In this document: positions 1-64,000 of the stretch, piece by piece
Position numbering within the stretch: position 1 is the first letter of the stretch
Layout of the letters: every line of letters starts with the position of its first letter
NCBI GenBank assembly: GCA_018817165.1
Contig: JAHITY010000128.1
Span: 5,161 to 69,160 of the forward strand
Direction: 5' to 3'
Length of the DNA: 64,000 nt
DNA from: Candidatus Omnitrophota bacterium
Lineage (GTDB): Bacteria; Omnitrophota; Gorgyraeia; B26-G9
Program-made: the position numbers and the translations under genes
Notes under the pieces: model-generated
What the model was told of the DNA's origin: nothing
Database searches by the model: none
What the model saw: the letters and a program-made list of their open reading frames with translations, nothing else

Positions 1-26
1 AGAGTGGTAACGAAATTAAATTGTAT

Positions 27-81
27 GACCGAAATAACCCTGAACCGAATGAGCGAAGCGAATTCTGGTTCCGGGGTAAAA
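27..81 (+). promoter_or_regulatory. Copy 1 of a duplicated ~55-nt motif (GAAATAACCCTGAACCGAA..TTCTGGTTCCGGGGTAAA) upstream of the sigma-factor gene. It may be an ECF-type autoregulated promoter (GAACC -35-like, TCTGG 16 nt downstream)
   Basis: About 85% identical to 221..277. It contains GAACC and, 16 nt downstream, TCTGGTT, resembling ECF -35/-10 spacing. The window edge prevents seeing the upstream context. Confidence 0.3.
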
Positions 82-220
82 CAAATAACAATACAATTTA
101 GGAAATAATTTACGTTGGCGTAAATTAGGCGATGCAGCCATTTACAATGCAGAGTTATGCATGTGAATGGCTTTTTTATTTGAGTACATAATTTACAGAG
201 CGAAGAGAAGTAAATGATAA

Positions 221-277
221 GTGCGAAAATAACCTTGAACCGAACGATCAAAGCGAGTTCTGGTTCCGGGGTAAAGG
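221..277 (+). promoter_or_regulatory. Copy 2 of the duplicated ~55-nt motif, lying just upstream of the favoured ATG at 286
   Basis: Direct repeat of 27..81. It is followed by AAAGGGGA (SD-like) and ATG 286. Confidence 0.3.
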
Positions 278-285
278 GGAAAAAT

Positions 286-816
286 ATGGAAATGACATTT
301 GAAGCATTGGTACAAAAAATAAATCCAAAGATCAAGGCAATTGCCAATAGGCTTGATGGTAAGTATACATCATTTTCTGATGATGATCTGTATCAAGAGT
401 CTTTGCTGCGGCTTTGGCAGAAGTTTAATGAAAGCAAGCTTGAGGATAAGACGGAAAGCTATATTGTTCAGGGTTGTTCTTTTGATATGAGGAATTATAT
501 CCGTACGCATTTTAAAGGTGTAGATCGCCGCTCAGTCAGCGCATATACCCCGATTAATGAGCAAGGTAATCTGCTGATTGATATTCTTCCTGAGAAGGAA
601 GCGGATAATCGGGAAGAGGTTTATGATACAGCAATGACTCTCGAAGATATCAGTCGAAAGCTGAGCGACAGAGAAAAGATTGTTTTGGAGAAGTCTTCAG
701 CAGGTTTAACTACCCGAGAGATTGGTGAGTATATTGGGACATCACATGTAATGGTAGTTAAAATAAAGAAGAAAATCCGCGATAAATGTCTGAAATTAGG
801 AGTAAAAAACAAGTAA
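286..816 (+). CDS. RNA polymerase sigma factor, sigma-70 family, ECF-like (regions 2 and 4 only)
   Basis: Region-2-like DDDLYQESLLRLWQKF and a region-4 HTH LTTREIGEYIGTSHVMVVKIKKKIRDK. The ORF track begins at 214, but the first 24 codons overlap repeat copy 2. ATG 286 has SD AAAGGGGA 6 nt upstream. Confidence 0.6.
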   Translation: MEMTFEALVQKINPKIKAIANRLDGKYTSFSDDDLYQESLLRLWQKFNESKLEDKTESYIVQGCSFDMRNYIRTHFKGVDRRSVSAYTPINEQGNLLIDILPEKEADNREEVYDTAMTLEDISRKLSDREKIVLEKSSAGLTTREIGEYIGTSHVMVVKIKKKIRDKCLKLGVKNK

Positions 817-972
817 CGGTTACCAAAATAACATTTTGATTACTTGTGTTACCATAAGAAGTATCAGATGAGTATATTTACCGAACAATGGTAAACTTAA
901 TTCATCAAAATCAGCAAAGAGTTAATTGTTAAGCTGAGATAGTAAAACACACATTGTTGTGTGACAAACAAA

Positions 973-1064
973 GGCGTTCTTAATTATATTAAGGAACGTT
1001 TTTTTATTTAAAGACTATGGCGTCTTTTCCCTCAGAGCTATTGAGAGAACAGACGCTTTTTTTA
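973..1064 (+). terminator. Two tandem intrinsic terminator-like hairpins after the sigma gene
   Basis: GGCGTTCTTAA..TTAAGGAACG followed by a T7 run, then GGCGTCT..AGACGC followed by a T7 run. Confidence 0.5.
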
Positions 1065-1090
1065 TTTTAAAGCTCTTTGATAATTTAAAA

Positions 1091-1174
1091 AATAATAATG
1101 ATTCCGAAAGTGCCTGCTTGGCCGCAGTCATTTCGGACTTAATTCTCCCGCCGAACTGCGGCGGGATCATTTAG
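1091..1174 (+). promoter_or_regulatory. N-leader repeat unit, modules A+B, immediately upstream of the P-II-like gene
   Basis: AATAATAATGATTCC header. Hairpin A is TCCGAAAGTGCCTGC-TTGGCC-GCAGTCATTTCGGA (1103..1137). Hairpin B is CCCGCCG-AACT(G)-CGGCGGG (1147..1165). Then ATCATTTAGGGAGG SD and ATG 1183. Confidence 0.6.
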
Positions 1175-1182
1175 GGAGGTGA

Positions 1183-1506
1183 ATGGTGAAAAAGATAGAA
1201 TGTATTATCCGGCAGGAAAAACTAAAAGAGTTAAGTGGCGCGCTTCGTTTGGCAGGAATAGCCGGAGCAACGGTTAGCGAGGTAAAAGGTTTTGGTAAGG
1301 AAGTGTCAAGGCCAGATAACTTTTTATTTTTACCAAAAACAAAAATCGAACTTTATATCACCGATGATCTTGTTGAAGATGTTGTGGCAACGATTATCAG
1401 TTGTTGTAAAGATGAATCCCTGGGAAGCGGTAAAATTGCTATTCTTCCCCTTGATGATTGTATTAGAGTAAGAACAGGAGAACGTGGAGATAAGGCTATT
1501 GTTTAA
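1183..1506 (+). CDS. P-II family-like small nitrogen regulatory protein (short T-loop variant, 107 aa)
   Basis: C-terminal GKIAILPLDDCIRVRTGERGDKAIV parallels [25 protein letters not shown] of the two glnK copies. N-terminal beta-alpha-beta VKKIECIIRQEKL...VSEVKGFGKE. Confidence 0.55.
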   Translation: MVKKIECIIRQEKLKELSGALRLAGIAGATVSEVKGFGKEVSRPDNFLFLPKTKIELYITDDLVEDVVATIISCCKDESLGSGKIAILPLDDCIRVRTGERGDKAIV

Positions 1507-1799
1507 ATAATAATGATTCCCGAATCAGCAGCTGGTCGCTGCTTCTCGGGCGAAATTCGAGCTGGCTGACTTGACGTCACTTGTGTTCCGTAAGTCAGGC
1601 GTAAATAATAATGATTCCGAAAGTGTCTGCTTGGCCGCAGCCATTTCGGACTAAATTCGAGCAGGCTGACTTGACGTCACTTGTGTTCCGTAAGTCAGGC
1701 ATAATAATAATGATTCCGAAAGTGTCTGCTTGGCCGCAGCCATTTCGGACTAAATTCGAGCAGGCTGACTTGACGTCACTTGTGTTCCGTAAGTCAGGC
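1506..1799 (+). repeat. Tandem array of 3 N-leader repeat units (A'+C, A+C, A+C) between the P-II-like stop codon and the amt1 SD
   Basis: Units are at 1506..1600, 1604..1700 and 1703..1799. Units 2 and 3 are identical, with a 99-nt period. Hairpin A' is TCCCGAATCAGCAGC-TGGTC-GCTGCTTCTCGGG. Hairpin C is GGCTGACTTGACG-TCACTTGTGTT-CCGTAAGTCAGGC. It is followed by TCTCATTTAAAGGAGG and ATG 1819. Confidence 0.7.
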
Positions 1800-1818
1800 T
1801 CTCATTTAAAGGAGGGGT

Positions 1819-3195
1819 GTGATGTTGAATACTTTTTGGAGAAAAACGCGATTTATATTAGGTGGGTTTTTAATGTTGTCTCTATTGTGGGCATTACCGG
1901 CATTTGCTGAAGGAGAGACAGCAGAGAGCAATGCAACGGCAATAAATACAGTTTGGACTTTGCTGGCAGCGTTCTTGGTATTTTTTATGCAGGCTGGGTT
2001 TGCTATGGTTGAGACCGGTTTTACCAGAGCGAAAAACTCATGCAATATTATGATGAAGAATTTAATGGATTTCAGTGTGGGGTCTATTGCTTATTGGCTG
2101 GTTGGTTTTGGGATTATGTTTGGCACAAGCGCAATGGGATTGTTTGGCACAGATGGTTTTTTCTTAAGCGCGGGAGATCCTTCAACTGGTGAAGGTTTAT
2201 GGAAGTTTGCTTATTGGATGTTTCAGGCAGTGTTTGCGGCAACAGCAGCTACTATAGTATCTGGGGCAATGGCTGAACGCACAAAATTTTCCGCATACCT
2301 TTTTTATAGCATTTTTATTACTGCTTTGATTTATCCGGTTGTTGGGCACTGGATATGGGGAGGCGGCTGGCTTGCCCAAAAAGGGATGATTGATTTTGCT
2401 GGTTCGACAGTTGTTCATTCGGTTGGTGGATGGGCTGCTCTTGCGGGTGCGATGCTACTTGGCCCAAGATTGGGTAAATATAATAAGGATGGTTCTTCCA
2501 AAGCAATTCCCGGACATAATATTCCTTTGGCAGCTTTAGGTGTATTTATTCTTTGGTTTGGCTGGTTTGGGTTTAATCCAGGTAGCACTACTGCAGGAAC
2601 AAATCTTAGTATTGCAACAATAGCAGTAACTACAAACTTGGCAGCAGCAGCTGGTTCGATAATCGCGATGTTTGTAACTTGGAAAAGATATGGAAAACCT
2701 GATTTATCAATGACTTTAAACGGAGCGCTAGCCGGATTGGTAGCAATCACTGCTCCTTGCGCAAGTGTTTCACCATTAAGCGCGATAATAATTGGAGCGA
2801 TTGGTGGTTTACTGGTTGTATTTAGTGTTGAATTTATTGATAAAGTTTTAAAGATAGATGATCCTGTAGGCGCGATATCAGTACATGGTGTTTGCGGCGC
2901 TTGGGGAACATTGAGTGTTGGTCTTTTTGCCCAAGCTGCGTATGGTGAATCAAGCGGGATGGGCGCGATCAATGGTTTGTTTTTCGGCGGCGGAACTGCT
3001 CAATTAATGACGCAGATTATTGGTATTGCCGCTGTATTTGCTTGGGTTTTTGTCGCGGCACTAATTGTGTTTTCTATAGCAAAAGCAATCATGGGTTTAC
3101 GGGTAACAGATGAAGAACAGCTAAAAGGTCTTGATATTGGCGAACATGGCATGGAAGCTTATGCTGGATTTCAGATCTTTTCAACAGAATCATAA
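1819..3195 (+). CDS. amtB: Ammonium transporter Amt (copy 1), with signal peptide
   Basis: 458 aa, polytopic. Amt signatures [20 protein letters not shown] and GFNPGS. About 60% identical to copy 2. Confidence 0.93.
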   Translation: MMLNTFWRKTRFILGGFLMLSLLWALPAFAEGETAESNATAINTVWTLLAAFLVFFMQAGFAMVETGFTRAKNSCNIMMKNLMDFSVGSIAYWLVGFGIMFGTSAMGLFGTDGFFLSAGDPSTGEGLWKFAYWMFQAVFAATAATIVSGAMAERTKFSAYLFYSIFITALIYPVVGHWIWGGGWLAQKGMIDFAGSTVVHSVGGWAALAGAMLLGPRLGKYNKDGSSKAIPGHNIPLAALGVFILWFGWFGFNPGSTTAGTNLSIATIAVTTNLAAAAGSIIAMFVTWKRYGKPDLSMTLNGALAGLVAITAPCASVSPLSAIIIGAIGGLLVVFSVEFIDKVLKIDDPVGAISVHGVCGAWGTLSVGLFAQAAYGESSGMGAINGLFFGGGTAQLMTQIIGIAAVFAWVFVAALIVFSIAKAIMGLRVTDEEQLKGLDIGEHGMEAYAGFQIFSTES

Positions 3196-3306
3196 AATAT
3201 AAAATTTGATTTAGCCCGTGCCTTTGTTTTAAATTACTAAAGGTGCGGGTAAAATCAAAACATTCCGCCATAAGGCGGCGGGATATTTAATGGGAGGGGA
3301 AATAAA

Positions 3307-3648
3307 ATGAAACTGATAATAGCAATGATTCAACCGCATAAATTACCGGATGTTAAAAAAGCGCTTTTTGAAGCAGATGTACACAAGATGACAGTAACCA
3401 ATGTTTTAGGTTGCGGGCAGCAAAAAGGTTTTACTGAAACATACCGCGGAGTTATTCATGAAGTTAATTTATTGAAAAAACTAAAACTTGAAATCGCGGT
3501 AAATGAGCAATATGTAAAAACTACAGTAGACGCGATTATTAAAGGCGCGCGGATCGGTAAAATCGGGGATGGTAAGATCTTTGTCCTGGATATGCCGGAA
3601 TGTATTCGGATTAGAACCGGAGAGACTGGTTCAAAAGCAATTGGCTGA
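3307..3648 (+). CDS. glnK: Nitrogen regulatory protein P-II (GlnK-type, copy 1)
   Basis: 113 aa. [54 protein letters not shown]. Located directly downstream of amt. Confidence 0.93.
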
Positions 3649-3683
3649 CTTGACGTCGCTAAAAAAGCTCCGTAAGTCAGGTG
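3643..3683 (+). promoter_or_regulatory. Solo module-C hairpin of the N-leader repeat, beginning inside the glnK1 stop codon
   Basis: GGCTGACTTGACG-TCGCTAAAAAAGCT-CCGTAAGTCAGG followed by TGCTCATTTAA. It has the same stem as the other C modules and a different loop. Confidence 0.5.
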
Positions 3684-3774
3684 CTCATTTAATTATTAAG
3701 TTACCGAAAACAAGTTTTTTTTACTTGTATATTTGTAAATAACTAACTGGTACATTGAAGTACCCACAAAAAAC

Positions 3775-3824
3775 AAAGACGTTTTGATCCTTTTTTAAAA
3801 AAGGGTTGAAACGTCTTTTTATTT
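3775..3824 (+). terminator. Intrinsic terminator after the amt1-glnK1 operon
   Basis: 10-bp stem AAAGACGTTT/AAACGTCTTT, with an inner CCTTTTTT/AAAAAAGG hairpin in the loop, followed by TTTTTATTT. Confidence 0.6.
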
Positions 3825-3834
3825 AGGTGATATA

Positions 3835-4014
3835 ATGGAAAATATAAATTTGATTCAAGCCCTAAAGCAAGTTAAAGAAGAACGGGGCTATACCTTGTAT
3901 GATTTATCTAAGAAATTGGATATACAGGTCTCTACGGTTTCTCGCTGGTTTAAAACAAATAGAATTAATCGGGTTTACGCGGAGTTAGTAAAAGAAAAAC
4001 TAAAACTTTTTTGA
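3835..4014 (+). CDS. Small HTH DNA-binding protein (59 aa, XRE-like). It is not in the ORF track, which has a 60-aa cutoff
   Basis: MENINLIQALKQVKEERGYTLYDLSKKLDIQVSTVSRWFKTNRINRVYAELVKEKLKLF. It has a helix-turn-helix (LYDLSKKLDIQVSTVSRW) and lies between the two amt-glnK modules. Confidence 0.45.
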   Translation: MENINLIQALKQVKEERGYTLYDLSKKLDIQVSTVSRWFKTNRINRVYAELVKEKLKLF

Positions 4015-4078
4015 TTTTTTTTAAATAATATTTCTCAGTTAATTAATCAGTTCCATAACCAAAGGAGGGAAGATTATA

Positions 4079-5419
4079 ATGGGCAAGTTTAGTAAAATTG
4101 TTGGTATTAGTATGGCAACGGTCTTAACAATTTTCATGATAAGTCCGTTCGCGTTTGCCGCAGATACCAGCATGGCAGAAGTAGTAAGAGGTTTGGATAC
4201 TGTCTGGGTTTTGATCGCGGCGTTTCTGGTTTTTTTTATGCAGGCTGGTTTTGGCATGGTAGAAGCGGGTTTTATCCGAGCGAAAAATACCTGTAATATT
4301 TTAACTAAAAATTTTCTTGATTTTTGCATGGCTTCAATTGGTTTTTTTGTTTTTGGTTATGCGATTATGTTTGGTACGGGTAATGGTTTTATGGGCATGC
4401 AGGGCTGGTGCTTATCTGGAGCGCAAAGCGGAGCAAATATTCCATTAGCTGCTTTTTGGCTGTTTCAGGCTGCTTTTTGCGGAGCGGCAGCAACAATTGT
4501 TGCCGGCGGCATGGCAGAGAGAATGAAGTTTGTGTCATATCTTGCTTATTCATTTATAATCTCGGCATTTATTTATCCTATAGTAGGGCATTGGGTATGG
4601 GGCGGAGGCTGGTTAAGCGGATTAGGCTTTGCTGATTTTGCTGGTTCAACTGTTGTTCATGCGGTGGGCGGTTTTGCCGCATTGATCGGAACAATAATTT
4701 TAAAACCAAGAGAAGGTAAATATAATAAAGATGGTTCGGCAAACGCGATTTCCGGGCATTCTATTCCTTTGGCTTCTTTGGGTGTATTTATTCTTTGGTT
4801 TGGCTGGTTTGGTTTTAATCCCGGTTCAACGCTGGGAGTGGGCAATGGAGATTTAATTGCTCGCGTTGCGATAAATACAAATTTAGCAGCAGCTGCCGGA
4901 GGGATTGTGGCAATGCTCACAGTTTGGAAAATGTTTGGTAAACCTGATTTATCAATGGCAATGAATGGGGCCTTAGCTGGTCTTGTGGCAATTACCGCTC
5001 CTTGTGCTTTTGTCGATTCTTGGGCAGCGATTGTGATTGGCGCGGTTGGCGGAGTATTGGTGGTATTGGCTGTAGTTTTACTGGATAAATTACATATTGA
5101 TGATCCTGTCGGCGCTTTTCCTGTTCATGGAGTAAATGGAGTTTGGGGTACACTATCAGTTGGAATTTTTGGTAAACAGGCTCTGGGTCTTGCGCATGAG
5201 GGATTAATTTATGGCGGTGGATTTACGCAGTTAGCAATTCAGCTTTTGGGGGTTGCTACTGTTGCTGTGTTTATTTTGATCACTATGGGAACTGTGTTTA
5301 AAATTCTTAACAGTACTATTGGTTTAAGAGTTTCTCGAGAAGAAGAATTAAGAGGGCTTGATATTTGCGAGCATGGTATGGAATCGTATGCTGGTTTTCA
5401 GATTTTTGTTACAGAATAA
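4079..5419 (+). CDS. amtB: Ammonium transporter Amt (copy 2)
   Basis: 446 aa paralog. [36 protein letters not shown] upstream. Confidence 0.93.
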
Positions 5420-5433
5420 AAGGGAGGGTTTAT

Positions 5434-5775
5434 ATGAAATTAATTATTGCGATGATTCAGCCGTATAAATTGCCGGATGTAAAGCAGGCGCTTTTTGAGG
5501 CAGGGGTGCATAAAATGACGGTAACCAATGCGCTGGGCTGCGGACAGCAAAAGGGTTTTACTGAGACATACCGCGGAGTTATTCATGAGGTGAATCTGCT
5601 TAAAAAAATTAAACTGGAAATCGCGGTTAATGCGGATTTTGTCCAGCCGACAATTGACGCGATTATTAAAGGAGCAAGAACCGGTAATATCGGAGATGGA
5701 AAGATTTTTGTCCTGGATATGCCGGAATGCATCCGTATTCGTACCGGAGAAAAGGGCAAAGAAGCTATTGGGTAA
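5434..5775 (+). CDS. glnK: Nitrogen regulatory protein P-II (GlnK-type, copy 2)
   Basis: 113 aa, about 85% identical to copy 1. The ORF track starts at 5365, but the homologous MKLIIAMIQ start at 5434 has SD AAGGGAGGG. Confidence 0.93.
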
Positions 5776-5872
5776 GAATTTTATTGACAAGTTACCAGAA
5801 AATTGATAAAGTTACTTTAATCATATAGGCACAAAGAAGTGCTTAAAAATGAGGCATAATGAAAAAGACAAT

Positions 5873-5912
5873 GGTGTTCTTTTGGTTGTATAAAAGAACG
5901 CCATTTTTATTT
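5873..5912 (+). terminator. Terminator-like hairpin between glnK2 and glnN
   Basis: GGTGTTCTTTT-GGTTGTAT-AAAAGAACGCC (11 bp with one G.U) followed by ATTTTTATTT. Confidence 0.4.
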
Positions 5913-5958
5913 ACAAATTAGATTTTAAATTATGAATTAAAACAATAAGGAGGAATTT

Positions 5959-8061
5959 ATGGCAAGTGTAACTAAAATTTTTGGGGAGCTGACTTTTAGT
6001 AAAAAAGTCATGGCGGAAAAGTTAAGCAAGGATGTGTATAGTAAATTACTGGCAACTATCGAAGGCGGACAAGCGCTGGATGAGTCAATTGCCGGTGATG
6101 TGGCTCATGCAATGAAGGAATGGGCAATTGAAAACGGAGCAACCCATTTCACTCATTGGTTTCAACCGCAACGCGGCGGCACTGCGGAAAAACATGATGC
6201 TTTTCTGAGCTATGGTAAGAATGGCGAAATAGTTGACAGATTATCAGCCAGACAGCTTATTCAATCAGAGCCTGATGCATCATCATTTCCATCAGGGGGA
6301 ATGCGTTCTACTTTTGAAGCACGTGGATATACTGCTTGGGACCCGACATCTCCCGCGTTTTTATTAGAAGCGGGTGATACCAAGACTTTGGTAATCCCAT
6401 CTGTTTTCTTATCCTGGACAGGTGATGTTTTAGATCTAAAGACTCCGATGCTGCGTTCAATGAAAGCAGTTAGCAAAGCAGCGCTTAGATTGCAGGGACT
6501 GTTGGGTAATAAAAAAGTTAAATCAATTAAAGTTTTTGGCGGACCAGAACAAGAATATTTTCTTTTCTCAAAGCAACTTTTTGAAACGCGTCCGGACTTA
6601 ATTATTTGCGGACGGACTTTATTCGGTGCTCAGCCGGCAAAAGGCCAGCAAATGGAAGATCATTATTTTGGCGCGATCAAATCAAAAGTAATTGAGTTTA
6701 TGGAAGATTTTGATAATGAATTGTACCGCAGAGGAATTCCCGCGAAAACTCGTCATAATGAAGTTTCGCCAAACCAGTTTGAAATCGCTCCTTTATATGA
6801 AGAGGTAAATTTGGCAATAGATCATAATCTGCAATTAATGGATATTATCCAAAAAGTCGCTGATCGTTATGATTTGGTTGCTGTGCTTCATGAAAAACCG
6901 CTGGGCGGCGTAAATGGTTCGGGAAAACATTTTAATATGTCGATCGGTGATAATACGGGCGCTAATTATTTTGAGCCATCAAGCAGTCCTCAGAATAATC
7001 TGATTTTTCTCCTCTCTTTAGGCGCGCTTATGCTGGGTGTTGACAAATTTGGCGGATTATTAAGGGGTGTGGTTGCTGATGCGGGAAATGATCATCGCTT
7101 GGGTGCTAATGAAGCTCCGCCGGCAATTATCTCAGTTTATCTGGGTGAATATCTTGATGCTATTCTTAATGAAATCGAGGGAATAGGCGCGGTTACTGAT
7201 AAAAAACTCTCGGAAATTTATTTAGGGCTGCAAGATTTGCCAAAAGTAGCAAAAGATACTTCTGATAGAAATAGAACATCACCATTGGCTTTTACTGGCA
7301 ATAAATTTGAGTTCAGAGCAGTGGGTTCATCACAGAACTGTGCTGAGGCAGCTACTTTATTAAATATGCTTATGGCTTATGGATATAATGAAATTGCTGA
7401 TGGAATTGAGAAAAGTACAGCAAAATCAGATGCTAAAGCAATTGAAGTATTAGAAAAAGTATTGAAAAAAACAAAACATGTGCGGTTTGAGGGAAATAAT
7501 TATTCCGAAAAATGGCATAAAGAAGCAGCCAAGCGCGGATTGCCAAATACAAAAAATACTCCTGAAGCTTTAGAACAGTTTTTACAAAAAGATGTAATTA
7601 AATTGTATGAAAGCATGGGTATTTTAACTGAAAAAGAAGTTCATTCAAAAATCGAAATTAAACTTGAAGCCTATAATAAAATTAAGGAAATCGAGTTTAA
7701 AACAGCAATGAATATGGCTAAAACATTGGTGATGCCGGCGATATTAAAGCAGATTGGATTACTTGCTGACGCGAATGCTGGAATAAAATCAGCTGGAATT
7801 AAAACAATAAGCAGCATTGCTTCAGATATAAAAGAAGCGAATAAAGTTTATGAGGCATTACAGGTTGGAATCAGTGGTTTGAATAAAGAATTAACAATGG
7901 CAGCAAAGGCTGATGATGAGTTGAAGAAATCAAAACTCATGGCTGGAAAATGTGTTGCTGCTTTAGATAAGCTAAGGGTTGCGGTAGATACAGCTGAAGA
8001 ATTAGTTGCTGATGAACTTTGGCCAATGGCAAAATATCAGGAACTATTGCTGGTTTTATAA
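5959..8061 (+). CDS. glnN: Glutamine synthetase type III (GlnN)
   Basis: 700 aa. N-terminal KEWAIENGATHFTHWFQP block characteristic of GSIII. Catalytic NGSGKHFNMS. The size matches GSIII rather than GSI. Confidence 0.88.
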   Translation: MASVTKIFGELTFSKKVMAEKLSKDVYSKLLATIEGGQALDESIAGDVAHAMKEWAIENGATHFTHWFQPQRGGTAEKHDAFLSYGKNGEIVDRLSARQLIQSEPDASSFPSGGMRSTFEARGYTAWDPTSPAFLLEAGDTKTLVIPSVFLSWTGDVLDLKTPMLRSMKAVSKAALRLQGLLGNKKVKSIKVFGGPEQEYFLFSKQLFETRPDLIICGRTLFGAQPAKGQQMEDHYFGAIKSKVIEFMEDFDNELYRRGIPAKTRHNEVSPNQFEIAPLYEEVNLAIDHNLQLMDIIQKVADRYDLVAVLHEKPLGGVNGSGKHFNMSIGDNTGANYFEPSSSPQNNLIFLLSLGALMLGVDKFGGLLRGVVADAGNDHRLGANEAPPAIISVYLGEYLDAILNEIEGIGAVTDKKLSEIYLGLQDLPKVAKDTSDRNRTSPLAFTGNKFEFRAVGSSQNCAEAATLLNMLMAYGYNEIADGIEKSTAKSDAKAIEVLEKVLKKTKHVRFEGNNYSEKWHKEAAKRGLPNTKNTPEALEQFLQKDVIKLYESMGILTEKEVHSKIEIKLEAYNKIKEIEFKTAMNMAKTLVMPAILKQIGLLADANAGIKSAGIKTISSIASDIKEANKVYEALQVGISGLNKELTMAAKADDELKKSKLMAGKCVAALDKLRVAVDTAEELVADELWPMAKYQELLLVL

Positions 8062-8098
8062 GGATTAGTTTAGTTGATAATTAACAATTAGGATCTAA

Positions 8099-8135
8099 AG
8101 AGCGATACTTTAAAAAAGTATCGCTCTTATGTCCA
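8099..8135 (+). terminator. Intrinsic terminator after glnN
   Basis: AGAGCGATACT-TTAAAAAA-GTATCGCTCT, an 11-bp perfect stem followed by TAT. Confidence 0.5.
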
Positions 8136-8156
8136 TTAAAAAGTAACAAAATATTC

Positions 8157-8240
8157 ATAATAATGACTCCAAAAGTGCCTGCTTGGCCGCAGTCATTTTG
8201 GACTAAATCCCTGCCAAAAAGCGGCGGGATCATTTAAAGG
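8157..8240 (+). promoter_or_regulatory. N-leader repeat unit, modules A+B, upstream of the amidotransferase gene
   Basis: ATAATAATGACTCC, hairpin A TCCAAAAGTGCCTGC-TTGGCC-GCAGTCATTTTGGA (8168..8202), hairpin B CCTGCC-AAAAAGC-GGCGGG, then ATCATTTAAAGG and ATG 8251. Confidence 0.6.
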
Positions 8241-8250
8241 ACATTTAAAA

Positions 8251-8979
8251 ATGATATATTTTCTTGAACACGAACCAATCGAAGGCCCGGGGATGTTAAA
8301 GCCTTTGTTTGAAAATAATGGTTTTCTTACTTCGGTAATCAAGCTTTATGATAATCAGGATTTACCGCAGGACTTTGATTCAATAGAAGCAATTGTAAGT
8401 CTTGGCGGCCCAATGAATGTTTATCAAGAAGAGGTTTATCCTTTTTTAAAAAAAGAAGATGAATTCCTTAAAAAAATTATTAAGCTAGATATCCCTTGTT
8501 TGGGTATATGTCTTGGCTCGCAATTAATCGCTAAAGCGGAAAAAGCGCAAGTTAAGAAAGCGGAAAAAGAAGAAATCGGCTGGTTTAAAGTCTCGTTAAC
8601 TGAACATGGCAAGAAAGATGATTTATTCCATCTGGTAAATGAGCAACTTGAAGTTTTTCAATGGCATTCAGATACTTTTAGCGTTCCGGTTGGCGGGGTT
8701 TTATTGGCGCAGGGTTCTGTTTGCCGCAATCAGGCGTTTAGAATAGGTAATAATGTTTATGGATTGCAGTTTCATCTGGAAGTTACGGATAAAGAAGTTT
8801 TTGATTGGACTGGCAAATATTTTAATATTGCGGATTCAGAAAAACAGGAATACGCGAAAGATATGCTGTCAAAATATAGCGAAATAAAAAAAGATTTTGA
8901 GCTGCAAATGGATGTTATTGGCGCGAATTTTCTTAAAATTATTGAGAAGAGAAAGATCGCTGTGGCACAGGAAGTTTAA
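8251..8979 (+). CDS. Class I glutamine amidotransferase-like protein (stand-alone GATase1 domain)
   Basis: Catalytic-Cys motif GICLGSQLIA, and a downstream His in QFHLEV. 242 aa. Confidence 0.7.
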   Translation: MIYFLEHEPIEGPGMLKPLFENNGFLTSVIKLYDNQDLPQDFDSIEAIVSLGGPMNVYQEEVYPFLKKEDEFLKKIIKLDIPCLGICLGSQLIAKAEKAQVKKAEKEEIGWFKVSLTEHGKKDDLFHLVNEQLEVFQWHSDTFSVPVGGVLLAQGSVCRNQAFRIGNNVYGLQFHLEVTDKEVFDWTGKYFNIADSEKQEYAKDMLSKYSEIKKDFELQMDVIGANFLKIIEKRKIAVAQEV

Positions 8980-9016
8980 AAAATTTTAAATATCAGTGCC
9001 CAAAAATTAGGCAAAT

Positions 9017-9342
9017 TAAAATAATGATTCCCGAATCAGCAGCTAGTCGCTGCTTCTCGGGCTAAATTTCCCGCCAGAAAACAGCGGGATAAACGAGCAG
9101 GCTGACTTGACGTCGCATAGAACGTTCCGTAAGTCAGGCTAAATAATAATGATTCCAAAATATCTGCTTGGCCGCAGCTATTTCGGACTAAATTCGAGCA
9201 GGCTGACTTGACGTCGCATAGAACGTTCCGTAAGTCAGGCTAAATAATAATGATTCCGAAAGTATCTGCTTGGCCGCAGCTATTTCGGACTAAATTCGAG
9301 CAGGCTGACTTGACGTCGCATAGAACGTTCCGTAAGTCAGGC
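9017..9342 (+). repeat. Tandem array of 3 N-leader repeat units (A'+B+C, A+C, A+C) upstream of the Fis-like gene and gltBD
   Basis: Units are at 9017..9139, 9142..9240 and 9243..9342, with a period of about 101 nt. The C loop here is TCGCATAGAACGTT. It ends TCTCATTTAAGGGGAT followed by ATG 9359. Confidence 0.7.
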
Positions 9343-9358
9343 TCTCATTTAAGGGGAT

Positions 9359-9622
9359 ATGAGCGCATACACAGATAAAATTAGTATTCTCCAAGAACAA
9401 ATAAAGGATGTTGAGACTTTTTTTCTAAAAAAAGATACAAAACATTTATATAAACACATATTGGAAATAGTCGAAAAACCTTTGATTGAAATGGTTTTAA
9501 AATCAACAAAAGGCAATCAGAAAAAAGCGGCGGTGCTTTTGGGGATTAACCGAAATACATTGTTTGTTAAAATTAAAAAACTTAAGATAAACGCTAAAGA
9601 ATTCAAAGATGCTTCAGATTGA
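9359..9622 (+). CDS. Fis-family (HTH_8) DNA-binding mini-protein
   Basis: 87 aa. C-terminal [24 protein letters not shown] is a Fis/NtrC-type helix-turn-helix. It lies 37 nt upstream of gltB on the same strand. Confidence 0.6.
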
Positions 9623-9658
9623 AAAGCAAAATTCTGAAAAAGAAAGGAATTATTCCGA

Positions 9659-12600
9659 ATGAAGTATAAACATTTACCTGCCAAGCAGGGGCTTTATGAC
9701 CCTAGCTTTGAAAAAGATGCTTGCGGTGTTGGGTTTGTTTGCAATATCAAGGGAGTTAAATCCAATCAGATAATTAAAGATGGATTGACTGTTTTAAGGC
9801 GTATGGCGCATCGTGGTGCCGTGGGCGCTGATCCTAATACCGGGGACGGTGCGGGTCTGCTGATTCAGATGCCGCATAAGTTTTTGGAGAAGGCGGCTGC
9901 TCAGGCAAAGATTAAATTACCGGAATTCGGGTTTTATGGCAGTGGTCTGGTGTTTTTGCCAACAGTTAAAAAAGAACGGGATATCTGCAAGCTTAATTTT
10001 GAAAAAATTATTGAGCAGCAGGGACAGATACTGCTTGGCTGGCGGAAAGTCCCGGTTGATAATTCCTGTATTGGCCCAGTGGCACAGGAGTCTGCTCCGA
10101 TCATCGAGCAGGTATTTATTGCGCGAAATGCCCAAATCCAAGATCCTATGGATTTTGAAAGAAAACTTTATGTTATTAGAAAACTTATTGAAAATTTTGT
10201 CCGCGGGGCTGATCTAAAACAAAAATCTTATTTCTATGTTTCTAATTTATCGTATAAAGTCCTTTCCTATAAAGGATTGCTAATGCCGCATCAGGTTGAT
10301 AAATTCTTTTTGGATTTAAAAGATAAAAGCATCGAAAGTGCTTTATGTTTAGTTCATTCTCGTTATAGTACTAATACTTTTCCTACTTGGGATTTGGCAC
10401 AGCCGTTTCGTTTTTTAGCGCATAATGGAGAAATAAATACGGTTAGAGGTAATATAAACTGGATGCAGGCACGGGAAGGTTTGTTGAAAAGTGAATTATT
10501 TGGGAAAAATATTGAGCAAATGAAACCAATTATTGTTCCGGGCGGAAGTGATTCCGCGACTTTGGATAATGCTTTGGAATTATTACTGCTTTCCGGCAGG
10601 TCTTTGCCGCATGTTATGATGATGCTTGTCCCCAGCGCATGGGAAAACAGTACTTTGATGGATAAAGAACTGCGCGATTTTTATAAATATCATGCTTGTT
10701 TTATGGAACCTTGGGATGGCCCGGCGGCAATTGCTGTGACCGATGGGATTAGAATCAGTGCCGCGCTTGATCGCAACGGTTTACGTCCGGCGCGTTATAT
10801 AGTAACAAAAAACGATTTTATTGTTATGGCCTCTGAAGTTGGGGTTTTGGACATTGCTCCTAAGGATATTGCTTATTCCGGAAGACTTGAGCCGGGAAAA
10901 ATGTTTTTTATTGATACTGAGCAAGGAAGAATTATTAATGACGAAGAATTGAAAAAAAATATTGCTATTTCTCAGCCTTATGGGAAATGGATAGATAGTA
11001 ATTTAGTGGAATTAGCCAGTTTAAAACCAGCTAAGGCTGATAAAAGTAAACAGGAAGATATTCTTACTTGTTTGAAAAGTTTTGGCTACAGTCGAGAAGA
11101 TTTAAAGATGATCATAAAGCCCATGGCTCAAACCGGTCAAGAGCCGACTCATTCTATGGGTAATGATGCTCCGCATGCTATTTTATCGAAAAAGCCGCAA
11201 GTGCTTTATTCCTATTTTAAACAGCTTTTTGCTCAGGTTACCAATCCGGCAGTTGATCCGATCAGGGAAGAAATTGTTATGAGCTGGCAAAGTTTTGTTG
11301 GCGCGCAAAAAAATATTCTAGAGGAAACTCCCGAACATTGCCATACTCTTCGGGTAAAAAACCCCCTATTATCAGACGCTGATCTGGCTAAGATAAAAAA
11401 TGTAAATGCTAAAGGGTTTAAAGCTAAAACAATCTCTCTTTTATTTAATCTGAATGAAAAGAAAAGTTTTATGCAGGCGATTAAAGGGATTTGCGATCAG
11501 GCAGTATTGGCTATTCAGCAGGGGTATACGTTTATTATTTTAAGTGATCGCGGTACTGATAAAGATCAGGCGGCAATTCCCGCGCTTTTAGCAACCGGAG
11601 CGGTGCATCATCATTTAGTCAGAAAAGCCCTGCGTACCCAGATTGGAATCGTAGTGGAGAGTGCAGAGCCAAGAGAGGTGCATCATTTTGCCCTTTTGTT
11701 CGGATATGGTGCTGATTGTATTAATCCTTATTTAATATTTAGGACATTAGATTATTTAATTAAAGAAAAAGAATTAGATATTAGTTTTGAGGAAGCAGCA
11801 AAAAATTATATTAATGCTGTAAAAAAAGGAATATTGAAAATAACTTCTAAAATGGGTATTTGTACTTTGCAAAGTTATAAAGGCGCCCAGATTTTTGAAG
11901 CTTTGGGATTGCATGATCAGGTAATTGAGCGCTGTTTTAAAGGAACTCCTTCGCGCATCGGAGGAGCTGATTTTGAAATTATCCGACAGGAAACTATTTT
12001 AAAACATAAACATGCTTATCCTGAGCGGGAAATCGGTGTCACTGATTTAGCTGTTGGTGGTGTATATCAATGGAAAAGAGATGGAGAAGCGCATCTTTGG
12101 AACCCTCAGAGTATTACTGCTTTGCAGGATGCGACCCGCACAGGCAGTTATGCTAAATATCAGGACTTTGCTAAACTAATAAATGATCAAGCGCAGCAGC
12201 CGATTACTTTGCGCAGTTTGCTTGAATTTAAAGCTAAAGAATCTATTCCGGTTGAGCAGGTTGAGCCTGTGAAAAAAATTGTTAAACGGTTTGTTACCGG
12301 AGCAATGAGTTTTGGTTCAATCAGTAAAGAAATACATGAGTCTTTGGCAATTGTGATGAATCGCTTGGGTGGAATGTCCAATACCGGAGAAGGCGGAGAA
12401 GATCCAGCTCGTTTTAACCGTTTGCCAAATGGTGATTTAAAACGCAGCGCGATCAAGCAGGTTGCGTCCGGACGTTTCGGAGTTACCACAAATTATTTGG
12501 TTAATGCTGATGAATTGCAGATTAAAGTTGCCCAAGGCGCAAAGCCGGGTGAGGGCGGTCAGTTGCCGGGACATAAGGTTAGTTCGATTATTGCTAAGAC

Positions 12601-14182
12601 TCGTTATACAACTCCTGGAGTAACCTTGATCTCTCCTCCGCCGCATCATGATATTTATTCAATTGAAGACCTGGCGCAGTTAATATTTGATTTGAAAAAT
12701 GTTAATCCTCGGGCGCGAATCAGTGTGAAACTTGTTTCAGAAATCGGAGTAGGCACGGTTGCGGCTGGAGTGGCTAAAGGCCATGCGGACATGATTTTGA
12801 TTTCAGGAGGTGATGGCGGAACAGGTGCATCTCCGATGAGTTCAATCCGCCATGCTGGTTTGCCTTGGGAACTGGGGCTTGCGGAAACTCATCAGACTTT
12901 GGTCTTAAATGATTTGAGAAGCCGCGTACGTTTGCAGACAGACGGACAAATGCGTACTGGCCGAGATGTGGCAATTGCCGCTATTTTAGGTGCTGAAGAA
13001 TATGGCTTTTGTACTACTCCTTTAATTGTTATGGGCTGTGTGATGTTAAGACATTGCCATTTGAATAATTGTAATCTGGGCATAGCTACTCAGGATGAAA
13101 TTTTAAGAAAAAGATTCAGAGGCAGAACTGAATATTTAGAAAATTATTTTAATTTTGTGGCGCATGAGTTAAGAAATATTATGGCCAGTCTAGGGGTAAA
13201 AACAATCAATGAGCTTGTGGGCAGAACAGATCTATTGCAGGTTAATTCTAAAATAATTCCTTGGAAAGCAAAAGATATTGATTATTCAAAAATATTGTAT
13301 AAACCTCAGGTTTCCCAGAATGTCAGTGTGTTTTGTACGCAAAAACAGGATCATCAAATATCTAAAGTTTTAGATAGAACGCTGATCAAATTAGCTAAGC
13401 CGGCTTTAGAGCATAAAAAGCAGATTAAGGAAACCTTGAAGATTAAGAATTCAGACCGGACTACTGGAGCGATGCTCAGCGGTGAAGTTGCTAAACTATA
13501 TGGTGAAGACGGGCTTTATGAAGATACAATCAATTTTAAATTTAAAGGTGAAGCTGGTCAGAGTTTTGGGGCGTGGTTGATCAAAGGAATTACTTTTGAG
13601 TTGGAAGGGATTGCTAATGATTATGTAGGTAAAGGGGCATTTGGCGGGAAAATAATTATTTATCCTAATGCGGATAGCAGCTTTATACCCGAGGAAAATA
13701 TCATTATCGGGAATACCACTTTTTATGGAGCAATTGCCGGAGAAGCTTATATTAATGGTATTGCTGGAGAAAGGTTTTGTATTCGTAATTCAGGATTGCA
13801 CGCGGTTGTCGAAGGAGTCGGTGATCATGGTTGTGAGTATATGACCGGGGGAAGGGTTGTTATATTGGGTAAAACCGGGATAAACTTCGGCGCTGGGATG
13901 AGCGGAGGGATTGCTTATATCTATGATGAGGATAATATGTTTAAACAAAGCTGTAATATGAGTATGGTTGAACTGCAAGTGCTTGATGCGGATGATAAGC
14001 AGATGATTTCTAGTCTGATTCGTAATCATTGCAAGTACACGCAAAGTCCGAAAGCAAAGAAGATATACGATAACTTTGTTTCTGAGAGTGATAAATTTAT
14101 AAAAGTAATGCCTTTGGAATATAAACGTATTTTAAGTCAAAAAGAACTGGGCAAAAAACTAGGTCTAGAAAAATCAATGTAG
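9659..14182 (+). CDS. gltB: Glutamate synthase large subunit
   Basis: 1507 aa. Ntn-amidotransferase N-terminus with the catalytic Cys in CGVGFVCNIKG, an FMN/Fe-S central domain, and a C-terminal GXGXG-repeat domain. Confidence 0.96.
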   Translation: MKYKHLPAKQGLYDPSFEKDACGVGFVCNIKGVKSNQIIKDGLTVLRRMAHRGAVGADPNTGDGAGLLIQMPHKFLEKAAAQAKIKLPEFGFYGSGLVFLPTVKKERDICKLNFEKIIEQQGQILLGWRKVPVDNSCIGPVAQESAPIIEQVFIARNAQIQDPMDFERKLYVIRKLIENFVRGADLKQKSYFYVSNLSYKVLSYKGLLMPHQVDKFFLDLKDKSIESALCLVHSRYSTNTFPTWDLAQPFRFLAHNGEINTVRGNINWMQAREGLLKSELFGKNIEQMKPIIVPGGSDSATLDNALELLLLSGRSLPHVMMMLVPSAWENSTLMDKELRDFYKYHACFMEPWDGPAAIAVTDGIRISAALDRNGLRPARYIVTKNDFIVMASEVGVLDIAPKDIAYSGRLEPGKMFFIDTEQGRIINDEELKKNIAISQPYGKWIDSNLVELASLKPAKADKSKQEDILTCLKSFGYSREDLKMIIKPMAQTGQEPTHSMGNDAPHAILSKKPQVLYSYFKQLFAQVTNPAVDPIREEIVMSWQSFVGAQKNILEETPEHCHTLRVKNPLLSDADLAKIKNVNAKGFKAKTISLLFNLNEKKSFMQAIKGICDQAVLAIQQGYTFIILSDRGTDKDQAAIPALLATGAVHHHLVRKALRTQIGIVVESAEPREVHHFALLFGYGADCINPYLIFRTLDYLIKEKELDISFEEAAKNYINAVKKGILKITSKMGICTLQSYKGAQIFEALGLHDQVIERCFKGTPSRIGGADFEIIRQETILKHKHAYPEREIGVTDLAVGGVYQWKRDGEAHLWNPQSITALQDATRTGSYAKYQDFAKLINDQAQQPITLRSLLEFKAKESIPVEQVEPVKKIVKRFVTGAMSFGSISKEIHESLAIVMNRLGGMSNTGEGGEDPARFNRLPNGDLKRSAIKQVASGRFGVTTNYLVNADELQIKVAQGAKPGEGGQLPGHKVSSIIAKTRYTTPGVTLISPPPHHDIYSIEDLAQLIFDLKNVNPRARISVKLVSEIGVGTVAAGVAKGHADMILISGGDGGTGASPMSSIRHAGLPWELGLAETHQTLVLNDLRSRVRLQTDGQMRTGRDVAIAAILGAEEYGFCTTPLIVMGCVMLRHCHLNNCNLGIATQDEILRKRFRGRTEYLENYFNFVAHELRNIMASLGVKTINELVGRTDLLQVNSKIIPWKAKDIDYSKILYKPQVSQNVSVFCTQKQDHQISKVLDRTLIKLAKPALEHKKQIKETLKIKNSDRTTGAMLSGEVAKLYGEDGLYEDTINFKFKGEAGQSFGAWLIKGITFELEGIANDYVGKGAFGGKIIIYPNADSSFIPEENIIIGNTTFYGAIAGEAYINGIAGERFCIRNSGLHAVVEGVGDHGCEYMTGGRVVILGKTGINFGAGMSGGIAYIYDEDNMFKQSCNMSMVELQVLDADDKQMISSLIRNHCKYTQSPKAKKIYDNFVSESDKFIKVMPLEYKRILSQKELGKKLGLEKSM

Positions 14183-14219
14183 TAGGTTGTAACAAGAGTT
14201 TTTTGTTTTAGGAGGATTT

Positions 14220-15671
14220 GTGATGAAAGATGTAAAAGCGTTTTTAAAAATTAAGCGTAAACAGTCAGAATACAGACCAGTGCGGGAACGGATCCGTGAT
14301 TTTCAGGAAGTTGTTGTTTTGCGCCCTAGCGAATATACGCAGGAGCAGGCAGACAGATGTATGGATTGCGGCACACCGTTTTGTCATTCTGCGTGTCCTT
14401 TGGGCAATGATATTCCGGAATGGAATGATTTGGTTATGAAAGGTCAATGGGAAAAGGCTTATCTGTCGCTTAGCGCGACAAATAATTTGCCGGAAGTTAC
14501 CGGAAGGCTTTGTCCCGCGCTTTGTGAATTTGCCTGCGTTTTAGGTTTGGGTGATGATCCGGTTACGATTCGGGAAAATGAATTGGGAATTATTGAGCAC
14601 GCTTTTAAGCATGGATATGTAAAACCTAATCCCCCGAAAAAACGGACAAATAAAAAAGTCGCGGTTATTGGTTCTGGTCCGGCTGGACTTGCTTGCGCTG
14701 ATCAGCTGAATAAAGCGGGGCATAATGTGACTGTGTTTGAAAAGGATAAAAAAATTGGAGCAATACTGCGCTATGGGATTCCTGATTTTAAAATTGAAAA
14801 ATGGCTGCTTGACCGCAGATTGAAAATTTTCAAACAAGAGGGTATAAAATTTGTAACAGGCGTAAACGTCGGGATTGATTTAAAGGTTAGTGAGTTAAAC
14901 AATGATTTTGACGCGGTCTGTTTAACCGGAGGGGCTCATACTCCTCGCGACTTAAATATTCCCGGTCGAGATTTGCAGGGAATTCATTTTGCTATGGATT
15001 TCCTGGTGCAATCTAATAAAAAAATCAGCGGAGAAAAGTTTAAGCTAAATGAGTTTATTGATGCTAAAAATAAGAATGTTGTTATTATCGGCGGAGGAGA
15101 TACCGGCGCTGATTGTGTGGGCGTATCTAATCGTCAGGGGGCTAAGAGTATTATCCAAATAGAAGTCATGCCTAAGCCTCCGCAATCAAGAACCGAGGAT
15201 TTTCCTTGGCCTAAATACCCGATGGTTTTAAAAACATCAAGTTCTCATGAAGAAGGCGGTAAACGTCATTGGGCGCTTCTGACCAAAGAATTTATTGGCA
15301 AAGATGGTCATGTAACTAATTTACAATGCGTGGAAGTTGAATTTGTGAAAGATGAAAAAACCGGGCGCAATAGTCTCAAAGAAATTTCCAATAGTTCTTT
15401 TATGATTGAAGCTGATTTGGTTATCCTTGCGGTTGGTTTTGTTCATCCTGTCCATGGCGGACTCTTATCGGAATTAAAAGTGGATTTGGATGAGCGGGGT
15501 AATGTTAAAACAAATGAACAGTTTATGACCAGTAAAAAAGGCTTTTTTGCTGCCGGAGACATCCGGCGGGGACAGTCTTTAATCGTCTGGGCGATTGCTG
15601 AAGGCAGAAAAGCCGCGCATTATATGGATGCTTATTTAACCGGTAAGGAAAGTCTGCTGCCGATTAAGTAG
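14220..15671 (+). CDS. gltD: Glutamate synthase small subunit (NADPH-dependent)
   Basis: 483 aa. Fe-S Cys cluster CMDCGTPFCHSACPLGNDIPEW, and a dinucleotide fold VAVIGSGPAGLACA. Confidence 0.92.
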   Translation: MMKDVKAFLKIKRKQSEYRPVRERIRDFQEVVVLRPSEYTQEQADRCMDCGTPFCHSACPLGNDIPEWNDLVMKGQWEKAYLSLSATNNLPEVTGRLCPALCEFACVLGLGDDPVTIRENELGIIEHAFKHGYVKPNPPKKRTNKKVAVIGSGPAGLACADQLNKAGHNVTVFEKDKKIGAILRYGIPDFKIEKWLLDRRLKIFKQEGIKFVTGVNVGIDLKVSELNNDFDAVCLTGGAHTPRDLNIPGRDLQGIHFAMDFLVQSNKKISGEKFKLNEFIDAKNKNVVIIGGGDTGADCVGVSNRQGAKSIIQIEVMPKPPQSRTEDFPWPKYPMVLKTSSSHEEGGKRHWALLTKEFIGKDGHVTNLQCVEVEFVKDEKTGRNSLKEISNSSFMIEADLVILAVGFVHPVHGGLLSELKVDLDERGNVKTNEQFMTSKKGFFAAGDIRRGQSLIVWAIAEGRKAAHYMDAYLTGKESLLPIK

Positions 15672-15689
15672 AGATATATTTGTTTGATT

Positions 15690-15724
15690 AAAAGCCCGCA
15701 GTGATAAAACTGCGGGCTTTTTGC
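15690..15724. terminator. Bidirectional intrinsic terminator between convergent gltD and PIN-PhoH
   Basis: AAAAGCCCGCAG-TGATAAAA-CTGCGGGCTTTTT. A 9-bp GC-rich stem flanked by an A-run and a T-run. Confidence 0.8.
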
Positions 15725-15755
15725 TTAAGTCTAAACGCTAATCGCTATCCGCTAT

Positions 15756-17093
15756 TTAAAGAATATCACTTGCGAGATCAGCAAGTTCCGAGCGTTCTCC
15801 TTTTTCCAGGTTTATATGAGTATAAATCTTTTGACCTTTCATCTTATCAATCAAATAAGCTAAGCCATTCGAAAAAGTATTTAAGTAGGGATGGTCTATT
15901 TGAAAAATATCTCCGGTGAAAACCATTTTTGTATTATCCCCGGCGCGGGTAATAATAGTTTTTATTTCATGCGGAGTCAGGTTTTGCGCTTCATCAACAA
16001 TAAAGAAAATATCGACTAAACTTCTTCCTCTTATATAAGAAAGCGGAGCAATTACCAGCTTTTCTTCATCAAGTAATTTTTGCAGTTTTTTTTGTTTTGA
16101 ATCAGATTCAATGAATGTATGCTTTATAACTCCCAGATTGTCATAAAGCGGCTGCATGTAAGGTTCAAGTTTTGAGTTGATATCCCCAGGTAAATAACCA
16201 ATATCCTTATTGCTCAAAGGAACAATAGGCCTGGCCATATAAATCTGAAAGTATTCTTTTTTATTTGCTAGGGCGCCAGCTAAAGCGAGCAGAGTTTTTC
16301 CTGTGCCGGCTTTTCCGGAAATGGTTACCAGCTGGATCTTAGGATTCATTAAAGCGTGTAGAGCGAATATTTGTTCCGCGTTTCTCGGAGTAATTCCATA
16401 AGCTGATTCTTTATTTATTCGTTGAATTTTTTTTGTTTCCGGATTGCAATAAGAAAGAACTGATTTTTTCCCATTGCGCATGATGATGTATTCATTTGGT
16501 AAAATTTCTCTTTTGGAAGATAATTCTGATGGATCGATTTCAAAAGGCTCTTTGTACATCAAATCAATCAATGCATCAGAGACATCTTCGACAACTCGGT
16601 AGCCGGTATAAAGCTCAGTAATATCTTTAACATGGTCGCTGGTGTAGTCAGCAGCAATTAAACCAACGGCTTTTGCTTTCATGCGCAGATTAACATCTTT
16701 GCTGACAAGGGTGACTTGGCGATTAGGATTCTCATCAGCCAGACAATAAGCCGTATTAAGAATCCTATGGTCAGCTAGGTCGCTGGAAAAAGTTAGGGAT
16801 AGGTCTTCGTGCATTGCTTGACCGAGCTTGATGATTATTTTACTTCTATTCGGACCAATGCGCACGCCTTCATCAAACAGCTGATCCCCGCTTAAATTAT
16901 CCAAAGCTCGGACAAATTCGCGGGCGTGAAAATTTAGGGTCTCATTACCTTTTTTAAAGCGGTCTAGTTCTTCCAATACATATATCGGAACAACTATATC
17001 GTGATCTTTAAATTGATAAAGACAGGCGCTATCATGGAGAATGACGTTTGTGTCAAGGACAAATGTTTTTGCTTTTTTTTCTGCCATATCCAA
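15756..17093 (-). CDS. PhoH2-type protein (N-terminal PIN domain + PhoH-like ATPase)
   Basis: PIN-like VLDTNVILHD, and Walker A GKAGTGKT with PhoH-family downstream blocks. 445 aa. Confidence 0.85.
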   Translation of the reverse strand: MDMAEKKAKTFVLDTNVILHDSACLYQFKDHDIVVPIYVLEELDRFKKGNETLNFHAREFVRALDNLSGDQLFDEGVRIGPNRSKIIIKLGQAMHEDLSLTFSSDLADHRILNTAYCLADENPNRQVTLVSKDVNLRMKAKAVGLIAADYTSDHVKDITELYTGYRVVEDVSDALIDLMYKEPFEIDPSELSSKREILPNEYIIMRNGKKSVLSYCNPETKKIQRINKESAYGITPRNAEQIFALHALMNPKIQLVTISGKAGTGKTLLALAGALANKKEYFQIYMARPIVPLSNKDIGYLPGDINSKLEPYMQPLYDNLGVIKHTFIESDSKQKKLQKLLDEEKLVIAPLSYIRGRSLVDIFFIVDEAQNLTPHEIKTIITRAGDNTKMVFTGDIFQIDHPYLNTFSNGLAYLIDKMKGQKIYTHINLEKGERSELADLASDIL

Positions 17094-17331
17094 AATCCTT
17101 TTTTAGATGATGTTAAAAAATAAGGGTATTTTCTTTTGCTTGAGCATCCTGCTCTAAATAGATTATACTTAAATTAAGCTTTTGAGGCAATATTTTTATT
17201 GTGATGATTTGTAGCGGTTAAATTGAGCTTTGATATAAAAGATAAGCTTCTGAAAAACCGCCGCGAAAAGATGTTTATAAAAGCCCCCAATAACTATTTA
17301 TTATTGTTTAAATAATATAAAATGATATACT

Positions 17332-17682
17332 ATGAGGCAAAGGAAAATACTCTTATTAACTATGAAAAATAGCAATCTTCTTATTTTAGTGTTAGTTTTG
17401 ATATTTCTCGGATTTACAATAAGGGCTCAAGCTGAGTTTGAAGAGCTTGTGCCTCCGGGGATGGAATTGCGCGTAATTGGACAGACAAGCATTCTTCTTC
17501 CTAAAGACGCGGAAATTCAGGAAAAAGGCGGATTAATAATTGTTGAACAAATTGATAAGTATGTGGCACGAACTATATCTGAAATGAGACAGCAAATCAG
17601 CGAGCTTAAAGCGCAGCAAGAAAAGCTGATCAAGGAGGTTGAACAATTAAAAGCAGAATCGGCAAATAAAAATAATATATAA
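17332..17682 (+). CDS. Hypothetical secreted coiled-coil protein
   Basis: Hydrophobic N-terminus and a heptad-like C-terminus (QQISELKAQQEKLIKEVEQLKAES). No recognisable family. Confidence 0.35.
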   Translation: MRQRKILLLTMKNSNLLILVLVLIFLGFTIRAQAEFEELVPPGMELRVIGQTSILLPKDAEIQEKGGLIIVEQIDKYVARTISEMRQQISELKAQQEKLIKEVEQLKAESANKNNI

Positions 17683-17732
17683 GAAAGTGTTACCAATTTT
17701 TAAAAACGTAATTTTAACCAGGGGGCGAAGCT

Positions 17733-18080
17733 GTGGCAAAAATAGATTTTATTATGGTAGGTGCTTTTCATCGAAATTGGATGATAGCACTTAAAGCATT
17801 TTTAAAAGGTAATGGTGGATTAACAGAAGTTCAAGCTTTATCCCATGAGGATTGTGATTTTGGTAAATGGCTTTATTCTGATGGAATGTTTGCTTATGGT
17901 AAAGTATTTGAATTTAGGCGTTTAGAGAAGGTTCATGTGCGGCTTCATGAACATGTTAGAGCTTATATGGATGCCAAACAATCTGAAGATGAAATGGCTC
18001 AGGAGCATTTACTGCTTAAAATTGAGGCAGCATCTGAAGAGATTTTGGGTTTAATGAAAAAAATGCAAAACAGTTTTTAA
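17733..18080 (+). CDS. Stand-alone CZB (chemoreceptor zinc-binding) domain protein
   Basis: HRNW..(x21)..CDFGKWLY..(x29)..HVRLHEHV matches the Hx3W...CxxGxWL...HxxxH signature of CZB domains. Confidence 0.55.
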   Translation: MAKIDFIMVGAFHRNWMIALKAFLKGNGGLTEVQALSHEDCDFGKWLYSDGMFAYGKVFEFRRLEKVHVRLHEHVRAYMDAKQSEDEMAQEHLLLKIEAASEEILGLMKKMQNSF

Positions 18081-18087
18081 TTAGAGG

Positions 18088-18609
18088 TTGGAAAATATTA
18101 TGTATCTAGAAATTGCGTATATTGTTTTAGGAATTGTTTTATTAATGCTGGGACGTAAATTATTCTGGTTGTTTGCGGGTATGACTGGGTTTGTAATTGG
18201 GATTGAATATGCCGGGTTATTATTACCCGGGAAATCAGATAAAGTTGTCTTAATAGCCGCGCTTATTTGTGCAATTATCGGACTTATTCTTGCTTTTGTT
18301 GTTCAGAAAATAGGATTGGCAATAGCGGGTTTTTTAGCGGGCGGATATGTTTCTTTGATGCTTATAAAAGAATTAGGTTTTCAGATTGCTTGGCTTCCTT
18401 GGGTTATATTTATTTCAGGCGGAATTCTGGGTATAATTCTGATTCTCGTGGTATTTGACTGGGCATTAATTATTTTATCATCATTTATTGGGGCTTTTCT
18501 TATTATTCAATCAACTGGGTTTAATTTATATTTAACAAAAATATTATTTGTGATTTTAACCTCTATCGGTATCATAACACAAATAACACATCATAAAGAA
18601 AAAGCCTGA
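18088..18609 (+). CDS. Hypothetical integral membrane protein (about 5 TM helices)
   Basis: 173 aa composed almost entirely of hydrophobic Gly-rich helices. SD GGAGG-like upstream. Confidence 0.45.
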   Translation: MENIMYLEIAYIVLGIVLLMLGRKLFWLFAGMTGFVIGIEYAGLLLPGKSDKVVLIAALICAIIGLILAFVVQKIGLAIAGFLAGGYVSLMLIKELGFQIAWLPWVIFISGGILGIILILVVFDWALIILSSFIGAFLIIQSTGFNLYLTKILFVILTSIGIITQITHHKEKA

Positions 18610-18625
18610 GGGTAAGAGCAGGTTT

Positions 18626-19444
18626 TTGGGGATCTGGGGGATTGTGAAAAAAAAAGTAGTAATCGTAATAATTGTTTTTCTGAATTTTTTACAAAATTGT
18701 ATTGCCAGTGAAGTGCAAATTCCGCGATTAGAATTATCCAGCGAAATATCTCAGATATCTTATAAAGAGCCTGGAGTGATGAAACAGTCAGGAAATATGT
18801 CTGGTCTTTCAGTGGCATATACATATTTTGACGATATAGTTATCAGATTTGAAACTCGTTTAACTTCCGGACAAGTTGATTACTCTTCGATCAATACAGG
18901 TAGTATGGAGTCGATAGAGGATATTCTTTTTGAATTTCGGGCCATTACGGGCTTTAATATTTCTCCGGATGAAGAATGTATTATTCTGCCTTATTTTGGT
19001 TATGGGTATCGCTATCTAGAGGATGATTCTCAGGGCAGGGTTACCAGTACTGGCCACCTTGGATATAAAAGAGAAGCTAATTATTATTATTCACCGATTG
19101 GGCTTTGCATAATAAAAGATAAAGGCAATGGTTTTGTCCTTCAGGCAAATTTGGAATATGACCTTTTTTTACAGGGGATTCAAAAAAGTTATTTGAGCGA
19201 TGCCATCCCTTCAAGAAGCGATCTGGAAAATAAACAAAAAAATGGTTATGGTTACAGAGCTTCGCTTAAAATCAAAAAACAGCAGAAATGTTTTGATATT
19301 AGCATCGAGCCATATATGATTTATTGGAATATTGGGCAGTCAGAATCAGCGGATATAAGCGATTCAGGGATAATCCAAGGTTTTGGATATGAGCCGAAAA
19401 ACTATTCTACTGAATATGGGCTGCGGGTGGCTTTTAATTTTTAA
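18626..19444 (+). CDS. Putative outer-membrane beta-barrel protein
   Basis: N-terminal signal-like segment, alternating amphipathic strands rich in Y/G, and a C-terminal ...YGLRVAFNF ending in Phe, as in OMP C-terminal signatures. Confidence 0.45.
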   Translation: MGIWGIVKKKVVIVIIVFLNFLQNCIASEVQIPRLELSSEISQISYKEPGVMKQSGNMSGLSVAYTYFDDIVIRFETRLTSGQVDYSSINTGSMESIEDILFEFRAITGFNISPDEECIILPYFGYGYRYLEDDSQGRVTSTGHLGYKREANYYYSPIGLCIIKDKGNGFVLQANLEYDLFLQGIQKSYLSDAIPSRSDLENKQKNGYGYRASLKIKKQQKCFDISIEPYMIYWNIGQSESADISDSGIIQGFGYEPKNYSTEYGLRVAFNF

Positions 19445-19657
19445 AATAATAATTCACTTTCAATCTTAAGTTGAAGTTAAAAATTTAAGCAAAGGACTTT
19501 ATTAGCGCAAAGAAAAACAATACTTCCAGTAAAAGATGAGCTTGAGACAGTGATTAATATGGGCACAAGTTTATTATCTGGCGAGATAGGAACCGAAAAT
19601 TAAATTTGAGAAAAAAGATATCTGCTGAGCAATAAAAACAGATAATAAATATCTAAT

Positions 19658-19690
19658 CAAAAGCTCTGTATTTTTGCAGAGCTTTTTTTT
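19658..19690. terminator. Bidirectional intrinsic terminator between convergent genes
   Basis: AAAAGCTCTG-TATTTTTG-CAGAGCTTTTTTTT. Confidence 0.7.
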
Positions 19691-20702
19691 ATATGGAGTG
19701 GTCTATGTTTTTATTATTAATTATTCCAGGGAGTATTGGTTTTATTTTTTGTCTTGTGTTAGGAAAAGGTGTTTCTTTGTCTGTTAAGTCATCTAACTTA
19801 GTTTCATTTAAAAGTAGATTGGTAAGATATATTGTATAATGTACAGCTAGTTTTTGGTTAAGCATATATTGAGGGCTTGTTGCTATGGTAATTGCTTTTG
19901 CATTTTTGCATAAACCAGCAAAGCGTTTTAATTCCAAATAGGCTTCTTTAGGCGTTAACCCTGCTAAAGCATCAAGATCTACGCATATTAAGCCAAAGTC
20001 CATATCTTCAGGGATGATGGATGTTTCACTCATAATAACTTTTTTAATTGTTTCTGAACTTTTCCAGGTGACGAATAGTTGATTTGCTTTTTTGCTATAG
20101 CGTGTATCCATTAGGTATGAATTATGCGCATCAATTATTTTGCTAGCGAAAGCAGGAATAAGAAAGCCGGATTCCTTCGCAGTAAATGATAGGTCAAATA
20201 CGTTTTTAACTGATTGCTTGTTTGAGATTGGTTTATTTGCTTTTTCTTGGATTAGGGTATCAAGATGCGCATCAATATGAAGAAATTTTTCGTTATAAGA
20301 AATTATTCCTTCTTTAAGCATTTTCCACCAAAAAGGAAGTACTTTATGCTCGTCATCCATTATAAAAAGACGGCGTCCGTTTGATAAGTTGATTTCAACA
20401 TTAATTTTTAAACCGATTATTTCCTCAGATTGTGAGCCATTGAAATTTCTATAAGTGATAATATCGGGTGCGATGTCAGATAATCTCCCGTTTTCTTGCC
20501 ATTTCATAATAATTGCTTCTTCTTGAGAAATTGAAGGGATAAAATAAGGGAAAAGATTGCGTAAGTCATTAAGCGCTATGGATAATCTTGGTGAAAGTGT
20601 AGAGCAATCAAAACCATTTGTTTGGGCAAAGGCAATATTCGATATTAGTAATATATTGACAAAAAAAATCAATAAAGATTTATAATTAATCAAAGTTATC
20701 AA
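19689..20702 (-). CDS. Secreted arginase/deacetylase-fold-like hydrolase (UPF0489-like), tentative
   Basis: Signal peptide. HIDAHLD, which resembles the arginase-family DAHxD motif, plus CVDLDAL. No full signature set is visible. Confidence 0.3.
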   Translation of the reverse strand: MITLINYKSLLIFFVNILLISNIAFAQTNGFDCSTLSPRLSIALNDLRNLFPYFIPSISQEEAIIMKWQENGRLSDIAPDIITYRNFNGSQSEEIIGLKINVEINLSNGRRLFIMDDEHKVLPFWWKMLKEGIISYNEKFLHIDAHLDTLIQEKANKPISNKQSVKNVFDLSFTAKESGFLIPAFASKIIDAHNSYLMDTRYSKKANQLFVTWKSSETIKKVIMSETSIIPEDMDFGLICVDLDALAGLTPKEAYLELKRFAGLCKNAKAITIATSPQYMLNQKLAVHYTIYLTNLLLNETKLDDLTDKETPFPNTRQKIKPILPGIINNKNIDHSI

Positions 20703-21006
20703 ATCCTTTCTAAATATTTATAAGTACCATTTAAATAAAGTGTTAAATTATACCATGCGCATTGTTTACCTGCAAATTCATTTTTAGAAAAGTTAAAGTT
20801 TTTCTGGTTAAAAACTTTAACTTTTGTTATAATAAATCACATGAAATATCTCACAAATTGTATGATAGTAATTGTTTGCCTGTTAGTAACACAATTAGCT
20901 TTTGGTAGTGAATTCAAGTCAAACAAAGAGTTTATAGAATTGCCCTTAAATTCTGCCTTTTTATATTATTTCAGTAGGTTATCCTCAACAAAACTAAAAA
21001 TAAAAT

Positions 21007-21954
21007 ATGATAAATAAACAAGCTTTAGAAGCAATATTTAAAGGATCAATAAAATTAAAACCTCAAGAATCTTGCTTGATTATTGCCGATACTGAGAAAG
21101 AATCTATTGGCCGTGATTTTTTTAAGTTTGCCCAGAAAATTACAGCGAATGCTAAATTAATGATCATGCAGCCAACGCTTGAACATGGAGTAGAGCCGCC
21201 TGATGATATTGCCGCGCAAATGCTGGGATATGATGTTCAATTTCTGATTACCAGTAAATCTCTCTCGCACACTAAAGCAAGAAGACAGGCAACACTAAAT
21301 GGTGCGCGCATCGCGTCAATGCCCACAGTAACAGAGGATATTATTAATCGCTGTTGTGATATTGATTATGATTTATTGAAACTAAATTCACAGAACCTAT
21401 ATCAGATTTTGCAAGCAGCATCTACTTTACATGTGCTGACAAAATTAGGTACAGATATAAAGTTTACAATTGGTAAAAATAAATGGTTTGGTGAAAATGG
21501 AGGTAGTTTTGATTTTCCCGGAGCTTTTGGAAATCTGCCTGAAGGAGAGGTTTCTTTTGCTCCGGTTGATTGCAATGGGCAATATGTGGTGGATGTTTCA
21601 TTTCCTGGTTTGGGAATTCTAGACTCCCCGATAACTTTTAAAGTAAGAAATGGTTTTGCCTATGAAATTACTGGTAAAGGCAGCGAACAAATAATCAAAA
21701 GGCTTGATTCTGTTGGGGTTAAGGCTTATAAAATAGCTGAATTAGGCATTGGGCTGAATCCTAAGGCAAAAGTCATTGGATTGGTCTTGGAAGATGAAAA
21801 AGTCTGCGGGACAATACATATTGCTTTGGGCAATAATATGTCCTATGGGCAGGATAATGATGTTCCCTTGCATTTAGATGGAGTTATCAGTGCGCCAAAT
21901 ATTTATGCGGACGGGCAATTAATCATGAAAAATGGTAAACTTATAATTGGGTAG
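21007..21954 (+). CDS. Aminopeptidase-like protein, M29 (AmpS/PepS) family-like, short form
   Basis: The C-terminal blocks GTIHIALGNN...DVPLHLDGVISAP resemble the M29 motifs HLAIGxxY...DVHVDFMIG. 315 aa. Confidence 0.45.
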   Translation: MINKQALEAIFKGSIKLKPQESCLIIADTEKESIGRDFFKFAQKITANAKLMIMQPTLEHGVEPPDDIAAQMLGYDVQFLITSKSLSHTKARRQATLNGARIASMPTVTEDIINRCCDIDYDLLKLNSQNLYQILQAASTLHVLTKLGTDIKFTIGKNKWFGENGGSFDFPGAFGNLPEGEVSFAPVDCNGQYVVDVSFPGLGILDSPITFKVRNGFAYEITGKGSEQIIKRLDSVGVKAYKIAELGIGLNPKAKVIGLVLEDEKVCGTIHIALGNNMSYGQDNDVPLHLDGVISAPNIYADGQLIMKNGKLIIG

Positions 21955-22006
21955 AGATGCAAGTATGATATGCTGTATATAGTTACATCTTTAGGTGAAA
22001 AGATAA

Positions 22007-22276
22007 ATGAAAAATAGATTAGATGCTAAAGGGAAAATGGAGTATCCCTGTAAATGGCTGTATAAAGTAATTGGGGCTGACCGGGATAAAGTGGAAAAAG
22101 CTTTGATAGAAATCATTGCGTTGGATAAACAAAATCTAAAGATGATGTTTTCTAATATAAGTAAAAATGGCAATTATCTTGCTTTTAATGTTGAAATAAA
22201 AGTAGAAAACGAAGAGCAAAGAGACTTAATTTATAGTAAATTAAAGAAACATCCAGATATTAAGGCAGTGCTTTAG
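22007..22276 (+). CDS. YbeD/UPF0250 (DUF493) family protein
   Basis: 89 aa. The pattern YPCKWLYKVIG...SKNGNYLAFNVEI...LIYSKL...IKAVL matches FPxxYKVxG...SxxGxYxS..V.I...LY..L....VL of YbeD. Confidence 0.65.
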   Translation: MKNRLDAKGKMEYPCKWLYKVIGADRDKVEKALIEIIALDKQNLKMMFSNISKNGNYLAFNVEIKVENEEQRDLIYSKLKKHPDIKAVL

Positions 22277-22344
22277 GATTAAAAATAAAATTTAATTATT
22301 TTAATGCTTAAGTTTAAGAAAATAATAAATTTAGGATAAATCAG

Positions 22345-22743
22345 ATGAGAAAAAAAGCATTTACTTTAATTGAGGTTTTGATTGCAACCGTGGTAATAGT
22401 GATATCATTATTAGGATCGCTTTCTTTGTTTAATCAGGGAACCGCTTTGGTCTCAAATATTAAAGAAGATTCTGTTGTAACATATGCTTTACAGGAACAG
22501 ATGGAGCTTATTCGCCGGACAAGCTTTGATGCTATTATTACTAATTATCCAGTGGCTACAAATTTTAATACCGCTGGTTTCGCTGCTTTAATTAGTCCTG
22601 TGGGTATAGTTACTCTAGATTATCCGTTTGCTAATAATCAGATTGTTAGGGTAACGCTAAGGTTATCATGGCAGTCGGCAAACAACAGAACAATGACTAA
22701 AAGTATTGCAACTTATGTAACAAAAGGTGGCATAGGGGGTTAA
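22345..22743 (+). CDS. Prepilin-type N-terminal cleavage/methylation domain protein (minor pseudopilin)
   Basis: MRKKAFTLIEVLIATVVI, the class III signal FTLIE motif. Confidence 0.75.
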   Translation: MRKKAFTLIEVLIATVVIVISLLGSLSLFNQGTALVSNIKEDSVVTYALQEQMELIRRTSFDAIITNYPVATNFNTAGFAALISPVGIVTLDYPFANNQIVRVTLRLSWQSANNRTMTKSIATYVTKGGIGG

Positions 22744-22754
22744 GGTTTATTTAG

Positions 22755-23336
22755 ATGAGAAAAGTTTGGAAAAACATGAGAAAATCTAAAAAAATATCAG
22801 GATTTACTTTAGTAGAGGTTTTAGTTGCCGTAGCGATAACATCTATTTTCGCGGGTGTGATAACCGGTGTGTTTATTAGCGCAAGGAATGCGTTTATATC
22901 TAATAGTGCTGCGCTTGAGGTGCACGGTGCTAATCGATTGGCTATGGATTGGATTGTGCGGGATATAAAATGGGCAAACCAAACAGTTCCTTCTGTAACA
23001 ATCAGCGGAACTACTTATACAACCGGTATAAATCGATTGGTTCTTAGTGTCCCGGGAATAGATGCTAGCGGAGATATTATCGAAGGGGTATTTGATGCGG
23101 TTGTATATGCTCTCAATGGAACAGATTTAATCAGAGTTGTTAGCCCTAATGCAGTCAGCGGCAGCGGCAGTAACCGTTTGGCAAGTAATTATACGATTGC
23201 CAATAATGTTAATATGCTGCAGTTTGCTTTAAATGCGGATAATATTGGGATTACGGTAAATACGCGACGTACTGTTTTGAATTCTCGAGTTTTGAGTGAT
23301 ACCTTAACCACAGCAGTTTCTTTTAGAAATGAGTAA
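22755..23336 (+). CDS. Prepilin-type N-terminal cleavage/methylation domain protein (minor pseudopilin)
   Basis: KISGFTLVEVLVAVAITSIFAGV. Confidence 0.75.
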   Translation: MRKVWKNMRKSKKISGFTLVEVLVAVAITSIFAGVITGVFISARNAFISNSAALEVHGANRLAMDWIVRDIKWANQTVPSVTISGTTYTTGINRLVLSVPGIDASGDIIEGVFDAVVYALNGTDLIRVVSPNAVSGSGSNRLASNYTIANNVNMLQFALNADNIGITVNTRRTVLNSRVLSDTLTTAVSFRNE

Positions 23337-23420
23337 TAATAATTAATTTTAAAATAATTGAGACTGGTATGTTTATATTTTAAATCGGTATTGGATACAG
23401 GTCAATTGTGAGGTAAATGC

Positions 23421-24674
23421 ATGAAAAAGCAGAGAAAGAAAAATTCAGGCAGTGCGCTTTTTTTTGGTCTGATGATTGTGGTTGTTATGGCTGTCTTAAG
23501 CTCTGTATTTTTATCCATGGTTCTAACTGAAATGAAAAACACCGAACGTTCTAATTCAGCAGCCAATGCGCTGAGTGTCGCGGAGGCCGGCATTGAATTC
23601 GCGATTTGGGAGGTTATGCACGACGGGGCTGATTATGCAGCGGCTGATGGCTGGACAGCGCAAGCGGTTCCGACAACTAATCGGGCATTTCTTTTGGATA
23701 ATGCGGGAAACCGAATCGGTGAATATAGTGTAAACATCACAAATACTGGGATTTTTACCATAGAATGTAGAGCCGGAGTGCCTGATCTTACTAATCCTAG
23801 CTCAGACAGACAAATAGTAAAGGTTACATTAAAGTCCGAGCCGCTTTTTAAAAAGAGCATACTCGCAGTAGATAAGATAGAACTGGATAATGGAGTATTA
23901 ATCGATAGTTATGATAGCGGACCACTTGGCGATCAGCCTTATGGCGGGGCTAATGTATTGTCCAATGGGGATATTGGCACAGAATCGACAGGCAATGATG
24001 ATATAAAAATCGGAGATACTGTTTTGGTTAAAGGTGATGCCTATGTAGGGGTTGGGGGAAATCCTACGGATGTTATTGATTATTCCGGTACTGGTTCGAT
24101 AACCGGATCAGAGTTGATATCCAGTGAAGCGGCTAATTTTCCCAGCGTTGTCGCTCCAGTAGGTTTGCCGAATGAAGGAGATTTAAATGTAATGTTTGGA
24201 ACAAAAACAATTTCAAGTAGTGGGCAGTATAATAAGATTACTGTTGCCGCTTTTGGCAAACTGGTGATTGATAGTGATTGTACAATATATGTAGATAAGC
24301 TTAATGTGGTTGCTTTTTCTAAGATTGAGATACAGAATGATGCAAAGGTAAATATAATTGTGGAGGATCATTTCAATGTGGTTGCTTTTGCGGCACTAGA
24401 TAATCTTAGCGGAGATACCGCGAATCTCGCTGTTTACGCAATGGACTCAACAAATAAGATAAATTTACTTGGGGCTGTTAGTATAGATGGTACTGTTTAT
24501 GCCCCTAATTCAGATTTTAAGCTAGGGGCGTTGGCGGTTTTTAGGGGAGCCGTAATGGCAAAGAAGGTTGAGATTGAGAATTGGGCGGCAATTCATTTTG
24601 ATGAATCATTAATGACCAGAACAACTGCTCCGAATAGTGGAAAAGTCGAAGTGTCTCATTGGCAGACAAAATAA
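23421..24674 (+). CDS. PilX-like N-terminal domain protein (large minor pilin / pilus tip-associated)
   Basis: N-terminus SALFFGLMIVVVMAVLSSVFLSMVLTEMKNTE...ALSVAEAGIEFAIWEV resembles PilX_N. 417 aa, beta-rich C-terminus. Confidence 0.5.
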   Translation: MKKQRKKNSGSALFFGLMIVVVMAVLSSVFLSMVLTEMKNTERSNSAANALSVAEAGIEFAIWEVMHDGADYAAADGWTAQAVPTTNRAFLLDNAGNRIGEYSVNITNTGIFTIECRAGVPDLTNPSSDRQIVKVTLKSEPLFKKSILAVDKIELDNGVLIDSYDSGPLGDQPYGGANVLSNGDIGTESTGNDDIKIGDTVLVKGDAYVGVGGNPTDVIDYSGTGSITGSELISSEAANFPSVVAPVGLPNEGDLNVMFGTKTISSSGQYNKITVAAFGKLVIDSDCTIYVDKLNVVAFSKIEIQNDAKVNIIVEDHFNVVAFAALDNLSGDTANLAVYAMDSTNKINLLGAVSIDGTVYAPNSDFKLGALAVFRGAVMAKKVEIENWAAIHFDESLMTRTTAPNSGKVEVSHWQTK

Positions 24675-24753
24675 AAATGTTACTATACTATAGGTATAGA
24701 AAGATAAATATAGTAATTAGAAGAAACCTAGAATTTCTTTAGGTTTATTTTTT

Positions 24754-25299
24754 ATGCTAAAAGGAGAAATTATGATTATAAAAAATACAATTAGAACATT
24801 GGTATTATGTTTGGCTGTAATTATTTTTTCTTCCGGATATATGGTTTATGCTCAAGAGCCTACAGAACAGATCAAGCTTGGGTTAACAAATATCAGTGCT
24901 CGCGAATTTAATCCTAAAAAAGACAAAGAAATAGTATTTAGCGGAGAAATGGCTTATCTTACAAGATCAGGGGTTTTTGATGCTCCGGAAGTGAAAGCGC
25001 AGATCAGTGAGCTAGGCATAGATTTAGCTGTGGAATTAACAATTCAGCCTACAGATAGTATGCTCCCTGAAGAGTATAGGCATCTATTTAAGCATTGGGA
25101 ATTTAGGGTAAGTTGGGATGGGATAGGCAAAGATACGCTTCCAGCCGATTTTGGCCGTTATCAATGTATTATTTCAGCAAAAATTTTAAAAAAAGACACA
25201 ATTACTGAAACAGGAGAAGATGGCAATCCGAAGGAAGTTGTGCAAGAAACAGAATCAAGCGATTCGATTACTGTGCCATTTATTCTTAAAGAAGATTGA
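24754..25299 (+). CDS. Hypothetical secreted protein
   Basis: Signal peptide. No recognisable family. Confidence 0.35.
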   Translation: MLKGEIMIIKNTIRTLVLCLAVIIFSSGYMVYAQEPTEQIKLGLTNISAREFNPKKDKEIVFSGEMAYLTRSGVFDAPEVKAQISELGIDLAVELTIQPTDSMLPEEYRHLFKHWEFRVSWDGIGKDTLPADFGRYQCIISAKILKKDTITETGEDGNPKEVVQETESSDSITVPFILKED

Positions 25300-25342
25300 T
25301 CGATAAATATTTAAATATTATAAAAAGGCAGAGCAAGGTATC

Positions 25343-25693
25343 ATGAGTGAGAGAAAAACAGGTAATTTATTCTCCGATATTCCGGAGATTTTTTCTGAAG
25401 AAATTTTTAATCCTATTTTTGAAGATAATAGTTTAAAAATAGAAAGAATCGTTTCCCAGGGGCATTGCACCGCTAAAAATCAATGGCTTGAACAGGGCAG
25501 GGATGAATGGGTGGTAGTGATTAAGGGAAATGCGAGATTATTATTTAAAGAACCATCCCAGATAGTTGAATTAAAACCAGGAGATTATCTATTAATTAAA
25601 GCCGATACACAGCATCGGGTTGAATGGACTGATCCTAAACAAAAGACTGTGTGGTTAGCTGTTCATGGAACACCTAAGCAAAGCAATACTTAA
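25343..25693 (+). CDS. Cupin domain protein
   Basis: 116 aa. GDYLLIKADTQHRVEW, a cupin motif-2-like block. Confidence 0.45.
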   Translation: MSERKTGNLFSDIPEIFSEEIFNPIFEDNSLKIERIVSQGHCTAKNQWLEQGRDEWVVVIKGNARLLFKEPSQIVELKPGDYLLIKADTQHRVEWTDPKQKTVWLAVHGTPKQSNT

Positions 25694-25703
25694 GAAAGGA
25701 AGC

Positions 25704-26489
25704 ATGAAGGCATCAGATCTATTGGAAAAGGTCAGGTCGCAAAAACCGCTGATCCATCATATAACAAACTGGGTGACAATTTATGATTGTGCTAATATTG
25801 TTAAGGTTTTGGGGGCATCCCCGGTTATGGCACATGCGCCTGAGGAAGTTTCTGAGATGACCGGGATTGCTTCAGCCTTGGTATTAAATATCGGGACATT
25901 AACTGCGGAGTTGATTTGTTCGATGAAAATAGCGGCTTTAGCAGCGAATAAAAAAAACATACCGGTTGTGTTGGATGTATGCGGTGCTGGTGCCACAAAA
26001 TTCCGGGATGATAAAATAGTTGAATTGCTTGACCAGACGAAGATTAATATTATTAAAGGTAATGCTTCGGAAATCGCTCGGGTCGCGGGCATGGATGTGA
26101 ACACTAAAGGCGTAGATTCCGGGAAAGTAGATACTGATTTAACTTTGCTTGCCCAGAAGTTAGCTGAGCAAAGGGATTGCACTGTAGTGATCACCGGAAA
26201 AGTGGATATTATTACCAGTAAGAATAAAAATTTTAAAGTAAAAAATGGTAATGAAATAATGAGTCATGTTGTCGGTACCGGATGTATGGCTGCTTCAGTT
26301 ATTGGAACATTTGCTGCTGTGGGTGATGATTTAGCCGAAGCTGCTTGCGCTGGTCTTTGTGTTTATGCAATAGCGGCAGAACAAGCAGTTAAATTAGCAT
26401 CAGGCCCCGGGACTTTTAAACAAAGATTATTTGATTGTCTATTCTGCTTGGATTCAGCTACGGTTGATGCTAAGCAAAGGATTGAATAA
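25704..26489 (+). CDS. thiM: Hydroxyethylthiazole kinase
   Basis: PLIHHITNWVTIYDCANIVKVLGASPVMAH. The ORF track starts at 25665 and overlaps the cupin gene. ATG 25704 has SD AAGAAAGGAAG. Confidence 0.85.
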   Translation: MKASDLLEKVRSQKPLIHHITNWVTIYDCANIVKVLGASPVMAHAPEEVSEMTGIASALVLNIGTLTAELICSMKIAALAANKKNIPVVLDVCGAGATKFRDDKIVELLDQTKINIIKGNASEIARVAGMDVNTKGVDSGKVDTDLTLLAQKLAEQRDCTVVITGKVDIITSKNKNFKVKNGNEIMSHVVGTGCMAASVIGTFAAVGDDLAEAACAGLCVYAIAAEQAVKLASGPGTFKQRLFDCLFCLDSATVDAKQRIE

Positions 26490-27089
26490 ATGCAGGGTTT
26501 TTATTTTATTACTGATGATGCTTTAAGCGTTAACGGGAGTATCAGCGATGTAAAAGCCGCGGTTAAGGCTGGGGTTAAATTTATCCAGTATCGCAGTAAA
26601 AATCAATCTGTGAGAAATATGTACAGGCAAGCCAGGGAATTAAAGCAGACCGCTAAAGGGTCGATATTTATAGTTAATGACAGAATTGATATCGCATTGG
26701 CTGTAGGGGCAGATGGTGTTCACTTAGGTCAGGATGATATGCCCTGTGATTTAGCAAGAAAAATCCTCGGGCCAGATAAAATTATTGGCATTAGTATTCA
26801 TAATAAAGAGCAGGCTCTTTTGGCGCTCAAGCAAGGAGCAAACTATATTGGTATTGGAGCAATATTTCCTACTAATACTAAATCTGACGCCGATGTCTTG
26901 GGTCTAGAGATGATTGAGCAGGTAGCAAAGATTGTCTCGCTTCCGATTGTGGCAATAGGCGGTATTAATTTGGGCAATGTTAAACAAGTCAAAGCTGCCG
27001 GAGCGGATGCAGTGTGCGCAATATCTTCGGTAGTTACAAAACAGGATGTTGCTATGGAAATTTCAAAATTCCAAGAATTGTTAAAATGA
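26490..27089 (+). CDS. thiE: Thiamine-phosphate synthase
   Basis: GADGVHLGQDD, IGISIHN, IGIGAIFPTNTK, VAIGGIN. Confidence 0.88.
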   Translation: MQGFYFITDDALSVNGSISDVKAAVKAGVKFIQYRSKNQSVRNMYRQARELKQTAKGSIFIVNDRIDIALAVGADGVHLGQDDMPCDLARKILGPDKIIGISIHNKEQALLALKQGANYIGIGAIFPTNTKSDADVLGLEMIEQVAKIVSLPIVAIGGINLGNVKQVKAAGADAVCAISSVVTKQDVAMEISKFQELLK

Positions 27090-27643
27090 AAAAATTATTA
27101 AATACGACATTAGATCAAATTGAGTTCGCGGTTGTTGATTTAGAAACAACCGGATTTTGTTCAAAGCGGGATTGTGTTATTGAGGTTGCCGCGGTTAAAA
27201 TAAAAAGCGGGGAGATTACAGAACATTATCAATCTTTAATTTATGCTGAGCATATCCCTTATCATGCGACGCGGGTACATGGGATAGATATGCGGATGAT
27301 CGAAGATGCTCCCTCTTTAAATGTAGTTAGGAATGATTTTCGTGAGTTTACTTCGGGATGTGTTCTGGTGGGGCATAATATTAAGTCATTTGACATGCCT
27401 TTTTTATGCAATGCATTTGAGGTTGAGGAAAATACTGTTTGTGTTGATACTTTAAAGTTATCCAGATTTTTGTTTGCTAAGGAACGTACGCATAAATTAT
27501 CAGTAGTGGCACAAAGACTGGGGATAAAAAGTGATAGATATCATAGGGCATTAGATGATACACTAGTAACCGCGCATATTTTTCTTGAGTTTTTAAAAAT
27601 AGGCAGCAGCCAGTTTAAGGTTTTAAAAGATATTATTGCTTGA
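27086..27643 (+). CDS. DEDDh 3'-5' exonuclease (DNA polymerase III epsilon-like)
   Basis: Exo I FAVVDLETTG, Exo II VGHNIKSFDMPFL, Exo III YHRALDDTLVTAHIF. ATGA overlap with the thiE stop. The ORF track start 27014 lies inside thiE. Confidence 0.8.
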   Translation: MKKLLNTTLDQIEFAVVDLETTGFCSKRDCVIEVAAVKIKSGEITEHYQSLIYAEHIPYHATRVHGIDMRMIEDAPSLNVVRNDFREFTSGCVLVGHNIKSFDMPFLCNAFEVEENTVCVDTLKLSRFLFAKERTHKLSVVAQRLGIKSDRYHRALDDTLVTAHIFLEFLKIGSSQFKVLKDIIA

Positions 27644-27684
27644 TTAACAATAAAATATTATAATAACCTTCAGGAGGGAGCACT

Positions 27685-28107
27685 ATGAAGCAGGGATTAA
27701 AAGTAGCATTTTTTATGGTTTTATGCAGCGGGTTTTGCGGTTTGGCGGTTCAAGGTTATGCTCAGCAGTCAGACAAAGAAATAGCAAAGAATCAAGTTGA
27801 ACAGGTTAAAAGAGAATTGGAAGATGTGAGCAATGAAGTAGCGGCTGCTGATTCGGAGAATGAAGCAGAATATCTAGAATCGCAATCTCAAGCGCAGAAG
27901 GATGCTGAGTTAGCTCAGCAGCAGATAGATAGCGAAATAGAAGCATTGCAGGAACAGACAAATCAAGATTCTGCGCAGCTAAGAGAATCATTTACCAAAG
28001 AAGAAGAGGCAAATATAAAGCAAGCTATGCAGGAATTTGAGTTGCAGACTTTAGAACTAGAAGAACAAGCGCAGATAATAGAATCAGATAATTTAGATCA
28101 AGAGTAA
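27685..28107 (+). CDS. Hypothetical secreted acidic Q/E-rich coiled-coil protein
   Basis: Signal peptide. Low-complexity E/Q-rich sequence. Confidence 0.35.
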   Translation: MKQGLKVAFFMVLCSGFCGLAVQGYAQQSDKEIAKNQVEQVKRELEDVSNEVAAADSENEAEYLESQSQAQKDAELAQQQIDSEIEALQEQTNQDSAQLRESFTKEEEANIKQAMQEFELQTLELEEQAQIIESDNLDQE

Positions 28108-28128
28108 ACAAAGAGTATAATATTTAAA

Positions 28129-28347
28129 ATGGATAATAAACATAAAAAACTGGCGCAAAGAGAAGAAGAAAAAAGACAGTTTATCGTGCTGATTATGTTT
28201 TTAATTATTTTATTTTGTGGTTTATTGTTTATGAATAAGCGCTTTCGCCCGAAAATTAATCATAAACCTTCGGAATTCGAGGAAGATGTAAAGACTTATG
28301 ACGGTTCTTTGCAGCGGAATATATCGAATCCCTTTGGAGTGGAGTAA
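28129..28347 (+). CDS. Hypothetical small membrane protein
   Basis: 72 aa with a single TM (FIVLIMFLIILFCGLLF). Confidence 0.3.
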   Translation: MDNKHKKLAQREEEKRQFIVLIMFLIILFCGLLFMNKRFRPKINHKPSEFEEDVKTYDGSLQRNISNPFGVE

Positions 28348-28397
28348 TAGTTTATAAGTTGTTTAGTATTTCGCGGTTTTTTTAAAAATGCCTAAAA

Positions 28398-28438
28398 AAA
28401 CAAACAAAATGCTTAAAAATTAAGCATTTTGTTTGTTT
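28398..28438. terminator. Long perfect hairpin (19-bp stem), probably a bidirectional terminator
   Basis: AAACAAACAAAATGCTTAA-AAA-TTAAGCATTTTGTTTGTTT. Confidence 0.55.
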
Positions 28439-28611
28439 TAATGCTTTAAATTGAAATTTTTAAAAAAAAGCTTTATCTTGGAAGTTTATTGTATTATAAT
28501 TATTTCTATTGTAACCCTTCAAAACTCCTGTTTTATATTAAGGTTCTGTTGCTATACATTAACACCTTCAATATAATTAAGTTAAAATTATAGAAATATT
28601 TAAAATTTTTT

Positions 28612-29724
28612 ATGAATGATATAAATGGCGAGCATAAAAGCAAAAAAGCAAAAATTGTTCTAGAAGACGGAAGAACTTTTCAAGGTTATTCTTTTGGGGC
28701 AACTGGCACTACCTTTGGCGAAGTTGTTTTTAATACCAGCATGGCTGGTTATCAGGAAATCCTTACTGACCCCTCATACAAAGGTCAAATTGTTACGATG
28801 ACTTATCCTCTTATTGGCAATTATGGTGTAAACAAGCAAGATGTTGAATCAAGCAAACCTTTTGTAGAAGCATTTATTGTTAAAGAATGTTCGCGAATTG
28901 CCAGCAATTGGCGTTCTAATGATACATTAGCTTCATATCTTAGAAAAAATAATATTATTGGGATTGAAGGTGTTGATACTCGCGCTCTGACTCGGCACAT
29001 TCGGCTAAAAGGGGCTTTGAAAGCAGTTATATCCACCGAAGATTTGGACGATAAAAGCCTGCTTGAAAAAGTTAATGCGTCTTCTGGGCTTGTGGGTATT
29101 GATTTAGTCAAAGAAGTTACTTGTTCCCAAGTTTATGAGTGGAATAATCAGGGGAAATATCATGTTATTGTCCTTGATTGCGGGGTAAAGTTAAATATTC
29201 TGCGTTCCTTGGTATTAAATAATTTTAAAGTAACTGTTGTTCCAGCACAGACAAGCGCAGAGGATATTCTAAAACTTAAACCGGATGGTTTAATGCTTTC
29301 CAATGGACCGGGAGATCCTGAGGCAGTTACCTATGTTATTGAGACTGTTAAAAAATTACTGGATAAGTTGCCGATTTTCGGAATATGCTTAGGTCAGCAG
29401 ATGCTGGGCTTGGCTTTAGGCGGCAAAACTTATAAACTTAAATTTGGACATCATGGCGGTAATCAGCCGGTTAAAGATTTAAAAACAGGTAAAATTGATA
29501 TTACTGTGCAGAATCATGGATTTTGCGTTGATATTGATTCTCTGAATAAAAATGATATTGAGATTACACATATGAATCTTAATGATAAGACTTTAGAGGG
29601 TATTAGACATAAAAAACTGCCAATTTTTAGTGTGCAGTTTCATCCTGAATCTTGTCCCGGCCCTCATGATTCCGCGTATTTATTCGCGAATTTTGGGGAA
29701 ATGATTAAAAAACATAAAAAGTAG
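28612..29724 (+). CDS. carA: Carbamoyl-phosphate synthase small (glutaminase) subunit
   Basis: 370 aa. GICLGQQM catalytic Cys and a CPSase small-chain N-domain. Confidence 0.95.
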
Positions 29725-29731
29725 AAAAAAT

Positions 29732-32700
29732 ATGCCCAAAAGAACAGATATAAAAAAAATATTAATTATTGGTTCAGGTCCGATTATTATTGGACAAGCT
29801 TGTGAGTTTGATTATTCAGGCACGCAGGCTTGCAAGGCATTGCGCGAGGAAGGGTTTGAAGTTGTTTTGATTAATTCCAACCCTGCAACAATAATGACTG
29901 ATCCAGAAATAGCAAATGCTACTTATATTGAGCCGATTACTCCGGAAGTATTGGAAAAGATTATTGCCAAAGAACGTCCGGATGCTTTGCTTCCTACCTT
30001 AGGTGGGCAGACAGCGCTTAATACGGCAATGCAGGCATACGAGCAGGGTATTCTTAAAAAATATAATGTTGAGATGATCGGTGCAAATATAGAAGCGATT
30101 CAAAAAGCAGAAGATAGAAAGCATTTTAAAGAAGCAATGATAAAGATCGGCATGGATCTGCCTAAAAGCGCTTTAGCTTATAATATGGCTGAGGCTAAAG
30201 ATGCTTTAAATCAAATAGGATTGCCGTTGATTATTCGTCCAAGTTTCACTATGGGCGGAACTGGCGGAGGGATTGCGCAAACTGAAGAAGAATTTGAAAA
30301 AATTTGTCAGCTGGGATTGCGCAATAGCATGATTAATGAAATATTGATCGAAGAATCAATATTTGGCTGGAAAGAGTATGAGCTGGAAGTAATGCGTGAT
30401 GTCAAAGACAATGTTGTTATTATTTGTTCAATTGAAAATTTTGATCCCATGGGAATCCATACTGGTGATTCGATAACAGTAGCTCCTGCTCAGACTTTGA
30501 CAGATAAAGAATATCAGATAATGCGCGATGCCGCTTTGGCGATTATTCGCGAAATAGGAGTGGAAACTGGCGGATCTAATATTCAGTTCGCGGTTAATCC
30601 TGAAAATGGCAGAATGATTGTTATTGAGATGAATCCGCGTGTTTCCCGCAGTTCTGCTTTAGCGAGTAAAGCCACGGGTTTTCCAATTGCTAAATTCGCG
30701 GCAAAATTAGCGGTAGGATTTACCTTGGATGAAATACAGAATGATATAACCAGAGAAACCCCGGCTTCTTTTGAGCCGACAATTGATTATTGTGTGGTAA
30801 AAATTCCTCGGTTTACTTTTGAAAAATTTCCCGAAGCCCAGGATATTTTGGGTATTTCAATGAAGTCAGTTGGTGAAACAATGGCGATTGGCAGAACATT
30901 TAAAGAAGCATTGCAAAAAGGTTTAAGAGGTTTGGAAATCGGCCATGTTGGTTTTGACAATAAAAATGATTTTCGAGAGATTGAGCAGGAGAAATTATTG
31001 CAGAGGCTTAAAGAGCCTAATGCTTCGCGTATTTTTTATATTAAATATGCGTTTCAAAAAGGCATGAGTTCTGAAGAGATTTGTAAATTAACTTATATTG
31101 ATCCTTGGTTCATTGATAATTTAAAGCAAATTGTTGAATTGGAAGAAGAAATAGTAAATCAAGGAAAAGATATTTTTCAGATTACTCCCGAATTATTGCG
31201 CAAAGCAAAAGAATATGGATTTGGCGATGAACAGTTGGCGAAATTACTGAATACTGATGAAATTACGGTCCGGAATCAAAGAAAAAAACTAGACATTACC
31301 GTAACCTATAAATTAGTCGATACCTGCGGCGCGGAGTTTGAAGCGTATACACCATATTATTATTCAACTTATGAGCAGGAAGATGAGACCCGCATTTCAA
31401 ATAAGAAAAAAATTATGATCTTAGGTGGCGGTCCGAATCGAATCGGTCAGGGAATAGAATTTGACTATTGTTGCTGTCATGCCTCGTTTGCTTTAAAAGA
31501 GCTGGGATTTGAAACAATAATGGTTAATTCAAATCCCGAGACTGTTTCTACTGATTATGATACTTCGGACAAACTTTATTTTGAGCCATTGACATTTGAA
31601 GATGTAATGAATATTGTTGATCGCGAAAAACCTGATGGAATTATTGTCCAATTTGGCGGGCAAACTCCATTAAACCTGGCAAGAAAACTGAAGGATGCCG
31701 GAGCCCCGATAATTGGAACTTCTGTAGAGTCAATTGATCGCGCTGAAGATCGGGACAAATTTTCACAGTTAATTAAAGAATTGGGAATTAATCAGCCGCC
31801 TAATGGATCAGCGACATCAAGAGATCAGGCAATTATTATTGCTAAAGAAATAGGATATCCGATATTAGTCAGACCTTCATATGTTTTGGGTGGTCGAGCG
31901 ATGAGGATTGTTTATAATGAAAAAGATTTAACAGAATTTATGGTCGAAGAAGCGGAAGCGATTGATGTCTCAAAGGAAAAACCGATTTTGATCGATAAGT
32001 TTTTAGAAGATGCTGTTGAAGTTGATGTGGATGCGCTATCTGATGGACATACTACGATTATTGGCGGGATCATGGAACATATCGAAGAAGCCGGAGTCCA
32101 TTCTGGAGATTCTGCCTGTGTGCTACCTCCGCATACTTTAAGCGAAAAGATTCTGGATATTATTAGAGATAATACTAAGCTCTTATCAAAAAAATTAGAA
32201 GTAATCGGGCTTTTAAATATACAATTCGCAATAAAAAATAATATTGTGTATGTGCTTGAAGTTAATCCTCGGGCATCGCGCACTGCTCCTTTTGTAAGCA
32301 AGGCGACAGGAATTCCTTTGGCAAAAATCGCCGCGAAAATTATGGTAGGTAAAACACTCGATGAATTAGGAATAAAAGACGAGAAAAAAATAAAACATGT
32401 CGCGGTAAAAGAATCAGTATTGCCCTTTTCCCGGTTTTCCGGAGTTGATATCATCCTGGGGCCTGAGATGAAGTCAACAGGCGAAGTAATGGGAATTGAC
32501 AAGACTTTTGGTATTGCTTTTTATAAGTCACAATTGGCCGCGGGATCAGTTTTACCTAAAACAGGAAAAATCTTTATTAGCGTTAGAGCGCATGATAAAA
32601 AAGCTATTGTTTCTGTTGGAAAAAAACTGGTTGAGTTAGGTTTTGAGATTATTGCGACAAAAGGAACATATAAGGTTTTAAATGATAATAATATTAAAGC

Positions 32701-32971
32701 AACTGTAATCGATAAAATCAGCGATAAGATCAGTGATAATAATGTGCTGGATTTAATCAGACAGGGAAAAATCAAGCTGATTATAAATACTCCGACGGGA
32801 CGGAAAAGCCAGTCAGATATGAAGTCGATAAGAAATGCTGCGGTAATGCATGGCATCTCATGTATCACAACTATCCAGGGAGCGCAGGCTGCGGTAAATG
32901 GAATAGAAGCAATATTGGAAAAAGATTTTTCAGTTACATCAATTCAGGAATTCATTAAGCATTCCGGATAA
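29732..32971 (+). CDS. carB: Carbamoyl-phosphate synthase large subunit
   Basis: 1079 aa. Duplicated ATP-grasp halves and a C-terminal MGS-like domain. Confidence 0.96.
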
Positions 32972-32981
32972 AGAGGATAGT

Positions 32982-34358
32982 ATGTGTGGAATATTTGGTA
33001 TTGCTGGACATAAAGAAGCGGCGCGTTTAACCTATTTAGGTTTATATGCTCTGCAGCACCGCGGAGAAGAAAGTGCGGGTATTGTCAGTTATGATAGAGG
33101 TAGAATAAATTCTTCTCAGGGCATGGGTTTGGTTGAGGACGTTTTTGATGAAAGCGCGATCCGGTCTTTAAAAGGCGCGATAGCCATAGGACATGTTCGC
33201 TATTCAACAACTGGATCAAGTCTGGAAAGAAACATTCAGCCGTTTCTGGTCAATCATAAAAAAGGACATATTGCCGTAGCGCATAATGGAAATTTGACTA
33301 ATACTAGTCATTTGCGGGGAACCCTAGAAGAGCAGGGTTCAATATTTCAGACAACAATGGATTCAGAAGCAATTGTTCATTTTGTCGCGCAATCAAAAGA
33401 TAAGGATTATCGCAAGAGAGTAATCCATGCTTTATCTAATTTAGAGGGAGCATATTCATTAGTTATGCTGCTTGATGATGTTTTAGTTGGTGCGCGTGAT
33501 CCGTATGGTTTTAGGCCTTTATGCTTGGGTAAATTAAACGGGGCTTATGTGCTTGCCAGTGAAACTTGCGCTTTAGATCTGATTCAGGCTGAATATATTC
33601 GCGAAATTGAACCCGGCGAGATTGTTTTTATTCGGGATAAAAAATTAGAATCAATCAAACCTTTTCCCAAACAAAAACACGCGTTCTGTATTTTTGAATA
33701 CATATATTTTGCTAGACCGGATAGCAACATTTTTGGTAAGAATGTTTATTTGACCAGAAAGCGTTTAGGGGAGGAAATGGCAAAAGAGTCGCCAGCTGAA
33801 TGTGATCTGGTTATGGCTATACCTGACTCAGGTAATGCCGCGGCATTGGGGTTTGCTAAAAAATCAAAAACTCCTTATGAAGAAGGAATGATCAGGAATC
33901 ATTATGTCGGTAGAACCTTTATTCAACCATCTCAGTTTATAAGAGATTTTCGCGTAAAAGTAAAACTAAATCCGATTAAAGATGTAATCAAAGGTAAGCG
34001 GTTGGCAATTATCGAAGATTCTATTGTTCGCGGGACAACAAGTAGAGCAAGAATAAAAACTATTCGTGAATCCGGAGCAGAAAAAATGCATATGCGCATT
34101 AGTTGTCCTCCGATCAAAGCGCCGTGTTTTTATGGAATTGATTTTCCCACAAAAAAAGAATTAATTGCCGCTAATTATACGGTCAAAGAAATAGAAAAAT
34201 TTATGGGCTTAGACAGCTTGAAATATTTAAGCCAAGAAGGTTTGTTGAAAGCAATGCTTTTGCCGGCCTGTGAATTTTGTACCGCGTGTTTTGATGGCAA
34301 TTATCCGACTAAAATTCCTAAGAAATTTTCCAAGAAAATGCTAGAAAAAAAGCGTTAA
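32982..34358 (+). CDS. purF: Amidophosphoribosyltransferase
   Basis: MCGIFGI N-terminal Cys nucleophile. PRTase domain. C-terminal Cys ligands CEFCTACFDGNYP for the 4Fe-4S cluster. Confidence 0.95.
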   Translation: MCGIFGIAGHKEAARLTYLGLYALQHRGEESAGIVSYDRGRINSSQGMGLVEDVFDESAIRSLKGAIAIGHVRYSTTGSSLERNIQPFLVNHKKGHIAVAHNGNLTNTSHLRGTLEEQGSIFQTTMDSEAIVHFVAQSKDKDYRKRVIHALSNLEGAYSLVMLLDDVLVGARDPYGFRPLCLGKLNGAYVLASETCALDLIQAEYIREIEPGEIVFIRDKKLESIKPFPKQKHAFCIFEYIYFARPDSNIFGKNVYLTRKRLGEEMAKESPAECDLVMAIPDSGNAAALGFAKKSKTPYEEGMIRNHYVGRTFIQPSQFIRDFRVKVKLNPIKDVIKGKRLAIIEDSIVRGTTSRARIKTIRESGAEKMHMRISCPPIKAPCFYGIDFPTKKELIAANYTVKEIEKFMGLDSLKYLSQEGLLKAMLLPACEFCTACFDGNYPTKIPKKFSKKMLEKKR

Positions 34359-34500
34359 ACAGAATATTTTATTTAAGAATTATCAAAAGGGATGACTTGT
34401 GGTAGGCTAATAGTAATGAATAAAAGAGTGTGTAGTGATTATTAAGGCATAGAAGTATAGTTAAACAAGTTTTTTGTGGAGTATCCTAAGAAACGAGTAG

Positions 34501-36102
<1,602 letters not shown>

Positions 36103-36106
36103 TAAA

Positions 36107-36814
36107 ATGGTAAAACAAGTAAAATCAGAAAAATCATATATCAATGCTTTGAGTAAAATCAGTAAAGCAATTACAAGTGATCTTTATCTTGAAGATATGT
36201 TAAAGCTTATTGTAACTGTTACCGCGAATGTTATGCACGCGAAAATTTGCGCGCTTTGGCTATTAGATGAAAAGAACCAAACTTTAAAAATTAAAGCTAC
36301 TCAAGCTTTGAGCAGTGAATATCTGAAGGAAAGATCAATTAATGTTGGGGAAGGCGTTGTCGGAATGGTTGCGAAAACTAAGCAGCCGATTATTATTGCT
36401 GATGTTCTTTTAGATCCGCAGTATAAAGAAAAAAAATTAGCAAAAAAAGAAAAGTTTGTTTCAATGCTTAGCGTTCCGATGATGGTTAAACAAAAAGTGA
36501 TCGGTGTTATTAATTGTTATACTACAAAAAAATACGATTTTGAAAAAAGCGATGTCGAGGTTTTAATGACTGTGGCTAATCAAGCAGCTGTTGCAATCGA
36601 AAATACGGAGCTGTTAGTTAAGACTAGAGTTATTCAGGAAGAATTGGAAACAAGAAAAAAAGTTGAAAAAGCAAAAGGGATATTGATGAAGGATCAGAAT
36701 GTTGATGAAGATGAAGCTTATAATATGCTGAGAAAATCAAGCATGTCTAAGCGTATATCTATGAAAGATATTGCTGAAGCAATCATTCTTTCTTTCGAGA
36801 TTAAGAAGGGGTAA
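36107..36814 (+). CDS. GAF-ANTAR regulator (RNA-binding antitermination-type output domain)
   Basis: N-terminal GAF-like domain. C-terminal VEKAKGILMKDQNVDEDEAYNMLRKSSMSKRISMKDIAEAII is a clear ANTAR signature. The ORF track start 36077 overlaps pyrG, so ATG 36107 is used. Confidence 0.75.
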   Translation: MVKQVKSEKSYINALSKISKAITSDLYLEDMLKLIVTVTANVMHAKICALWLLDEKNQTLKIKATQALSSEYLKERSINVGEGVVGMVAKTKQPIIIADVLLDPQYKEKKLAKKEKFVSMLSVPMMVKQKVIGVINCYTTKKYDFEKSDVEVLMTVANQAAVAIENTELLVKTRVIQEELETRKKVEKAKGILMKDQNVDEDEAYNMLRKSSMSKRISMKDIAEAIILSFEIKKG

Positions 36815-37064
36815 TTAAAAAAAATATCAGAAAATATTTTTTAAAAAATAAAAAAGAACGTAATGATGAAAAAATTTTAAAAAGTTTTTTCGTTTTTTTT
36901 TATTTTTTTCTTGAAATTAGTATTTATAATGTTGTATATTATAAATTGTAGATACAATATATAGTACAAACATATATTGTGCTTGCATTAGAAGACGTAC
37001 CAAGATATTGTGTAGGGGCAAACTTTTAGTTTAAAATATTACTGAAAGAAAGGGGGTGAATATT

Positions 37065-37202
37065 TTGGTAGTCAAAAAGAAAAAAGTAGCAAAGAAGGCA
37101 GTGGCTAAGAAAGTGGTAAAAAAAGTGGTAAAAAAAGCAGTGGCTAAGAAAGTAGTAAAAAAAGTAGCAAAGAAAGTAGTAGCTAAGAAAAAGAAAAAAT
37201 AA
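37065..37202 (+). CDS. Lysine-rich micro-protein (45 aa, KKxV/A repeats), histone-H1-tail-like. TTG start, not in the ORF track
   Basis: SD AAAGGGGGTG 7 nt upstream of TTG. The open frame is (M)VVKKKKVAKKAVAKKVVKKVVKKAVAKKVVKKVAKKVVAKKKKK*. The other strand is closed. Confidence 0.45.
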   Translation: MVVKKKKVAKKAVAKKVVKKVVKKAVAKKVVKKVAKKVVAKKKKK

Positions 37203-37228
37203 ACTTGGCTAGTTCATCTTTGATGAAT

Positions 37229-37340
37229 ACAGGATCCCAATTTTGATTAATTGAACAAGGATGTTATCAATTCCCAAAGGCGGGGAAATTAAGCGATCAA
37301 TGACCCGAAATTTTGTTCCTTGCCTTTGGGAGGGATCAAA
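37229..37340 (+). ncRNA. Candidate structured RNA element in the long leader of the HD-GYP gene
   Basis: Nested inverted repeats GATCCC...GGGATC (outer) and TCCCAAAGGC...GCCTTTGGGA (10 bp). No T-run follows. Confidence 0.25.
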
Positions 37341-37507
37341 GAAAAACTACCTAAAAACCTGCAATAATATTTTGTTCATATCTTTTTTAATATCTTTTGA
37401 TTTATATATTTAATAAGAGTATTTTCTTTCTTGACAATTTTAGCTTTAAAGTTTTAGAATAGGTATTAGATTGAATACGTTCATCGCTTTTCTTAGAAAG
37501 GAAAATA

Positions 37508-38719
37508 ATGAGTGACTTGCCTGAATCGCATGAAAGAATGCTTTTAGAGATTGAACAATTGCGTAAAAGAATAAACGAACTTCAAGGGGCGGAACTGAAG
37601 TTTCAAAAAGCAGAGCAAGAATTGAGGCAGGCTAAGGAATATGCTGAATTTGTTTTTCGATCTACTCCAAACGCGATTTTTACAATTGATCCTAACCGGA
37701 GTATAACCAGTTGGAATAATAAAGCTGAAGAAATTACGGGTTATTCTTTTAAGGAGATAATTGGAAAGCAGTGTACTGTTTTTGCGGATAGCCCTTGTAA
37801 GGATATGTGCGCGGTTTTTTCGGATAATGTCGAGAAACCTATTTTTAACGCGGAATGTTCGATTAAAAGAAAAGATGGGAAAATAATTGTTATTTCAAAA
37901 AATGCGGAAATATTAAAGGATGAGCATGGAAATACAATCGGCGCTATAGAATCATTTGAAGATATTACCGGAAGAAAAAATGAAGAGCAATCCTTTCAAA
38001 AATCTTATCAGACTTTAGAAATGCAGATTCGTGAGAGGACTGCTGAACTTTCTAAAATGAATGAAGCGCTGCTTGTTGAAATCATGCAAAGGAAAAAAGT
38101 TCAGAAAAATTTTGAGGATGGCAATGAAAAATTGCAGCGTGTATTAAATGAAACAATTAGTGCTCTAGCCTTTACAGTTGAAAAAAGAGATCCCTATACC
38201 GCTGGACATCAGGAACGTGTAACTCACTTGGCAGAAGCTATTGCCAGGGAAATGAAATTACCCGCGGATCAGATATTAGGGGTGAAGACTGCGGCAATGA
38301 TTCATGATATTGGAAAAATTTGTGTTCCCGCGGAAATTTTAAGCAAGCCCTCTAAGCTAACTACGTATGAATTTAATATTATTAAAGCTCATCCAGAAGT
38401 AGGTTATGATATATTAAAGGAAATTGAATTTCCTTGGCCAGTTTCTTCAATTGTTGTGCAGCATCATGAGAGAATGGATGGAAGTGGATACCCAAATTCT
38501 TTAAAAGGTAATGAAATATTAATTGAGGCGCATATTCTAATTGTTGCTGATGTTGTTGAAGCCATGGCTTCGCATCGTCCTTATAGACCTGCATTGGGTA
38601 TTGAGCGAGCTTTAGATGAAATTATTAATAAAAAAGGAATATTGTATAATGTGGATGTTGTAGACGCTTGTATTAAGCTGTTTATGGAGCAGGATTTTAA
38701 GATTGAGCAAATAGTGTAA
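37508..38719 (+). CDS. PAS-domain HD-GYP phosphodiesterase (c-di-GMP)
   Basis: PAS block FRSTPNAIFTIDPNRSITSWN. HD motif MIHDIGKI. HHERMDGSGYP, the GYP motif. Confidence 0.85.
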   Translation: MSDLPESHERMLLEIEQLRKRINELQGAELKFQKAEQELRQAKEYAEFVFRSTPNAIFTIDPNRSITSWNNKAEEITGYSFKEIIGKQCTVFADSPCKDMCAVFSDNVEKPIFNAECSIKRKDGKIIVISKNAEILKDEHGNTIGAIESFEDITGRKNEEQSFQKSYQTLEMQIRERTAELSKMNEALLVEIMQRKKVQKNFEDGNEKLQRVLNETISALAFTVEKRDPYTAGHQERVTHLAEAIAREMKLPADQILGVKTAAMIHDIGKICVPAEILSKPSKLTTYEFNIIKAHPEVGYDILKEIEFPWPVSSIVVQHHERMDGSGYPNSLKGNEILIEAHILIVADVVEAMASHRPYRPALGIERALDEIINKKGILYNVDVVDACIKLFMEQDFKIEQIV

Positions 38720-38839
38720 ACCTAATTTTATTGTCATAACCTTATTATTTTCTGATATTTCCAGTTATTTTTAAATTTAAAATAATTGACTTTTTGTTTG
38801 TTTTAGTGTATCTTTAATATTAATAAGGAGGTGACTTAA

Positions 38840-39154
38840 TTGAAGAAAAAAATAGTGTTTTTAGGGGTGTTTGCTTTGGTTTTGAGCGCAATTTGTATTT
38901 CTACATCTTTTGCCGCAATGCCTGATGCGAATAATGTTAAGCAAGTTCACGAAGGAGCAACTGTAGGGTGCACAGTTTGTCATCCAGAAGGTAATTTTAA
39001 AGAACTTAACAGCTATGGTAATGCATATAATGATGCAGGTAGAAGTGTGGATGCGGTTAAAGCGATTGATGGTGCCGATAGTGATGAAGATGGTGTTTCT
39101 AACTATGATGAAATCAAAGCCGGTACTAACCCAGGTGATGCGGAAAGTAATTAA
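38840..39154 (+). CDS. Small secreted mono-haem c-type cytochrome-like protein with an acidic Ca-binding-like tail
   Basis: Signal peptide, single CxxCH (CTVCH), C-terminal DGADSDEDGVSNYDE (DxDxDG-like). TTG start with SD AAGGAGG. Confidence 0.4.
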   Translation: MKKKIVFLGVFALVLSAICISTSFAAMPDANNVKQVHEGATVGCTVCHPEGNFKELNSYGNAYNDAGRSVDAVKAIDGADSDEDGVSNYDEIKAGTNPGDAESN

Positions 39155-39246
39155 TAGAAGTAATCTGATTTATTAGTACAGTGGCTAGAACATTTTTAGT
39201 GTTCTAGCCATTTTTAGTATTAATTCAGTTAAAAAGGAAAGAATTA

Positions 39247-39945
39247 ATGGAAAATGAAAAATTTAGGGCAACTATTTTTGAAGATGAAGACATTCTTATT
39301 GTCGATAAACCAAGTGGTTTATTAACAGAGGCTTCAACAAATAACAAAGAAAAGAGCTTAAGTTTATTGTTAAACACCTTAAATTTTCAACAAAATAATA
39401 GTTCTAAAATTTATCCGTGTCATCGTTTAGATAAGGAAACTTCCGGGGTATTAATTTTTGCTAAGGGGAAGAATGTTCAGCAGAAGATAATGGATCAATT
39501 TAGAGCGAAAAAAGTCAAAAAAGTATATATTGCATTTGTTCATGGAGTTATTGATAAGCAATCAGGTGTCTTAAAAAGCTATATCCAGGGGGGGTGGCCT
39601 TATCAGCGCAATGAACAGAAAAAACTGGCAATTACAAATTTTAAACTTATCGGGCAGGGAAAGGCTTTCAGCATAATGAGATTGGAACCCCAAACCGGAA
39701 GGACCAATCAGATAAGGATTCAATTCAAAGATATCGGGCACCCGCTTGTCGGAGAAAGGCGTTTTGTTATGGCTCGCGATTGGCCGATAAAGTTCAAGCG
39801 GGTCGCTTTGCACGCGTTTAGTGTTGCCTTTACACACCCAACTAAAAATATTACAGTAAGTTTTAATGCTGAATTACCCAAAGATATGGCTAAGTTTTTA
39901 ATCAATAATGGGATTGATGATTTTAGTAAGGAAGTTTTTTTATAA
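39247..39945 (+). CDS. Pseudouridine synthase, RluA family
   Basis: HRLDKETSGVLIFAKG catalytic-Asp motif. Confidence 0.85.
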   Translation: MENEKFRATIFEDEDILIVDKPSGLLTEASTNNKEKSLSLLLNTLNFQQNNSSKIYPCHRLDKETSGVLIFAKGKNVQQKIMDQFRAKKVKKVYIAFVHGVIDKQSGVLKSYIQGGWPYQRNEQKKLAITNFKLIGQGKAFSIMRLEPQTGRTNQIRIQFKDIGHPLVGERRFVMARDWPIKFKRVALHAFSVAFTHPTKNITVSFNAELPKDMAKFLINNGIDDFSKEVFL

Positions 39946-40033
39946 GCATTATCTTGTGCCGGTTTATTGAGTATGTTACAATAAAATAACTAATAATAAT
40001 ATTTAGCAGCGTTTAATTCTTAGGAGCAAGGGA

Positions 40034-40852
40034 TTGAAGTATTTATATTTAGCGCTATTGCAAGGTTTAACAGAATTTCTTCCAGTATCCAGTTCTGGTC
40101 ATTTGGTTTTTTATCAAAAAGTTTTTGGTTTTAATGAGCCGCTTCTTTGTTTTGATATTATTTTACATTTAGCAACTGCTTTATCGGTTATAGTTTTTCT
40201 TAAAAATGATTTAAAAAATATAATCACGGAAACTTTCTTTTCGTTGAAACAGGTGATCAACGGAAAAAAAGTTATAGATGTCTGGCAGGAAAATAGTAAT
40301 CTTAGGCTAGGAGTTCTTGTTGGTATCGCGATTGTCCCGGCTATTATTTTCGGATTATTATTTAATAATATAATTGAATCAATGTTTGGCTCATTAAAAC
40401 TTGTGGGGATAACATTTTTAGTCACGGGGACAATTTTATTTTTAACTAAATATACAAATCAAAAAACCCGAAGTGATTTGAATTTAAAAGATGCTTTGAG
40501 TATTGGTTTAGTTCAAGCCATGGCAATAATCCCAGGTATATCGCGTTCTGGTTCAACAATAGCCTGCGGAATGTTTAGAGGCTTGAACAAAAATTTAGCA
40601 GCAAGATTCTCTTTTATTCTTGCCGTGCCGACTATTCTTGCGGCAGGTGTCTATAAGCTTAAGCATGGTATAGGTGAAATCAATATAAGCATCTCAATCA
40701 TTTTTGTCGCATTTTTCATTGCTTTTTTAAGTGGATATATATCATTGATATTTCTTTCTAAAATGATAGCAAAGGCGAAATTCCATTATTTCGCGTATTA
40801 TTGCTGGATGATGGGAGCAATAAGTATATACTTAACAATTTTTTATTATTAA
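40034..40852 (+). CDS. uppP: Undecaprenyl-diphosphatase
   Basis: GLTEFLPVSSSGHL. Polytopic, 272 aa. TTG start. Confidence 0.85.
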   Translation: MKYLYLALLQGLTEFLPVSSSGHLVFYQKVFGFNEPLLCFDIILHLATALSVIVFLKNDLKNIITETFFSLKQVINGKKVIDVWQENSNLRLGVLVGIAIVPAIIFGLLFNNIIESMFGSLKLVGITFLVTGTILFLTKYTNQKTRSDLNLKDALSIGLVQAMAIIPGISRSGSTIACGMFRGLNKNLAARFSFILAVPTILAAGVYKLKHGIGEINISISIIFVAFFIAFLSGYISLIFLSKMIAKAKFHYFAYYCWMMGAISIYLTIFYY

Positions 40853-40877
40853 AAACTGGTTTAACGAGAGGGAATGT

Positions 40878-42137
40878 GTGAATAATAATTCAGGCTGCTC
40901 CGTATTAATCTTGGGGGGAGGAAGAGGTACTCGTCTTTTTCCTCTAACATTAGAAAGAAGTAAGCCGGCTATTGGTTTTGCCGGTAAATACAGATTGATT
41001 GATATCCCTATTTCTAATTCTATAAATTCTGGATATAATAAGATTTTTGTTTTAACCCAATTTCTTTCTGCTAGCTTGCATGGCCATCTTATGCAAACCT
41101 ACCGTTTTGATAATTTCTCCAAAGGATTTGTGGAAATCCTTTCTGCTGAACAGTCGCATAAAAGTTCTGAATGGTTTCAGGGAACAGCGGATGCTGTGCG
41201 TTGTGTTTTAAGACATTTGCGATACATGCCGGAAGAACATGTATTGATCTTATCAGGCGATCATCTTTATCGGATGGATTATCGAAAAATGCTGAATTAT
41301 CATATCCAAAAAAAAGCGGAAGTTACTGTTTCTTCAATTTTTGTTGATGAAGATGAAGCATCTCGTATGGGGATTCTTGATGTGGCTTCTTCCGGAAGGC
41401 TAAATCGAGTAATTGAAAAACCAGCAAATGTCAGAAGACATAAATTTAAATCTAAGTCAGTGAAACAAAATGATGGTATGCATAACCAGTATTGTGCGTC
41501 AATGGGTATATATTTATTCAATAAAGATGTCTTATTTAATATTTTATCAACAAATAAATTAGCTGATTTTGGTAAGCATATACTTCCATTGCTCGTTAAA
41601 AATAAGGCCAAAGTATTTTCATATGATTTTAAAGGGTATTGGCGCGATATTGGTACAATAAAGAGCTATTATGACGCAAGCATGGATTTATTAAACGATA
41701 AGCCTGGTTTTGATCTGTTTGATGTTAATATGCCTTTGCTTACGCGTGCGCGTCTTTTGCCTCCGAATAAAATAATTGATTCTAAAATATTAAGATCAAT
41801 TATATCGGAAGGTTGTTTGATAAATAAGGCAAGTATAGAAAATTCAATCATAGGATTACGAAGTCACATTAAGGATAATGCGATAATTAAAAATTCAATT
41901 ATTATTGGCAATGATTACTATCGCGATCCATCAATCAATAATCATCAAGCTCCTTATATAGGAAAAGGAGTTATTCTGGAAAGAACTATTGTTGATAAAA
42001 ATGTTACAATTGGTGATTTTACTCAGATTACCGATAAAAGGAATCATAAGGATATGGATGGTGATCTGTATTATATTCGTGATGGGGTTACCATTGTTAG
42101 GCGAGGAGTTACTATTTCGCCGCATTCAATAATATAG
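40878..42137 (+). CDS. glgC: Glucose-1-phosphate adenylyltransferase
   Basis: ILGGGRGTRLFPLT nucleotidyltransferase motif and a C-terminal left-handed beta-helix. 419 aa. Confidence 0.8.
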   Translation: MNNNSGCSVLILGGGRGTRLFPLTLERSKPAIGFAGKYRLIDIPISNSINSGYNKIFVLTQFLSASLHGHLMQTYRFDNFSKGFVEILSAEQSHKSSEWFQGTADAVRCVLRHLRYMPEEHVLILSGDHLYRMDYRKMLNYHIQKKAEVTVSSIFVDEDEASRMGILDVASSGRLNRVIEKPANVRRHKFKSKSVKQNDGMHNQYCASMGIYLFNKDVLFNILSTNKLADFGKHILPLLVKNKAKVFSYDFKGYWRDIGTIKSYYDASMDLLNDKPGFDLFDVNMPLLTRARLLPPNKIIDSKILRSIISEGCLINKASIENSIIGLRSHIKDNAIIKNSIIIGNDYYRDPSINNHQAPYIGKGVILERTIVDKNVTIGDFTQITDKRNHKDMDGDLYYIRDGVTIVRRGVTISPHSII

Positions 42138-42164
42138 TGTTTTAATATTAATAAAGAAAGGGGG

Positions 42165-42485
42165 ATGGATATGTTTGAAATATTAGAAAAGTTAATTTTG
42201 GCTGGTGTCGGTTTTGCTAGTTTAACCAAAGAAAAAGCAGAAAAGATTGTTGACGCATTGATTGCTAAAGGAGAGGTTAAAGCTAAAGACAAAAAAGCGA
42301 TATTAAACCGATTGCTTAAGCACACACAAAAACTTGATAAAGATCTTGAGAATAAGATGAGACAGGTATCTTTAAATGTAGTCAAGAACTCGCAAAAACA
42401 AATTGATGCTTTAAATAAAAAATTAGCGCAGTTAAACAAAAGTATGAGCAGCTCAAAAAAAAGTGATAAGAAAAAGAAAAATTAA
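42165..42485 (+). CDS. Phasin-like protein (PHA granule-associated family, PF05597-like), paralog 1
   Basis: LILAGVGFASLTKEKAEKIVDALIAKGEV matches the phasin-family N-terminal block. Confidence 0.55.
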   Translation: MDMFEILEKLILAGVGFASLTKEKAEKIVDALIAKGEVKAKDKKAILNRLLKHTQKLDKDLENKMRQVSLNVVKNSQKQIDALNKKLAQLNKSMSSSKKSDKKKKN

Positions 42486-42513
42486 TTGTAAATAATTTAC
42501 AAGGAGAGAGATA

Positions 42514-42879
42514 ATGTTTGAATTAATTGAGAAAATTATACTTGCTGGTGTTGGGTTGGCAAATTTAACCAAAGAAAAAGCTGAGAGCCTGGTTGATATG
42601 CTGATTAAAAAAGGTCAAATACAGGCAAAAGATAAAAAAGCTGTTTTAAGCCGCTTACTTAAAAGTACAAAGCAGTTAGATAGTGATCTTGAAAATAAGA
42701 TGAAACAGGTGTCGATAAGTGTGGTTAAGAATTCACAGAAGCAGATTGATGCTTTGAATAAAAAATTAGCACAGCTAGCTAAAAGTTTAGAGGTAGAGAA
42801 GAAAAAAACTAAAGTGGTTAAAGCTGCTCCGGTGGCTGTAAAGAAAAAAGTAAAGGCTAAAGCAAAGAAGAAAGTGTAA
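42514..42879 (+). CDS. Phasin-like protein, paralog 2, with a Lys/Ala-rich histone-H1-like tail
   Basis: About 70% identical to paralog 1, plus a KKKTKVVKAAPVAVKKKVKAKAKKKV tail as in PhaF-type proteins. Confidence 0.55.
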   Translation: MFELIEKIILAGVGLANLTKEKAESLVDMLIKKGQIQAKDKKAVLSRLLKSTKQLDSDLENKMKQVSISVVKNSQKQIDALNKKLAQLAKSLEVEKKKTKVVKAAPVAVKKKVKAKAKKKV

Positions 42880-44567
42880 TGCTCTTTAGTATTAAAACAA
42901 TGGTCGGAGATATAAACCGACTGAGAGTGATATTGGTTATTCTTTTTGAAGAAGGATTTGGCTTCCTTATCGATAGAGTTAGGTTGGCATATCTATTGCC
43001 TTTTAAGTTAAGATTGTGCAGCATCTTCCGGCGGTGCAAGCCGTCATCCAAATTGGATGAAACGGTTATTTCACTGCCGGAACGTTTGTGCCGGTCCTTT
43101 CAACGCCTAGGGCCGACATATGTAAAATTTGGCCAAATCTTAAGTTTGCGGTCAGACATTATCCCTCCGGAATATATTCAACAATTAGAAAAACTACAAA
43201 CAAATGCAAATACTTTTTCCTATAATAAAGTAAAAGAAATCGTCGCGGAAGAATTTGGTAAAGATATTAGCCAAGTTTATAAAACGTTTTCAGAAAAACC
43301 TTTTGCCGCGGCAAGTTTAGCTCAAGTTCATAATGCGGAATTACCTGATGGGACAGAAGTGGCTGTTAAGGTTCAAAGGCCTGATATCAGAGGGATTATA
43401 GAAAATGATATCCATATTCTGTTTTTTTTTGCTGCGCTTGTAGAAAAATATATTAAAGAAATAATTTATCTCCAACCAGTACAATTGGTCAAAGAGTTTT
43501 CAGAATGGACAATGCGAGAGTTGGATTTTAGTGTTGAAGCGGCTAATGCGGAGCGGTTTCGTCAAAACTTTGCTGATGATAATCGTTTTTATTTTCCTGA
43601 AATTCATTGGGATTATTCGACAAAGCGAGTGCTGACAATGGAACTGATCAAAGGGATAAAATTGTCAGAAGCCGCGAAAATTATAAAAGCAGGGGGCGAT
43701 CCTTATGTCCTGGCAATAAACGGCTTAGAATTGGGGCTTAGGCAGTTTTTTATCCATGGTTTTTTTCAGGCTGATCCACATCCGGGGAATTTTTTCGTTT
43801 TAAAAGATAATGTTCTATGTTTGTACGATTTTGGCATGGTGGGATATTTAGATCGGCAAATGCGAGATAGTCTATCCGCTGTTTTTATATCTTTTGTGGA
43901 AAAAAATGCGGAATTAACTTCTAAAAAGATGCTTGATTTAGCACCCAATTATTCCCTACAAGCTAAGGAAGAATTTGCGCAAAGAGCAATGCCGATTTTA
44001 AGTACATGGTTTTATTCTAAAAAGCCGGAAAAAAGTTTTGCTAAAATGTTTTATCATCTTGTTATTGAAGGAGCAAAAAGCGGTTTATATTTTCCCCGGA
44101 ACCTGGTATTATGTTCTAGAGCACTGTTAATAATGGAAGGAACAGGGCTTAAATTGTGTCCGGAGTTTAAATTGTATGATGAGCTTGCGCCTTTGTTTGA
44201 AAAAGTAATTAAAGAAAGATTTAATCCAAAGCGGATAATGAAAGATATGGAAATTAGTATGATTGATTATTTGAATATTTTGCAGCAACTGCCTGAAAAC
44301 ACATTGAAACTTATTGAGAAAATAGAAAAAGGGCAGATTGATGTTAAGATCGATAAAAGTGAAATAATGGCGATTAAAGATGAAATGGAAAGAGTTAATA
44401 ATATCCGGCTGATTTCAATCGTTATTATTACTCTGCTTGTTACGGCGGCAATTATATTAAGGCTTGAACAGCAGACACTAGTTTTTGGATTATCAGTGGC
44501 AAAGATCGCGCTTATATTATGTTTAATCTTATCTGTTTGGTTGATATCAATAATTAGGAAAAAATAA
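42879..44567 (+). CDS. ubiB: UbiB/ABC1-family atypical kinase
   Basis: LGPTYVKFGQILSLRSDIIPPEYIQQLEKLQ, AASLAQVH, kinase-like HADPHPGN, and a C-terminal TM. TAATG overlap with the upstream gene. Confidence 0.85.
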   Translation: MLFSIKTMVGDINRLRVILVILFEEGFGFLIDRVRLAYLLPFKLRLCSIFRRCKPSSKLDETVISLPERLCRSFQRLGPTYVKFGQILSLRSDIIPPEYIQQLEKLQTNANTFSYNKVKEIVAEEFGKDISQVYKTFSEKPFAAASLAQVHNAELPDGTEVAVKVQRPDIRGIIENDIHILFFFAALVEKYIKEIIYLQPVQLVKEFSEWTMRELDFSVEAANAERFRQNFADDNRFYFPEIHWDYSTKRVLTMELIKGIKLSEAAKIIKAGGDPYVLAINGLELGLRQFFIHGFFQADPHPGNFFVLKDNVLCLYDFGMVGYLDRQMRDSLSAVFISFVEKNAELTSKKMLDLAPNYSLQAKEEFAQRAMPILSTWFYSKKPEKSFAKMFYHLVIEGAKSGLYFPRNLVLCSRALLIMEGTGLKLCPEFKLYDELAPLFEKVIKERFNPKRIMKDMEISMIDYLNILQQLPENTLKLIEKIEKGQIDVKIDKSEIMAIKDEMERVNNIRLISIVIITLLVTAAIILRLEQQTLVFGLSVAKIALILCLILSVWLISIIRKK

Positions 44568-44580
44568 AAGGGGGGAGAGC

Positions 44581-44802
44581 ATGAAACAAAAAATTTTTAA
44601 AAAAATTCCTCAAAAAACAGTTAGAATATTTAAGATATCTAATCGTAAAGGATATGGAGCATTATGCATGAATAATCTTACTGAAGGAACTACTCCTGCC
44701 CAGGCTTATATGCGAATGATAAAAGCGGTTAAAAGAAACGGATGTGAGCTTCCTAATATTACGACGGAAGAAGCTAAAAAGTGTATTGTTTCTAAAATTT
44801 AA
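44581..44802 (+). CDS. Hypothetical protein
   Basis: 73 aa, basic. No family recognised. Confidence 0.3.
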   Translation: MKQKIFKKIPQKTVRIFKISNRKGYGALCMNNLTEGTTPAQAYMRMIKAVKRNGCELPNITTEEAKKCIVSKI

Positions 44803-44838
44803 TTTTTCTTGATAAAAAAAATATGATGTGCTAATATT

Positions 44839-45561
44839 ATGTTGAAATTCATCGCTTTCAACATTAAATACATTCCTTGGGCAATTTTCTTAAATTTAAC
44901 AGAAGGTCATATGAACACACAATATAGAGCAATTGAGCGTCTGGAAACAAGTATGGAGTCGGTAGAAGTTGGTAGTTTGCGTTATTCTATCCTAAACTGT
45001 GCTAAGAATTTTAAAAGTTCTTGGCTTGAGTTAGGGCAGCATTTAGTTTCAGTTTATAATGATAAATTATACAAAGAGTGGGGATATCTCACTTTTGAGG
45101 CATATTGTTCCAAGGAAATTGGGATAAGAAAGGAAACTGGAATTAAACTGTTAAGATCTTATCATTTTCTGGAGCAGGAAGAGCCTAATTATATTAAAAA
45201 GGAATATATTGATTCAGCGGAAGGTAAGAATATCCCTTCGTTTGAAGCGGTTCATACGCTTAGCCAGGTAAAGGCGAATAAGGATTTAGGCGCTGGTGAC
45301 TATGAAAAAATGAAGCGCCATATTTTTGAGGAAGGCAAACCGGATAAAGAAGTAAAAGATGTTTATCAATCCATGGTTAAGCGGGTTAAGGAAAATAGTC
45401 CAGAAGAAGATCATAAATTGAGAAGATTTAAATATTTACGTCGCGTTGTTGGTTCGTTAAATTCAATCAGAAAAGAGATAAAGTTAAGTAAATTTCTTTC
45501 TGAAGATATTCTTAAAGAATTAGATGTTATAATTACAAAAATTGAAGTTGAAATCGGATAG
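44839..45561 (+). CDS. Hypothetical protein
   Basis: 240 aa. No recognisable motifs. The true start may be the internal M (MNTQYRAIE). Confidence 0.35.
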   Translation: MLKFIAFNIKYIPWAIFLNLTEGHMNTQYRAIERLETSMESVEVGSLRYSILNCAKNFKSSWLELGQHLVSVYNDKLYKEWGYLTFEAYCSKEIGIRKETGIKLLRSYHFLEQEEPNYIKKEYIDSAEGKNIPSFEAVHTLSQVKANKDLGAGDYEKMKRHIFEEGKPDKEVKDVYQSMVKRVKENSPEEDHKLRRFKYLRRVVGSLNSIRKEIKLSKFLSEDILKELDVIITKIEVEIG

Positions 45562-45588
45562 AATCCGTTCCTATTTTTTGGAGGAGTA

Positions 45589-47244
45589 ATGGTTAAAGAG
45601 CTTATTTTTAGCGTATTTGGCGGTTTAGGATTATTTATTTATGGGATACACCTCATGGGCGAGGGGCTGCAGAATGCGGCTGGTGATAGAATGCGCAGGC
45701 TGCTTAAAGCTTTAACCAGTAATACTCTTGCTGGAACAGTAGTTGGGGCAGGAATAACCGCAATCATTCAGAGTTCCTCAGCAACAACGGTTATGGTCGT
45801 TGGGTTTGTTAATGCTGGGCTAATGGGATTAGAACAGGCCATTGGAGTCATTTTTGGTGCTAATATCGGAACAACGATTACTGCTCAAATAATTGCGTTT
45901 AAATTAACAAATTATGCTTTGCCGGCTATTGCAATTGGCGCTTGCTTATATTTATTTGTCCCTAAAAGATTTTGGAAGTTTTTTGGTTTGTTCTTATTGG
46001 GATTCGGGATTTTATTTTTAGGTTTACAAACAATGACTTCGGTTATTAAGGACTATTCAGATAGACCCGCGGTTATTTCTGCCTTTATATCTTTTAGTAA
46101 AAATCCTGCTTTGGCAGTTTTAACCGGAGCAGTTGTTACTGCGATATTTCAAAGCTCTAGTGTTACAACGGGTATGATCATAACACTGGCTTCTTTGGGA
46201 CTGTTTGATTTGCAGGGAGCAATCCCTTTGATATTTGGCTGTAATATCGGGACCTGTATAACAGCAATCCTTGCTTCAATTGGAACAACAATTTCAGCCA
46301 GGCGCGCGGCGCTTGCCCATGTTTTGTTCAATGTATTGGTCACAGTCATTTTTTTACCGACACTAGGGTTTTATTATAAGATCATCGCTTTGACTTCAGG
46401 TGATATTGCTCGGCAAGTTGCCAATGCGCATACTATATTTAATGTTATCGGTACTGTGATTTTTGTGCCTTTTGCCGCAGTTTTCGCGAAAGTTGTAACA
46501 AGGGTTTTGCCGGGGAAAGATATAATCATTGATACTCAGCCAAAATTTTTGGAAAAACATTTATTAGCTACTCCGATAGCTGCTTTTGACGCCGCAATGA
46601 AAGAGACAATGAGAATGGCGGAAATTACTCGAGGAATGATTGATGATGCAATGAAGGGGTTTTTGGATAATGATCTTAAAATTCTGGCTTTTGTAAGCAA
46701 AAAAGAAATAGCTGTAGATAGCTTACAGGAAGCAATCACTAATTATTTGATGGAAATAATGCAAAAAGAACTTTCGCCCGCTATTGCTAATAAAATTCCC
46801 TCTCTGCTTCATAGCGTTAATGATATTGAAAGAGTTGGAGATCATTCCGAAAACCTCAAAGAGCTTGCAGAGCGAAAAATAGTTAATAATTTACCTTTTT
46901 CCGCAGATGCATTAGCTGATATAAAAGCAATGTTTGAATTAGTGGATTTAATGGCTGAGGCTACTATAAAGTGTTTGGATACAGATGAGATAAAAGATGC
47001 CGGGGTTGTTTTAGAAATGGAAGAAAAGGTGAACGCGATCACTTTCAAATTAAGAGAAAACCATATAAACCGTTTAGCTAAAGGTAGCTGTAAAGTTTTA
47101 TCGGGGATTGTCTTTTTAGATATTATAAGTAATTTCGAAAAGATCGCGGATCATTTTACTAATGTTGCTGAGGCAGTTGCTGGTAAGTTGCAATGGTCAA
47201 AGCCTGTGCAGACAATAAAACCGCAGAAAAAGCAATTAGTTTGA
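45589..47244 (+). CDS. Na/Pi-cotransporter family protein with a C-terminal PhoU-like domain
   Basis: Duplicated transporter repeats GANIGTTITAQ / GCNIGTCITA. C-terminal helical PhoU-like region. Confidence 0.85.
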   Translation: MVKELIFSVFGGLGLFIYGIHLMGEGLQNAAGDRMRRLLKALTSNTLAGTVVGAGITAIIQSSSATTVMVVGFVNAGLMGLEQAIGVIFGANIGTTITAQIIAFKLTNYALPAIAIGACLYLFVPKRFWKFFGLFLLGFGILFLGLQTMTSVIKDYSDRPAVISAFISFSKNPALAVLTGAVVTAIFQSSSVTTGMIITLASLGLFDLQGAIPLIFGCNIGTCITAILASIGTTISARRAALAHVLFNVLVTVIFLPTLGFYYKIIALTSGDIARQVANAHTIFNVIGTVIFVPFAAVFAKVVTRVLPGKDIIIDTQPKFLEKHLLATPIAAFDAAMKETMRMAEITRGMIDDAMKGFLDNDLKILAFVSKKEIAVDSLQEAITNYLMEIMQKELSPAIANKIPSLLHSVNDIERVGDHSENLKELAERKIVNNLPFSADALADIKAMFELVDLMAEATIKCLDTDEIKDAGVVLEMEEKVNAITFKLRENHINRLAKGSCKVLSGIVFLDIISNFEKIADHFTNVAEAVAGKLQWSKPVQTIKPQKKQLV

Positions 47245-47317
47245 GATGATTTAAGCATGATGTTATATTGTAAAAATAAACAAAAACTAAATATATCAAT
47301 CAATAAGATTAAATTTT

Positions 47318-48718
47318 ATGTCTAAAAAAAACAAAAAAAAATTAATGAGCGTTACGGCTCTTTTTGTCCCGGAAATAAGAGATTTGATAAATCTTAAAAA
47401 CTTTTCCGAGGTTAAGGAGATTATATCAAAAATCCCGCCGATAGATATCGCTGAACGCTGGAATGACTTTTCCTCAAAGGAAAAGATGCTGCTTTTTAAA
47501 CTTTTAAAGACACGTTTGGCTGTAGATGTTTTTGAGTCTTTGCCGTTTGAAGAACAATCATTTCTCTTGGATAATCTAGGTAATACTGAAGTTTCCCAAG
47601 TTCTTAATGAAATGTCCCCAGATGATAGAGCTAATCTTTTTCGAGATTTACCCCCTAAAGTAATCAAGAAATTCTTTAAACTCATGAAAAAAGAAGAGGT
47701 TGAAGATGTTAGAGAATTGATGACTTATGAAGAGGGTATTGCTGGGGCAATAATGACCACTGATTATGTTGAGCTCAGAAAAGAAATCACCGCGAGAGCG
47801 GCTATTTTAAAGCTACAGGACACATTAAGTTTTGATGATGATTCGGATATTAGTTCTATATATATTACTGATGTTGAACATAAACTTCTCGGAGTAGTTG
47901 AACTTCAGGATTTAATTAAAGCTCCGCCAGATATGTTGATTAAAGATATCATGGAGAGTACTGATTTCATCAAGATCAATGAATATTCTCCTGATGATGA
48001 AGTTGCCCAACTTTTTAAGCGATATGATTTGATTGACGCTCCGGTAGTGGATGAAAATGAAGAATTAATCGGGGTAATTACGATTGATGATATTGTTGAT
48101 ATTATGGAAAAAGTAGCAACTAAAGAAATATACGAAGTTGGTAAAATGACTCCTGGCGAAGGTAAAATGATTAGTTATGCAACTTCTACGGTTAGAGAAA
48201 TTATTGGCCGACGGGCAGGTTGGTTAGTATTTTTAGTTGTGTTTGATTTTTTAACAGGGACTGTTTTGAAAACATTTCAAGATACATTAAGCAGTGTTGT
48301 TGCTTTAGTTTTTTTTATCCCAATGTTATTGGGCGCAGGAGGTAACGCAGGAACTCAAAGTTCAATCACAGTTATTCGAGCTTTAGCTACAGGAGATGTT
48401 GGATTTGATAATATTAAAACTGTTTTAAGGTTGGAACTGATGGCGGCGTTGCTTATGGGGCTTATTGTTGGGTTACTTGCTTTTGGCAGAGCAATGCTCT
48501 TGGAAAGCGATCCTATTATAGCTCTTGTTGTTGGTGCTACAATGTTCCTTATTGTTTTGTTGGCTATTTGCACCGGAGTTTCTTTGCCATTTATATCAAA
48601 AAAGATGGGCCTGGATCCTGCGGTTTTGGCCGGACCAATTACAACCAGTGTAGTTGATATTATAGGATTAATTATATATTTTAAAGTTGCCCAAACACTC
48701 CTACCGATATTGCGATAA
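47318..48718 (+). CDS. mgtE: Magnesium transporter MgtE
   Basis: N-domain, tandem CBS, and a 5-TM channel domain with GNAGTQSS. Confidence 0.9.
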   Translation: MSKKNKKKLMSVTALFVPEIRDLINLKNFSEVKEIISKIPPIDIAERWNDFSSKEKMLLFKLLKTRLAVDVFESLPFEEQSFLLDNLGNTEVSQVLNEMSPDDRANLFRDLPPKVIKKFFKLMKKEEVEDVRELMTYEEGIAGAIMTTDYVELRKEITARAAILKLQDTLSFDDDSDISSIYITDVEHKLLGVVELQDLIKAPPDMLIKDIMESTDFIKINEYSPDDEVAQLFKRYDLIDAPVVDENEELIGVITIDDIVDIMEKVATKEIYEVGKMTPGEGKMISYATSTVREIIGRRAGWLVFLVVFDFLTGTVLKTFQDTLSSVVALVFFIPMLLGAGGNAGTQSSITVIRALATGDVGFDNIKTVLRLELMAALLMGLIVGLLAFGRAMLLESDPIIALVVGATMFLIVLLAICTGVSLPFISKKMGLDPAVLAGPITTSVVDIIGLIIYFKVAQTLLPILR

Positions 48719-48784
48719 TCTCCTAAATATAGATAGTGGAAATAAAATTAAAAAGTATTGATTTTAAAATTCGCAAAGGGACTT

Positions 48785-49519
48785 ATGATGAATTTGTATG
48801 GGAAAAATCAAGTAATAGAGCGGTTAGCATCACAGCCAAATAGTATTAAAAAAATATTTTTCAATCAAAAATCTGTTTTAGCTGAACTGAAAACACTAGC
48901 GAATGAAAAAAAAATACCATACACAGTATTATCTGAAAAAGAATTTTTGATTATCTCGAAGGATGCAAACACTCAAGGGGTTATTGCCCAGGTAGATGAA
49001 TTTCATTACGAAGATTTAGATAATCTCTTAAGACGGAGTAAACAGGACAAGTATGTTTTGATTGCCTTAAGCAATATTACTGATCCTCAGAATCTTGGGT
49101 CTATTCTGCGAACGGCAGCATGTTTTGGCAATTTCGCCTTGATTATTCCAAAGCACAGAACTGCAAGTATTAACGAGACTGTTTTGAAAGTTGCTTGCGG
49201 AGGAGAAAATCATGTTCCAATTGTGCAAGTAACTAATCTTATATCGGCAATTCAAGCAGCTAAAGATGCGGGGTATTGGGTTGCCGGCAGTGTTGTTGAT
49301 AATGGAGAAGCTGTGACAACTTTTAAATTTCCATTTCCCCTGTGTTTAGTGATTGGATCTGAAGATAAGGGAATAAGACATGGCTTATTAAATCATTTAG
49401 ATTATAAGCTTACATTGCCCATGCCAGGCAAAGAACTTTCTTTAAATGCTGCTGTTGCTACAGCAGTTTTTTGTTATGAAATCATGAGACAAAGATCACT
49501 ATTGATTGAAAATAAGTAA
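48785..49519 (+). CDS. SpoU/TrmH-family RNA 2'-O-methyltransferase (RlmB-like)
   Basis: SpoU motifs LIALSNITDPQNLGSILRTAACFG and VIGSEDKGI. The ORF track uses TTG 48758. ATG 48785 follows SD AAAGGGA. Confidence 0.8.
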   Translation: MMNLYGKNQVIERLASQPNSIKKIFFNQKSVLAELKTLANEKKIPYTVLSEKEFLIISKDANTQGVIAQVDEFHYEDLDNLLRRSKQDKYVLIALSNITDPQNLGSILRTAACFGNFALIIPKHRTASINETVLKVACGGENHVPIVQVTNLISAIQAAKDAGYWVAGSVVDNGEAVTTFKFPFPLCLVIGSEDKGIRHGLLNHLDYKLTLPMPGKELSLNAAVATAVFCYEIMRQRSLLIENK

Positions 49520-49585
49520 ATATATTATTATTGGTTTTATGATATAATAATTAAAAGTAAATAACCAGGTACAATATAAAATTTT

Positions 49586-49981
49586 ATGAAGAAAATAGGT
49601 AGTAAAAAATTTTTTAGAAACGCGATTATTTTATATCTACCTTTAGTGCTTACAGTTACTGCCTTTGCAAATGGGGCGGATATTGAAAAAAATACTCCGC
49701 CTTCTAAAGCTTATATTTCATCAACTTGGCAGATTACTATGAATAAGCCAGAGGAAAAAGATGATAAATATCCTGAAAAGAGAAAAATCACCCCAGAAAC
49801 GTTAAGAGTTGCTCTGGACGAATATTATGTTCCTCAGATTTCTGAATTGTTAGGGAAAGGTGTTGATTGTTTTGAATGGGTCAATCATTTAGATGACCCA
49901 TATCTTAATCGTTACAAACTTGATTTAAGAGTTGATCCAGATGATGATAGAGTTAATTTGTTTTGGAAAAGGCAGTTTTAG
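49586..49981 (+). CDS. Hypothetical secreted protein
   Basis: Signal peptide. No family. Confidence 0.3.
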   Translation: MKKIGSKKFFRNAIILYLPLVLTVTAFANGADIEKNTPPSKAYISSTWQITMNKPEEKDDKYPEKRKITPETLRVALDEYYVPQISELLGKGVDCFEWVNHLDDPYLNRYKLDLRVDPDDDRVNLFWKRQF

Positions 49982-50010
49982 AAATAAATTTTTAAATTTG
50001 TCGCAAAGTA

Positions 50011-50039
50011 TTTCTATTTTCTTGACGTTAGTTTTAAAT
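50011..50039 (+). promoter_or_regulatory. Canonical sigma-70 promoter (TTGACG-17-TATACT) with a long (~185 nt) leader before ORF 50227
   Basis: TTGACG at 50011, a 17-nt spacer, TATACT at 50034. Confidence 0.5.
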
Positions 50040-50226
50040 AATGCTATACTTTACATAACTTTTTTGTATAATAATTTAAAGTAATTTAGGGGTGTTATTA
50101 CTAGTTTAGATGCGATTAGCTTGAAATAATAAAACACGATCAGAGGTTTAATGGAAGAATCATTTAAAATCTCTATAATGTATATAAACACTAGTTTATA
50201 GATTGTAGACTCATCAGGGAGGGAAA

Positions 50227-50604
50227 ATGATGAAAAAAATTCTTGGGTATTGTTTTGTGCTCTCTTTATTTTTAACTTTTGGTCACTGTTCAGAAGTGCT
50301 AGCTGAAAATGCGATAAGTTCAATGGCTTCGGCAGGAATGGCGTCTAAAGCTCAGAGCGTTTTCGGAGTAGTTGGTAATGTGGAATATACTGAATTTAAG
50401 GCTCGCGGAGAATCAGCGATTGTTATTAAGGATAAAAAGGGTGAATCTGTTGAGGTCTCACTTAAGCAGATAGAACCTGGATCAATAATTTTAGCAACTT
50501 ATCGCAAGGAAAAGGATAAAAAAGGTAAAGAAATTAATGTGCTTATATCTTTAAGCATAGTAAAACCTGCACAAAACACAAAAACTGCTGAACGGAAAAA
50601 ATAG
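50227..50604 (+). CDS. Hypothetical secreted protein
   Basis: Signal peptide. 125 aa. Confidence 0.35.
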   Translation: MMKKILGYCFVLSLFLTFGHCSEVLAENAISSMASAGMASKAQSVFGVVGNVEYTEFKARGESAIVIKDKKGESVEVSLKQIEPGSIILATYRKEKDKKGKEINVLISLSIVKPAQNTKTAERKK

Positions 50605-50687
50605 TTTATTTTAAGCTTAAATTAAAGCACTAAAGTGTAGAGAATTATATGTTTTCTCTACACTTTTAATATTGATATAGTTTTATT

Positions 50688-50766
50688 CGGGGCATGGCTC
50701 AGCTTGGCTTAGAGCGCCTGGTTTGGGACCAGGATGTCGGTGGTTCGAATCCACCTGCCCCGACCA
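50688..50766 (+). tRNA. tRNA-Pro (anticodon TGG), CCA encoded
   Basis: Acceptor CGGGGCA/TGCCCCG, anticodon stem CCTGG/CCAGG with loop TTTGGGA, T-arm GGTGG-TTCGAAT-CCACC, long D-loop. Confidence 0.85.
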
Positions 50767-50851
50767 AAAAATAGTTGTAGAGTTTGGGGAGCAGGACATT
50801 AAAGTATTTTGCTTAGAGCTTATAACTTTGATGTCCTTAGTTTCTAAAAAT

Positions 50852-50928
<77 letters not shown>

Positions 50929-50988
50929 ATTTAACAGGCTTAACCATCCTTCTCTATAATTTATTTTTGGATTAAAATTAATTTATGT

Positions 50989-51066
50989 GGTGGATGTAGC
51001 TCAGTTGGTTAGAGCTCATGATTGTGGTTCATGAGGCCGGGGGTTCGAGTCCCCTCATCCACCCCA
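50989..51066 (+). tRNA. tRNA-His (anticodon GTG) with genomically encoded G-1 and C73, CCA encoded
   Basis: G-1 + GTGGATG/CATCCAC + C + CCA. Anticodon stem CATGA/TCATG with loop TTGTGGT. T-arm GGGGG-TTCGAGT-CCCCT. Confidence 0.85.
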
Positions 51067-51196
51067 TTGAATCATGGGGTTTATATTTAGACTTTGGGTT
51101 GTAAGGATTGTTTAAAGAGATAATTTTTATGCTTGACTCTATAAATATAATCTTGCTAAAATGATTTAAATGTAACAATCAGAAAGATAGGTTAAA

Positions 51197-52276
51197 ATGC
51201 TAAAAAAATTAAATCCCCTTATGCTCGGAGATCTAAAAGTTAACGTACCGATAGTTCAAGGGGGAATGGGAGTTGCTGTTTCAACCGCTTCTTTAGCAAG
51301 TGCAGTTGCCACTTATGGTGGAGCAGGAACAATAGCCAGTGTAGGGTTGGGGTATAATTCAATAGAAAACGAAACTAATTTTGTTAAAGCTTCCCGTGAA
51401 GGTTTGGAGAAAGAAATTCGCCAGGCTAAAAAAATGACTACAGGAGTAGTGGGAGTTAATATACTTGTTGCAGTTACTAACTACGAGGACTTAGCGAGAA
51501 CAGCAGCAAAAGAAAAAGCCGATTTTATAGTTTCCGGTGCTGGGTTGCCGATTAAATTGCCCGAGTTTGTTGAAGGAACATCGATTAAGATTATTCCAAT
51601 CATTTCTTCTCCAAGAGCGGCGGCATTAATTATAAAAACCTGGAAGAAAAGATATAATCGCTTGCCTGACGCAATTGTCGTTGAAGGTCCCATGGCTGGA
51701 GGACATCTTGGCTTTAGTTTCGAAGAGCTTATTTCACCCAAGGAACATGTATTAGAATCAATGGTCAGTGAAGTTTTGAAAATAGTAGCTGAATTTGAAA
51801 AAGAGTACAAGCAGAAGATTCCAGTTATCGCTGCTGGGGGAATATATACTGGTGAGGATGCGGCTAGATTTTTTAAATTGGGAGTTAGCGCGATACAAAT
51901 GGCTACTCGGTTTGTCGCAACAGAAGAATGTTCGGTTTCTGATGAATTTAAGAAATTATATATCGAATCCACTGAAGCTGATATCGAGATTATTAAAAGT
52001 CCGGTGGGCATGCCGGGAAGATCACTTAGGACGGCATTGATTGAAAGAGTTGTTGGTGGTAAAAAAGAATCGGTCAAATGCGGATATAGGTGTTTAAAAA
52101 CTTGTGATCCGTCAACAGTACCTTATTGTATCGCTAAGGCATTATTCAATGCGGTTATTGGGAAAATCGACGATGCTGTTGTCTTTGCTGGTAGTAATGT
52201 ACATAGAATTAAAAAAATAATTACAGTAAAAGAGCTCATGGATGAGATTGTAAATGATGCTCTTGCTGCCCTTTAA
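51197..52276 (+). CDS. NPD-family FMN oxidoreductase (nitronate monooxygenase / FabK-like)
   Basis: GGMGVAVSTASLASAVATYGGAGTIAS, AAGGIYTGEDAA. TIM-barrel flavoprotein pattern. Confidence 0.6.
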   Translation: MLKKLNPLMLGDLKVNVPIVQGGMGVAVSTASLASAVATYGGAGTIASVGLGYNSIENETNFVKASREGLEKEIRQAKKMTTGVVGVNILVAVTNYEDLARTAAKEKADFIVSGAGLPIKLPEFVEGTSIKIIPIISSPRAAALIIKTWKKRYNRLPDAIVVEGPMAGGHLGFSFEELISPKEHVLESMVSEVLKIVAEFEKEYKQKIPVIAAGGIYTGEDAARFFKLGVSAIQMATRFVATEECSVSDEFKKLYIESTEADIEIIKSPVGMPGRSLRTALIERVVGGKKESVKCGYRCLKTCDPSTVPYCIAKALFNAVIGKIDDAVVFAGSNVHRIKKIITVKELMDEIVNDALAAL

Positions 52277-52416
52277 GTTAAAACATTTTAGAATATGTTA
52301 ATGGAATCATCTCCGATACGCCTCTTGTAAATCACCCAATTTATGGTATACTTAAACGTCCTAAATAATACTTGTCTGGGATTTTTTAATCCGAGTGAAA
52401 AAAGAAAAGGCGCCTG

Positions 52417-52800
52417 ATGGTAGATGAGAGAAGAAAACATATGCGTTTTAATACCGATATTAATGGTGAATTTCAGGTTAGGAATAATGATATTCAGGGA
52501 GTTTTAAGTACGGATAATTTTAGCAGAGGCGGATTTAAAGCTACTATAAATAAAAAAGTAGATTTAGGCCAAACGCTTGAATGTGAAATGATATTTCCAG
52601 ACACAATTATGCCGTTTTTTTCAGCTGGAAAAGTTGTCTGGGTAAAAGAGAACAATACTAATTCAAAACGCGAATATGATATAGGTATTCATTTAGATCA
52701 AATTGATCCTGTTGAAAAACAATGTCTTATAGATTATTGCTATAAAAAATGGAATGATTCAAGACAGGATAATAAGACAGAATTTGAATTGGATTTATAA
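52417..52800 (+). CDS. PilZ domain protein (c-di-GMP receptor)
   Basis: RRKHMRF (RxxxR) and DNFSRGGF (D/NxSxxG) motifs with canonical spacing. Confidence 0.7.
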   Translation: MVDERRKHMRFNTDINGEFQVRNNDIQGVLSTDNFSRGGFKATINKKVDLGQTLECEMIFPDTIMPFFSAGKVVWVKENNTNSKREYDIGIHLDQIDPVEKQCLIDYCYKKWNDSRQDNKTEFELDL

Positions 52801-53045
52801 TTTTCATTACAATTGATTTAAAAGATCATGTTTTATTCCTGCATACGGTTTTATGCGAAATTAAATCCTTCAAATAAATAATAGAGGAATTCGGCTGATT
52901 CCCAAATAATGTTTTATTTTTAATTTAATATTTTGTGTGGTTTCAAATTAAGCTATCAATCACGGTTGACTCTTGAATATATCTACTGAGGTAGCGGATT
53001 GCAACTAAAGCTGTAAATCAGTAGGATATCCAGGGAAAAGTCTTT

Positions 53046-53078
53046 AATAACGTTTAATTAAAACGTTATTTTTTTTTG
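53046..53078 (+). terminator. Orphan strong intrinsic terminator in a 550-nt intergenic gap
   Basis: AATAACGTTT-AATTA-AAACGTTATT followed by T9. Confidence 0.6.
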
Positions 53079-53410
53079 CGCAGAGGAGCTTGTGTCTATC
53101 CCAATTAGAAGCTAAACCTTCTTTTATCAGCAGTGGTTCTTAATTTGTTCGGGCTGTAATTATAATTATAGAGCTATTTTTAAACCCTTTAGAATTTATA
53201 AGTTAGTTATAATGTAATAAGTTTTTAAATTTTGAATGCAAGATAGTATGTTTTTGTTTTTGAAAAGTGAAGTTGTTTTTTTTAAGAAGATGGTATAATA
53301 TGAAAGAATCATATATGTAATGAATATATTTATTTGCTGGAATGGCTATAGGTTAGGTGACTTTATATTTGATTGAAAGAAGTTGCTTTATTTTACAAGG
53401 AGGAGTTAAG

Positions 53411-55834
53411 GTGAATCGTTATTTATGTGTGCATGGGCATTTTTATCAGCCGCCCAGAGAAAATCCTTGGTTAGCGGAAATAGAAATTCAGGATTCAGCT
53501 TATCCTTACCATGATTGGAATGAAAGAATAACAATTGAATGCTATGCGCCTAATGGGGCTTCAAGGATCTTAGCTAAGGAAGATAAGATCCTTAATATTG
53601 TTAATAATTACGCAAAGATAAGTTTTAATTTTGGGCCAACGCTTCTTTCTTGGATGGAAAAAAATAGGCCTGATAATTACCAGTCTATTTTAACTGCAGA
53701 TACACAGAGTAAAGAAAACTTTGGCGGCCATGGAGCAGCAATTGCTCAGGTATATAATCATATGATAATGCCGCTAGCCAACAGCCGTGATAAACTTACT
53801 CAAATATTATGGGGAATAAAAGATTTTGTTCATAGATTTGACCGTTTTCCTGAAGGCATGTGGTTAGCTGAAACAGCAGTTGATTTTGAAAGCCTCGATA
53901 TCATGGCACAGCAAGGAATTAAATTCACTATACTTTCCCCTTATCAGGCTCGCAGCTTTAGAAAAATGGGAACAGAATATTGGCAGGACGCCACTGGCGG
54001 AAAGATTGATCCGAAAAAAGCCTATCTTTGTAAACTGTCAACTGGTAGAGAAATCAGTATTTTTTTCTATGATGGGCCTGTTTCGCAGGAAACGGCTTTT
54101 GGTGATTTATTGAAAAGCGGAGTAAAATTCGCAAACAGATTAGTCGGGACTTTCGCCTCAGACGGCGATTCCCCGCAGCTTGTGCATATTGCGACCGATG
54201 GGGAAACCTATGGGCATCATCATAATTATGGTGAAATGGCTTTGGCTTACGGCTATTCTCATATAATTGACAATAACCTTGCGAAAATAACCATATATGG
54301 TCAATATTTAGAGAAATTTCCTCCGAAAGATGAGGTTCAAATCATTGAAGGTTCTTCGTGGAGCTGCTTTCATGGAGTGCAGAGGTGGCATTCTGATTGT
54401 GGTTGCAATGTAAATACAAACTCTGCTTGGAACCAGAAATGGCGGACTCCTTTGCGCCAGGCAATGGATTGGCTGCGGGATAATCTGATAAAAATATATG
54501 AAAAGGAAATGTCAAAATATACATCAGATTGCTGGAAAGCGCGCAATGCATACATATCTGTACTGCTTAACCGTACCTCGGAAAATATAACAAGTTTTAT
54601 CGCGGACAATTTCAATAAGGATTTAGCGGAAGAAGAAAAAAATAATTTATTAAAAATGCTGGAAATGCAGCATCATGCAATGCTGATGTATACTAGCTGT
54701 GGTTGGTTTTTTGATGACTTATCAGGCATAGAAACTATCCAGGTAATTCAATACGCTTGTCGGGCGATTCAACTGGCAAAAGAAGTTAGCGGTCTTGATT
54801 TAGAACAGGGATATCTGGAAATATTAAAAGAAGCAAAGAGCAATATAGTTGAATATGAAGACGGGTTAAGAATATACAATAAAATAATCAAGCCTACTTG
54901 TTTGGATCTAAAAAGAGTTGCCGCCCATTACGCGGTTTCTTCAATCTTTCATGACTATGAAAGCGAAGATAAAGTTTATTCTTATGAAGTTAAAAGCCTT
55001 GAACACGAAAAAACGCGAGGCGGCAAACAGCAACTGGTTATGGGCGCAGTAAAAATTATTTCTCAAGTAACTCTTGAACAAGATGAATTCAGCTATGCCA
55101 TATTGCATTTAGGCGATCATATTATTTTTGGCGGAATCACTGAAGCGCTAAACACGAATATTTTTTCAGAGATGCGTAATGATATAAGTCTGGCTTTTGA
55201 AAAAAGCGATGTTCCGAAAATAATTACATTACTTGATCAATATTTCGGAAATCATGATTGCTCAATAGCAAGCCTGTTTAAAGACGACCGGAGACAGGTT
55301 ATGAATAAAATATTAGGGACTGCGCTTAATGAAATAGAAACATCGTTTAGACATATAAAAGAAGATAATTATTCGATTATGATGGCAATGAAAGAAAACG
55401 GCATGCCTATGCCAAATGTTTTCTTAAACACATTTGGATTTATTTTTAATACAGACATTAGAAAAATTTTAGAAGCTGAGCATGTAGAAATAAAAAGCCT
55501 TATTGAAACAGTAAAACAAGTAAAGCTCTGGGGTCTTAAGATCGATAAACAGACAATTGGTTTTATAGCCAGTAAGCGGATAACCAAATTGATGGAAGAA
55601 TTCAAGGTGAATCCTAAGGATATTATGTTGATGAAAACAATTGAAAATATTTTCAAGGTTCTTAGACCTTTGGATCTGCCCTTGCGCGTATGGGAAGCTC
55701 AGAATATATATTTTTCTATAAGAAAAGAACAGTTTGACCGGATGAACGCAAAATCAAAACAAGACGATAAAGAAGCAACAAGATGGTGTGCGAACTTCAA
55801 TGCTTTAGGGAATATGCTTTCAATCAGAGGTTAA
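53411..55834 (+). CDS. Glycoside hydrolase family 57 protein (alpha-glucan processing)
   Basis: N-terminal CVHGHFYQPPRENPW, the GH57 hallmark. GTG 53411 with SD AAGGAGG is preferred over the track start GTG 53357. Confidence 0.85.
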   Translation: MNRYLCVHGHFYQPPRENPWLAEIEIQDSAYPYHDWNERITIECYAPNGASRILAKEDKILNIVNNYAKISFNFGPTLLSWMEKNRPDNYQSILTADTQSKENFGGHGAAIAQVYNHMIMPLANSRDKLTQILWGIKDFVHRFDRFPEGMWLAETAVDFESLDIMAQQGIKFTILSPYQARSFRKMGTEYWQDATGGKIDPKKAYLCKLSTGREISIFFYDGPVSQETAFGDLLKSGVKFANRLVGTFASDGDSPQLVHIATDGETYGHHHNYGEMALAYGYSHIIDNNLAKITIYGQYLEKFPPKDEVQIIEGSSWSCFHGVQRWHSDCGCNVNTNSAWNQKWRTPLRQAMDWLRDNLIKIYEKEMSKYTSDCWKARNAYISVLLNRTSENITSFIADNFNKDLAEEEKNNLLKMLEMQHHAMLMYTSCGWFFDDLSGIETIQVIQYACRAIQLAKEVSGLDLEQGYLEILKEAKSNIVEYEDGLRIYNKIIKPTCLDLKRVAAHYAVSSIFHDYESEDKVYSYEVKSLEHEKTRGGKQQLVMGAVKIISQVTLEQDEFSYAILHLGDHIIFGGITEALNTNIFSEMRNDISLAFEKSDVPKIITLLDQYFGNHDCSIASLFKDDRRQVMNKILGTALNEIETSFRHIKEDNYSIMMAMKENGMPMPNVFLNTFGFIFNTDIRKILEAEHVEIKSLIETVKQVKLWGLKIDKQTIGFIASKRITKLMEEFKVNPKDIMLMKTIENIFKVLRPLDLPLRVWEAQNIYFSIRKEQFDRMNAKSKQDDKEATRWCANFNALGNMLSIRG

Positions 55835-55869
55835 ATAATATTTGAATAACTAAAATTTCAGGGGGAGTA

Positions 55870-57363
55870 ATGCTTAAAAGGGGAAGTGGATTATTATTGC
55901 ATATTAGTTGTTTAAGCTCAAAGTTTGGAATTGGTGATATCGGTCCTAAAGCATTTGAGTTTATTGATTACTTAGAAAAAACAAAACAAAGTTATTGGCA
56001 AATCTTACCGCTTAATCCTACAGATCTAATCAGTGGAAACTCTCCGTATAGCAGTGCGTCTGCATTTGCGTCAAACTCATTATTGATAAGTCCCGAGTTT
56101 ATGTTTAATGAGGGATTAATTAAAGAAAAAGATTTAGAAGTTTTTGCGGGAATTGCTCAAGATAAGGTTGATTATCAGGCTGTTACTAATGCTAAATCAA
56201 GAATTTTCGCAAAAGCTTTTGAGCGATTTAAGGTGATTGGGCTTGATGATAATTTTAAAAATTTCTGCAAAGATAATGCTGTTTGGCTGAATGACTTTGC
56301 TGATTTCATGGTTTTTAAATCCCATTTTGAGCAAAAATGTTGGTGTGAATGGCCAATTGAAATCAGAGACCGCAATCAGCAAGCCATGCAGGAATTAAGA
56401 GAAAGCAAGGCAGACGGCATATTAAAAGAAAAATTTCTTCAGTTTCTGTTTTATAAACAATGGAACAATTTAAAAAAATATGCTAAACAAAAAAATGTGC
56501 GAATAATCGGCGACATTCCAATCTATGTGACCTACGACAGTGTGGATGTTTGGACAAATTCGGAAATTTTCAAACTTAATCAGGATAAAAAACTTGAGTT
56601 TTTGGCAGGAGTCCCGCCAGATTATTTTAGTAAAACCGGACAATTATGGGGTAATCCGGTGTATGATTGGGATAAATTAAAAGAACTGGATTATGCTTGG
56701 TGGATGCAAAGAATTGAGCATAATCTTAAACTTTTCGATTTGATCAGAATTGATCATTTTCGGGGGTTTGTTGATTTCTGGCAGGTGCCTGCAGGCGAGG
56801 AAACAGCAATAAATGGTTGTTGGGTTAATGCTCCGGCAAGGGACTTTTTCAGCAAGCTAATAAATAAATTTCCGAACCTACCGATCTTAGCTGAAGACCT
56901 GGGAATCATAACCGACGAAGTTAGAAATACAATGAAAGACTTTTCTTTTGCGGGAATGAAGATACTTTTATTTGCTTTTTATGAAGATTTAATAAAACAT
57001 CCTTATTTGCCGCATAACTATATTGAAAATTGCGTAGCATATACAGGAACTCATGATAATAATACATTAAGAGGATGGTTTGAGCACGAACTGTCATCTG
57101 AAGACAGAAAAAGACTGTTTGAATATCTAAAGGTAGAGGTTTCTGTTGAGGACTTAAATTGGGTTTTAATCAAGCTTTTAATGGATTCTATGGCAAATCT
57201 GGTAATCATCCCGGTTCAGGATATATTAAATCTGGGGCAAGAACACAGAATGAATGTTCCTGGTATTGCGCATAATAATTGGCAATGGAGGATAAATTGT
57301 GAATATATTGGGGATAATATTGATGAAAATCTATTTGAGCTAACTGTAAAATCAGGCAGATAA
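55870..57363 (+). CDS. malQ: 4-alpha-glucanotransferase (amylomaltase, GH77)
   Basis: RGSGLLLHISCLSSKFGIGDIG...SYWQILPLNPT N-terminal signature. 497 aa. Confidence 0.9.
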   Translation: MLKRGSGLLLHISCLSSKFGIGDIGPKAFEFIDYLEKTKQSYWQILPLNPTDLISGNSPYSSASAFASNSLLISPEFMFNEGLIKEKDLEVFAGIAQDKVDYQAVTNAKSRIFAKAFERFKVIGLDDNFKNFCKDNAVWLNDFADFMVFKSHFEQKCWCEWPIEIRDRNQQAMQELRESKADGILKEKFLQFLFYKQWNNLKKYAKQKNVRIIGDIPIYVTYDSVDVWTNSEIFKLNQDKKLEFLAGVPPDYFSKTGQLWGNPVYDWDKLKELDYAWWMQRIEHNLKLFDLIRIDHFRGFVDFWQVPAGEETAINGCWVNAPARDFFSKLINKFPNLPILAEDLGIITDEVRNTMKDFSFAGMKILLFAFYEDLIKHPYLPHNYIENCVAYTGTHDNNTLRGWFEHELSSEDRKRLFEYLKVEVSVEDLNWVLIKLLMDSMANLVIIPVQDILNLGQEHRMNVPGIAHNNWQWRINCEYIGDNIDENLFELTVKSGR

Positions 57364-57767
57364 AAGACTTATAGTTATCAACTCTTTATAAAAAAATTCG
57401 GTTTAAAATTGCAATAATTTTATTCTTGTGGTATAATTAATAAGATTTAAAAAGATATAAATAAGATTCATTAATTAAAGGAAAATATGCGAGAGGCTAG
57501 AAAAAAAATAAATTCTGATTTTTCTAAATCTACGTTTGTGTATTGTTTTCATAAAGATACATTTTCTAAAGTTGCCTATATGGTTTTAATTTGTTATTTA
57601 TTTTTTATTTCTATTATTATGTTTGTTGATGCTATAAAATAAAAAATCTTTTCCTCAGATCATCCTCGGGTTTATATTCAATTCAGTCTGCCAGCAAGAA
57701 AACTATAATAATATATTAGTCAAAGTTTTGCTGGACATAGACAGTCAGTGTACTATAATACCTCTTT

Positions 57768-59021
57768 ATGGAGAAGATTATAACTGTTACTGTAAATATT
57801 ACTGATAAGAAACATATTGTTGATGATTGGTCTTTAGAACAATCAGCGCAGGAGCTTGCACTTTTAATTGGTACGGTAAAAGGGGAAGTTGTTGGGCAAA
57901 TGCTTGCTAATCGAAAAAGTCCAACACCGTTTTCCTATTTAGGTAAAGGCAAGGTTGAAGAACTAGCGGAATTGGTTAAGGAATCTAATGCGCAAACCAT
58001 TGTTTTTAATAATGATTTAACTCCTACCCAGCAGCATAATCTTGAACAAATAATCGGGATTAAAGTAATTGATCGTACCCAATTAATTCTGGATATATTT
58101 GCGCGGCACGCAAGAAGCAGTGAGGGAAAGGTTCAAGTGGAGCTTGCTCAGCTGCAATATCTTCTGCCCCGTTTGTCCGGGAAAGGGGTTGTTTTGTCAA
58201 GATTGGGCGGGGGTATCGGGACTCGCGGTCCAGGTGAACAAAAGCTTGAAATTGACAGACGCCGGATTCGGACTAAGATCGATCGACTAAAAAAAGAGAT
58301 TAAAATCCTGAGTCAAAGGCGTTTACAGTTAAGAAAAAGACGACTGGATAATTCTTTGGCAACAGTGGCTTTGGTTGGATACACTAATGCGGGTAAATCA
58401 ACATTGCTAAACGCCTTAGCTGGCGCAAGTGTAAAAATGAAAAATGAAATGTTCAGCACTCTTGATCCAGTGACCAAACAAGTGGCTTTGCCTGGATGTA
58501 AATTGAAAATTCTTTTATCTGATACAGTTGGATTTTTGCATAAACTGCCGCATGATTTAATTGAAGCCTTTCAGGCAACGCTTGAAGCAGTAAAAGACGC
58601 GCAGTTAATAGTTATAGTTTTGGATGTTTCGGATGAGCTTGTTTATCAGCATAATGATGCTATTTGGGAAGTTTTAAGCGGGCTACAAGTTCACGACACT
58701 CCGGTTATCTATGCTTTCAATAAAACTGATCGTTTGGATGATCGCAGCATTATTGAGCGCCTAAAAAGAAAATTTAATCCCTGCGTAGCTGTATCAGCCA
58801 AAAACAATCTGAATATGGATAAGCTTTTAAAAGTTATTGAGGATTTATTGTTCAGCGAGTCTACGATCAGTGAATTCCATATTAAGCATGATCAAATGAA
58901 TATATTGAATGCTATTTACGAGCAAGGTAAGGTGCTTAGTTTTGAGCATTTGCCTGATGGTATTTCTCTGAAAGTAAGGCTGCCCGTGCAAATAGCAAAA
59001 AAGCTCTTGACAGAAATTTAA
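57768..59021 (+). CDS. hflX: GTPase HflX
   Basis: N-terminal HflX domain, G1 GYTNAGKST, G3 DTVGF, G4 NKTD. Confidence 0.9.
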   Translation: MEKIITVTVNITDKKHIVDDWSLEQSAQELALLIGTVKGEVVGQMLANRKSPTPFSYLGKGKVEELAELVKESNAQTIVFNNDLTPTQQHNLEQIIGIKVIDRTQLILDIFARHARSSEGKVQVELAQLQYLLPRLSGKGVVLSRLGGGIGTRGPGEQKLEIDRRRIRTKIDRLKKEIKILSQRRLQLRKRRLDNSLATVALVGYTNAGKSTLLNALAGASVKMKNEMFSTLDPVTKQVALPGCKLKILLSDTVGFLHKLPHDLIEAFQATLEAVKDAQLIVIVLDVSDELVYQHNDAIWEVLSGLQVHDTPVIYAFNKTDRLDDRSIIERLKRKFNPCVAVSAKNNLNMDKLLKVIEDLLFSESTISEFHIKHDQMNILNAIYEQGKVLSFEHLPDGISLKVRLPVQIAKKLLTEI

Positions 59022-59036
59022 GCTTTATGTTAATAT
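59005..59036 (+). promoter_or_regulatory. Sigma-70 promoter of the hrcA operon (TTGACA-18-TAATAT)
   Basis: TTGACA 59005..59010, TAATAT 59029..59034. It overlaps the hflX 3' end. Confidence 0.5.
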
Positions 59037-59037
59037 A

Positions 59038-59064
59038 TTAGCACTCCCACATAGAGAGTGCTAA
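59038..59064 (+). promoter_or_regulatory. CIRCE operator (HrcA binding site), perfect consensus
   Basis: TTAGCACTC-CCACATAGA-GAGTGCTAA. Confidence 0.92.
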
Positions 59065-59076
59065 AACGGAGAAGAT

Positions 59077-60129
59077 TTGAAAGTAGATGTAGAGCAGAGA
59101 AGAGAAACAATCTTAAGGATTGTAATTAATAACTATATTTCTACAGGTAGTCCTGTTAGTTCAAGAACTATATGTAATAAATATAAGATAGCTTTGTGTC
59201 CGGCTTCAGTGAGAAATGTATTAGCTGATTTAGAAGAGCAGGGAATGATAACTCATTTACACACATCAGCGGGCAGAATTCCCACGGATAAAGGCTATCG
59301 TTATTATGTTGACCGGCTGATTAAGTATTCTGGGCTTACGCCTCAGGAGCAAGGATTTATTAATAATGAGTATTTAAGTAAGCATATTGCTCTAGAAGAA
59401 GTAATGAGTAAGACATCTAAGTTATTATCGAGCATGACAAGCTATGCGGCAGTGGTGTCGCAGCCGGAAATCAATAGAACGGCTTTTAAACATATACAAT
59501 TTACTTTGTTGGATTCTAAAAAAGTTTGCGTGACTTTAATTGCCAATACGGGCATGACCAAAAGCACGGTAGTGCAGTTTGATTCACAAATTGATAAACA
59601 ACAGCTTGTGAGAATTCAGAATTTTATGAATGAGCAGCTGGAAGATGTTCCATTATCTCACGTAAAAACTAAATTGCGGAGGATGATGATCCAGCAAAGA
59701 GATTCTTTTTTTCAGGTTTTGCAGCAAGCTATTGATCTGGTTGATTTAAGTTCAATTATTGATGAAAGTAAGCGTTTTTATCTTGAAGGAATAAGTAATA
59801 TTCTTGATTTTCCTGATTTTGAAGATTCGGGGATGATTCGTTCTTTAATTAGAGTTTTAGATCAAAAAATCAGACTGGCGGATATGCTTAATGATATTAT
59901 AAGCGAGACTGATAGTGCAAAAAAAATAAGGGTTTTCATTGGGCAGGAAAATCCTTATGACATGGGAAATAATTGTACAATAATTATGAGCAGCTATGCG
60001 CTTGATGATAAAACCGTTGGCGGCTTGGGGATTATTGGCCCAAAACGTATGGATTATGGAAAAGCAATTGCCCTTGTCCGTTATGTTTCTGAGATGCTTA
60101 GCGAAGCTTTAAACCGATATAGTCTTTAA
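59077..60129 (+). CDS. hrcA: Heat-inducible transcription repressor HrcA
   Basis: 350 aa. N-terminal winged-helix (SSRTICNKY...SVRNVLADLEEQG). Operon position before grpE-dnaK. Confidence 0.9.
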   Translation: MKVDVEQRRETILRIVINNYISTGSPVSSRTICNKYKIALCPASVRNVLADLEEQGMITHLHTSAGRIPTDKGYRYYVDRLIKYSGLTPQEQGFINNEYLSKHIALEEVMSKTSKLLSSMTSYAAVVSQPEINRTAFKHIQFTLLDSKKVCVTLIANTGMTKSTVVQFDSQIDKQQLVRIQNFMNEQLEDVPLSHVKTKLRRMMIQQRDSFFQVLQQAIDLVDLSSIIDESKRFYLEGISNILDFPDFEDSGMIRSLIRVLDQKIRLADMLNDIISETDSAKKIRVFIGQENPYDMGNNCTIIMSSYALDDKTVGGLGIIGPKRMDYGKAIALVRYVSEMLSEALNRYSL

Positions 60130-60142
60130 GGAAAATTTTATT

Positions 60143-60730
60143 ATGAATAAAAAGAATAAGAATGAAATCAATGAGGAACTTGATCAGGAAGAAGGTGTAG
60201 CTAATGATCAGGAAAAAAATAATGATGAAAATGCGGAAGAACAAATAATCTCAATTCCTAAATCTGAATATGATCAATTGCTGCTTAGTCGTGACAATGC
60301 GGCTAAAGCTTTGGAGAAAATGCTTCGGATCCAGGCGGATTTTGAAAATTCAAGAAAACGTCTTGAGCGGGATAAGATTGATTTTATCAAATACGCGAAT
60401 GATCAAATAATCAGTCAATTGATTCCCTTTGTTGACGATTTTAAACGGGCTTTTGCTTCTGCGGATCAAACAAAGGACTTTAATGTTTTGCATAAAGGCG
60501 TTGAAATGATATTAAAGCATTTGCTTGATTTATTAAAAGAAAAAGGGGTCGTTGAAATCGAATCAGTGGGAAAAATGTTTGATCCGGCATTTCATGAAGC
60601 AATGCTGCAGGTTGAAACAGATGAGCATCCAGAGAACACAGTAGTCGAGGAGTTTCAAAAGGGATATCTTTTAAATGATCGGGTTTTAAGAGTGGCAAAA
60701 GTTAAAGTTGCTAAAGCTAAAGAAGAATAA
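60143..60730 (+). CDS. grpE: Nucleotide exchange factor GrpE
   Basis: ALEKMLRIQADFENSRKRLERD coiled coil and a C-terminal beta-domain. Confidence 0.9.
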   Translation: MNKKNKNEINEELDQEEGVANDQEKNNDENAEEQIISIPKSEYDQLLLSRDNAAKALEKMLRIQADFENSRKRLERDKIDFIKYANDQIISQLIPFVDDFKRAFASADQTKDFNVLHKGVEMILKHLLDLLKEKGVVEIESVGKMFDPAFHEAMLQVETDEHPENTVVEEFQKGYLLNDRVLRVAKVKVAKAKEE

Positions 60731-60777
60731 CAAGAACATAATCACAATTAAACTATAAAAATAGGGAGGTAGAAAAA

Positions 60778-62661
60778 ATGGCAAAAGTAATTGGAATCGA
60801 TTTGGGGACATCTAATTCAGCGGCATCGATATTAGAAGGCGGAAGACCAGTGATAATTCCTTCAGCAGAAGGAACAACCGTTGGTGGGGGGAAGGCTTTT
60901 CCATCTATTGTAGCTTTTACAAAAGATGGACAAAGATTAGTCGGCGAGCCGGCGCGTCGTCAGGCTTCGATAAATGCCCAAGGAACCATTCAGGCAGCTA
61001 AAAGAAAAATGGGACTTGATTACCACTTTGAAGCTTATGGCAATAAATATACTCCCCAGCAGATATCAGCTTTTATTCTGCAGAAAATCAAAGAAGACGC
61101 GGAAGCTTATCTGGGCGACAAAGTTGAAGAAGTAGTTATTACTTGTCCCGCGTATTTTGATGACAATCAAAGGCAAGCAACCAAAGATGCCGGGCAGATC
61201 GCTGGCTTAAAAGTACTGCGAATCATAAATGAGCCCACAGCAGCTTGTTTGGCTTATGGATTGGAAAAAGCAGGCAAAGAACAGAAAATTCTGGTTTTTG
61301 ACTTGGGTGGCGGGACTCTTGACGTAACAATTATGGAAATGGCAGATGGAGTATTTGAAGTGAAATCTACACATGGTGATACACATCTTGGCGGTACTGA
61401 TATGGATAATGTATTGATTGAATACATTGCTGAGCAGTTTAAGAAAGAAAGCGGTATTGATCTGCGTAGTGATAAAATGGCTGTACAGAGATTGAGAGAA
61501 GGCGCGGAAAAAGCAAAGATTGAACTTTCCGGAGCCCTTTCCACAGATATCAATCTGCCGTTTATTACCGCGGACGCGACTGGTCCAAAACATTTAACTC
61601 TGAATATAAGCCGAGCTAAATTAGAAGACCTGATCAATCCGATTGTAGAACGTTGTCGCGGTCCGATTGAAAAAGCAATTGCTGATTCTAAAATTCCGGT
61701 TAATCAGATTGATAAAATAATCATGGTTGGCGGTCCTACCCGGATGCCGATAGTTCAGAAATTTGTCGAAAGCGTTATTGGGACAAAAATTGAAGGCGGA
61801 GTTGATCCCATGGAATGCGTTGCAATGGGAGCAGCTATTCAGGCGGGAATTATCAAAGGCGACGTAAAAGATATCCTGTTGCTTGATGTTACTCCTTTAT
61901 CATTAGGGATTGAAACATTGGGCAGTGTAAGCACAAAATTAATTGAGCGAAATACAACAATTCCTACTAAAAAGAGCCAAATCTTCTCAACTGCGGCTGA
62001 TAATCAAACAGAAGTAACAATCAGAGTATTGCAGGGTGAACGTCAGATGGCTAATGATAACGTTGAACTTGGCCGGTTTAATCTAGTTGGGATACCGCCA
62101 GCAGCTCGAGGAATTCCGCAAATAGAAGTTGCTTTTGATATTGACGCGAATGGTTTGGTGCATGTGGCGGCTAAGGACCTGGGAACCGGTAAAGAACAGT
62201 CAATAAAAATAACCGCACCGAAAAAACTCTCGGAAGAAGAGATTGCTAAAATGGTAAAAGACGCGGAAGTTTTTGCTGAGGCTGACAAAAAGAAAAAAGA
62301 AGAAGTAGAAACTCGTAACCAAGCAGAAACTCTGGTTTATAGCACAGAAAAATCGCTAAAAGATTTTGGCGATAAAGTAAAAAAAGAAGATAAAGAGAAT
62401 ATCGAGAAGAAATTAGCTGAGCTTAAAGAAGCATCAAAAGGAACAGACATCGAAAAAATTAAAACAGGTATAGAAGAAGTTTCAAAAGTGGCGCACTCCT
62501 TAGCTGAAGAAGTATACAAAGCTCAGGCAGCTCAGCAGCAGGCGCAAGCTGGCGCTCAGGCTGCTGGCGGACAGGCACAGCCGGAAGATAGCGCATCCGA
62601 TCAGAAATCCAAAGAAGATGTAGTGGATGCTGAGTACAAAGTAGAAGACGAGAAGAAATAA
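60778..62661 (+). CDS. dnaK: Chaperone DnaK (Hsp70)
   Basis: [19 protein letters not shown], the full Hsp70 architecture. Confidence 0.97.
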
Positions 62662-62671
62662 ATTAACCAAG

Positions 62672-62724
62672 AGACAGTAGCTAATCCGGCAGGTATGTAA
62701 TGTATCGCTGATTAGCTACTGTCT
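62672..62724 (+). terminator. Long hairpin (15-bp perfect stem) between dnaK and dnaJ, an attenuator or partial terminator
   Basis: AGACAGTAGCTAATC-(23 nt)-GATTAGCTACTGTCT followed by GTTTTATG. Confidence 0.45.
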
Positions 62725-62758
62725 GTTTTATGCTTATTAATATTGTTAGGACAAAAAA

Positions 62759-63898
62759 ATGACTAATCGCGATTATTATGAAATATTAGGGGTCAGCAAA
62801 GGCTCGGAAGTTGGGGAAATTAAAAAAAGTTATCGAAAACTGGCAATGAAATATCATCCAGACCGGGCTGAGCCTGAAAAACGTAAAGAGTCTGAAGAAA
62901 AATTTAAAGAAATATCAGAAGCCTATGCAGTGCTGTCTGATGATAATAAGCGCGCTCAATATGATCGTTTTGGTCATGCGGGAATAAACAATCAATACAG
63001 CTCAGAAGATATATTTAGAGGCGCTGATTTTGGTTCTATTTTCGAGGAAATGGGTTTTGGCGGAGGAATCTTCGACGAACTGTTTTCCGGCGGTAGAGGC
63101 GGCAGCCGGCGTTCACATAGAGGTCCGAGCCGCGGTGCTGACCTGGAATATCAATTAGAGATTAGTTTTGAAGAAGCTGCTTTGGGAATAGAAAAAACAA
63201 TCTCAATCAGACGCGGCGAAGCCTGCGATGAATGCAAAGGCGAAGGCGCTGCTCCAGGGACAAAAAAAATTACTTGTCCTGCTTGTAAAGGCAGCGGACA
63301 AATTGGCCAGTCAGCGGGATTTTTCACAATCGCTAGAACCTGTGACAGCTGTCGGGGCCAAGGTCAGATCATAACCAAGCCTTGTAATAAATGTCAAGGC
63401 CGAGGCAAAATTTCTATAGATCGAAAAATAAATGTTAAAATCCCGGCAGGAGTAGATAATGGTTCACATTTACGGGTACGTTCCGAAGGTGAGGCTGGAG
63501 ATAAAAATGGGCCAAATGGTGATTTATATATTTTAATCCGCCTTAAAAAGCATAAAACATTCGAGCGGAGTAATGCCGATATTTATTGCACTGTTCCAAT
63601 TAGTTTTGTTGGCGCTGTATTAGGAACTGAAATTGAAGTGCCTACGCTTTATGAATCTAAAATTAAAATGAAGATTCCCGGGGGAACTCCTAGTGAAAAG
63701 ATATTTCGAGTTTCCGGCAAGGGGTTTGCTGATCTTCGCGGTCATGGTAAAGGTGATCAATTTGTAAAAGTCAGAGTTCTGGTTCCGACAAATCTTAATC
63801 CAAGCCAGAAAAAAGCTTTACTGGAATATGCTAAGCTTACAGGAGAAGATGTCTCAAACGAATCGATAGCTCAAAAAATTAAAAAAGCATTTAAGTAA
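62759..63898 (+). CDS. dnaJ: Chaperone DnaJ
   Basis: J-domain with the HPD motif (KYHPDR), a G/F region, and four CxxCxGxG zinc-finger repeats. Confidence 0.96.
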   Translation: MTNRDYYEILGVSKGSEVGEIKKSYRKLAMKYHPDRAEPEKRKESEEKFKEISEAYAVLSDDNKRAQYDRFGHAGINNQYSSEDIFRGADFGSIFEEMGFGGGIFDELFSGGRGGSRRSHRGPSRGADLEYQLEISFEEAALGIEKTISIRRGEACDECKGEGAAPGTKKITCPACKGSGQIGQSAGFFTIARTCDSCRGQGQIITKPCNKCQGRGKISIDRKINVKIPAGVDNGSHLRVRSEGEAGDKNGPNGDLYILIRLKKHKTFERSNADIYCTVPISFVGAVLGTEIEVPTLYESKIKMKIPGGTPSEKIFRVSGKGFADLRGHGKGDQFVKVRVLVPTNLNPSQKKALLEYAKLTGEDVSNESIAQKIKKAFK

Positions 63899-63929
63899 AA
63901 GCGAAATTGATTGAGAAAGGATGATTTAA

Positions 63930-64000
63930 TTGCCTACATATGATTATGAATGTTTATCTTGCGGTTATCTGTTTGAGCTGTTTCAGCAAATGAGTGAAAA
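63930..64000 (+). CDS. FmdB-family zinc-ribbon protein, truncated by the window end
   Basis: (M)PTYDYECLSCGYLFELFQQMSE matches the MPxYEYxCxxCGHxFE start of the FmdB family. TTG start after SD GAAAGGATG. Confidence 0.5.
   Translation, partial: MPTYDYECLSCGYLFELFQQMSE

Follow-up and report, generated by a model that had tools for sequence, protein, structure and literature searches.

A short-T-loop member of the P-II family in a predicted ammonium-uptake operon of Omnitrophota

P-II proteins work through their T-loop. What, then, does a P-II protein do when part of this loop is missing? The question is raised by sPII, a short gene in a nitrogen island of an Omnitrophota bacterium, lying in a 64 kb stretch of DNA (the window) to which all coordinates refer. 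We give about even chances to the view that sPII derives from GlnB/GlnK by the loss of seven T-loop residues and works as a P-II signal-transduction protein specific to its lineage. Its most likely role would be to sense nucleotides and 2-oxoglutarate, with induction alongside the ammonium-uptake genes. The island carries sigma, amt, glnK, GS, GATase and gltBD genes, and a tblastn search finds exactly three P-II genes in the window, sPII included, which is the number given in a preliminary description of the locus. That description also considered divergent P-II-like proteins to be poorly characterised; our literature search found no paper on the sPII subfamily, and nothing specific on P-II in Omnitrophota or on links between P-II and ANTAR proteins.

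The gene and its loop occupy the following positions.

1183 to 1506, plus strand: coding sequence of sPII, 107 aa, a P-II protein with a short T-loop (ORF call, Pfam PF00543, AF2, Foldseek, dN/dS)
1294 to 1326, plus strand: codons of the shortened T-loop, residues G38 to L48, GKEVSRPDNFL (alignments, column counts)

The true start is probably the GTG at 1186, because family proteins begin with MKKIEC; this would give 106 aa, and the public annotation (P0001) also has 106 aa. sPII is a genuine member of the P-II family with a P-II fold. It matches Pfam PF00543 over the whole model length with 75.7 bits (E 4e-21, cut-off 25), residues 3–100 aligning with model positions 2–102 of 102. The AF2 model, computed as a single chain, has a pLDDT of 91.8 and a pTM of 0.82 and shows the beta-alpha-beta-beta-alpha-beta order; its best Foldseek matches in the PDB are all GlnK/GlnB (TM 0.82–0.90, probability 1.00), and the best hit of a PDB profile search is Aquifex GlnB 2eg1 (E 1e-35). 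Profile search, structure prediction and Foldseek thus agree in placing the protein inside the family to which it had been assigned. No match to the PstA/DarA c-di-AMP receptor profile CdAMP_rec (PF06153) was found for sPII at E ≤ 1; glnK1, one of the canonical copies in the window, gives 13.8 bits with this profile, which is below threshold.

With GlnB and GlnK (Aquifex aeolicus GlnB 2eg1, E. coli GlnK) sPII has in common the fold and the length class, the B-loop GxGK, the C-terminal RxR, K58 and T29. Canonical GlnB-type proteins are 45–52% identical to it and the two glnK copies of the window 33–35%. The loss of part of the T-loop, together with scores below the NCBIfam equivalog cut-offs for GlnB (NF008111, 76.3 versus 202 bits) and GlnK (NF007946, 65 versus 181), could be taken to mean that sPII is a degenerate, functionless copy of glnK or glnB. 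However, the equivalog test discriminates poorly, because the canonical glnK of the window fails it too, with 120.5 bits (NF008111) and 111.3 bits (NF007946). Moreover, the dN/dS of sPII against its orthologue in the related locus L001 is 0.11, a value that indicates purifying selection and with which chance is not an issue; 16 alignment columns are invariant across 42 members of 54–84% identity, and the synteny around the gene is kept in dozens of species-level genomes. These conservation data effectively refute decay, a reading to which we attach almost no credence.

The relatives of sPII form a tight clade of proteins of 105–107 aa, found almost only in Omnitrophota. About 86 clusters (90% identity) of 93–116 aa, mostly 105–107, rank above the first canonical protein, which has 112 aa. 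We confirmed 214 relatives in species-level genomes and kept 80 loci for comparison; through L063 nearly all matches have 105–107 codons. Other short-T-loop P-II proteins from metagenomes (P0124, P0125, P0134, P0250, P0255) resemble sPII in their length of 101–106 aa and in their MKKIEC or MKKLEC N-terminus, but have other loop sequences and are devoid of the Arg-Pro motif and Cys75 of the sPII clade. About one third of the family, the more divergent part, consists of orphans lying away from nitrogen genes, and these may have another role; their neighbours are heterogeneous (a cation-efflux protein with a receiver domain, peptidases, a convergent gltBD), and no common partner was found among them.

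The preliminary description had recognized the truncation of the T-loop and quoted the loop strings correctly; the alignments give a net deletion of seven residues relative to canonical proteins. Canonical GlnB/GlnK T-loops have about 19–20 residues, R47 at the tip and a modification site at Tyr51 or Ser49, and the loop of sPII departs from this pattern. MAFFT and hhalign put the deletion at R47–V53, Tyr51 included, whereas hmmsearch splits the gap into 5 + 2, with Arg43 opposite R47 and residue 47 opposite Tyr51. In most alignments, then, the missing part is the tip, which plugs Amt and bears the modification site. Residue 47 is Tyr in 26, Phe in 15 and Leu in 1 of the 42 members. Since the window protein has Phe at this sole candidate position, we infer that uridylylation of the Tyr51 type cannot switch it. 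Four residues absent from GlnB/GlnK, Arg43, Pro44, Cys7 and Cys75, are specific to the clade and invariant or nearly so in the 42 members, Arg43 being invariant and Pro44 near-invariant.

The ligand-contact residues of P-II proteins listed in PMC8395244, when mapped onto the 42 family members, fall into two groups. T29 (41/42), residue 9 (an R/K position, Arg in 40/42), K58 (42/42), G87, G89 and K90 (42/42 each), R101 (41/42) and R103 (42/42) are kept, so that by this mapping sPII retains the residues with which P-II proteins contact the nucleotide phosphates and the 2-oxoglutarate carboxylate. The Mg ligand Gln39, on the other hand, is replaced by Glu in 30 members, with Gln in 10, Asn in 1 and Asp in 1, and the adenine-stacking Phe92 by Ala in 33, Val in 6, Ile in 2 and Thr in 1; Val64 has become Tyr in 38 of the 42. 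The pocket therefore appears remodelled, and the ligand set of sPII may differ from that of canonical P-II proteins. A Glu at position 39 could still ligate Mg.

Which genes accompany sPII is the next clue to its role.

1819 to 3195, plus strand: amt1, ammonium transporter, the next cistron (Pfam Ammonium_transp, 457.5 bits)
3307 to 3648, plus strand: glnK1, canonical full-length P-II, the third cistron (Pfam P-II, 94.6 bits)

The gene had been described as not paired with amt. This has to be corrected: amt1 begins 313 nt downstream on the same strand, and in 36 of 59 related loci (31 of the 49 with enough downstream sequence) an amt gene lies within 3.5 kb of the sPII orthologue in the same orientation. 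Genetic linkage to amt, by which a GlnK is defined functionally, is thus seen for sPII as it is for glnK. No hairpin-plus-U-run terminator was found in the gap between sPII and amt1 by a scan whose loop and GC rules missed two terminators of the leader (see below). We assign sPII as the first cistron of a predicted sPII-amt1-glnK1 operon. In most Omnitrophota carrying sPII the recurrent cluster is sPII-(outer-membrane porin)-amt-glnK, usually with sPII at its head, and a canonical glnK follows amt in every sPII locus long enough to show it. In this sPII differs from GlnB/GlnK: it is always additional to a canonical glnK adjoining amt.

Such an arrangement recalls NifI1, a protein of 105 aa with a T-loop shorter than that of GlnB/K, which forms heterotrimers with NifI2 (PMC12439982). 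The two are alike in length, in the shorter loop and in sharing an operon with a longer-loop paralogue; they differ in the partner operon, which is that of nitrogenase for NifI1 and that of amt for sPII. An identification of sPII as NifI1 was rejected in view of the amt-type context without nif genes (no nifH, nifD or nifK was seen in the island) and of a weak profile match, NifI1 (9p1x_H) being the weakest of 41 PDB matches to the sPII profile (47.6 bits, E 1.7e-11, versus 125 bits for GlnB). The likeness nevertheless suggests that sPII might act within heterotrimers formed with the co-transcribed full-length GlnK, as NifI1 does with NifI2, and not as a homotrimer. Such mixing would alter how many long T-loops can plug the Amt trimer. 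Heterotrimers are known among P-II paralogues, E. coli GlnB and GlnK being an example, and sPII shares an operon with glnK in at least 34 loci and is directly adjacent to it in L019, L030, L039 and L077. Against mixed trimers stand the low identity of 33–35% to the window GlnKs noted above, the orphan sPII genes that have no adjoining P-II gene, and the far worse fit of the profile to NifI1 than to GlnB; we regard them as unlikely.

Other P-II proteins bind GS, NAGK, BCCP or NadE2, and a target of sPII could likewise be an enzyme of the cluster, for example glutamine synthetase, glutamate synthase or glutamine-dependent NAD synthetase. Genes for GS (type I or III), gltB/gltD and NadE recur in sPII clusters, the GSIII gene of the window being at 5959–8061, and in L003 and L013 sPII lies beside a porin and GS (GSIII-gltB) without amt, which also counts against the sensor reading that we favour. 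Yet amt and glnK are closer to sPII than the enzyme genes, which form separate transcription units with their own motif and attenuator. No specific signal points to any single enzyme, and regulation of an enzyme is distinctly improbable in our view.

The expression of the operon can be approached through its leader.

286 to 816, plus strand: ECF-type gene of the sigma-70 family, immediately before the motif at 819 (NCBIfam TIGR02937, 59.7 bits, cut-off 42.9)
819 to 847, plus strand: promoter-like motif GTTACC-N16-TACTTGT, 3 nt past the sigma stop codon (conservation)
948 to 1063, plus strand: two serial ANTAR-type attenuators (sequence, RNA fold, related leaders)
948 to 963: hairpin P1, hexaloop AUUGUU
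967 to 978: hairpin P2, loop AAAGGC, overlapping terminator T1 (973 to 998; U-run 999 to 1005)
1013 to 1024: hairpin P2', loop UAUGGC, overlapping terminator T2 (1019 to 1056; U-run 1057 to 1063)
36077 to 36814, plus strand: GAF-ANTAR antiterminator gene (Pfam GAF 79.6 bits, ANTAR 72.7 bits)

The conserved control region of sPII, as delimited by conservation and by the published ANTAR consensus on which the promoter and attenuator assignments are based, is placed at 819–1063 and would comprise the promoter-like motif and the two attenuators. Two exact or near-exact copies of the motif occur in the window against 0.1 expected, and 39 exact copies in 0.9 Mb (loci plus window) are all on the gene strand. 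Twenty-two of these 39 sit 135–336 nt upstream of sPII orthologues; most of the others precede GS or amt genes, and a few lie elsewhere. A general sigma-70 scan returned no more sigma-70-type sites than shuffled sequence. RNA folding of 848–1190 gives z = −6.3 and predicts both hairpins. The general terminator scan missed T1 and T2 through its loop and GC rules; the RNA fold predicts both.

ANTAR RNA sites follow an A1/G4 hexaloop rule and are documented upstream of P-II, amt, GS and GOGAT genes (PMC3369931). The sPII leader resembles those of ANTAR nitrogen operons (EutV/NasR/AmiR-type leaders; Clostridium NitR, Geobacter GnfR): it has two hexaloop hairpins, the P1 loop AUUGUU carries A1 and G4, and the second hairpin overlaps an intrinsic terminator. 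The same architecture is present in leaders of related loci. Of 38 related leaders, 21 satisfy strict requirements for P1, P2 and the U-run, and the P2 motif shows a 36-fold enrichment. The sPII leader differs from these systems in having two attenuators in series, in combining them with a dedicated promoter-like motif beside an ECF-type sigma gene, and in its candidate regulator, the GAF-ANTAR protein encoded at 36077–36814. PMC3369931 lists P-II and amt genes among ANTAR targets and describes the GAF-ANTAR architecture as uncharacterised. The GAF-ANTAR protein of the window is 74% identical to the one encoded inside the nitrogen cluster of L014 and L049. In L020 and L049 the gene next to sPII on the upstream side is of the GAF-ANTAR type; in several other loci such a gene is found two genes upstream.

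These neighbours allow speculation about a role of sPII in gene expression, in which it would sense metabolism and control the upstream ECF-type sigma factor, in the manner of an anti-sigma, or the GAF-ANTAR antiterminator, closing a feedback loop. Of 55 loci, 19 have a sigma orthologue no more than 800 nt upstream of sPII (18 of 32 amt-linked ones), sPII sits where anti-sigma genes usually do, and the proximity of GAF-ANTAR genes in the loci just named fits the same idea, as does the position of sPII as first product of the two-attenuator operon. P-II is also known to act on the GAF domain of NifA. Several points nevertheless argue against such control: in the rearranged loci L019, L030 and L077 sPII stays with amt, glnK or the porin and not with sigma, sigma and sPII are separate transcription units with the promoter-like motif and the terminators between them, and our literature search found no interaction of P-II with ANTAR or sigma proteins. 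Control of gene expression by sPII seems unlikely to us, and we hold it equally unlikely that it is a nitrogen/energy sensor acting directly on GAF-ANTAR, the ECF-type sigma factor or both. If it were, the output of P-II signalling would be RNA antitermination or sigma activity, in a self-contained feedback circuit of a sigma-dependent promoter and two ANTAR gates with sPII as its first product, unlike the NtrBC, NtcA/PipX, TnrA/GlnR or AmtR circuits.

The region around sPII in the window also contains repeats.

1091 to 1165, plus strand: A repeat unit (1091 to 1144) and small GC hairpin (1147 to 1165), just upstream of the Shine-Dalgarno
1174 to 1179: Shine-Dalgarno GGGAGG
1506 to 1800, plus strand: three-unit array A'B, AB, AB between sPII and amt1

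That repeats flank sPII on both sides, as had been noted, is correct; the upstream element, taken for an [A+B] unit, is instead an A unit followed by a different GC hairpin, with no copy of B. The stop codon TAA (1504–1506) does overlap the array header AATAATAATGATTCC (1506–1520), sharing one base with it. The array copies 1604–1700 and 1703–1799 are 100% identical, and the final B is followed by CTCATTTAAAGGAGG and then by the amt1 start. By blastn-short the A/B repeats occur only in this genome and its close relative L001; neither L003 nor L005 nor any other locus has them around its orthologue, and the A copy at 1091–1144 is missing from the matching place in L001. Embedding in a putative regulatory RNA region, which the preliminary description ascribes to sPII, is not a property of the family. 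Binding of sPII to the flanking repeat RNA, an interaction raised in the same description, is suggested by proximity alone, the repeats lying on both sides of the gene in the window. It is highly improbable given that no orthologue outside L001 has these repeats nearby, that L001 itself lacks the A unit upstream of sPII, and that the 50 best structural matches listed are all P-II proteins of the GlnK/GlnB type, with no RNA-binding protein among them.

Other explanations of the repeats were rejected. Rfam searches (gathering thresholds over the whole window; E ≤ 10 over 1–10000) assigned neither the A/B repeats nor the leaders to a family, which argues against a known riboswitch such as the glnA RNA. 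A leader peptide encoded by the ORF 1611–1910, which runs through the 99-nt units, was dismissed because its ATG is ACG in one L001 copy, because the A' variant shifts the frame and stops, and because the hairpin arms show compensatory changes. A sigma-54 promoter in unit A was dismissed by inspection, there being no GC at −12.

For the lineage-specific P-II sensor that we favour, a plausible course of events can be proposed. sPII, Amt and GlnK would be made together once the GAF-ANTAR antiterminator permits read-through, presumably under nitrogen limitation. The sPII trimer would bind ATP/ADP, possibly Mg-ATP and 2-oxoglutarate, in its inter-subunit clefts, and its short, ordered T-loop with Arg43-Pro44 could bind and modulate a partner in the ammonium uptake and assimilation module. 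sPII would then be an auxiliary regulator beside canonical GlnK and not its replacement.

In this clade the ligand pocket and the amt operon have been kept and the loop has been cut, and sPII can thus serve as a natural experiment on the remaining abilities of a short, rigid T-loop. Omnitrophota are ultra-small, often host-associated bacteria, for which, to our knowledge, there is no cultured model for regulation. sPII looks like the head of a nitrogen regulon of this phylum, whose apparent parts are a promoter-like motif by an ECF-type sigma gene, serial ANTAR attenuators, a GAF-ANTAR regulator and canonical GlnK proteins. A partner of sPII would add one output to the map of P-II signalling and would help to explain how Omnitrophota sense nitrogen.

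The gene at 1183-1506 (+), hereafter sPII, encodes a 107-aa protein (MVKKIECIIRQEKLKEL...GERGDKAIV) that covers the whole Pfam P-II model (PF00543) at 75.7 bits (E 4e-21, cut-off 25). The preliminary description, made without database searches, had called it a third P-II gene of the island with a truncated T-loop, and both statements are borne out: the loop sequences had been read correctly, the loop is 7 residues shorter than in canonical P-II proteins, and tblastn of the window finds exactly three P-II genes, sPII, glnK1 (3307-3648) and glnK2 (5437-5775). The identity of sPII is 33-35% with glnK1 and glnK2, and 45% with E. coli GlnB. The same protein is already called a 'P-II family nitrogen regulator' in the public annotation of a Candidatus Omnitrophica MAG (database protein P0001, 106 aa, 99% identical). 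As homologues begin MKKIEC and P0001 starts one codon later than the 1183 ORF, the true start is probably GTG 1186, with the Shine-Dalgarno sequence GGGAGG at 1174-1179. Comparison with the orthologue in the related locus L001 gives a dN/dS of 0.11 (dS 0.95): the gene is under purifying selection and functional, and is not in decay; that sPII could be a non-functional paralogue is hardly conceivable at this ratio.

The AlphaFold2 model of sPII (pLDDT 91.8, pTM 0.82), built from a 42-member family alignment, has the P-II order of secondary structure and a T-loop that is both short and ordered (pLDDT 82-88), and its top Foldseek matches in the PDB are GlnK and GlnB only (TM 0.82-0.90). Profile search and structure prediction, both suggested in the preliminary description, thus place sPII in the P-II fold. 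The best PDB sequence for the family profile is Aquifex GlnB (2eg1, E 1e-35), whereas NifI1 (9p1x chain H, 105 aa), a known short-loop P-II protein, ranks last among 41 matches (E 1.7e-11). This ranking rules out that sPII is a NifI1 and argues that it is a derivative of GlnB/K.

The position of the T-loop gap differs among three aligners: MAFFT and hhalign place it at R47-V53, including Tyr51, whereas hmmsearch splits it 5+2, putting the invariant Arg43 on R47 and residue 47 on Tyr51. Since position 47 holds Phe in the window protein and, across the 42 family members, Tyr in 26, Phe in 15 and Leu in 1, a modification of the Tyr51 type is impossible in the former and is not conserved in the family. 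The GlnK ligand contacts given in PMC8395244 were mapped onto the 42 members as follows.

Canonical GlnK ligand contacts and their state in the sPII family
T29: kept in 41/42
R/K9: Arg in 40/42
K58: kept in 42/42
G87, G89, K90: kept in 42/42
R101: kept in 41/42
R103: kept in 42/42
Q39: Glu in 30, Gln in 10 of 42
F92: Ala in 33/42
V64: Tyr in 38/42

Judged from this mapping, the contacts to phosphate and to the carboxylate of 2-oxoglutarate are retained, and the adenine pocket and Mg ligand are remodelled. Arg43, Pro44, Cys7 and Cys75 are clade-specific and invariant or nearly so.

A word-indexed search with sPII returned about 86 clusters at 90% identity (93-116 aa, mostly 105-107 aa), from Omnitrophica/Omnitrophota wherever the source names an organism; sPII-type proteins span E 1e-60 to 7e-25 and canonical 112-aa proteins follow from 4e-20 on. 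A search of GTDB contigs (one genome per species) confirmed 214 relatives. Of the 80 best, almost every match as far down as locus L063 has 105-107 codons; Omnitrophota is the label of most of these loci, and Planctomycetia, Clostridia, Elusimicrobia and plain 'bacterium' are among the labels of the others. The clade makes up very few of the 12,058 P-II clusters among 1.84 billion representatives at 50% identity, where its member P0046 scores 171 bits and full-length matches to canonical P-II regions of 112 aa appear from about 118 bits downward. A literature search for a short-T-loop P-II clade in Omnitrophota found no paper. Other P-II lineages of 101-106 aa (P0124, P0125, P0134, P0250 and P0255) have T-loops shortened differently and lack the Arg-Pro motif and Cys75, so short-loop P-II proteins may have more than one origin. 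Protein P0086 (113 aa, from a 655-nt contig) combines a full canonical T-loop with a C-terminal half like that of sPII-type proteins (CREDKLGSGKIAVLP). Such a combination points either to an intermediate form or to a chimera produced in assembly.

sPII had been described as unpaired from amt, which does not hold: amt1 (1819-3195) begins 313 nt 3' on the same strand, and no hairpin-plus-U-run terminator was found between the two. sPII is the first cistron of an amt-glnK operon. The recurrent order in related loci is (GS)-(GAF-ANTAR)-(NadE)-ECF sigma-sPII-porin-like outer-membrane protein-amt-glnK, continuing with GS-GATase-Fis-type HTH-gltB-gltD. A same-strand amt lies within 3.5 kb of the sPII orthologue in 36 of 59 loci (31 of the 49 with at least 2.5 kb of downstream sequence). 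The gene that follows sPII encodes a porin-like outer-membrane protein in about 34 loci; the window has no porin gene, and a repeat array stands in its place (1506-1818 vs 2319-3239 in L001). In rearranged loci (L019, L030, L077, L039) sPII remains with amt, glnK or porin and sometimes adjoins another P-II gene; more divergent members (e.g. L006, L040, L050-L057) are orphans in heterogeneous surroundings. With genes for GS, GOGAT and NadE in the cluster, an assimilatory enzyme could be the partner of sPII, which we consider improbable. In each locus with amt, a canonical glnK comes after that gene, and sPII is always an additional P-II, never a substitute. Its partner might be GlnK itself, in mixed trimers with a precedent in NifI1/NifI2 (PMC12439982), a possible but unlikely arrangement. 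A gene for a 59-aa HTH protein (3835-4014), directly upstream of the second amt-glnK pair, recurs in many related loci (53-92% identity) and is possibly a further DNA-binding regulator of the cluster.

The conserved cis-elements of sPII are those upstream of it, not the A/B repeats around it.

Putative regulatory elements and regulator genes in the window
286-816, ECF-type sigma gene, upstream neighbour of sPII (TIGR02937, 59.7 bits vs 42.9 cut-off)
819-847, GTTACC-N16-TACTTGT motif, 3 nt past the sigma gene stop codon, before sPII-amt1-glnK1
948-963, hairpin P1, loop AUUGUU
967-978, hairpin P2, loop AAAGGC
973-1005, terminator T1
1013-1024, second P2-like hairpin
1019-1063, terminator T2
3700-3728, GTTACC-N16-TACTTGT motif before HTH-amt2-glnK2
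5792-5820, degenerate motif copy ending TACTTTA, before the glutamine synthetase gene GSIII
36077-36814, GAF-ANTAR antiterminator gene, 35 kb from the nitrogen island

The two matches of this promoter-like motif in the window compare with 0.1 expected. Related loci and window together (0.9 Mb) hold 39 exact copies, always on the gene strand: 22 precede sPII by 135-336 nt and the rest are mostly upstream of GS or amt operons, with a few elsewhere (e.g. L006, L016). In compact leaders the first hairpin begins 10-15 nt past the motif, which fits a promoter with TACTTGT as -10 element. Because the motif adjoins its gene, the ECF-type sigma, which has an orthologue within 800 nt upstream of sPII in 19 of 55 loci, is the obvious candidate to recognise it, and the motif may be the target of this sigma.

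The sigma gene has a structured leader of its own (1-285): a hairpin with a U-run lies at about 145-178, and a 49-nt repeat occurs at 32-80 and again at 227-275, with 90% identity between the copies. Its counterparts in L001 and L005 are preceded by TTGACA-N17-TATAxT promoters and by leaders that contain terminators. These features suggest a cascade from a housekeeping promoter through an attenuator to sigma, and on to sigma-dependent promoters with their own attenuators.

Each motif in the window is followed by ANTAR-type dual-hexaloop attenuators (948-1063, 3745-3820, 5828-5912), two of them in series before sPII, and the RNA fold of 848-1190 has z = -6.3. In related leaders the order 3' of the motif is P1 (CAC-[A/G]NNGNN-GTG), P2 ((A/G)AC-NNNGGC-GT(T/C)) and an intrinsic terminator, which uses the 3' half of P2 as its 5' arm. 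In the dual-hexaloop ANTAR substrate, loop positions 1 and 4 are A and G (PMC3369931), and the sPII leader, with the same loop residues, is predicted to be such a substrate. The P2 motif shows 36-fold enrichment among leaders, a strict test for P1, P2 and U-run together is passed by 21 of 38, and about 20 Omnitrophota genomes have leaders of this design. ANTAR sites have been reported to precede P-II, amt, GS and GOGAT genes, and GAF-ANTAR proteins were described as uncharacterised (PMC3369931); a GAF-ANTAR orthologue lies inside the cluster in about nine related genomes (GS-GAF-ANTAR-sigma-sPII). sPII might itself control the ECF sigma or the GAF-ANTAR protein, which seems rather unlikely; a literature search for a P-II/ANTAR or P-II/sigma link found no paper.

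Repeats do flank sPII, but the upstream element is an A unit with a small GC hairpin, not the A+B unit reported previously.

Repeat elements around sPII
1091-1144, A unit
1147-1165, small GC hairpin after the A unit
1506-1800, array A'B-AB-AB

The array header AATAATAATGATTCC begins on the last base of the sPII stop codon, an overlap that had been noted correctly. Within the window the repeats are confined to the nitrogen island (1091-1165, 1506-1800, 3643-3681, 8157-8229, 9017-9342); beyond the window L001, the closest relative, alone has them (2321-2434, 4675-4794), and not upstream of sPII, so sPII is not, as a family, embedded in regulatory RNA of this kind. A full unit (A + GC hairpin + B) measures 99-102 nt. 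Both A and B fold as hairpins, with a few compensatory changes between copies and no U-run after them; Rfam gave no match. The complete (100%) identity of two copies points to a recent duplication. The repeats are a lineage-specific addition that does not define the sPII family, and binding of sPII to their RNA is very improbable; they could, for instance, serve in processing or stability as hairpins placed before the Shine-Dalgarno sequence of each cistron. Upstream of five cistron starts (sPII, amt1, glnK1, GATase and Fis-HTH) there are, in this order, a hairpin, an (A/C)TCATTTA-like motif (ATATTTAA before glnK1) and a purine-rich Shine-Dalgarno-like stretch (1166-1182, 1800-1818, 3284-3306, 8229-8250, 9343-9358); the arrangement may be a processing/stability or anti-SD element.

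We propose that sPII would be induced along with Amt and GlnK once GAF-ANTAR permits read-through, that it would form a trimer able to bind adenine nucleotides and perhaps 2-oxoglutarate, and that its short Arg-Pro loop would modulate a partner in the ammonium uptake/assimilation module without Tyr modification. Taken as a whole, we give this prediction an even chance. Arguably, the architecture of the surrounding regulon holds more interest than sPII.

Follow-up and report, generated by a model that had tools for sequence, protein, structure and literature searches.

The gene glnK1 in the DNA analyzed here ends inside a hairpin, copies of which, termed module C, stand in front of other genes, and the question raised by this locus is what such a hairpin does on a stop codon. 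A first-pass annotation had proposed that its stem, rather than its loop, is the selected feature, and that this copy, lying ahead of a strong terminator, might act as a 3′-UTR or processing element. The hairpin is probably a displaced, 5′-truncated copy of C, left as a by-product of recombination and duplication turnover, with at most a secondary role. The window, which is the whole stretch of 64,000 nt that was analyzed, belongs to a Candidatus Omnitrophota genome; its GlnK1 matches a P-II protein of a Candidatus Omnitrophica MAG at 100% identity, the closest GlnK1 relatives are all from Omnitrophota, and a look-up of the window's GlnK1 itself gave no entry. The first 16 kb form a nitrogen-assimilation cluster, consisting, in order, of a weak sigma-70/LuxR-like gene, a P-II-like gene, amt1-glnK1, a gene for a 59-aa HTH protein with homologues in many Omnitrophota, amt2-glnK2, and the genes for a type III glutamine synthetase and a class I amidotransferase, followed by a Fis-type HTH ORF, gltB, and gltD. 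Farther along the window, A-rich tandem repeats with periods of 12 to 39 nt (AAAGTAGCAAAGAAAG...; 37076-37193) probably represent a Lys/Ala/Val-rich coding repeat, and a cluster of three tRNA genes lies on the + strand at 50688-51063. The features that bear on the hairpin are collected in Table 1.

Table 1. Positions in the window of the glnK1-stop hairpin, its surroundings and the related leaders.
Feature	Position	Strand	Basis
glnK1 (P-II, 113 aa)	3307..3648	+	stop TGA 3646-3648; ORF list
C hairpin core	3645..3680	+	exact pattern match; fold; covariance model match 3631-3693, 61 bits
44-nt insertion GACTTGACG...GCTCATTT	3647..3690	+	alignments A2 and A4 with L001, L003, L179: clean gap, conserved flanks
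3′ strand remnant of P1 basal helix, with trailer (GTGC-TC-ATTTAA)	3681..3692	+	family alignment A1
Promoter-like box GTTACC-N14-TTTACTTGTAT	3700..3730	+	alignments A2 and A4; invariant in 5 lineages
Two hexaloop hairpins of ANTAR-target type	3749..3785	+	sequence; motif as in PMC3369931
Intrinsic terminator, 20-bp stem and T run	3775..3826 (scan: 3775-3818)	+	terminator scan; fold
59-aa HTH gene, first of the HTH-amt2-glnK2 unit	3835..4014	+	Pfam HTH_23, HTH_3
P-II-like gene leader: B hairpin, GC-rich hairpin and AUCAUUUA-SD	1091..1182	+	sequence, B pattern, fold
Three tandem units (A/B hairpin and C), amt1 leader	1506..1810	+	99 nt x 2.5 repeat; model matches 1551, 1651, 1750
Three tandem units before the Fis-type HTH ORF and gltB	9017..9353	+	102 nt x 2.5 repeat; model matches 9096, 9188, 9290

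The sequence of the hairpin region (3643-3683) is GGCTGACTTGACGTCGCTAAAAAAGCTCCGTAAGTCAGGTG, and the last two codons of glnK1, GGC-TGA (3643-3648), provide the first stem bases. An exact match to the C pattern bore out the original observation that the hairpin begins inside the TGA and carries a third apical variant. The core consists of P2 (CUGACUU/AAGUCAG), a bulged G, P3 (ACG/CGU), a UC/UC internal loop, and an apical GCU-AAAAA-AGC, and the core stem, UC/UC loop, and variable apical stem-loop of the complete element are all present. The pattern CTGACTTGACG-N6-24-CCGTAAGTCAG was found seven times in the window (starting at 1566, 1666, 1765, 3645, 9102, 9203, and 9305), always on the + strand, and not once in 100 shuffles. 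The 22 stem bases of the glnK1-stop hairpin are identical to those of the six other copies. Three apical variants occur in the window (TCACTTGTGTT, TCGCTAAAAAAGCT, and TCGCATAGAACGTT), just as they were first read; what was called the loop has a substructure, however, comprising the conserved UC/UC internal loop and a small variable apical stem (AC/GU, GCU/AGC, or GC/GU) with a loop of its own. The stem and trailer are kept, as was also claimed, and the trailer, (G)CTCATTTAA, stands 3′ of this copy and of the last copy in each of two tandem arrays. The isolated hairpin folds with -14.6 kcal/mol (z = -3.45), and the family covariance model scores it at 61 bits (E = 3e-18), compared with 77-83 bits for complete C copies in the window and 46-55 bits for internal tandem copies. 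Run SRR6514274, assembled independently in Logan (L185; the L numbers designate loci compared with the window), gives the identical sequence, and the hairpin is therefore not an assembly artifact.

Module C is the ribosome-site-proximal hairpin of a previously undescribed two-hairpin RNA unit (B plus C, ~105 nt). The unit runs from a header through hairpin B, the strand UAAAUUC-GNNC, an (N)GG bulge, and CUGACUU-G-ACG-UC to a variable apical hairpin, and returns through UC-CGU-AAGUCAG to GNNC-UC-AUUUA; its core was defined as the stem CUGACUU-N-AYG / CRU-AAGUCAG around the UC/UC internal loop. Rfam 15 gave no match at the gathering threshold, whether for the window or for 8 related loci, nor did any match at E <= 10 in window positions 1-10000 overlap a module, and full-text searches of the literature gave no description of the element. 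In all genuine matches of the genome scan described below, C is the second hairpin. Hairpin B usually carries a U-N-G-G-N-C hexaloop closed by C-G. This hexaloop (alignment A3; e.g., window 1627-1640) is nearly invariant across the phylum and lies just past upstream stop codons; it presumably resembles the GGUC apical loops that are bound by SelB in bacterial SECIS elements.

The structure of the unit is strongly supported by compensatory base changes. Core-stem columns of alignment A1 are invariant or covarying, and the apical pairs covary across the family. For C, 94.6% of cells are paired, and double-sided changes occur in 101 cells, compared with 27.6 in shuffles; none of 500 shuffles reached the observed value, and slid controls all collapsed. 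Hairpin B shows double changes in 13 of its 14 pairs. The basal 4-bp helix takes the forms GCAC/GUGC, GCGC/GCGC, GAGC/GCUC, GUGC/GCAC, GCCC/GGGC, GUGU/ACAC, and ACAC/GUGU, P3 alternates between ACG/CGU and AUG/CAU, and diverged members (model R1) covary in lower P2 (CAAACUU/AAGUUUG, AUCACUU/AAGUGAU, and AUAACUU/AAGUUAU). The proposal that the stem, and not the apical sequence, is selected was thus upheld at the level of the family: among 59 members the apical part ranges from ~8 to 30 nt, the stem core is near-invariant, the basal helix covaries, and the changes are compensatory. Several readings of parts of the element were tried and rejected. A sigma-70 promoter with TTGACG as its -35 box is incompatible with an apical insert of 8 to 30 nt and with covarying stems; a K-turn would require tandem G-A pairs, whereas the 3-nt bulge is followed by Watson-Crick pairs; and the trailer GCUCAUUUAA, which resembles the NusB/NusE boxA GCUCUUUAA, has one A too many, and covariation marks its 5′ part as a strand of a helix.

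The distribution of the family was mapped by scanning one genome per species with a degenerate C pattern. The scan returned 53 stretches, 51 of them genuine and 2 chance matches; the genuine ones come from ~20 Omnitrophota MAGs, some of which had been labelled Planctomycetales by their depositors. A scan of viral contigs gave one match, by chance, and a metagenome scan for glnK-fused copies gave no real copy in the fetched loci, its pattern being too degenerate and the matches listed being due to chance. All complete copies lie upstream of the next gene and on the same strand. When the scan loci were combined with loci fetched earlier through GlnK homologues, 47 of the 59 non-tandem copies were found to stand 10-12 nt or 17-27 nt before a same-strand start codon. 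In one class, termed direct (18 of the 59), the last A of AUUUA is the A of the start codon; in the other, termed SD (29 of the 59), an SD follows directly 3′ of the trailer and the start codon lies 17-27 nt past the stem. The sequence AGGUG or AGGGG occurs in the 3′ stem strand, 7 nt before AUG, in 16/18 direct units and 4/29 SD units (Fisher p = 4e-7, with phylogeny ignored), and SD-like words of the AAGGA type occur in the header of 13/18 and 3/29 units, respectively (p = 2e-5, phylogeny again ignored). Since the ribosome site lies within the basal helix of C or next to it, the folding of C should, on the simplest reading, gate translation initiation.

The genes downstream of the element are heterogeneous and include housekeeping genes, nitrogen genes, and one tRNA. 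As judged by N-terminal sequence, they appear to be rpmE, rplI, rplU, an argF-like gene, ilvC, trpA, ispH, pheT, leuS, glmS, plsX (in two genomes), pfk, tpiA, mnmE, atpA, atpC, rdgB, rsmD, and coaX, along with amt, glnK, a porin-like gene, and gltB. One complete element (L043, 3832-3892) stops 1 nt short of where a mature tRNA-Ser begins (tRNA 3891/3892-3978), and the B-C element is therefore not restricted to translated genes. A nitrogen-specific riboswitch, for example one for glutamine, is excluded by the presence of rpmE, rplI, rplU, pheT, leuS, plsX, pfk, tpiA, atpA, trpA, ilvC, and tRNA-Ser among the downstream genes. In L005, a good sigma-70-type promoter stands ahead of the 5′ UTR that holds the element of the rpmE gene, and an element can also fill an entire inter-cistron spacer, with the upstream stop codon inside the header.

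Retention and turnover are both seen in the family. At the rpmF-plsX, pre-rsmD, and pre-rpmE sites the element is retained in different genomes, whereas the nitrogen clusters of close relatives carry no element (L179), a single one (L001, L003, and L004), or, in the window, a triple one; moreover, the copies within one genome share a common style of apical loop. Long-term retention is thus combined in this family with local turnover and, probably, gene conversion. The units within either of the two tandem arrays of the window are 96-98% identical, and relatives carry a single unit or no unit at these places. A full basal helix (P1) is confined to the final C of an array; in the amt1 array, the full P1 and trailer of the last C are followed by an SD. 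The arrays also create spurious ORFs, such as 1611-1910. The leader of the P-II-like gene and a similar leader at 8156-8250 both consist of hairpin B and a GC-rich hairpin, CCCGCC...GGCGGG, followed by AUCAUUUA and an SD; their basal layout is C-like (UAAUUCU-stem-AUCAUUUA), with a different upper stem.

Measured against this family, the glnK1-stop copy is incomplete. The 3′ basal strand, GNNC-UC-AUUUA, is present as GTGCTCATTTA (3681-3691), whereas its 5′ P1 partner UAAAUUCGCAC is missing: in place of the 5′ basal strand UAAAUUC-GNNC stands the glnK1 coding sequence TTCAAAAGCAAT. No match to hairpin B was found near 3645, where the upstream sequence is coding, and neither a start codon nor an SD was found in the family register after the stem; no ORF starts there, and the next gene begins 155 nt past the stem, behind its own promoter-like box and attenuator. 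Without a B hairpin, a 5′ basal strand, and a ribosome site, this copy cannot gate translation.

Comparison with related lineages revealed how the hairpin is placed in the gene. Alignment with L001, L003, and L179 shows it as a 44-nt insertion between GGCT and AA(A)TATTAAGTTACC, with microhomology to the element at both junctions (GGCT on the left, AA on the right). The ancestral stop of glnK1 was TAA, and the insertion made it TGA. No hairpin was found at the glnK1 3′ site in the syntenic loci L001/L002, L003, and L179/L180, an outcome that the first-pass annotation had named in advance as refuting its proposal, and the notion of a general glnK 3′ feature is thus not supported; pairwise glnK1 identities among the compared lineages are all 79-86%. 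In L186-L188 (three samples, with an HTH protein 92% identical), this site is occupied by a homologous copy that shares the apical GCUAAAAAAG. The L186 copy has 3 substitutions in the 5′ arm, all of which keep pairing as G-U, a 24-nt loop insertion, and a changed basal remnant; its model score is 31.9 bits, and shuffled sequences are predicted to fold at least as well. Between the window and L186, 41/45 positions of the copy are identical (91%), compared with 23/41 four-fold degenerate glnK1 sites (56%; binomial P about 3e-7). With respect to glnK1, C stands before the gene in L001, L003, and L004, after it in the window and L186, and at neither end in L179; lineages with a leader C have no 3′ copy, and 2/3 lineages without a leader C have one. 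The glnK1 leader of the window, GGGATA followed by TTTAATGGGAGG, resembles the L001 leader minus its C hairpin. In a Logan contig of run ERR15964295, the 59-aa HTH gene is identical and the glnK-to-HTH gap is 154 nt, compared with 186 nt in the window and an expected 142 nt without the insertion; this contig may represent a strain with a shortened copy.

A candidate source for the insertion was found in the amt2-glnK2 spacer of L186, where an intact element precedes glnK2 (L186:2303-2367), with the apical GCUAAAAAAAGC and the GUGC strand as in the window copy. Its C hairpin, CTGACTTGACGTC-GCTAAAAAAAGC-TCCGTAAGTCAG-GTGC-TCATTTAA, equals the glnK1-stop copy of the window except for one extra A. 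Given this near-identity, and given that the amt2-glnK2 spacer of the window is only ~11 nt long, the likely source of the glnK1-stop copy is an amt2-glnK2 element that was later lost in the window lineage.

The strong terminator and the 59-aa HTH gene that had been noted downstream of the hairpin are indeed there, but the terminator is not dedicated to glnK1, having ANTAR-type hairpins and a promoter-like box of its own. It is the only strong + strand site in the terminator scan and is conserved in L001, L003, L179, and L186. Antiterminator targets of ANTAR proteins consist of a pair of short hairpins, each with a hexaloop that has A at position 1 and G at position 4 (A1/G4), of which the second overlaps a terminator, and mostly precede nitrogen genes, including those for P-II and amt (PMC3369931). 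The corresponding hairpins here are GGUAC-AUUGAA-GUACC (3749-3764) and AAAAC-AAAGAC-GUUUU (3770-3785); both loops carry the A1 and G4 of the motif, and the 3′ arm of the second hairpin is shared with the 5′ arm of the terminator. The promoter-like box sits downstream of the glnK1-stop hairpin and upstream of this attenuator. Because the terminator lies downstream of that box and is overlapped by the ANTAR-type hairpins, it is assigned to the HTH-amt2-glnK2 operon as an ANTAR-type attenuator and not as a dedicated glnK1 terminator, although it may also stop read-through from glnK1. As an attenuator of HTH-amt2-glnK2, it provides no evidence for the C hairpin as a 3′-end element.

Further observations concern the same regulatory features. 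The GTTACC-N14-TTTACTTGTAT box also occurs at 819-850 and is found in L001, L003, L004, L179, and L186; it does not fit the consensus in a sigma-70 scan and may be an alternative-sigma promoter, for instance one of the product of the weak sigma-70/LuxR-like gene (214-816). A second ANTAR-type attenuator (948-1007) precedes the P-II-like gene, with hexaloops AUUGUU and AAAGGC and with its second hairpin overlapping a terminator. In another Omnitrophota MAG, a gene for a GAF-ANTAR protein (L181 1628-2332) lies between glnA and a porin-like/amt/glnK/gltB cluster, which fits ANTAR control of nitrogen genes in Omnitrophota. The ANTAR-type attenuator of HTH-amt2-glnK2 is the likelier candidate for the nitrogen-responsive switch of the cluster.

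Several functions could be envisaged for a hairpin at this position. It might be a functional 3′-UTR element, in which the core hairpin is selected at the glnK1 stop and tunes the amt1-glnK1 message by holding back 3′ exonucleases, by serving as a processing site, or by offering one more place to bind for the factor that recognizes C cores. The conservation above neutral between two lineages, with substitutions that keep the pairing as wobbles, is consistent with such a role, as are the identity of the core stem bases to the six other copies, the complementary occurrence of leader C and 3′ C around glnK1 among lineages, and the concentration of seven cores within 10 kb of nitrogen genes, with none in the other 54 kb. 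This reading is nevertheless rather doubtful, since three related lineages in which the gene order is the same lack the hairpin, the L186 copy is decaying (24-nt insertion, fold no better than shuffles), the copy is truncated and lacks parts that are found in nearly all complete units, and no terminator-like T run follows it. Gene conversion from conserved, intact paralogues would give high identity without any function at the glnK1 stop; the above-neutral conservation would thus be explained by gene conversion as well as by selection at the site. That the hairpin terminates the amt1-glnK1 transcript intrinsically is very improbable. A stable hairpin (-14.6 kcal/mol) does lie right after the stop and is followed by the A/U-rich CAUUUAAUUAUU, but it was not called by the terminator scan, there is no run with at least 5 T in the 8 bases past the stem, and orthologues without the hairpin share the downstream terminator at 3775; moreover, the same hairpin occurs at dozens of loci in 5′ UTRs before translated genes, which is incompatible with efficient termination.

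A hairpin that starts at a UGA also invites comparison with recoding signals, either for selenocysteine insertion or for stop readthrough. UGA-C is a weak stop context, the hairpin is immediate, and an in-frame UAA follows 9 codons on. GlnK1 is full length (113 aa), however, and ends like its homologues (...AIG), which have TAA there; the stem begins inside the UGA and not downstream of it, the apical loop is AAAAA rather than a GGUC-type SelB loop, and the 9-codon extension is not conserved in L186, all of which makes recoding scarcely credible. The chance of a fortuitous inverted repeat or an assembly artifact, for which nothing speaks except that the source is a metagenome-assembled genome, is likewise close to nil, in view of the shuffles (0/100), the model E-value of 3e-18, the identical independent Logan assembly, and the homologous copy in three further samples.

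A displaced, truncated copy of C would account for these observations as follows. Complete C runs from UAAAUUC-GNNC to GNNC-UC-AUUUA, in 5′ UTRs and inter-cistron spacers across Omnitrophota, with a basal helix that either ends at the SD or contains the SD-like AGGUG and the A of AUG. The invariant core (P2/P3, two UC/UC loops, and the GG bulge) would form a recognition surface for a shared trans-acting partner. The same recombination and duplication turnover could have produced both the threefold tandem arrays and the glnK1-stop copy, which gene conversion may keep similar to its paralogues. Any role of this copy would then be secondary, namely that of a stable hairpin or of a site for a factor where the coding region of glnK1 ends.

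The glnK1-stop hairpin alone is of minor importance: it shows that the modules can change place, multiply, and be left behind as fragments, and that an inserted repeat gave glnK1 of the window lineage its new stop codon. The main result is the family itself, a ~105-nt structured RNA with strong covariation that is not in Rfam and keeps a fixed register with the ribosome sites of many genes. Should a factor or ligand act on it, the B-C unit would represent a new global layer of post-transcriptional control in the uncultured phylum Omnitrophota and a well-defined target for experiments.

Among known systems, the B-C unit shares features with several classes and differs from each in others. BOX elements of Streptococcus pneumoniae, Correia elements of Neisseria, and REP/REPIN sequences are multi-copy, intergenic, hairpin-forming modular repeats that are confined to a species or genus. 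Like these, B-C modules duplicate in tandem, are gained and lost among close relatives, and leave partial copies; unlike these, they are phylum-wide with compensatory changes, and co-oriented and in fixed register with the next gene. No terminal inverted repeats or target duplications were seen at B-C copies. The intercistronic RNase III sites of phage T7 are irregular hairpins of ~25 bp with internal loops, and the C hairpin is likewise irregular, contains internal loops, and lies between cistrons or in 5′ UTRs near ribosome sites, but the sequence conservation of P2/P3 is far above what RNase III needs. In contrast to ANTAR targets, C has a 5-nt A loop at glnK1, a variable apical loop, no partner hairpin, and no paired terminator.

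The closest parallels are hairpins that sequester ribosome-binding sites, such as operators, RNA thermometers, and riboswitch platforms. As in these, an SD-like AGGUG or AGGGG and the A of AUG lie within the basal helix of C (16/18 direct units), and in the SD class the helix ends right at the SD. The differences are that one core precedes dozens of unrelated genes and one tRNA, and that the copy at the glnK1 stop has no ribosome site. A riboswitch would share with the B-C unit a conserved core and a putative RBS-sequestering helix, but the downstream genes of the unit are heterogeneous. One possibility, put forward tentatively, is that the unit is a phylum-wide, trans-controlled translational gate, in the form of a riboswitch that reads a global signal or of an operator bound by a conserved RNA-binding protein, in which the core (P2/P3, the two tandem U-C mismatched loops, the GG bulge, and the UNGGNC hexaloop) would sense the partner, the basal helix would hide the SD and AUG of dozens of genes, and tandem arrays and stray cores would serve as extra tuning sites. 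By analogy, the B-C unit would work most like an RBS-sequestering operator, and it evolves partly like a modular intergenic repeat.

Follow-up and report, generated by a model that had tools for sequence, protein, structure and literature searches.

A conserved, covarying hairpin in nitrogen-gene leaders of one Omnitrophota subclade, a candidate cis-regulatory RNA motif

Introduction

The guanidine-II (mini-ykkC) riboswitch is built from two small hairpins with ACGR tetraloops as conserved apical loops, standing in tandem just 5' of the Shine-Dalgarno (SD) sequence. Intercistronic stabilizer or processing hairpins, such as those of the puf operon or the malE-malF REP, lie between cistrons beside AU-rich single-stranded stretches, which are typical of RNase E/Y entry sites, and are usually conserved in structure only. 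In enterobacteria and pseudomonads, the imperfect palindromes known as REP and BIME elements, which measure about 35 nt and contain a bulge or mismatch, form mosaics with other motifs inside operons and at 3' ends, vary between strains and can stabilize upstream mRNA (PMC2817692, PMC3116915). REPs typically exceed 100 copies per genome, are dispersed and alternate in orientation within BIMEs (PMC2817692). In nitrogen-operon leaders, attenuators of the EutV/NasR/AmiR type are read by an RNA-binding protein, the ANTAR recognition architecture consisting of dual hairpins with hexanucleotide loops bearing A1 and G4, the second of which overlaps the 5' arm of a terminator (Ramesh et al., 2012, PMC3369931).

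In the window analyzed here, i.e., the whole 64-kb stretch of Omnitrophota DNA, the leaders and spacers of a nitrogen-assimilation cluster carry a 35-nt imperfect hairpin, designated module A, which shares features with all of these systems. Omnitrophota are uncultured and, to our knowledge, nothing is known of the regulation of their nitrogen assimilation. Like the ANTAR targets, module A is a small hairpin with a 6-nt loop in nitrogen-operon leaders, but its stem comprises 13-14 bp and not 3-7 bp and, in contrast to the P1/P2 pair, it is found singly or in 100-nt arrays downstream of the attenuators. Compared with REPs, copies of module A are few, belong to one regulon and one orientation, lack a GTAG-type 5' tetranucleotide and have loop and single-stranded flanks conserved across species. 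The stems are much longer than those of guanidine-II, many leaders have a single module A and the gene context is unrelated to guanidine; however, the GGCC/GGUC core of the loop is self-complementary, making loop-loop kissing conceivable. Finally, like the stabilizer hairpins, module A is found between cistrons beside AU-rich single-stranded sequence, an arrangement compatible with segmental mRNA stability, whereas in module A also the sequence is conserved across saturated neutral divergence and recurs at several places within one regulon.

Results

Nitrogen cluster with promoter-like boxes and attenuators

The first 14 kb of the window constitute a nitrogen-assimilation cluster with all genes on the + strand, in the order sigma-like, PII-like, amt1, glnK, small HTH, amt2, glnK, type III glutamine synthetase, GATase, Fis-type HTH and gltB. 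A promoter-like box, GTTACC-N15-TTACTT, is found three times versus 0.34 expected, each time just 5' of an ANTAR-type leader, and is kept in related Omnitrophota loci. It may be read by the product of the sigma70-like gene at 214-816, which all relatives have in synteny. The attenuator leaders belong to the PII-like, HTH-amt2-glnK and glutamine synthetase operons. In each of them, two hairpins, P1 and the 3-bp P2, carry A..G.. hexaloops, and the 5' arm of an intrinsic terminator overlaps with P2. The likely antiterminator of all three is a GAF-ANTAR protein encoded further downstream in the window. As modules A, B, and C (see below) follow the attenuators or lie between cistrons, they are inside transcribed units.

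819-845, 3700-3726 and 5791-5817, + strand: promoter-like boxes
948-1003, + strand: ANTAR-type attenuator, P1 CACAC[AUUGUU]GUGUG and P2 AAC[AAAGGC]GUU, overlapping a terminator; upstream of module A
3749-3822 and 5828-5905, + strand: equivalent ANTAR-type attenuators
1186-1506, + strand: PII-like gene, encoding a divergent PII-like protein of 106 aa and heading the operon
3835-4014, + strand: Cro/C1-type HTH gene, 59 aa
9359-9622, + strand: Fis-type HTH_8 gene
36077-36814, + strand: GAF-ANTAR protein gene, 245 aa (ANTAR E=2e-20, GAF E=1e-23), directly after carA-carB-purF-pyrG

Following the first attenuator, the region 1008-1075 (+) contains another terminator-like hairpin (GCGUCU...AGACGC plus U run); a competing upstream hairpin, AAAGAC[UAUGGC]GUCUUU, which is kept in the related loci L082, L084, L089, and L118, could be an antiterminator. 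Beyond the cluster, a PIN-PhoH protein is encoded at 15756-17093 on the - strand.

Module A and its partner hairpins

A degenerate pattern search for the 35-nt unit yielded six copies of module A in the window, all on the + strand, whereas zero are expected by chance (100 shuffles). In addition, two diverged copies (A') were found, each opening one array and having the same flanks. All A and A' copies are located inside the first 10 kb of the 64-kb window.

1103-1137, + strand: module A copy 1, leader of the PII-like gene; mismatch C.U, pair 4/32 G-C; flanked by AAUAAUAAUGAU on the 5' side (1091-1102) and CUUAAUUC on the 3' side
1519-1550, + strand: A' copy 1, CCCGA..AGCAGC-UGGUC-GCUGCU..UCGGG, opening the array that separates the PII-like gene from amt1
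1616-1650, + strand: module A copy 2; mismatch U.C
1715-1749, + strand: module A copy 3, exact tandem duplicate of copy 2 with a period of 99 nt
8168-8202, + strand: module A copy 4, leader of the GATase gene; pair 4/32 A-U, not G-C
9030-9061, + strand: A' copy 2, loop UAGUC, opening the array in front of the HTH_8 gene and gltB
9154-9187, + strand: module A copy 5, 34 nt; bulged G8 deleted, 4/32 A.C, 10/27 A-U
9255-9289, + strand: module A copy 6; pair 10/27 A-U

Each unit folds into the expected hairpin (z = -2.1 to -3.5). The core is a hairpin of 13-14 bp whose apical part, CUGC-U(N)GG(Y)C-GCAG, hardly varies, the 6-nt loop UNGGYC occurring in the variants UUGGCC, UAGGCC, UGGGCC, and UUGGUC. 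The stem tolerates a bulge and a pyrimidine mismatch; across copies, the bulge is G, C or deleted and the 11/26 mismatch reads C.U, U.C, U.U, A-U, or U.G. Single-stranded sequence on either side is conserved as well, UAA.GAUU 5' and ACUAAAUUC 3' of the hairpin, and AAUAAUAAUGA always precedes it.

These data bear out the helix proposed in an earlier note on this DNA, including all bases quoted there. The outer stem indeed reads UCCGAAA/UUUCGGA in the units at 1103, 1616, 1715, and 9255 and UCCAAAA/UUUUGGA in the unit at 8168, where the double change affects unit positions 4/32 and converts G-C to A-U with pairing kept. Likewise, the described exchange at the inner pair 10/27 holds, with G-C in 1103, 1616, 1715, and 8168 and A-U in 9154 and 9255. 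For the latter two units, previously placed at 9153 and 9254, only the starts have to be corrected, to 9154 and 9255, respectively; the former shows the A.C reported for it, resulting from G4>A opposite C32, but comprises 34 nt, the bulged G8 being missing as well. The flip of the 11/26 mismatch is real as well (C.U in 1103 and 8168, U.C elsewhere), but it is located at 1113/1128 and 1626/1641 and not at 1118/1631.

The leaders are mosaics of three hairpin modules in the order (A (C) B)n or A C; after the final B or C come (C)UCAUUUAA and the SD sequence. A second covarying hairpin, either B or C, always comes after module A and abuts the SD. Module B is a longer three-part hairpin showing double changes in 7 of 16 pairs. 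It is also present in the related loci L082, L118, L121, L122, and L093, with wholly different stems in L122 (2400) and L093, and where no further module comes after it, CUCAUUUAA and the SD follow. The short, GC-rich hairpin of module C stands immediately 5' of AUCAUUUA and the SD and is present also in relatives without module A (L089, 5689-5761; L123, 1836-1910). An alternative pairing of its 5' CUCCC with the SD GGGAG would be possible. In predicted folds, the SD is unpaired and no obvious switch is seen.

1561-1601, 1661-1701 and 1760-1800, + strand: module B (GGCUGACUUGACG...CGUAAGUCAGGC), the last copy followed by CUCAUUUAAAGGAGG and the amt1 start
3640-3683, + strand: module B at the 3' end of the first transcription unit, where it overlaps the glnK1 stop codon
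9097-9140, 9198-9241 and 9300-9343, + strand: module B, the last copy abutting the SD of the HTH_8 gene
1147-1165, + strand: module C (CCCGCC-loop-GGCGGG), followed by AUCAUUUAGGGAGG (SD)
3265-3283, 8210-8228 and 9070-9089, + strand: other copies of module C

Tandem amplification of A-B units is found in this genome only (1604-1799 and 9141-9343), with a period of 99 nt at 100% identity in the first array and of 101-102 nt in the second. Since the units at 1616 and 1715 reside in 100% identical 97-nt tandem copies, they are counted once. The copy number of the arrays may be uncertain, as a JGI contig of the same organism (L081) ends within the first one, indicating an assembly break at the repeat.

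Covariation and conservation of module A

Already in the window, the six substituted hairpin positions make up exactly three partner pairs, for which a hand count gives a chance of C(14,3)/C(28,6) = 364/376,740 or about 1e-3, complementarity not yet being required. The alignment was extended to 13 sequences (12 distinct) by combining the six window copies with seven from related Omnitrophota loci, a small sample for covariation in which the 12-14 distinct sequences come from at most five genomes and are not independent. Standard pairs occupy 99.4% of the pair cells in this alignment, whereas slid registers achieve pairing of 18-44% only. Independent variation of the paired positions in a larger alignment had been named in the earlier note as the observation that would speak against its proposal of a selected secondary structure. 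Instead, the pairs covary when the seven homologues are included, with both-sided changes in 5 of the 13 pairs (3/33, 4/32, 7/29, 10/27, and 14/23), and none of 500 column shuffles matches the observed pairing, double-change or covariation values. In line with this, RNAalifold, run independently, gives the same helix. Three compensated pairs are contributed by the L122 copy (3/33 A-U, 7/29 G-C, and 14/23 A-U), and the L118 copy, which has no bulge, shows A-U at 4/32 as in the unit at 8168. Intermediates, as suggested earlier for the A.C of the unit at 9154, are indeed observed, also in the form of G.U wobbles at 10/27 in one of the L121 copies (L121c) and at 5/31 in L122. Built from the module A alignment, a covariance model recovers A' at E of about 1e-3 (copy 1 at 1507-1558). 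With A' added, 7 of 13 pairs covary, although this alignment leans towards structure, as it was fitted to the covariance model.

The 54-nt module A unit has a mean column identity of about 91%, with identical hairpins in some cases between genomes. By contrast, the adjacent genes (amt, glnK, GS, and PII-like) are only 40-57% identical at four-fold degenerate sites; the ranges by locus are as follows.

L121 and L082: 49-67% four-fold site identity to the window
L122, L118 and L089: about 37-53% four-fold site identity to the window

Conservation that far above neutral sites is indicative of strong purifying selection on sequence and pairing or of recent spread; judging from the sequences compared, module A is likely under selection. 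With its helix, covariation and strong conservation, module A is a real and probably selected hairpin.

Distribution in related and unrelated loci

Related loci were retrieved as contigs through homologues of the PII-like protein and Amt, and the following of them contain module A.

L082 (GCA_018817585.1): two module A copies
L118 (JGI 3300040801): one module A copy
L121 (GCA_043805415.1): three module A copies
L122 (JGI 3300040801): one module A copy

All 15 copies from the five sources are co-oriented with nitrogen genes and located in their leaders or spacers, and every homologous copy in the relatives precedes hairpin B or C. In the DNA searched, module A is hence confined to nitrogen-gene leaders at constant orientation. 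Accordingly, the covariance model detected no module A in the other 54 kb of the window or in 1.3 Mb of unrelated amt loci, and the 80 Amt-selected loci of unrelated phyla (at most 65% identity), serving as negative control, contain neither an A or B core nor a covariance-model match. A scan of metagenome contigs with a pattern allowing eight N on the 3' side, where the true unit, TCC-N8-CTGCTNGGCCGCAG-N7-GGA, has seven as the helix is asymmetric, resulted in 15 matches, all by chance and in GC-rich contigs.

Relatives without module A are L084/85, L086-88, L089/90, L091/92, L093-102, L119/120, and L123. Among these are close relatives lacking it in the same leaders (L089, L093, L084, L086, and L119), while relatives at similar distance (L084-L102, L119/120, and L123) keep C- or B-like hairpins before the SD. 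Its position also varies among orthologous leaders of different genomes; for example, the amt1-glnK spacer contains B'-A-B in L121, B'-A-C-B in L082 and C alone in the window. In the DNA searched, module A belongs to one Omnitrophota subclade and has a narrow distribution.

Comparison with known RNA families and signals

No Rfam 15 family corresponds to module A at the gathering threshold, which in the whole window is reached only by three tRNAs. At E up to 10, searching the regions 850-1850 and 8050-9400 gave only chance-level matches far below threshold. A nitrogen-leader RNA motif from Omnitrophota was not found in the literature. Most likely, module A represents a new candidate cis-regulatory RNA motif that is absent from the databases searched, and its status as a candidate new Rfam family of narrow phylogenetic range is well supported.

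Several established identities do not fit. An ANTAR target is rejected because all copies start the loop with U and not A (G4 is present), and because a single hairpin of 13-14 bp is followed by ACUAAAUUC without U tract, not a P1/P2 pair overlapping a terminator. The same 3' flank disagrees with an intrinsic terminator, and none of the units coincides with a site from the terminator scan. As for REP/BIME elements, eight copies clustered within 10 kb, with zero in the remaining 54 kb of the 64 kb searched, do not correspond to a high dispersed copy number, nor does the orientation alternate, as all copies, those in arrays and in relatives included, follow the genes; a Y1 transposase was not found among the ORFs of at least 90 aa in the 64-kb window. 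Guanidine-II is dismissed due to the 6-nt UNGGYC loop in place of ACGR tetraloops and the missing Rfam match. A leader peptide is also not encoded, as the AUG within AAUAAUGAUU becomes AGG (L118 and L122) or ACG (L082a) and is not preceded by an SD, and C32>U in the unit at 8168 would replace Arg by Trp.

Further pairings and signals were rejected on similar grounds. A closing helix between AAUGA of the 5' flank and UCAUU after B/C is broken without compensation in L082a, L118, and L122. For a pseudoknot between UUGG of the loop and CUAA of the 3' flank, the loop variants are uncompensated and the geometry is implausible over a 14-bp stem. The spacing is wrong for a sigma-54 or sigma-70 promoter within or before module A, anti-SD pairing of its 5' arm would comprise 4 bp only, and a T-box-like UGGN/NCCA reading of the loop is broken by UAGGCC in L082.

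Discussion

With modest confidence, module A is interpreted as a cis-acting structured element of the + strand mRNA and probable site of a trans-acting RNA-binding factor affecting translation or stability. A sequence-specific factor, i.e., a regulatory RNA-binding protein or an endoribonuclease, would recognize the hairpin and, together with B or C, might set translation or stability of the downstream cistron. In this way, nitrogen control would gain a second, post-transcriptional layer after the ANTAR-controlled terminators. Action at the RNA level, protein binding and output on translation or stability are what we infer. The conserved apical loop and flanks along with a variable bulge and mismatch point to a protein site rather than to a ligand pocket, and the unpaired SD together with the absence of an alternative pairing supported by covariation favors an effect on the downstream cistron via a trans-acting factor.

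The alternative of a small riboswitch aptamer, in which module A would bind a nitrogen-status metabolite such as glutamine or 2-oxoglutarate, sometimes in tandem for a sharper response, with B/C as expression platform, draws on the strong conservation of sequence and structure within nitrogen-gene 5' UTRs, on the tandem copies in front of amt and gltB and on a patchy distribution which would fit a system not in need of a dedicated protein; in view of the missing Rfam match, it would be new. However, module A is a single unbranched hairpin whose irregularities possibly forming a pocket are not conserved (the bulge being variable or deleted, the mismatch becoming A-U or U.G), covariation backs no alternative pairing with the SD or with B/C and the SD is free in the predicted folds, so that such an aptamer appears unlikely. 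Distinctly improbable is a role as nitrogen-status sensor acting after ANTAR antitermination, be it as a new small riboswitch class for a nitrogen metabolite, employed singly or in three-unit arrays, or as RNA target of the PII-like protein. The latter is a candidate since it is trimeric and each array has three A-type hairpins; if it binds module A, it would be the first RNA-binding PII-family protein. Turning to explanations at the DNA level, the A-(C)-B cassettes might be portable palindromes like REP/BIME or MITE elements, with the hairpin retained through recognition of single-stranded DNA hairpins by a transposase or the replication machinery, or template switching within a quasi-palindrome might produce the double changes in one step, for which an RNA function would not be required. 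The mosaic of three palindromic modules, their varying presence and position in orthologous leaders of close relatives, the 100% identical tandem copies and the fact that both strands fold equally well are compatible with this, an identity between genomes far above that of neutral sites is expected from recent spread as well, and hairpins are known to arise and persist by template switching (PMC8794818). On the other hand, such elements would hardly be restricted to nitrogen-gene leaders in one orientation (15 of 15 copies) and to 10 of the 64 kb, REPs being abundant, dispersed and alternating in BIMEs (PMC2817692). In addition, neither a transposase nor a RAYT is encoded among the window ORFs of at least 90 aa, target-site duplications or clear terminal inverted repeats are lacking, and bulge and mismatch persist in most copies and are not 'corrected'. 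A portable palindrome is therefore considered fairly unlikely.

Binding of a dimeric transcription factor to module A as a double-stranded DNA operator or a cruciform, with the HTH_8 protein (9359-9622) and the Cro/C1-type HTH protein (3835-4014) as candidates and the arrays as multiple operators, would be compatible with the palindromic sequence, with the wobble counts given below and with the position of the largest array directly 5' of the HTH_8 gene, a classical layout for autoregulation. Nevertheless, it is very doubtful, as a dimer selects for a half-site consensus and not for symmetric double changes at five to seven positions keeping the arms complementary. The 14-bp arms are, moreover, asymmetric due to the one-sided bulge, a conserved loop of 6 nt lies between them, flank conservation is asymmetric, too, copies reside between cistrons or downstream of terminators and not at promoters, and L082 and L093 carry the HTH_8 gene without module A upstream of it. 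With regard to the strand, modules A and B together show 10 G.U versus 5 A.C on the + strand (module B, 7 G.U cells versus 3 A.C), wobble counts which lean only weakly to this strand, and summed folding energies of -183 kcal/mol for the - strand and -172 kcal/mol for the + strand do not discriminate between the two. A function of the hairpin on an antisense (- strand) transcript could thus refer to marginally more stable folds and to the A.C in two of the five single-sided changes of module A (4/32 in the unit at 9154 and, as C.A, 12/25 in L118), which would be G.U on the - strand. Conversely, the G.U of the + strand (10/27 in L121c, 5/31 and 11/26 in L122 and the seven module B cells) would become A.C, all cluster genes are on the + strand, no promoter context is seen on the - strand and the covariance model including flanks scores this strand only at E of at least 1.4, making an antisense element extremely doubtful.

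The locus exhibits a layered design, with a promoter box near the sigma-like gene, then ANTAR-type attenuators and finally a mosaic of three covarying hairpins. If module A binds a protein, as in the interpretation favored here, or a ligand, it would provide a second, post-transcriptional checkpoint on expression of ammonium transport, PII, and GOGAT, and would do so by a compact element of about 54 nt, testable in reporters. If it is a portable palindrome instead, this would be an unusual repeat family confined to one regulon.

Beside the hairpins, a few other features were noticed in the loci compared. In the window, a cluster of three tRNA genes is located at 50688-51063 (+). In L082 (2457-3221), L121 (182-946), L093 (1537-2301), and L122 (71-838), the PII-like gene and amt1 are separated by a gene of about 254 aa without Pfam hit, and L086 has a BBP2 porin-like gene at this site. 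The window genome does not carry the 254-aa gene, its place being taken by the A'-B-A-B-A-B array.

Follow-up and report, generated by a model that had tools for sequence, protein, structure and literature searches.

A GAF-ANTAR protein as a probable nitrogen regulator in an Omnitrophota bacterium, with canonical hexaloop attenuators as its likely RNA targets

Which RNAs does a GAF-ANTAR protein encoded directly behind carA, carB, purF, and pyrG control? The question arises in a window (the whole 64-kb stretch of DNA analyzed) from a Candidatus Omnitrophota MAG, for which a sequence-only reading had proposed that the protein governs tandem hairpin modules in nitrogen-gene leaders. The reading we favor, at a probability of roughly 0.6, is that the GAF-ANTAR antiterminator gates the leaders of nitrogen genes and of an ECF sigma gene via canonical hexaloop attenuators (Table 1).

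Table 1. Features of the window, in window positions; the sigma-gene leader attenuator is given in positions of locus L121.
Feature	Position	Strand	Basis or remark
Canonical ANTAR attenuator, sigma-gene leader	L121 5057-5150		after sigma-70 promoter
Second terminator, sigma-gene leader	123-190	+	sequence, fold
ECF-type sigma factor gene, head of nitrogen cluster	286-816	+	NCBIfam TIGR02937 sigma70-ECF
Promoter-like motif GTTACC-N15-TTACTTGT, upstream of PII-amtB attenuator	819-847	+	exact match
Canonical ANTAR attenuator, PII-amtB-PII leader	948-1011	+	scan, fold
Second, tandem terminator	1013-1066	+	fold
A/B/C hairpin modules, mosaic span	1091-9355	+
Module A, copy starts	1091, 1604, 1703, 8157, 9142, 9244	+
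Module A', copy starts	1509, 9020	+
Module B, copy starts	1147, 3264, 8210, 9070	+
Module C, first four	1551-1613, 1651-1713, 1750-1812, 3631-3695	+
Module C, last three	9087-9152, 9188-9253, 9290-9355	+
Putative regulated nitrogen cluster	1183-15671	+	Pfam and NCBIfam
PII	1183-1506	+
amtB	1819-3195	+
PII	3307-3648	+
Promoter-like motif GTTACC-N15-TTACTTGT	3700-3728	+	exact match
Canonical ANTAR attenuator before small HTH ORF, amtB-2, PII-3	3749-3826	+	scan, fold
Small HTH ORF	3835-4014	+
amtB-2	4079-5419	+
PII-3	5434-5775	+
Promoter-like motif GTTACC-N15-TTACTTTA	5791-5819	+	2 mismatches
Canonical ANTAR attenuator before type III glutamine synthetase gene	5826-5914	+	scan, fold
Glutamine synthetase (GS), type III	5959-8061	+
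Class-I GATase	8251-8979	+
Fis-like HTH_8 ORF	9359-9622	+
gltB	9659-14182	+
gltD	14220-15671	+
carA, glutamine-hydrolysing carbamoyl-phosphate synthase small subunit	28612-29724	+	Pfam CPSase_sm_chain + GATase; TIGR01368
carB, carbamoyl-phosphate synthase large subunit	29732-32971	+	Pfam CPSase_L_D1/D2/D3 and MGS
purF, amidophosphoribosyltransferase	32982-34358	+	NCBIfam TIGR01134
pyrG, CTP synthase	34504-36102	+	Pfam CTP_synth_N + GATase; TIGR00337
GAF-ANTAR one-component regulator, 235 aa	36107-36814	+	Pfam GAF_2 and ANTAR
ANTAR-type dual hexaloop, no U-tract terminator	37254-37340	+	scan

The placement of a GAF plus ANTAR ORF 4 nt past pyrG on the same strand is confirmed (TGA 36100-36102, TAAA, ATG 36107), a spacing that holds if this ATG is the start; the mechanical ORF list gives an ORF from an upstream TTG (36077-36814), overlapping pyrG. 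Family matches to carA (524.6 bits, cutoff 307), purF (529 bits, cutoff 350), and pyrG (812 bits, cutoff 463) exceed their NCBIfam cutoffs. Described earlier as four glutamine-amidotransferase genes, the run does hold four genes but only three glutamine-using enzymes, because carB encodes a synthetase subunit that is not itself an amidotransferase. Successive gaps from carA to the regulator gene are 7, 10, 145, and 4 nt, no terminator-like site rises above background on the + strand of 28612-36814, and the AGGTGA ribosome-binding site of the regulator gene sits within the 3' end of pyrG. The gene is probably cotranscribed with carAB-purF-pyrG and translationally coupled to pyrG. A hexaloop scan found no ANTAR attenuator site in the carA and pyrG leaders of the window, a point against the favored reading.

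As had been claimed, the gene product is a true member of the ANTAR family, with Pfam matches far over cutoff for both ANTAR (2e-20, 72.7 bits, cutoff 27.3) and GAF_2 (1.1e-23, 84.4 bits, cutoff 28.6). The best PDB match of its ANTAR domain is EutV (6wsh; 53 residues, E 4.6e-12), the protein on which recognition of A1/G4 hexaloops was established. Residues required for RNA binding by NasR include R340, W362, and R366 (PMC7496416), whose aligned counterparts here are R, Y, and R; the counterpart of NasR N373 is R, as it is in EutV. The top NCBIfam matches of the GAF part are the GAF regions of PtsP (1.4e-23) and NifA (1.3e-17), and the PtsP GAF structures 3ci6 and 3trc are within its top three PDB matches. 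Both of these GAF domains take 2-oxoglutarate and/or glutamine as their signal; similarity to them does not in itself identify a ligand.

Canonical ANTAR attenuators occupy three leaders at the window start, each comprising two hexaloop hairpins (A1, G4), P1 and P2, with P2 overlapping a strong intrinsic terminator. In the PII-amtB-PII leader, P1 (CACAC-AUUGUU-GUGUG) and P2 (AAC-AAAGGC-GUU) are joined to the terminator GGCGUUCUUAA...UUAAGGAACG, then U7; before the small HTH ORF they are GGUAC-AUUGAA-GUACC and AAAAC-AAAGAC-GUUUU, with a 20-bp terminator stem, then U5 (fold z-score -6.4); and before the glutamine synthetase gene they are UAGGCAC-AAAGAA-GUGCUUA and GAC-AAUGGU-GUU, with AUGGUGUUCUUUU...AAAAGAACGCCAU, then U5 (z-score -6.9). 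All three fold as P1 plus terminator (z-scores -3.6 to -6.9). A fourth attenuator, in the sigma-gene leader, ends ~15 nt before window position 1. Two of these leaders carry a second terminator with one hexaloop hairpin over its 5' arm, AAGAC-UAUGGC-GUCUU in the PII-amtB-PII leader, with analogous GAC-NNNGGC-GUC hairpins in L044 and L139, and the noncanonical GGC-GAUGCA-GCC (G at loop position 1) in the sigma-gene leader; the hairpins on second, tandem terminators have no A1, which also counts against the favored reading. The RNAs that the regulator probably targets are terminator switches of the ordinary two-hairpin ANTAR kind rather than the repeat modules.

The sigma gene at the head of the cluster (TIGR02937, 59.7 bits, cutoff 42.9) has orthologues of 41-53% identity directly 3' of the GAF-ANTAR gene in L138 and L139. 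The promoter-like motif GTTACC-N15-TTACTTGT of Table 1 also lies 5' of attenuators in other loci: L044, L075, L138 (two instances), and, with ATACTTGT for its second element, L139. The PII-amtB-PII, amtB-2-PII, and type III glutamine synthetase operons would start from this motif, which the ECF sigma, going by co-location alone, plausibly reads. No promoter motif lies between the glutamine synthetase gene and the class-I GATase and gltBD genes, so these may be read through from the glutamine synthetase promoter.

The regulator would then be a one-component RNA-binding antiterminator, with a C-terminal ANTAR domain that binds nascent RNA and an N-terminal GAF domain as sensor; on grounds of homology, the small molecule sensed is most likely a metabolite that signals nitrogen status, for example 2-oxoglutarate or glutamine. 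When active it would bind the paired A1/G4 hairpins in the leaders of the ECF sigma gene, PII-amtB-PII, amtB-2-PII, and the glutamine synthetase gene; with the second hairpin held, the overlapping terminator would be blocked and transcription would continue (a direction of response that, like the ligand and the sigma-promoter pairing, we infer). If the sigma factor reads the motif, the arrangement is a feed-forward cascade in which the regulator would release the sigma gene and also gate each sigma-dependent operon.

The attenuators could instead be real ANTAR switches run by a different protein, such as a response-regulator ANTAR elsewhere in the genome, leaving the GAF-ANTAR protein to serve another target set, such as nucleotide or amidotransferase genes, or the 37254-37340 element only, which we think unlikely. 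The regulator gene does lie at least 27 kb from its proposed targets in the window, a distance from the nitrogen cluster that counts against the proposed circuit; L139 has two GAF-ANTAR paralogues and an attenuator before pyrG; and a dual hexaloop adjoins the regulator gene. This putative ANTAR dual-hairpin element (fold z-score -3.6) lies past both the regulator gene and a small ORF rich in Lys; it consists of P1 (AAC-AAGGAU-GUU) and P2 (UUCCC-AAAGGC-GGGGA), the latter competing with a long hairpin, CCCAAAGGC.../...GCCUUUGGG, and has a homologue with compensating changes in L003 (11133-11245).

Against a different protein stand the conservation and neighborhood of the regulator. It is 100% identical to a protein from one Candidatus Omnitrophica MAG, and at least 119 other clusters have it at 72-94% identity. 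Regulator and sites are both highly conserved across the phylum. Each of the eight contexts examined has enzyme genes of glutamine/glutamate metabolism (pyrG, glnA, gdhA, Glu_synthase) beside the regulator gene or at most two genes away. The regulator gene stands directly upstream of attenuated nitrogen leaders in L001 (Glu_synthase) and in L138 and L139, where the order GAF-ANTAR, attenuator, ECF sigma, amtB-PII resembles the window-start cluster; a similar nitrogen-cluster gene order follows directly 3' of the gene in L138. Precomputed Pfam lists hold no other ANTAR gene in the window or in ~200 kb of related loci. The nitrogen link suggested by the sequence-only reading is supported by a consistent glutamine, glutamate, and ammonium gene neighborhood and by a GAF domain most like those of PtsP and NifA. 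We infer that this ANTAR protein, rather than another, binds these elements; its control of the window's nitrogen-gene leaders is very probable from sequence, and it is probably a nitrogen regulator of this bacterium.

It is improbable that the hexaloop hairpins are incidental, with the terminators being plain attenuators or upstream transcript ends under some other control, such as the sigma factor alone, PII, or small-ORF translation. AT-rich sequence does yield loose matches by chance (mean 1.1 dual-hexaloop sites per window when the terminator arm need only reach 10 nt), but P2 of the three sites (948, 3749, 5826) overlaps arms of at least 13 nt, for which simulated windows average 0.34 sites, and at least three occur in only 2/150, a statistic that is modest if taken alone. 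About 1 kb of nitrogen-gene leaders contains all three sites, every one of them on the coding strand and between the shared promoter motif and the gene. The same P1-P2-terminator layout is present in six other genomes with differing stems and constant A1/G4 loops, a loop consensus partly built in because the scan required A1 and G4. Canonical attenuators precede amtB in L044, an hcp-like gene (called from N-terminal sequence only) heading a nitrogen cluster in L075, and Glu_synthase in L001, and occupy the Glu_synthase, sigma, amtB, and glnA leaders of L138 and the pyrG, sigma, and amtB leaders of L139. The P2 sequence is itself conserved, that of the PII-amtB-PII leader recurring with its terminator start (AAC-AAAGGC-GUUCUU) in L075 and L138.

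That the protein instead binds the tandem A/C modules to control ammonium/glutamate leader read-through, the new regulator-RNA pairing first proposed, is highly improbable: seven C and eight A/A' copies do lie in the window, all inside the nitrogen cluster, module C is indeed a structured RNA, and the module A hexaloop UUGGCC has G at position 4, but the module loops have no A1, and canonical attenuators, overlooked in those leaders, already explain ANTAR control of the same operons. The modules exist as described but are confined to the nitrogen cluster, with none in the carA leader and no A/A' or C copy in the rest of the window. They hold nothing to read through, as they contain no terminators and abut ribosome-binding sites. 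Run over 194 kb from the GAF-ANTAR and nitrogen loci of further Omnitrophota, including L138 with its same cluster order, a covariance model of module C (R1) gave no match (E<=1), and 49/51 module-bearing metagenome loci are not nitrogen loci; none of the module loci holds an ANTAR gene. Genes downstream of modules elsewhere include groEL, rplI, rpmE, tpiA, ilvC, ahcY, fhs, atpG, an IMPDH-like gene, and tRNA-Ser. Co-occurrence of protein and repeats, suggested earlier as a check, is therefore absent across the loci read. The A/B/C modules are a separate structured repeat family, absent from Rfam, and in our judgment stand outside the ANTAR system.

The modules resemble REP/BIME elements in mixing types in mosaics and tandem arrays within transcribed intergenic space, in many copies per genome with patchy presence among related genomes, and in the swapping of modules between close relatives, a single site having A+B in the window and A+C in L108. 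They differ in several ways. Their core sequence is conserved across lineages whose G+C ranges over 33-55%, and three stems show compensatory changes. The start codon follows the end of the module C core match at a fixed spacing (19-28 nt), the tail CUCAUUUAA-GGAG is conserved, and copies occur in direct orientation only. EutX and Rli55 are ANTAR-sequestering small RNAs of Enterococcus and Listeria, and the 37254-37340 element is like them in its dual hairpin, in having no terminator coupling, and in its position near the regulator gene, and it is conserved in L003; we take this likeness only as a lead, the element differing in having no attached riboswitch.

The regulator shares its output domain with the antiterminators EutV, AmiR, and NasR, and its proposed targets share their dual-hexaloop substrates (Ramesh et al. 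2012, PMC3369931; Walshaw et al. 2022, PMC8934654): two A1/G4 hairpins in a 5' leader, the second over an intrinsic terminator, with a common theme of nitrogen metabolism. The sensor differs, being GAF here, a phosphorylated receiver in EutV, a NIT domain in NasR, and the partner protein AmiC for AmiR; the host belongs to an uncultivated phylum, and the leaders carry tandem terminators. In the literature searched, no GAF-ANTAR protein came up whose ligand or target is known. The system belongs to an already known kind, the ANTAR nitrogen regulon. In many phyla, genes for PII, amt, glnA, and glutamate synthase have predicted ANTAR dual-hairpin sites in front of them, and such regulons have been predicted in Desulfotomaculum and Pelobacter (PMC3369931). 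With these and with Geobacter it would share several operons (PII, amt, glnA, glutamate synthase) that are each gated by an ANTAR attenuator, and a cascade that joins the regulator to a transcription-initiation factor. In Geobacter sulfurreducens the cascade (GnfK/GnfR) reportedly consists of two-component systems and depends on sigma-54, whereas the regulator here would be one-component and the upstream layer an attenuated ECF-type sigma gene with a dedicated promoter motif. PtsP (EI-Ntr) and NifA are nitrogen-status sensors whose GAF domains best match the N-terminal 190 residues of the regulator, with scores far under the cutoffs set for whole proteins, as no part beyond the GAF domain matches; the predicted output here is RNA binding rather than phosphotransfer or sigma-54 activation.

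The genes carA, carB, purF and pyrG form a co-directional run that ends with the gene for a GAF-ANTAR protein (see table), the spacers between the five genes being 7, 10, 145 and 4 nt. The sequence-only reading had described four glutamine-amidotransferase genes followed 4 nt later by the regulator; all the genes are confirmed, and the distance is right with ATG 36107 as the start, but the run comprises three glutamine-using enzymes, since the carB product is no amidotransferase in its own right. Inside the run we find no plus-strand terminator-like site above background, and an AU-rich hairpin region lies 3′ of the regulator gene, the last of the run. No ANTAR site was found in the carA leader or the purF-pyrG spacer of the window, either by scan or by eye. 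The PAS + HD-GYP protein encoded 3′ of the regulator is likely a c-di-GMP phosphodiesterase, and the Pseudomonas putida ANTAR protein NasT is reported to bind c-di-GMP (PMC10783516).

Coordinates of genes, RNA elements and motifs (positions in the window unless a locus is named; P1 and P2, first and second hairpin of an ANTAR site)
Feature	Coordinates	Strand	Details
49-nt direct repeats	32-80, 227-275		90% identical; each a ~12 bp hairpin (CCUGAACCGAAU / AUUCUGGUUCCGG)
Second, tandem terminators with single hexaloop	123-190, 1013-1066
ECF sigma gene	286-816
Promoter-like motif GTTACC-N15-TTACTTGT	819-847, 3700-3728, 5791-5819
Attenuator, PII-amtB-PII leader	948-1011	coding	P1 CACAC-AUUGUU-GUGUG; P2 AAC-AAAGGC-GUU; paired A1/G4 hexaloops 948-978
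Module-bearing stretches	1091-1812, 3264-3290, 3631-3695, 8157-8236, 9020-9355		also in loci L086-L136
Third PII-like gene	1183-1506		shorter; ahead of first amtB-PII pair
Tandemly duplicated amtB-PII pair	1819-3648, 4079-5775		72-85% DNA identity in blocks
Attenuator, leader of HTH ORF, amtB-2, PII-3	3749-3826	coding	P1 GGUAC-AUUGAA-GUACC; P2 AAAAC-AAAGAC-GUUUU; paired A1/G4 hexaloops 3749-3785
XRE/HTH_3-like ORF	3835-4014		stand-alone, 59 aa, in nitrogen cluster; past second attenuator
Attenuator, GS type III leader	5826-5914	coding	P1 UAGGCAC-AAAGAA-GUGCUUA; P2 GAC-AAUGGU-GUU; paired A1/G4 hexaloops 5826-5878
Very stable 14 bp hairpin	8090-8135		z-score -7.1, no U tract; past glutamine synthetase gene, just ahead of A+B modules preceding class-I GATase gene
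HTH_8 ORF	9359-9622		stand-alone, Fis/NtrC C-terminal-like, 87 aa, in nitrogen cluster; directly before gltB; also in L138
carA	28612-29724	+	ORF list and family searches
carB	29732-32971	+	ORF list and family searches
purF	32982-34358	+	ORF list and family searches
pyrG	34504-36102	+	ORF list and family searches; stop 36100-36102
GAF_2 + ANTAR protein	from ATG 36107	+	235 aa; AGGTGA precedes ATG
Lys/Ala/Val ORF	37065-37202		small, nearly all repeats (KKVAKKAVAKKVV...); 12- and 27-nt periodicity
Dual hexaloop beside regulator gene	37254-37340		AAC-AAGGAU-GUU / UUCCC-AAAGGC-GGGGA; downstream of Lys-rich small ORF; paired A1/G4 hexaloops 37254-37286
Strong sigma-70 promoter of PAS + HD-GYP gene	37431-37460		gene's own
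PAS + HD-GYP (HD_5) protein	37508-38719
Tandemly duplicated small ORF	42171-42443, 42514-42786		73% identity; weak DUF6847 match only
Fourth attenuator, ECF sigma leader	L121 5091-5125 (paired A1/G4 hexaloops)		AUAAC-AAAGAU-GUUAU / GGC-AAUGUU-GCU + terminator

The regulator carries a C-terminal ANTAR domain (PF03861; 72.7 bits against a cutoff of 27.3) at residues 186-237 of the 245-aa ORF called mechanically from an upstream TTG. Among PDB alignments of this domain EutV is best (6wsh; 4.6e-12), followed by Rv1626, NasR and AmiR. Alanine substitution of NasR R340, W362, R366 or N373 abolishes RNA binding (PMC7496416), and alignment to NasR (4akk) and EutV (6wsh), with the NasR numbering mapped by eye off the printed alignment, gives R/Y/R/R at these positions, the last R being the same as in EutV. 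By domain and binding residues the protein thus belongs with the ANTAR-domain RNA-binding antiterminators, and signal-dependent RNA binding and antitermination are its predicted activities. Its GAF domain matches, at the domain level only, the GAF regions of PtsP/EI-Ntr (NCBIfam PRK11061; 1.4e-23, residues 5-190) and NifA (TIGR01817; 1.3e-17, residues 4-190), and the PtsP GAF structures 3ci6 and 3trc are among its three best PDB matches (~1e-16). PtsP and NifA use their GAF domains as sensors of nitrogen status, with 2-oxoglutarate and/or glutamine as the signal; because of this similarity a nitrogen metabolite is our best guess for the ligand, and it is no more than a guess.

The regulator is 100% identical to a protein of a Candidatus Omnitrophica MAG, and at least 119 other clusters among the matches listed are 72-94% identical to it, a degree of conservation that few regulators would be expected to show; the source names among these matches are nearly all Omnitrophota, with one PVC group bacterium. 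GAF-ANTAR is among the commonest ANTAR architectures; the literature searched yielded no GAF-ANTAR protein with an assigned signal or target, and a search for ANTAR in Omnitrophota returned no relevant match.

Six homologues were looked up, giving seven further gene contexts in the metagenome or Omnitrophota loci read for comparison (L numbers). The order in L001 is gdhA, GAF-ANTAR, Glu_synthase, carB, guaA, purL, hisF, purF; L003 has carB, carB, purF, DUF1846 and pyrG ahead of GAF-ANTAR; and in L004 carA, carB, purSQL and pyrG are followed by an opposite-strand glnA and then GAF-ANTAR, L137 being similar. L138 runs glnA, GAF-ANTAR, ECF sigma, a 249-aa ORF, amtB, PII, amtB, PII, glnA, GATase, HTH_8, gltB, and L139 holds two paralogues, one with gdhA and Glu_synthase on either side and the other in the order glnA, GAF-ANTAR, ECF sigma, amtB, PII. 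The start of the window (sigma, PII, amtB, PII, amtB, PII, GS, GATase, HTH_8, gltB, gltD) is closely like L138, and the orthologous sigma proteins of L138 and L139 are 41-53% identical to that of the window. These recurrent contexts, the likeness of the clusters and the orthology of the sigma proteins indicate that linkage of GAF-ANTAR to glutamine, glutamate and ammonium genes is conserved and no accident of the window genome. A contig search based on amtB, which is highly conserved, listed Omnitrophota in 3 of 80 loci. No gene for an NtrC-type activator or GlnR was noticed on reading through the genes of the window and related loci.

In the window we scanned for paired hairpins whose 6-nt loops start with A and have G as the fourth base (A1, G4) and which run into an overlapping terminator. 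The elements are short and have variable linkers, so the results were judged by this explicit pattern and by simulations. Three canonical attenuators emerge, with terminator arms of 13-17 nt. The minimum-energy fold at each is P1 plus the terminator (z-scores -3.6, -6.4 and -6.9 at 948, 3749 and 5826), and P2 is predicted to be mutually exclusive with the intrinsic terminator at all three and in the sigma-gene leader. The same P1-P2-terminator arrangement is described for the substrates of EutV, NasR and AmiR (PMC3369931). Simulated windows contain a mean of 0.34 such sites, with three or more in 2 of 150; taken alone this statistic is modest, but the location of the attenuators is not, because all three lie on the coding strand within about 1 kb of nitrogen leaders. 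Across the whole window nearly all genes are on the plus strand and each 2-kb bin has a positive GC skew (0.11-0.30), which fits a long leading-strand stretch and makes co-orientation of elements and genes uninformative within it.

In L121, from the same organism and reaching 5165 nt further upstream, a sigma-70 promoter (TTGACA-17-TATACT) leads directly into the fourth canonical attenuator. The nitrogen leaders also carry a second, tandem terminator. A lone hexaloop hairpin, with G4 and without A1, overlaps the 5′ arm of this terminator and may be a variant ANTAR half-site. Hairpins of the second-terminator type, GAC-NNNGGC-GUC, keep G4-G5-C6 and also occur in L044 (~9805-9880) and L139 (~11500-11550). 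The 49-nt direct repeats flank the second terminator of the ECF sigma leader; the corresponding leaders of L138 and L139 showed no such repeats.

We count the sigma protein as ECF on the basis of sigma-70 regions 2 and 4 and a size of about 170-200 aa; it matches TIGR02937 at 59.7 bits against a cutoff of 42.9, with Pfam r2 and r4 matches below their cutoffs. Each of the three attenuators in the window lies 6-100 nt downstream of GTTACC-N15-TTACTTGT, all three copies of which are at nitrogen leaders, with none elsewhere in the window at up to two mismatches. The motif recurs at five leaders in other loci (L044 9723; L075 1274; L138 11404 and 15918; and L139 ~11396, where the second element is ATACTTGT). 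This promoter-like motif has a fixed spacing and lies only upstream of ANTAR-attenuated nitrogen operons; the sigma factor may read it, a putative assignment.

Among these other Omnitrophota, the motif, an attenuator or both precede amtB in L044; an hcp-like gene, recognized by N-terminal sequence only, heading a nitrogen cluster in L075; Glu_synthase, the ECF sigma gene, amtB and glnA in L138; and pyrG, the ECF sigma gene and amtB in L139. L001 has two tandem attenuators before Glu_synthase, 54 nt past the GAF-ANTAR stop, and the sigma-gene attenuator of L138 and L139 starts at most ~40 nt after the GAF-ANTAR stop codon. Attenuator loops retain A1 and G4 across genomes and the stems vary. In 334 kb of module-bearing metagenome contigs, mostly non-nitrogen, the only convincing attenuators are in the sigma and PII leaders of L108, a relative with 87-92% identity, and L121. 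That the regulator governs the nitrogen leaders, as the sequence-only reading had supposed, is well supported by this comparative evidence, the probable route being the canonical ANTAR attenuators.

The same reading had suggested the hairpin modules A and C as the RNA targets, in a novel pairing of regulator and repeat. Modules A, A′, B and C do exist in the window leaders, as a layer distinct from the attenuators, and, as it had remarked, their loops depart from the A1/G4 rule: module A is a long hairpin with a covarying stem and a loop, C-U(U/A/G)GG(C/U)C-G, that lacks A1, and the apical loop of module C is variable. No terminator follows any of these modules. A covariance model of module C finds all seven copies in the window and nothing across 194 kb from the GAF-ANTAR and nitrogen loci of other Omnitrophota, so the co-occurrence proposed as a check is lacking there; none of the module loci holds an ANTAR gene, and only L108 and L121 are nitrogen loci. 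The proposed pairing is therefore not supported, and canonical attenuators occupy the nitrogen leaders instead.

Module C is nonetheless a real RNA structure. It is a three-stem element (AAAUUC, P1, (A/U)GG bulge, CUGACUU-G-ACG-UC, P3, UC-CGU-AAGUCAG, P1′) followed by a conserved CUCAUUUAA-GGAG tail, with a start codon 19-28 nt beyond the end of the core match. An exact-core search returned 56 copies in 51 metagenome loci; among 53 distinct sequences the basal stem, closing pair and apical stem covary strongly, with 95% of cells paired and double-sided changes in 79 cells against 27.8 in shuffles (reached in 0 of 500), and the middle stem covaries as well once divergent copies are included. 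The loci L107 and L133 hold six module copies in all, four of them divergent. Genes behind module C include ilvC, an IMPDH-like gene, atpG and a flavin reductase gene (by Pfam), rplI, rpmE, tpiA, fhs, ahcY and groEL (by N-terminal sequence) and tRNA-Ser(GGA) (by ARAGORN). At the groES-groEL-IMPDH locus the module C model gave nothing convincing in three other Omnitrophota (best E 0.47), and a fourth, L133, carries the module there; before PII-1, L108 has A+C whereas the window has A+B. The family as a whole stands before unrelated housekeeping genes in several Omnitrophota lineages of 33-55% G+C, in mosaic and tandem form. That the modules are conserved across lineages and keep a constant distance to the ribosome-binding site suggests that they act at the RNA level, perhaps in stability, processing or translation.

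Module C ends 12 nt upstream of tRNA-Ser(GGA) in L090 (2558-2691), L091 (2405-2540), L096 (1180-1313), L098, L119 and L120, where the tRNA 5′ GGAGAGG takes the Shine-Dalgarno place; a module A hairpin precedes C in most of these, with none in L090 and L119. An intrinsic terminator comes immediately after an A+C unit in L104 and L135, and the unit there resembles a free-standing small RNA gene.

Pairing of module C with 16S rRNA, or mimicry of it, was also considered; the core has 12-13 nt perfectly complementary to E. coli 16S 1189-1201. We treat this as coincidence, because complementarity of at least 12 nt arises in 21 of 2000 shuffles and because divergent copies (L107 9397-9458, L133 1148-1211) change exactly these bases and keep the stem. 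We reject a nitrogen or glutamine riboswitch in view of the unrelated housekeeping genes and tRNA downstream, and a promoter in view of the variable apical stem, with which any -35/-10 spacing would vary by 16 nt. Nor do the modules match a known RNA family: Rfam 15 at the gathering threshold gives three tRNAs only in the window, and at E up to 5 over 800-9700 no match to modules or attenuators. The modules had no match in viral contigs, and a literature search on the motif sequences matched primers and probes only.

At the dual hexaloop beside the regulator gene, P2 competes with a long hairpin that has no U tract and so does not count as a terminator. L003 keeps the whole arrangement, with compensating changes in the competing hairpin. 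A Lys/Ala/Val ORF also lies at the same position in L003 (10887-11081), with the GAF-ANTAR gene on one side and the dual hexaloop that lacks a terminator on the other. EutX and Rli55 RNAs titrate or feed back on EutV, and by analogy we speculate that this element could do likewise with the regulator.

The most far-reaching reading, to which we give roughly three chances in ten, is that a PtsP/NifA-like GAF-ANTAR protein may be a phylum-wide master nitrogen sensor in a feed-forward loop, accompanied by a titrating or autoregulatory dual hairpin and by an undescribed, mobile-like class of structured leader RNA. The protein would be a one-component antiterminator gated by a metabolite, and within a coherent loop it would release the attenuated ECF sigma gene and also gate all nitrogen operons that depend on this sigma factor; the conserved dual hairpin without a terminator would titrate the protein or serve autoregulation; and, separately, the A/B/C modules would be leader RNAs spreading like a mobile element. 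If true, this would provide a concrete and testable model of how an uncultivated phylum controls its nitrogen metabolism, and one attenuation system over both a sigma gene and its regulon would be an uncommon circuit design. This GAF-ANTAR comes with well-defined candidate RNAs, and its homology points to a class of candidate ligands. The RNA switch itself is textbook ANTAR and its mechanism is not new; the novelty is modest and lies in a nitrogen regulon of Omnitrophota that joins ANTAR control to a GAF sensor and adds an attenuated ECF sigma gene and a common promoter motif. The patchy, mosaic and exchangeable modules, for their part, resemble REP/BIME-type elements more closely than a dedicated regulator target, sharing with them many dispersed copies, a mosaic make-up and patchy presence at orthologous sites.
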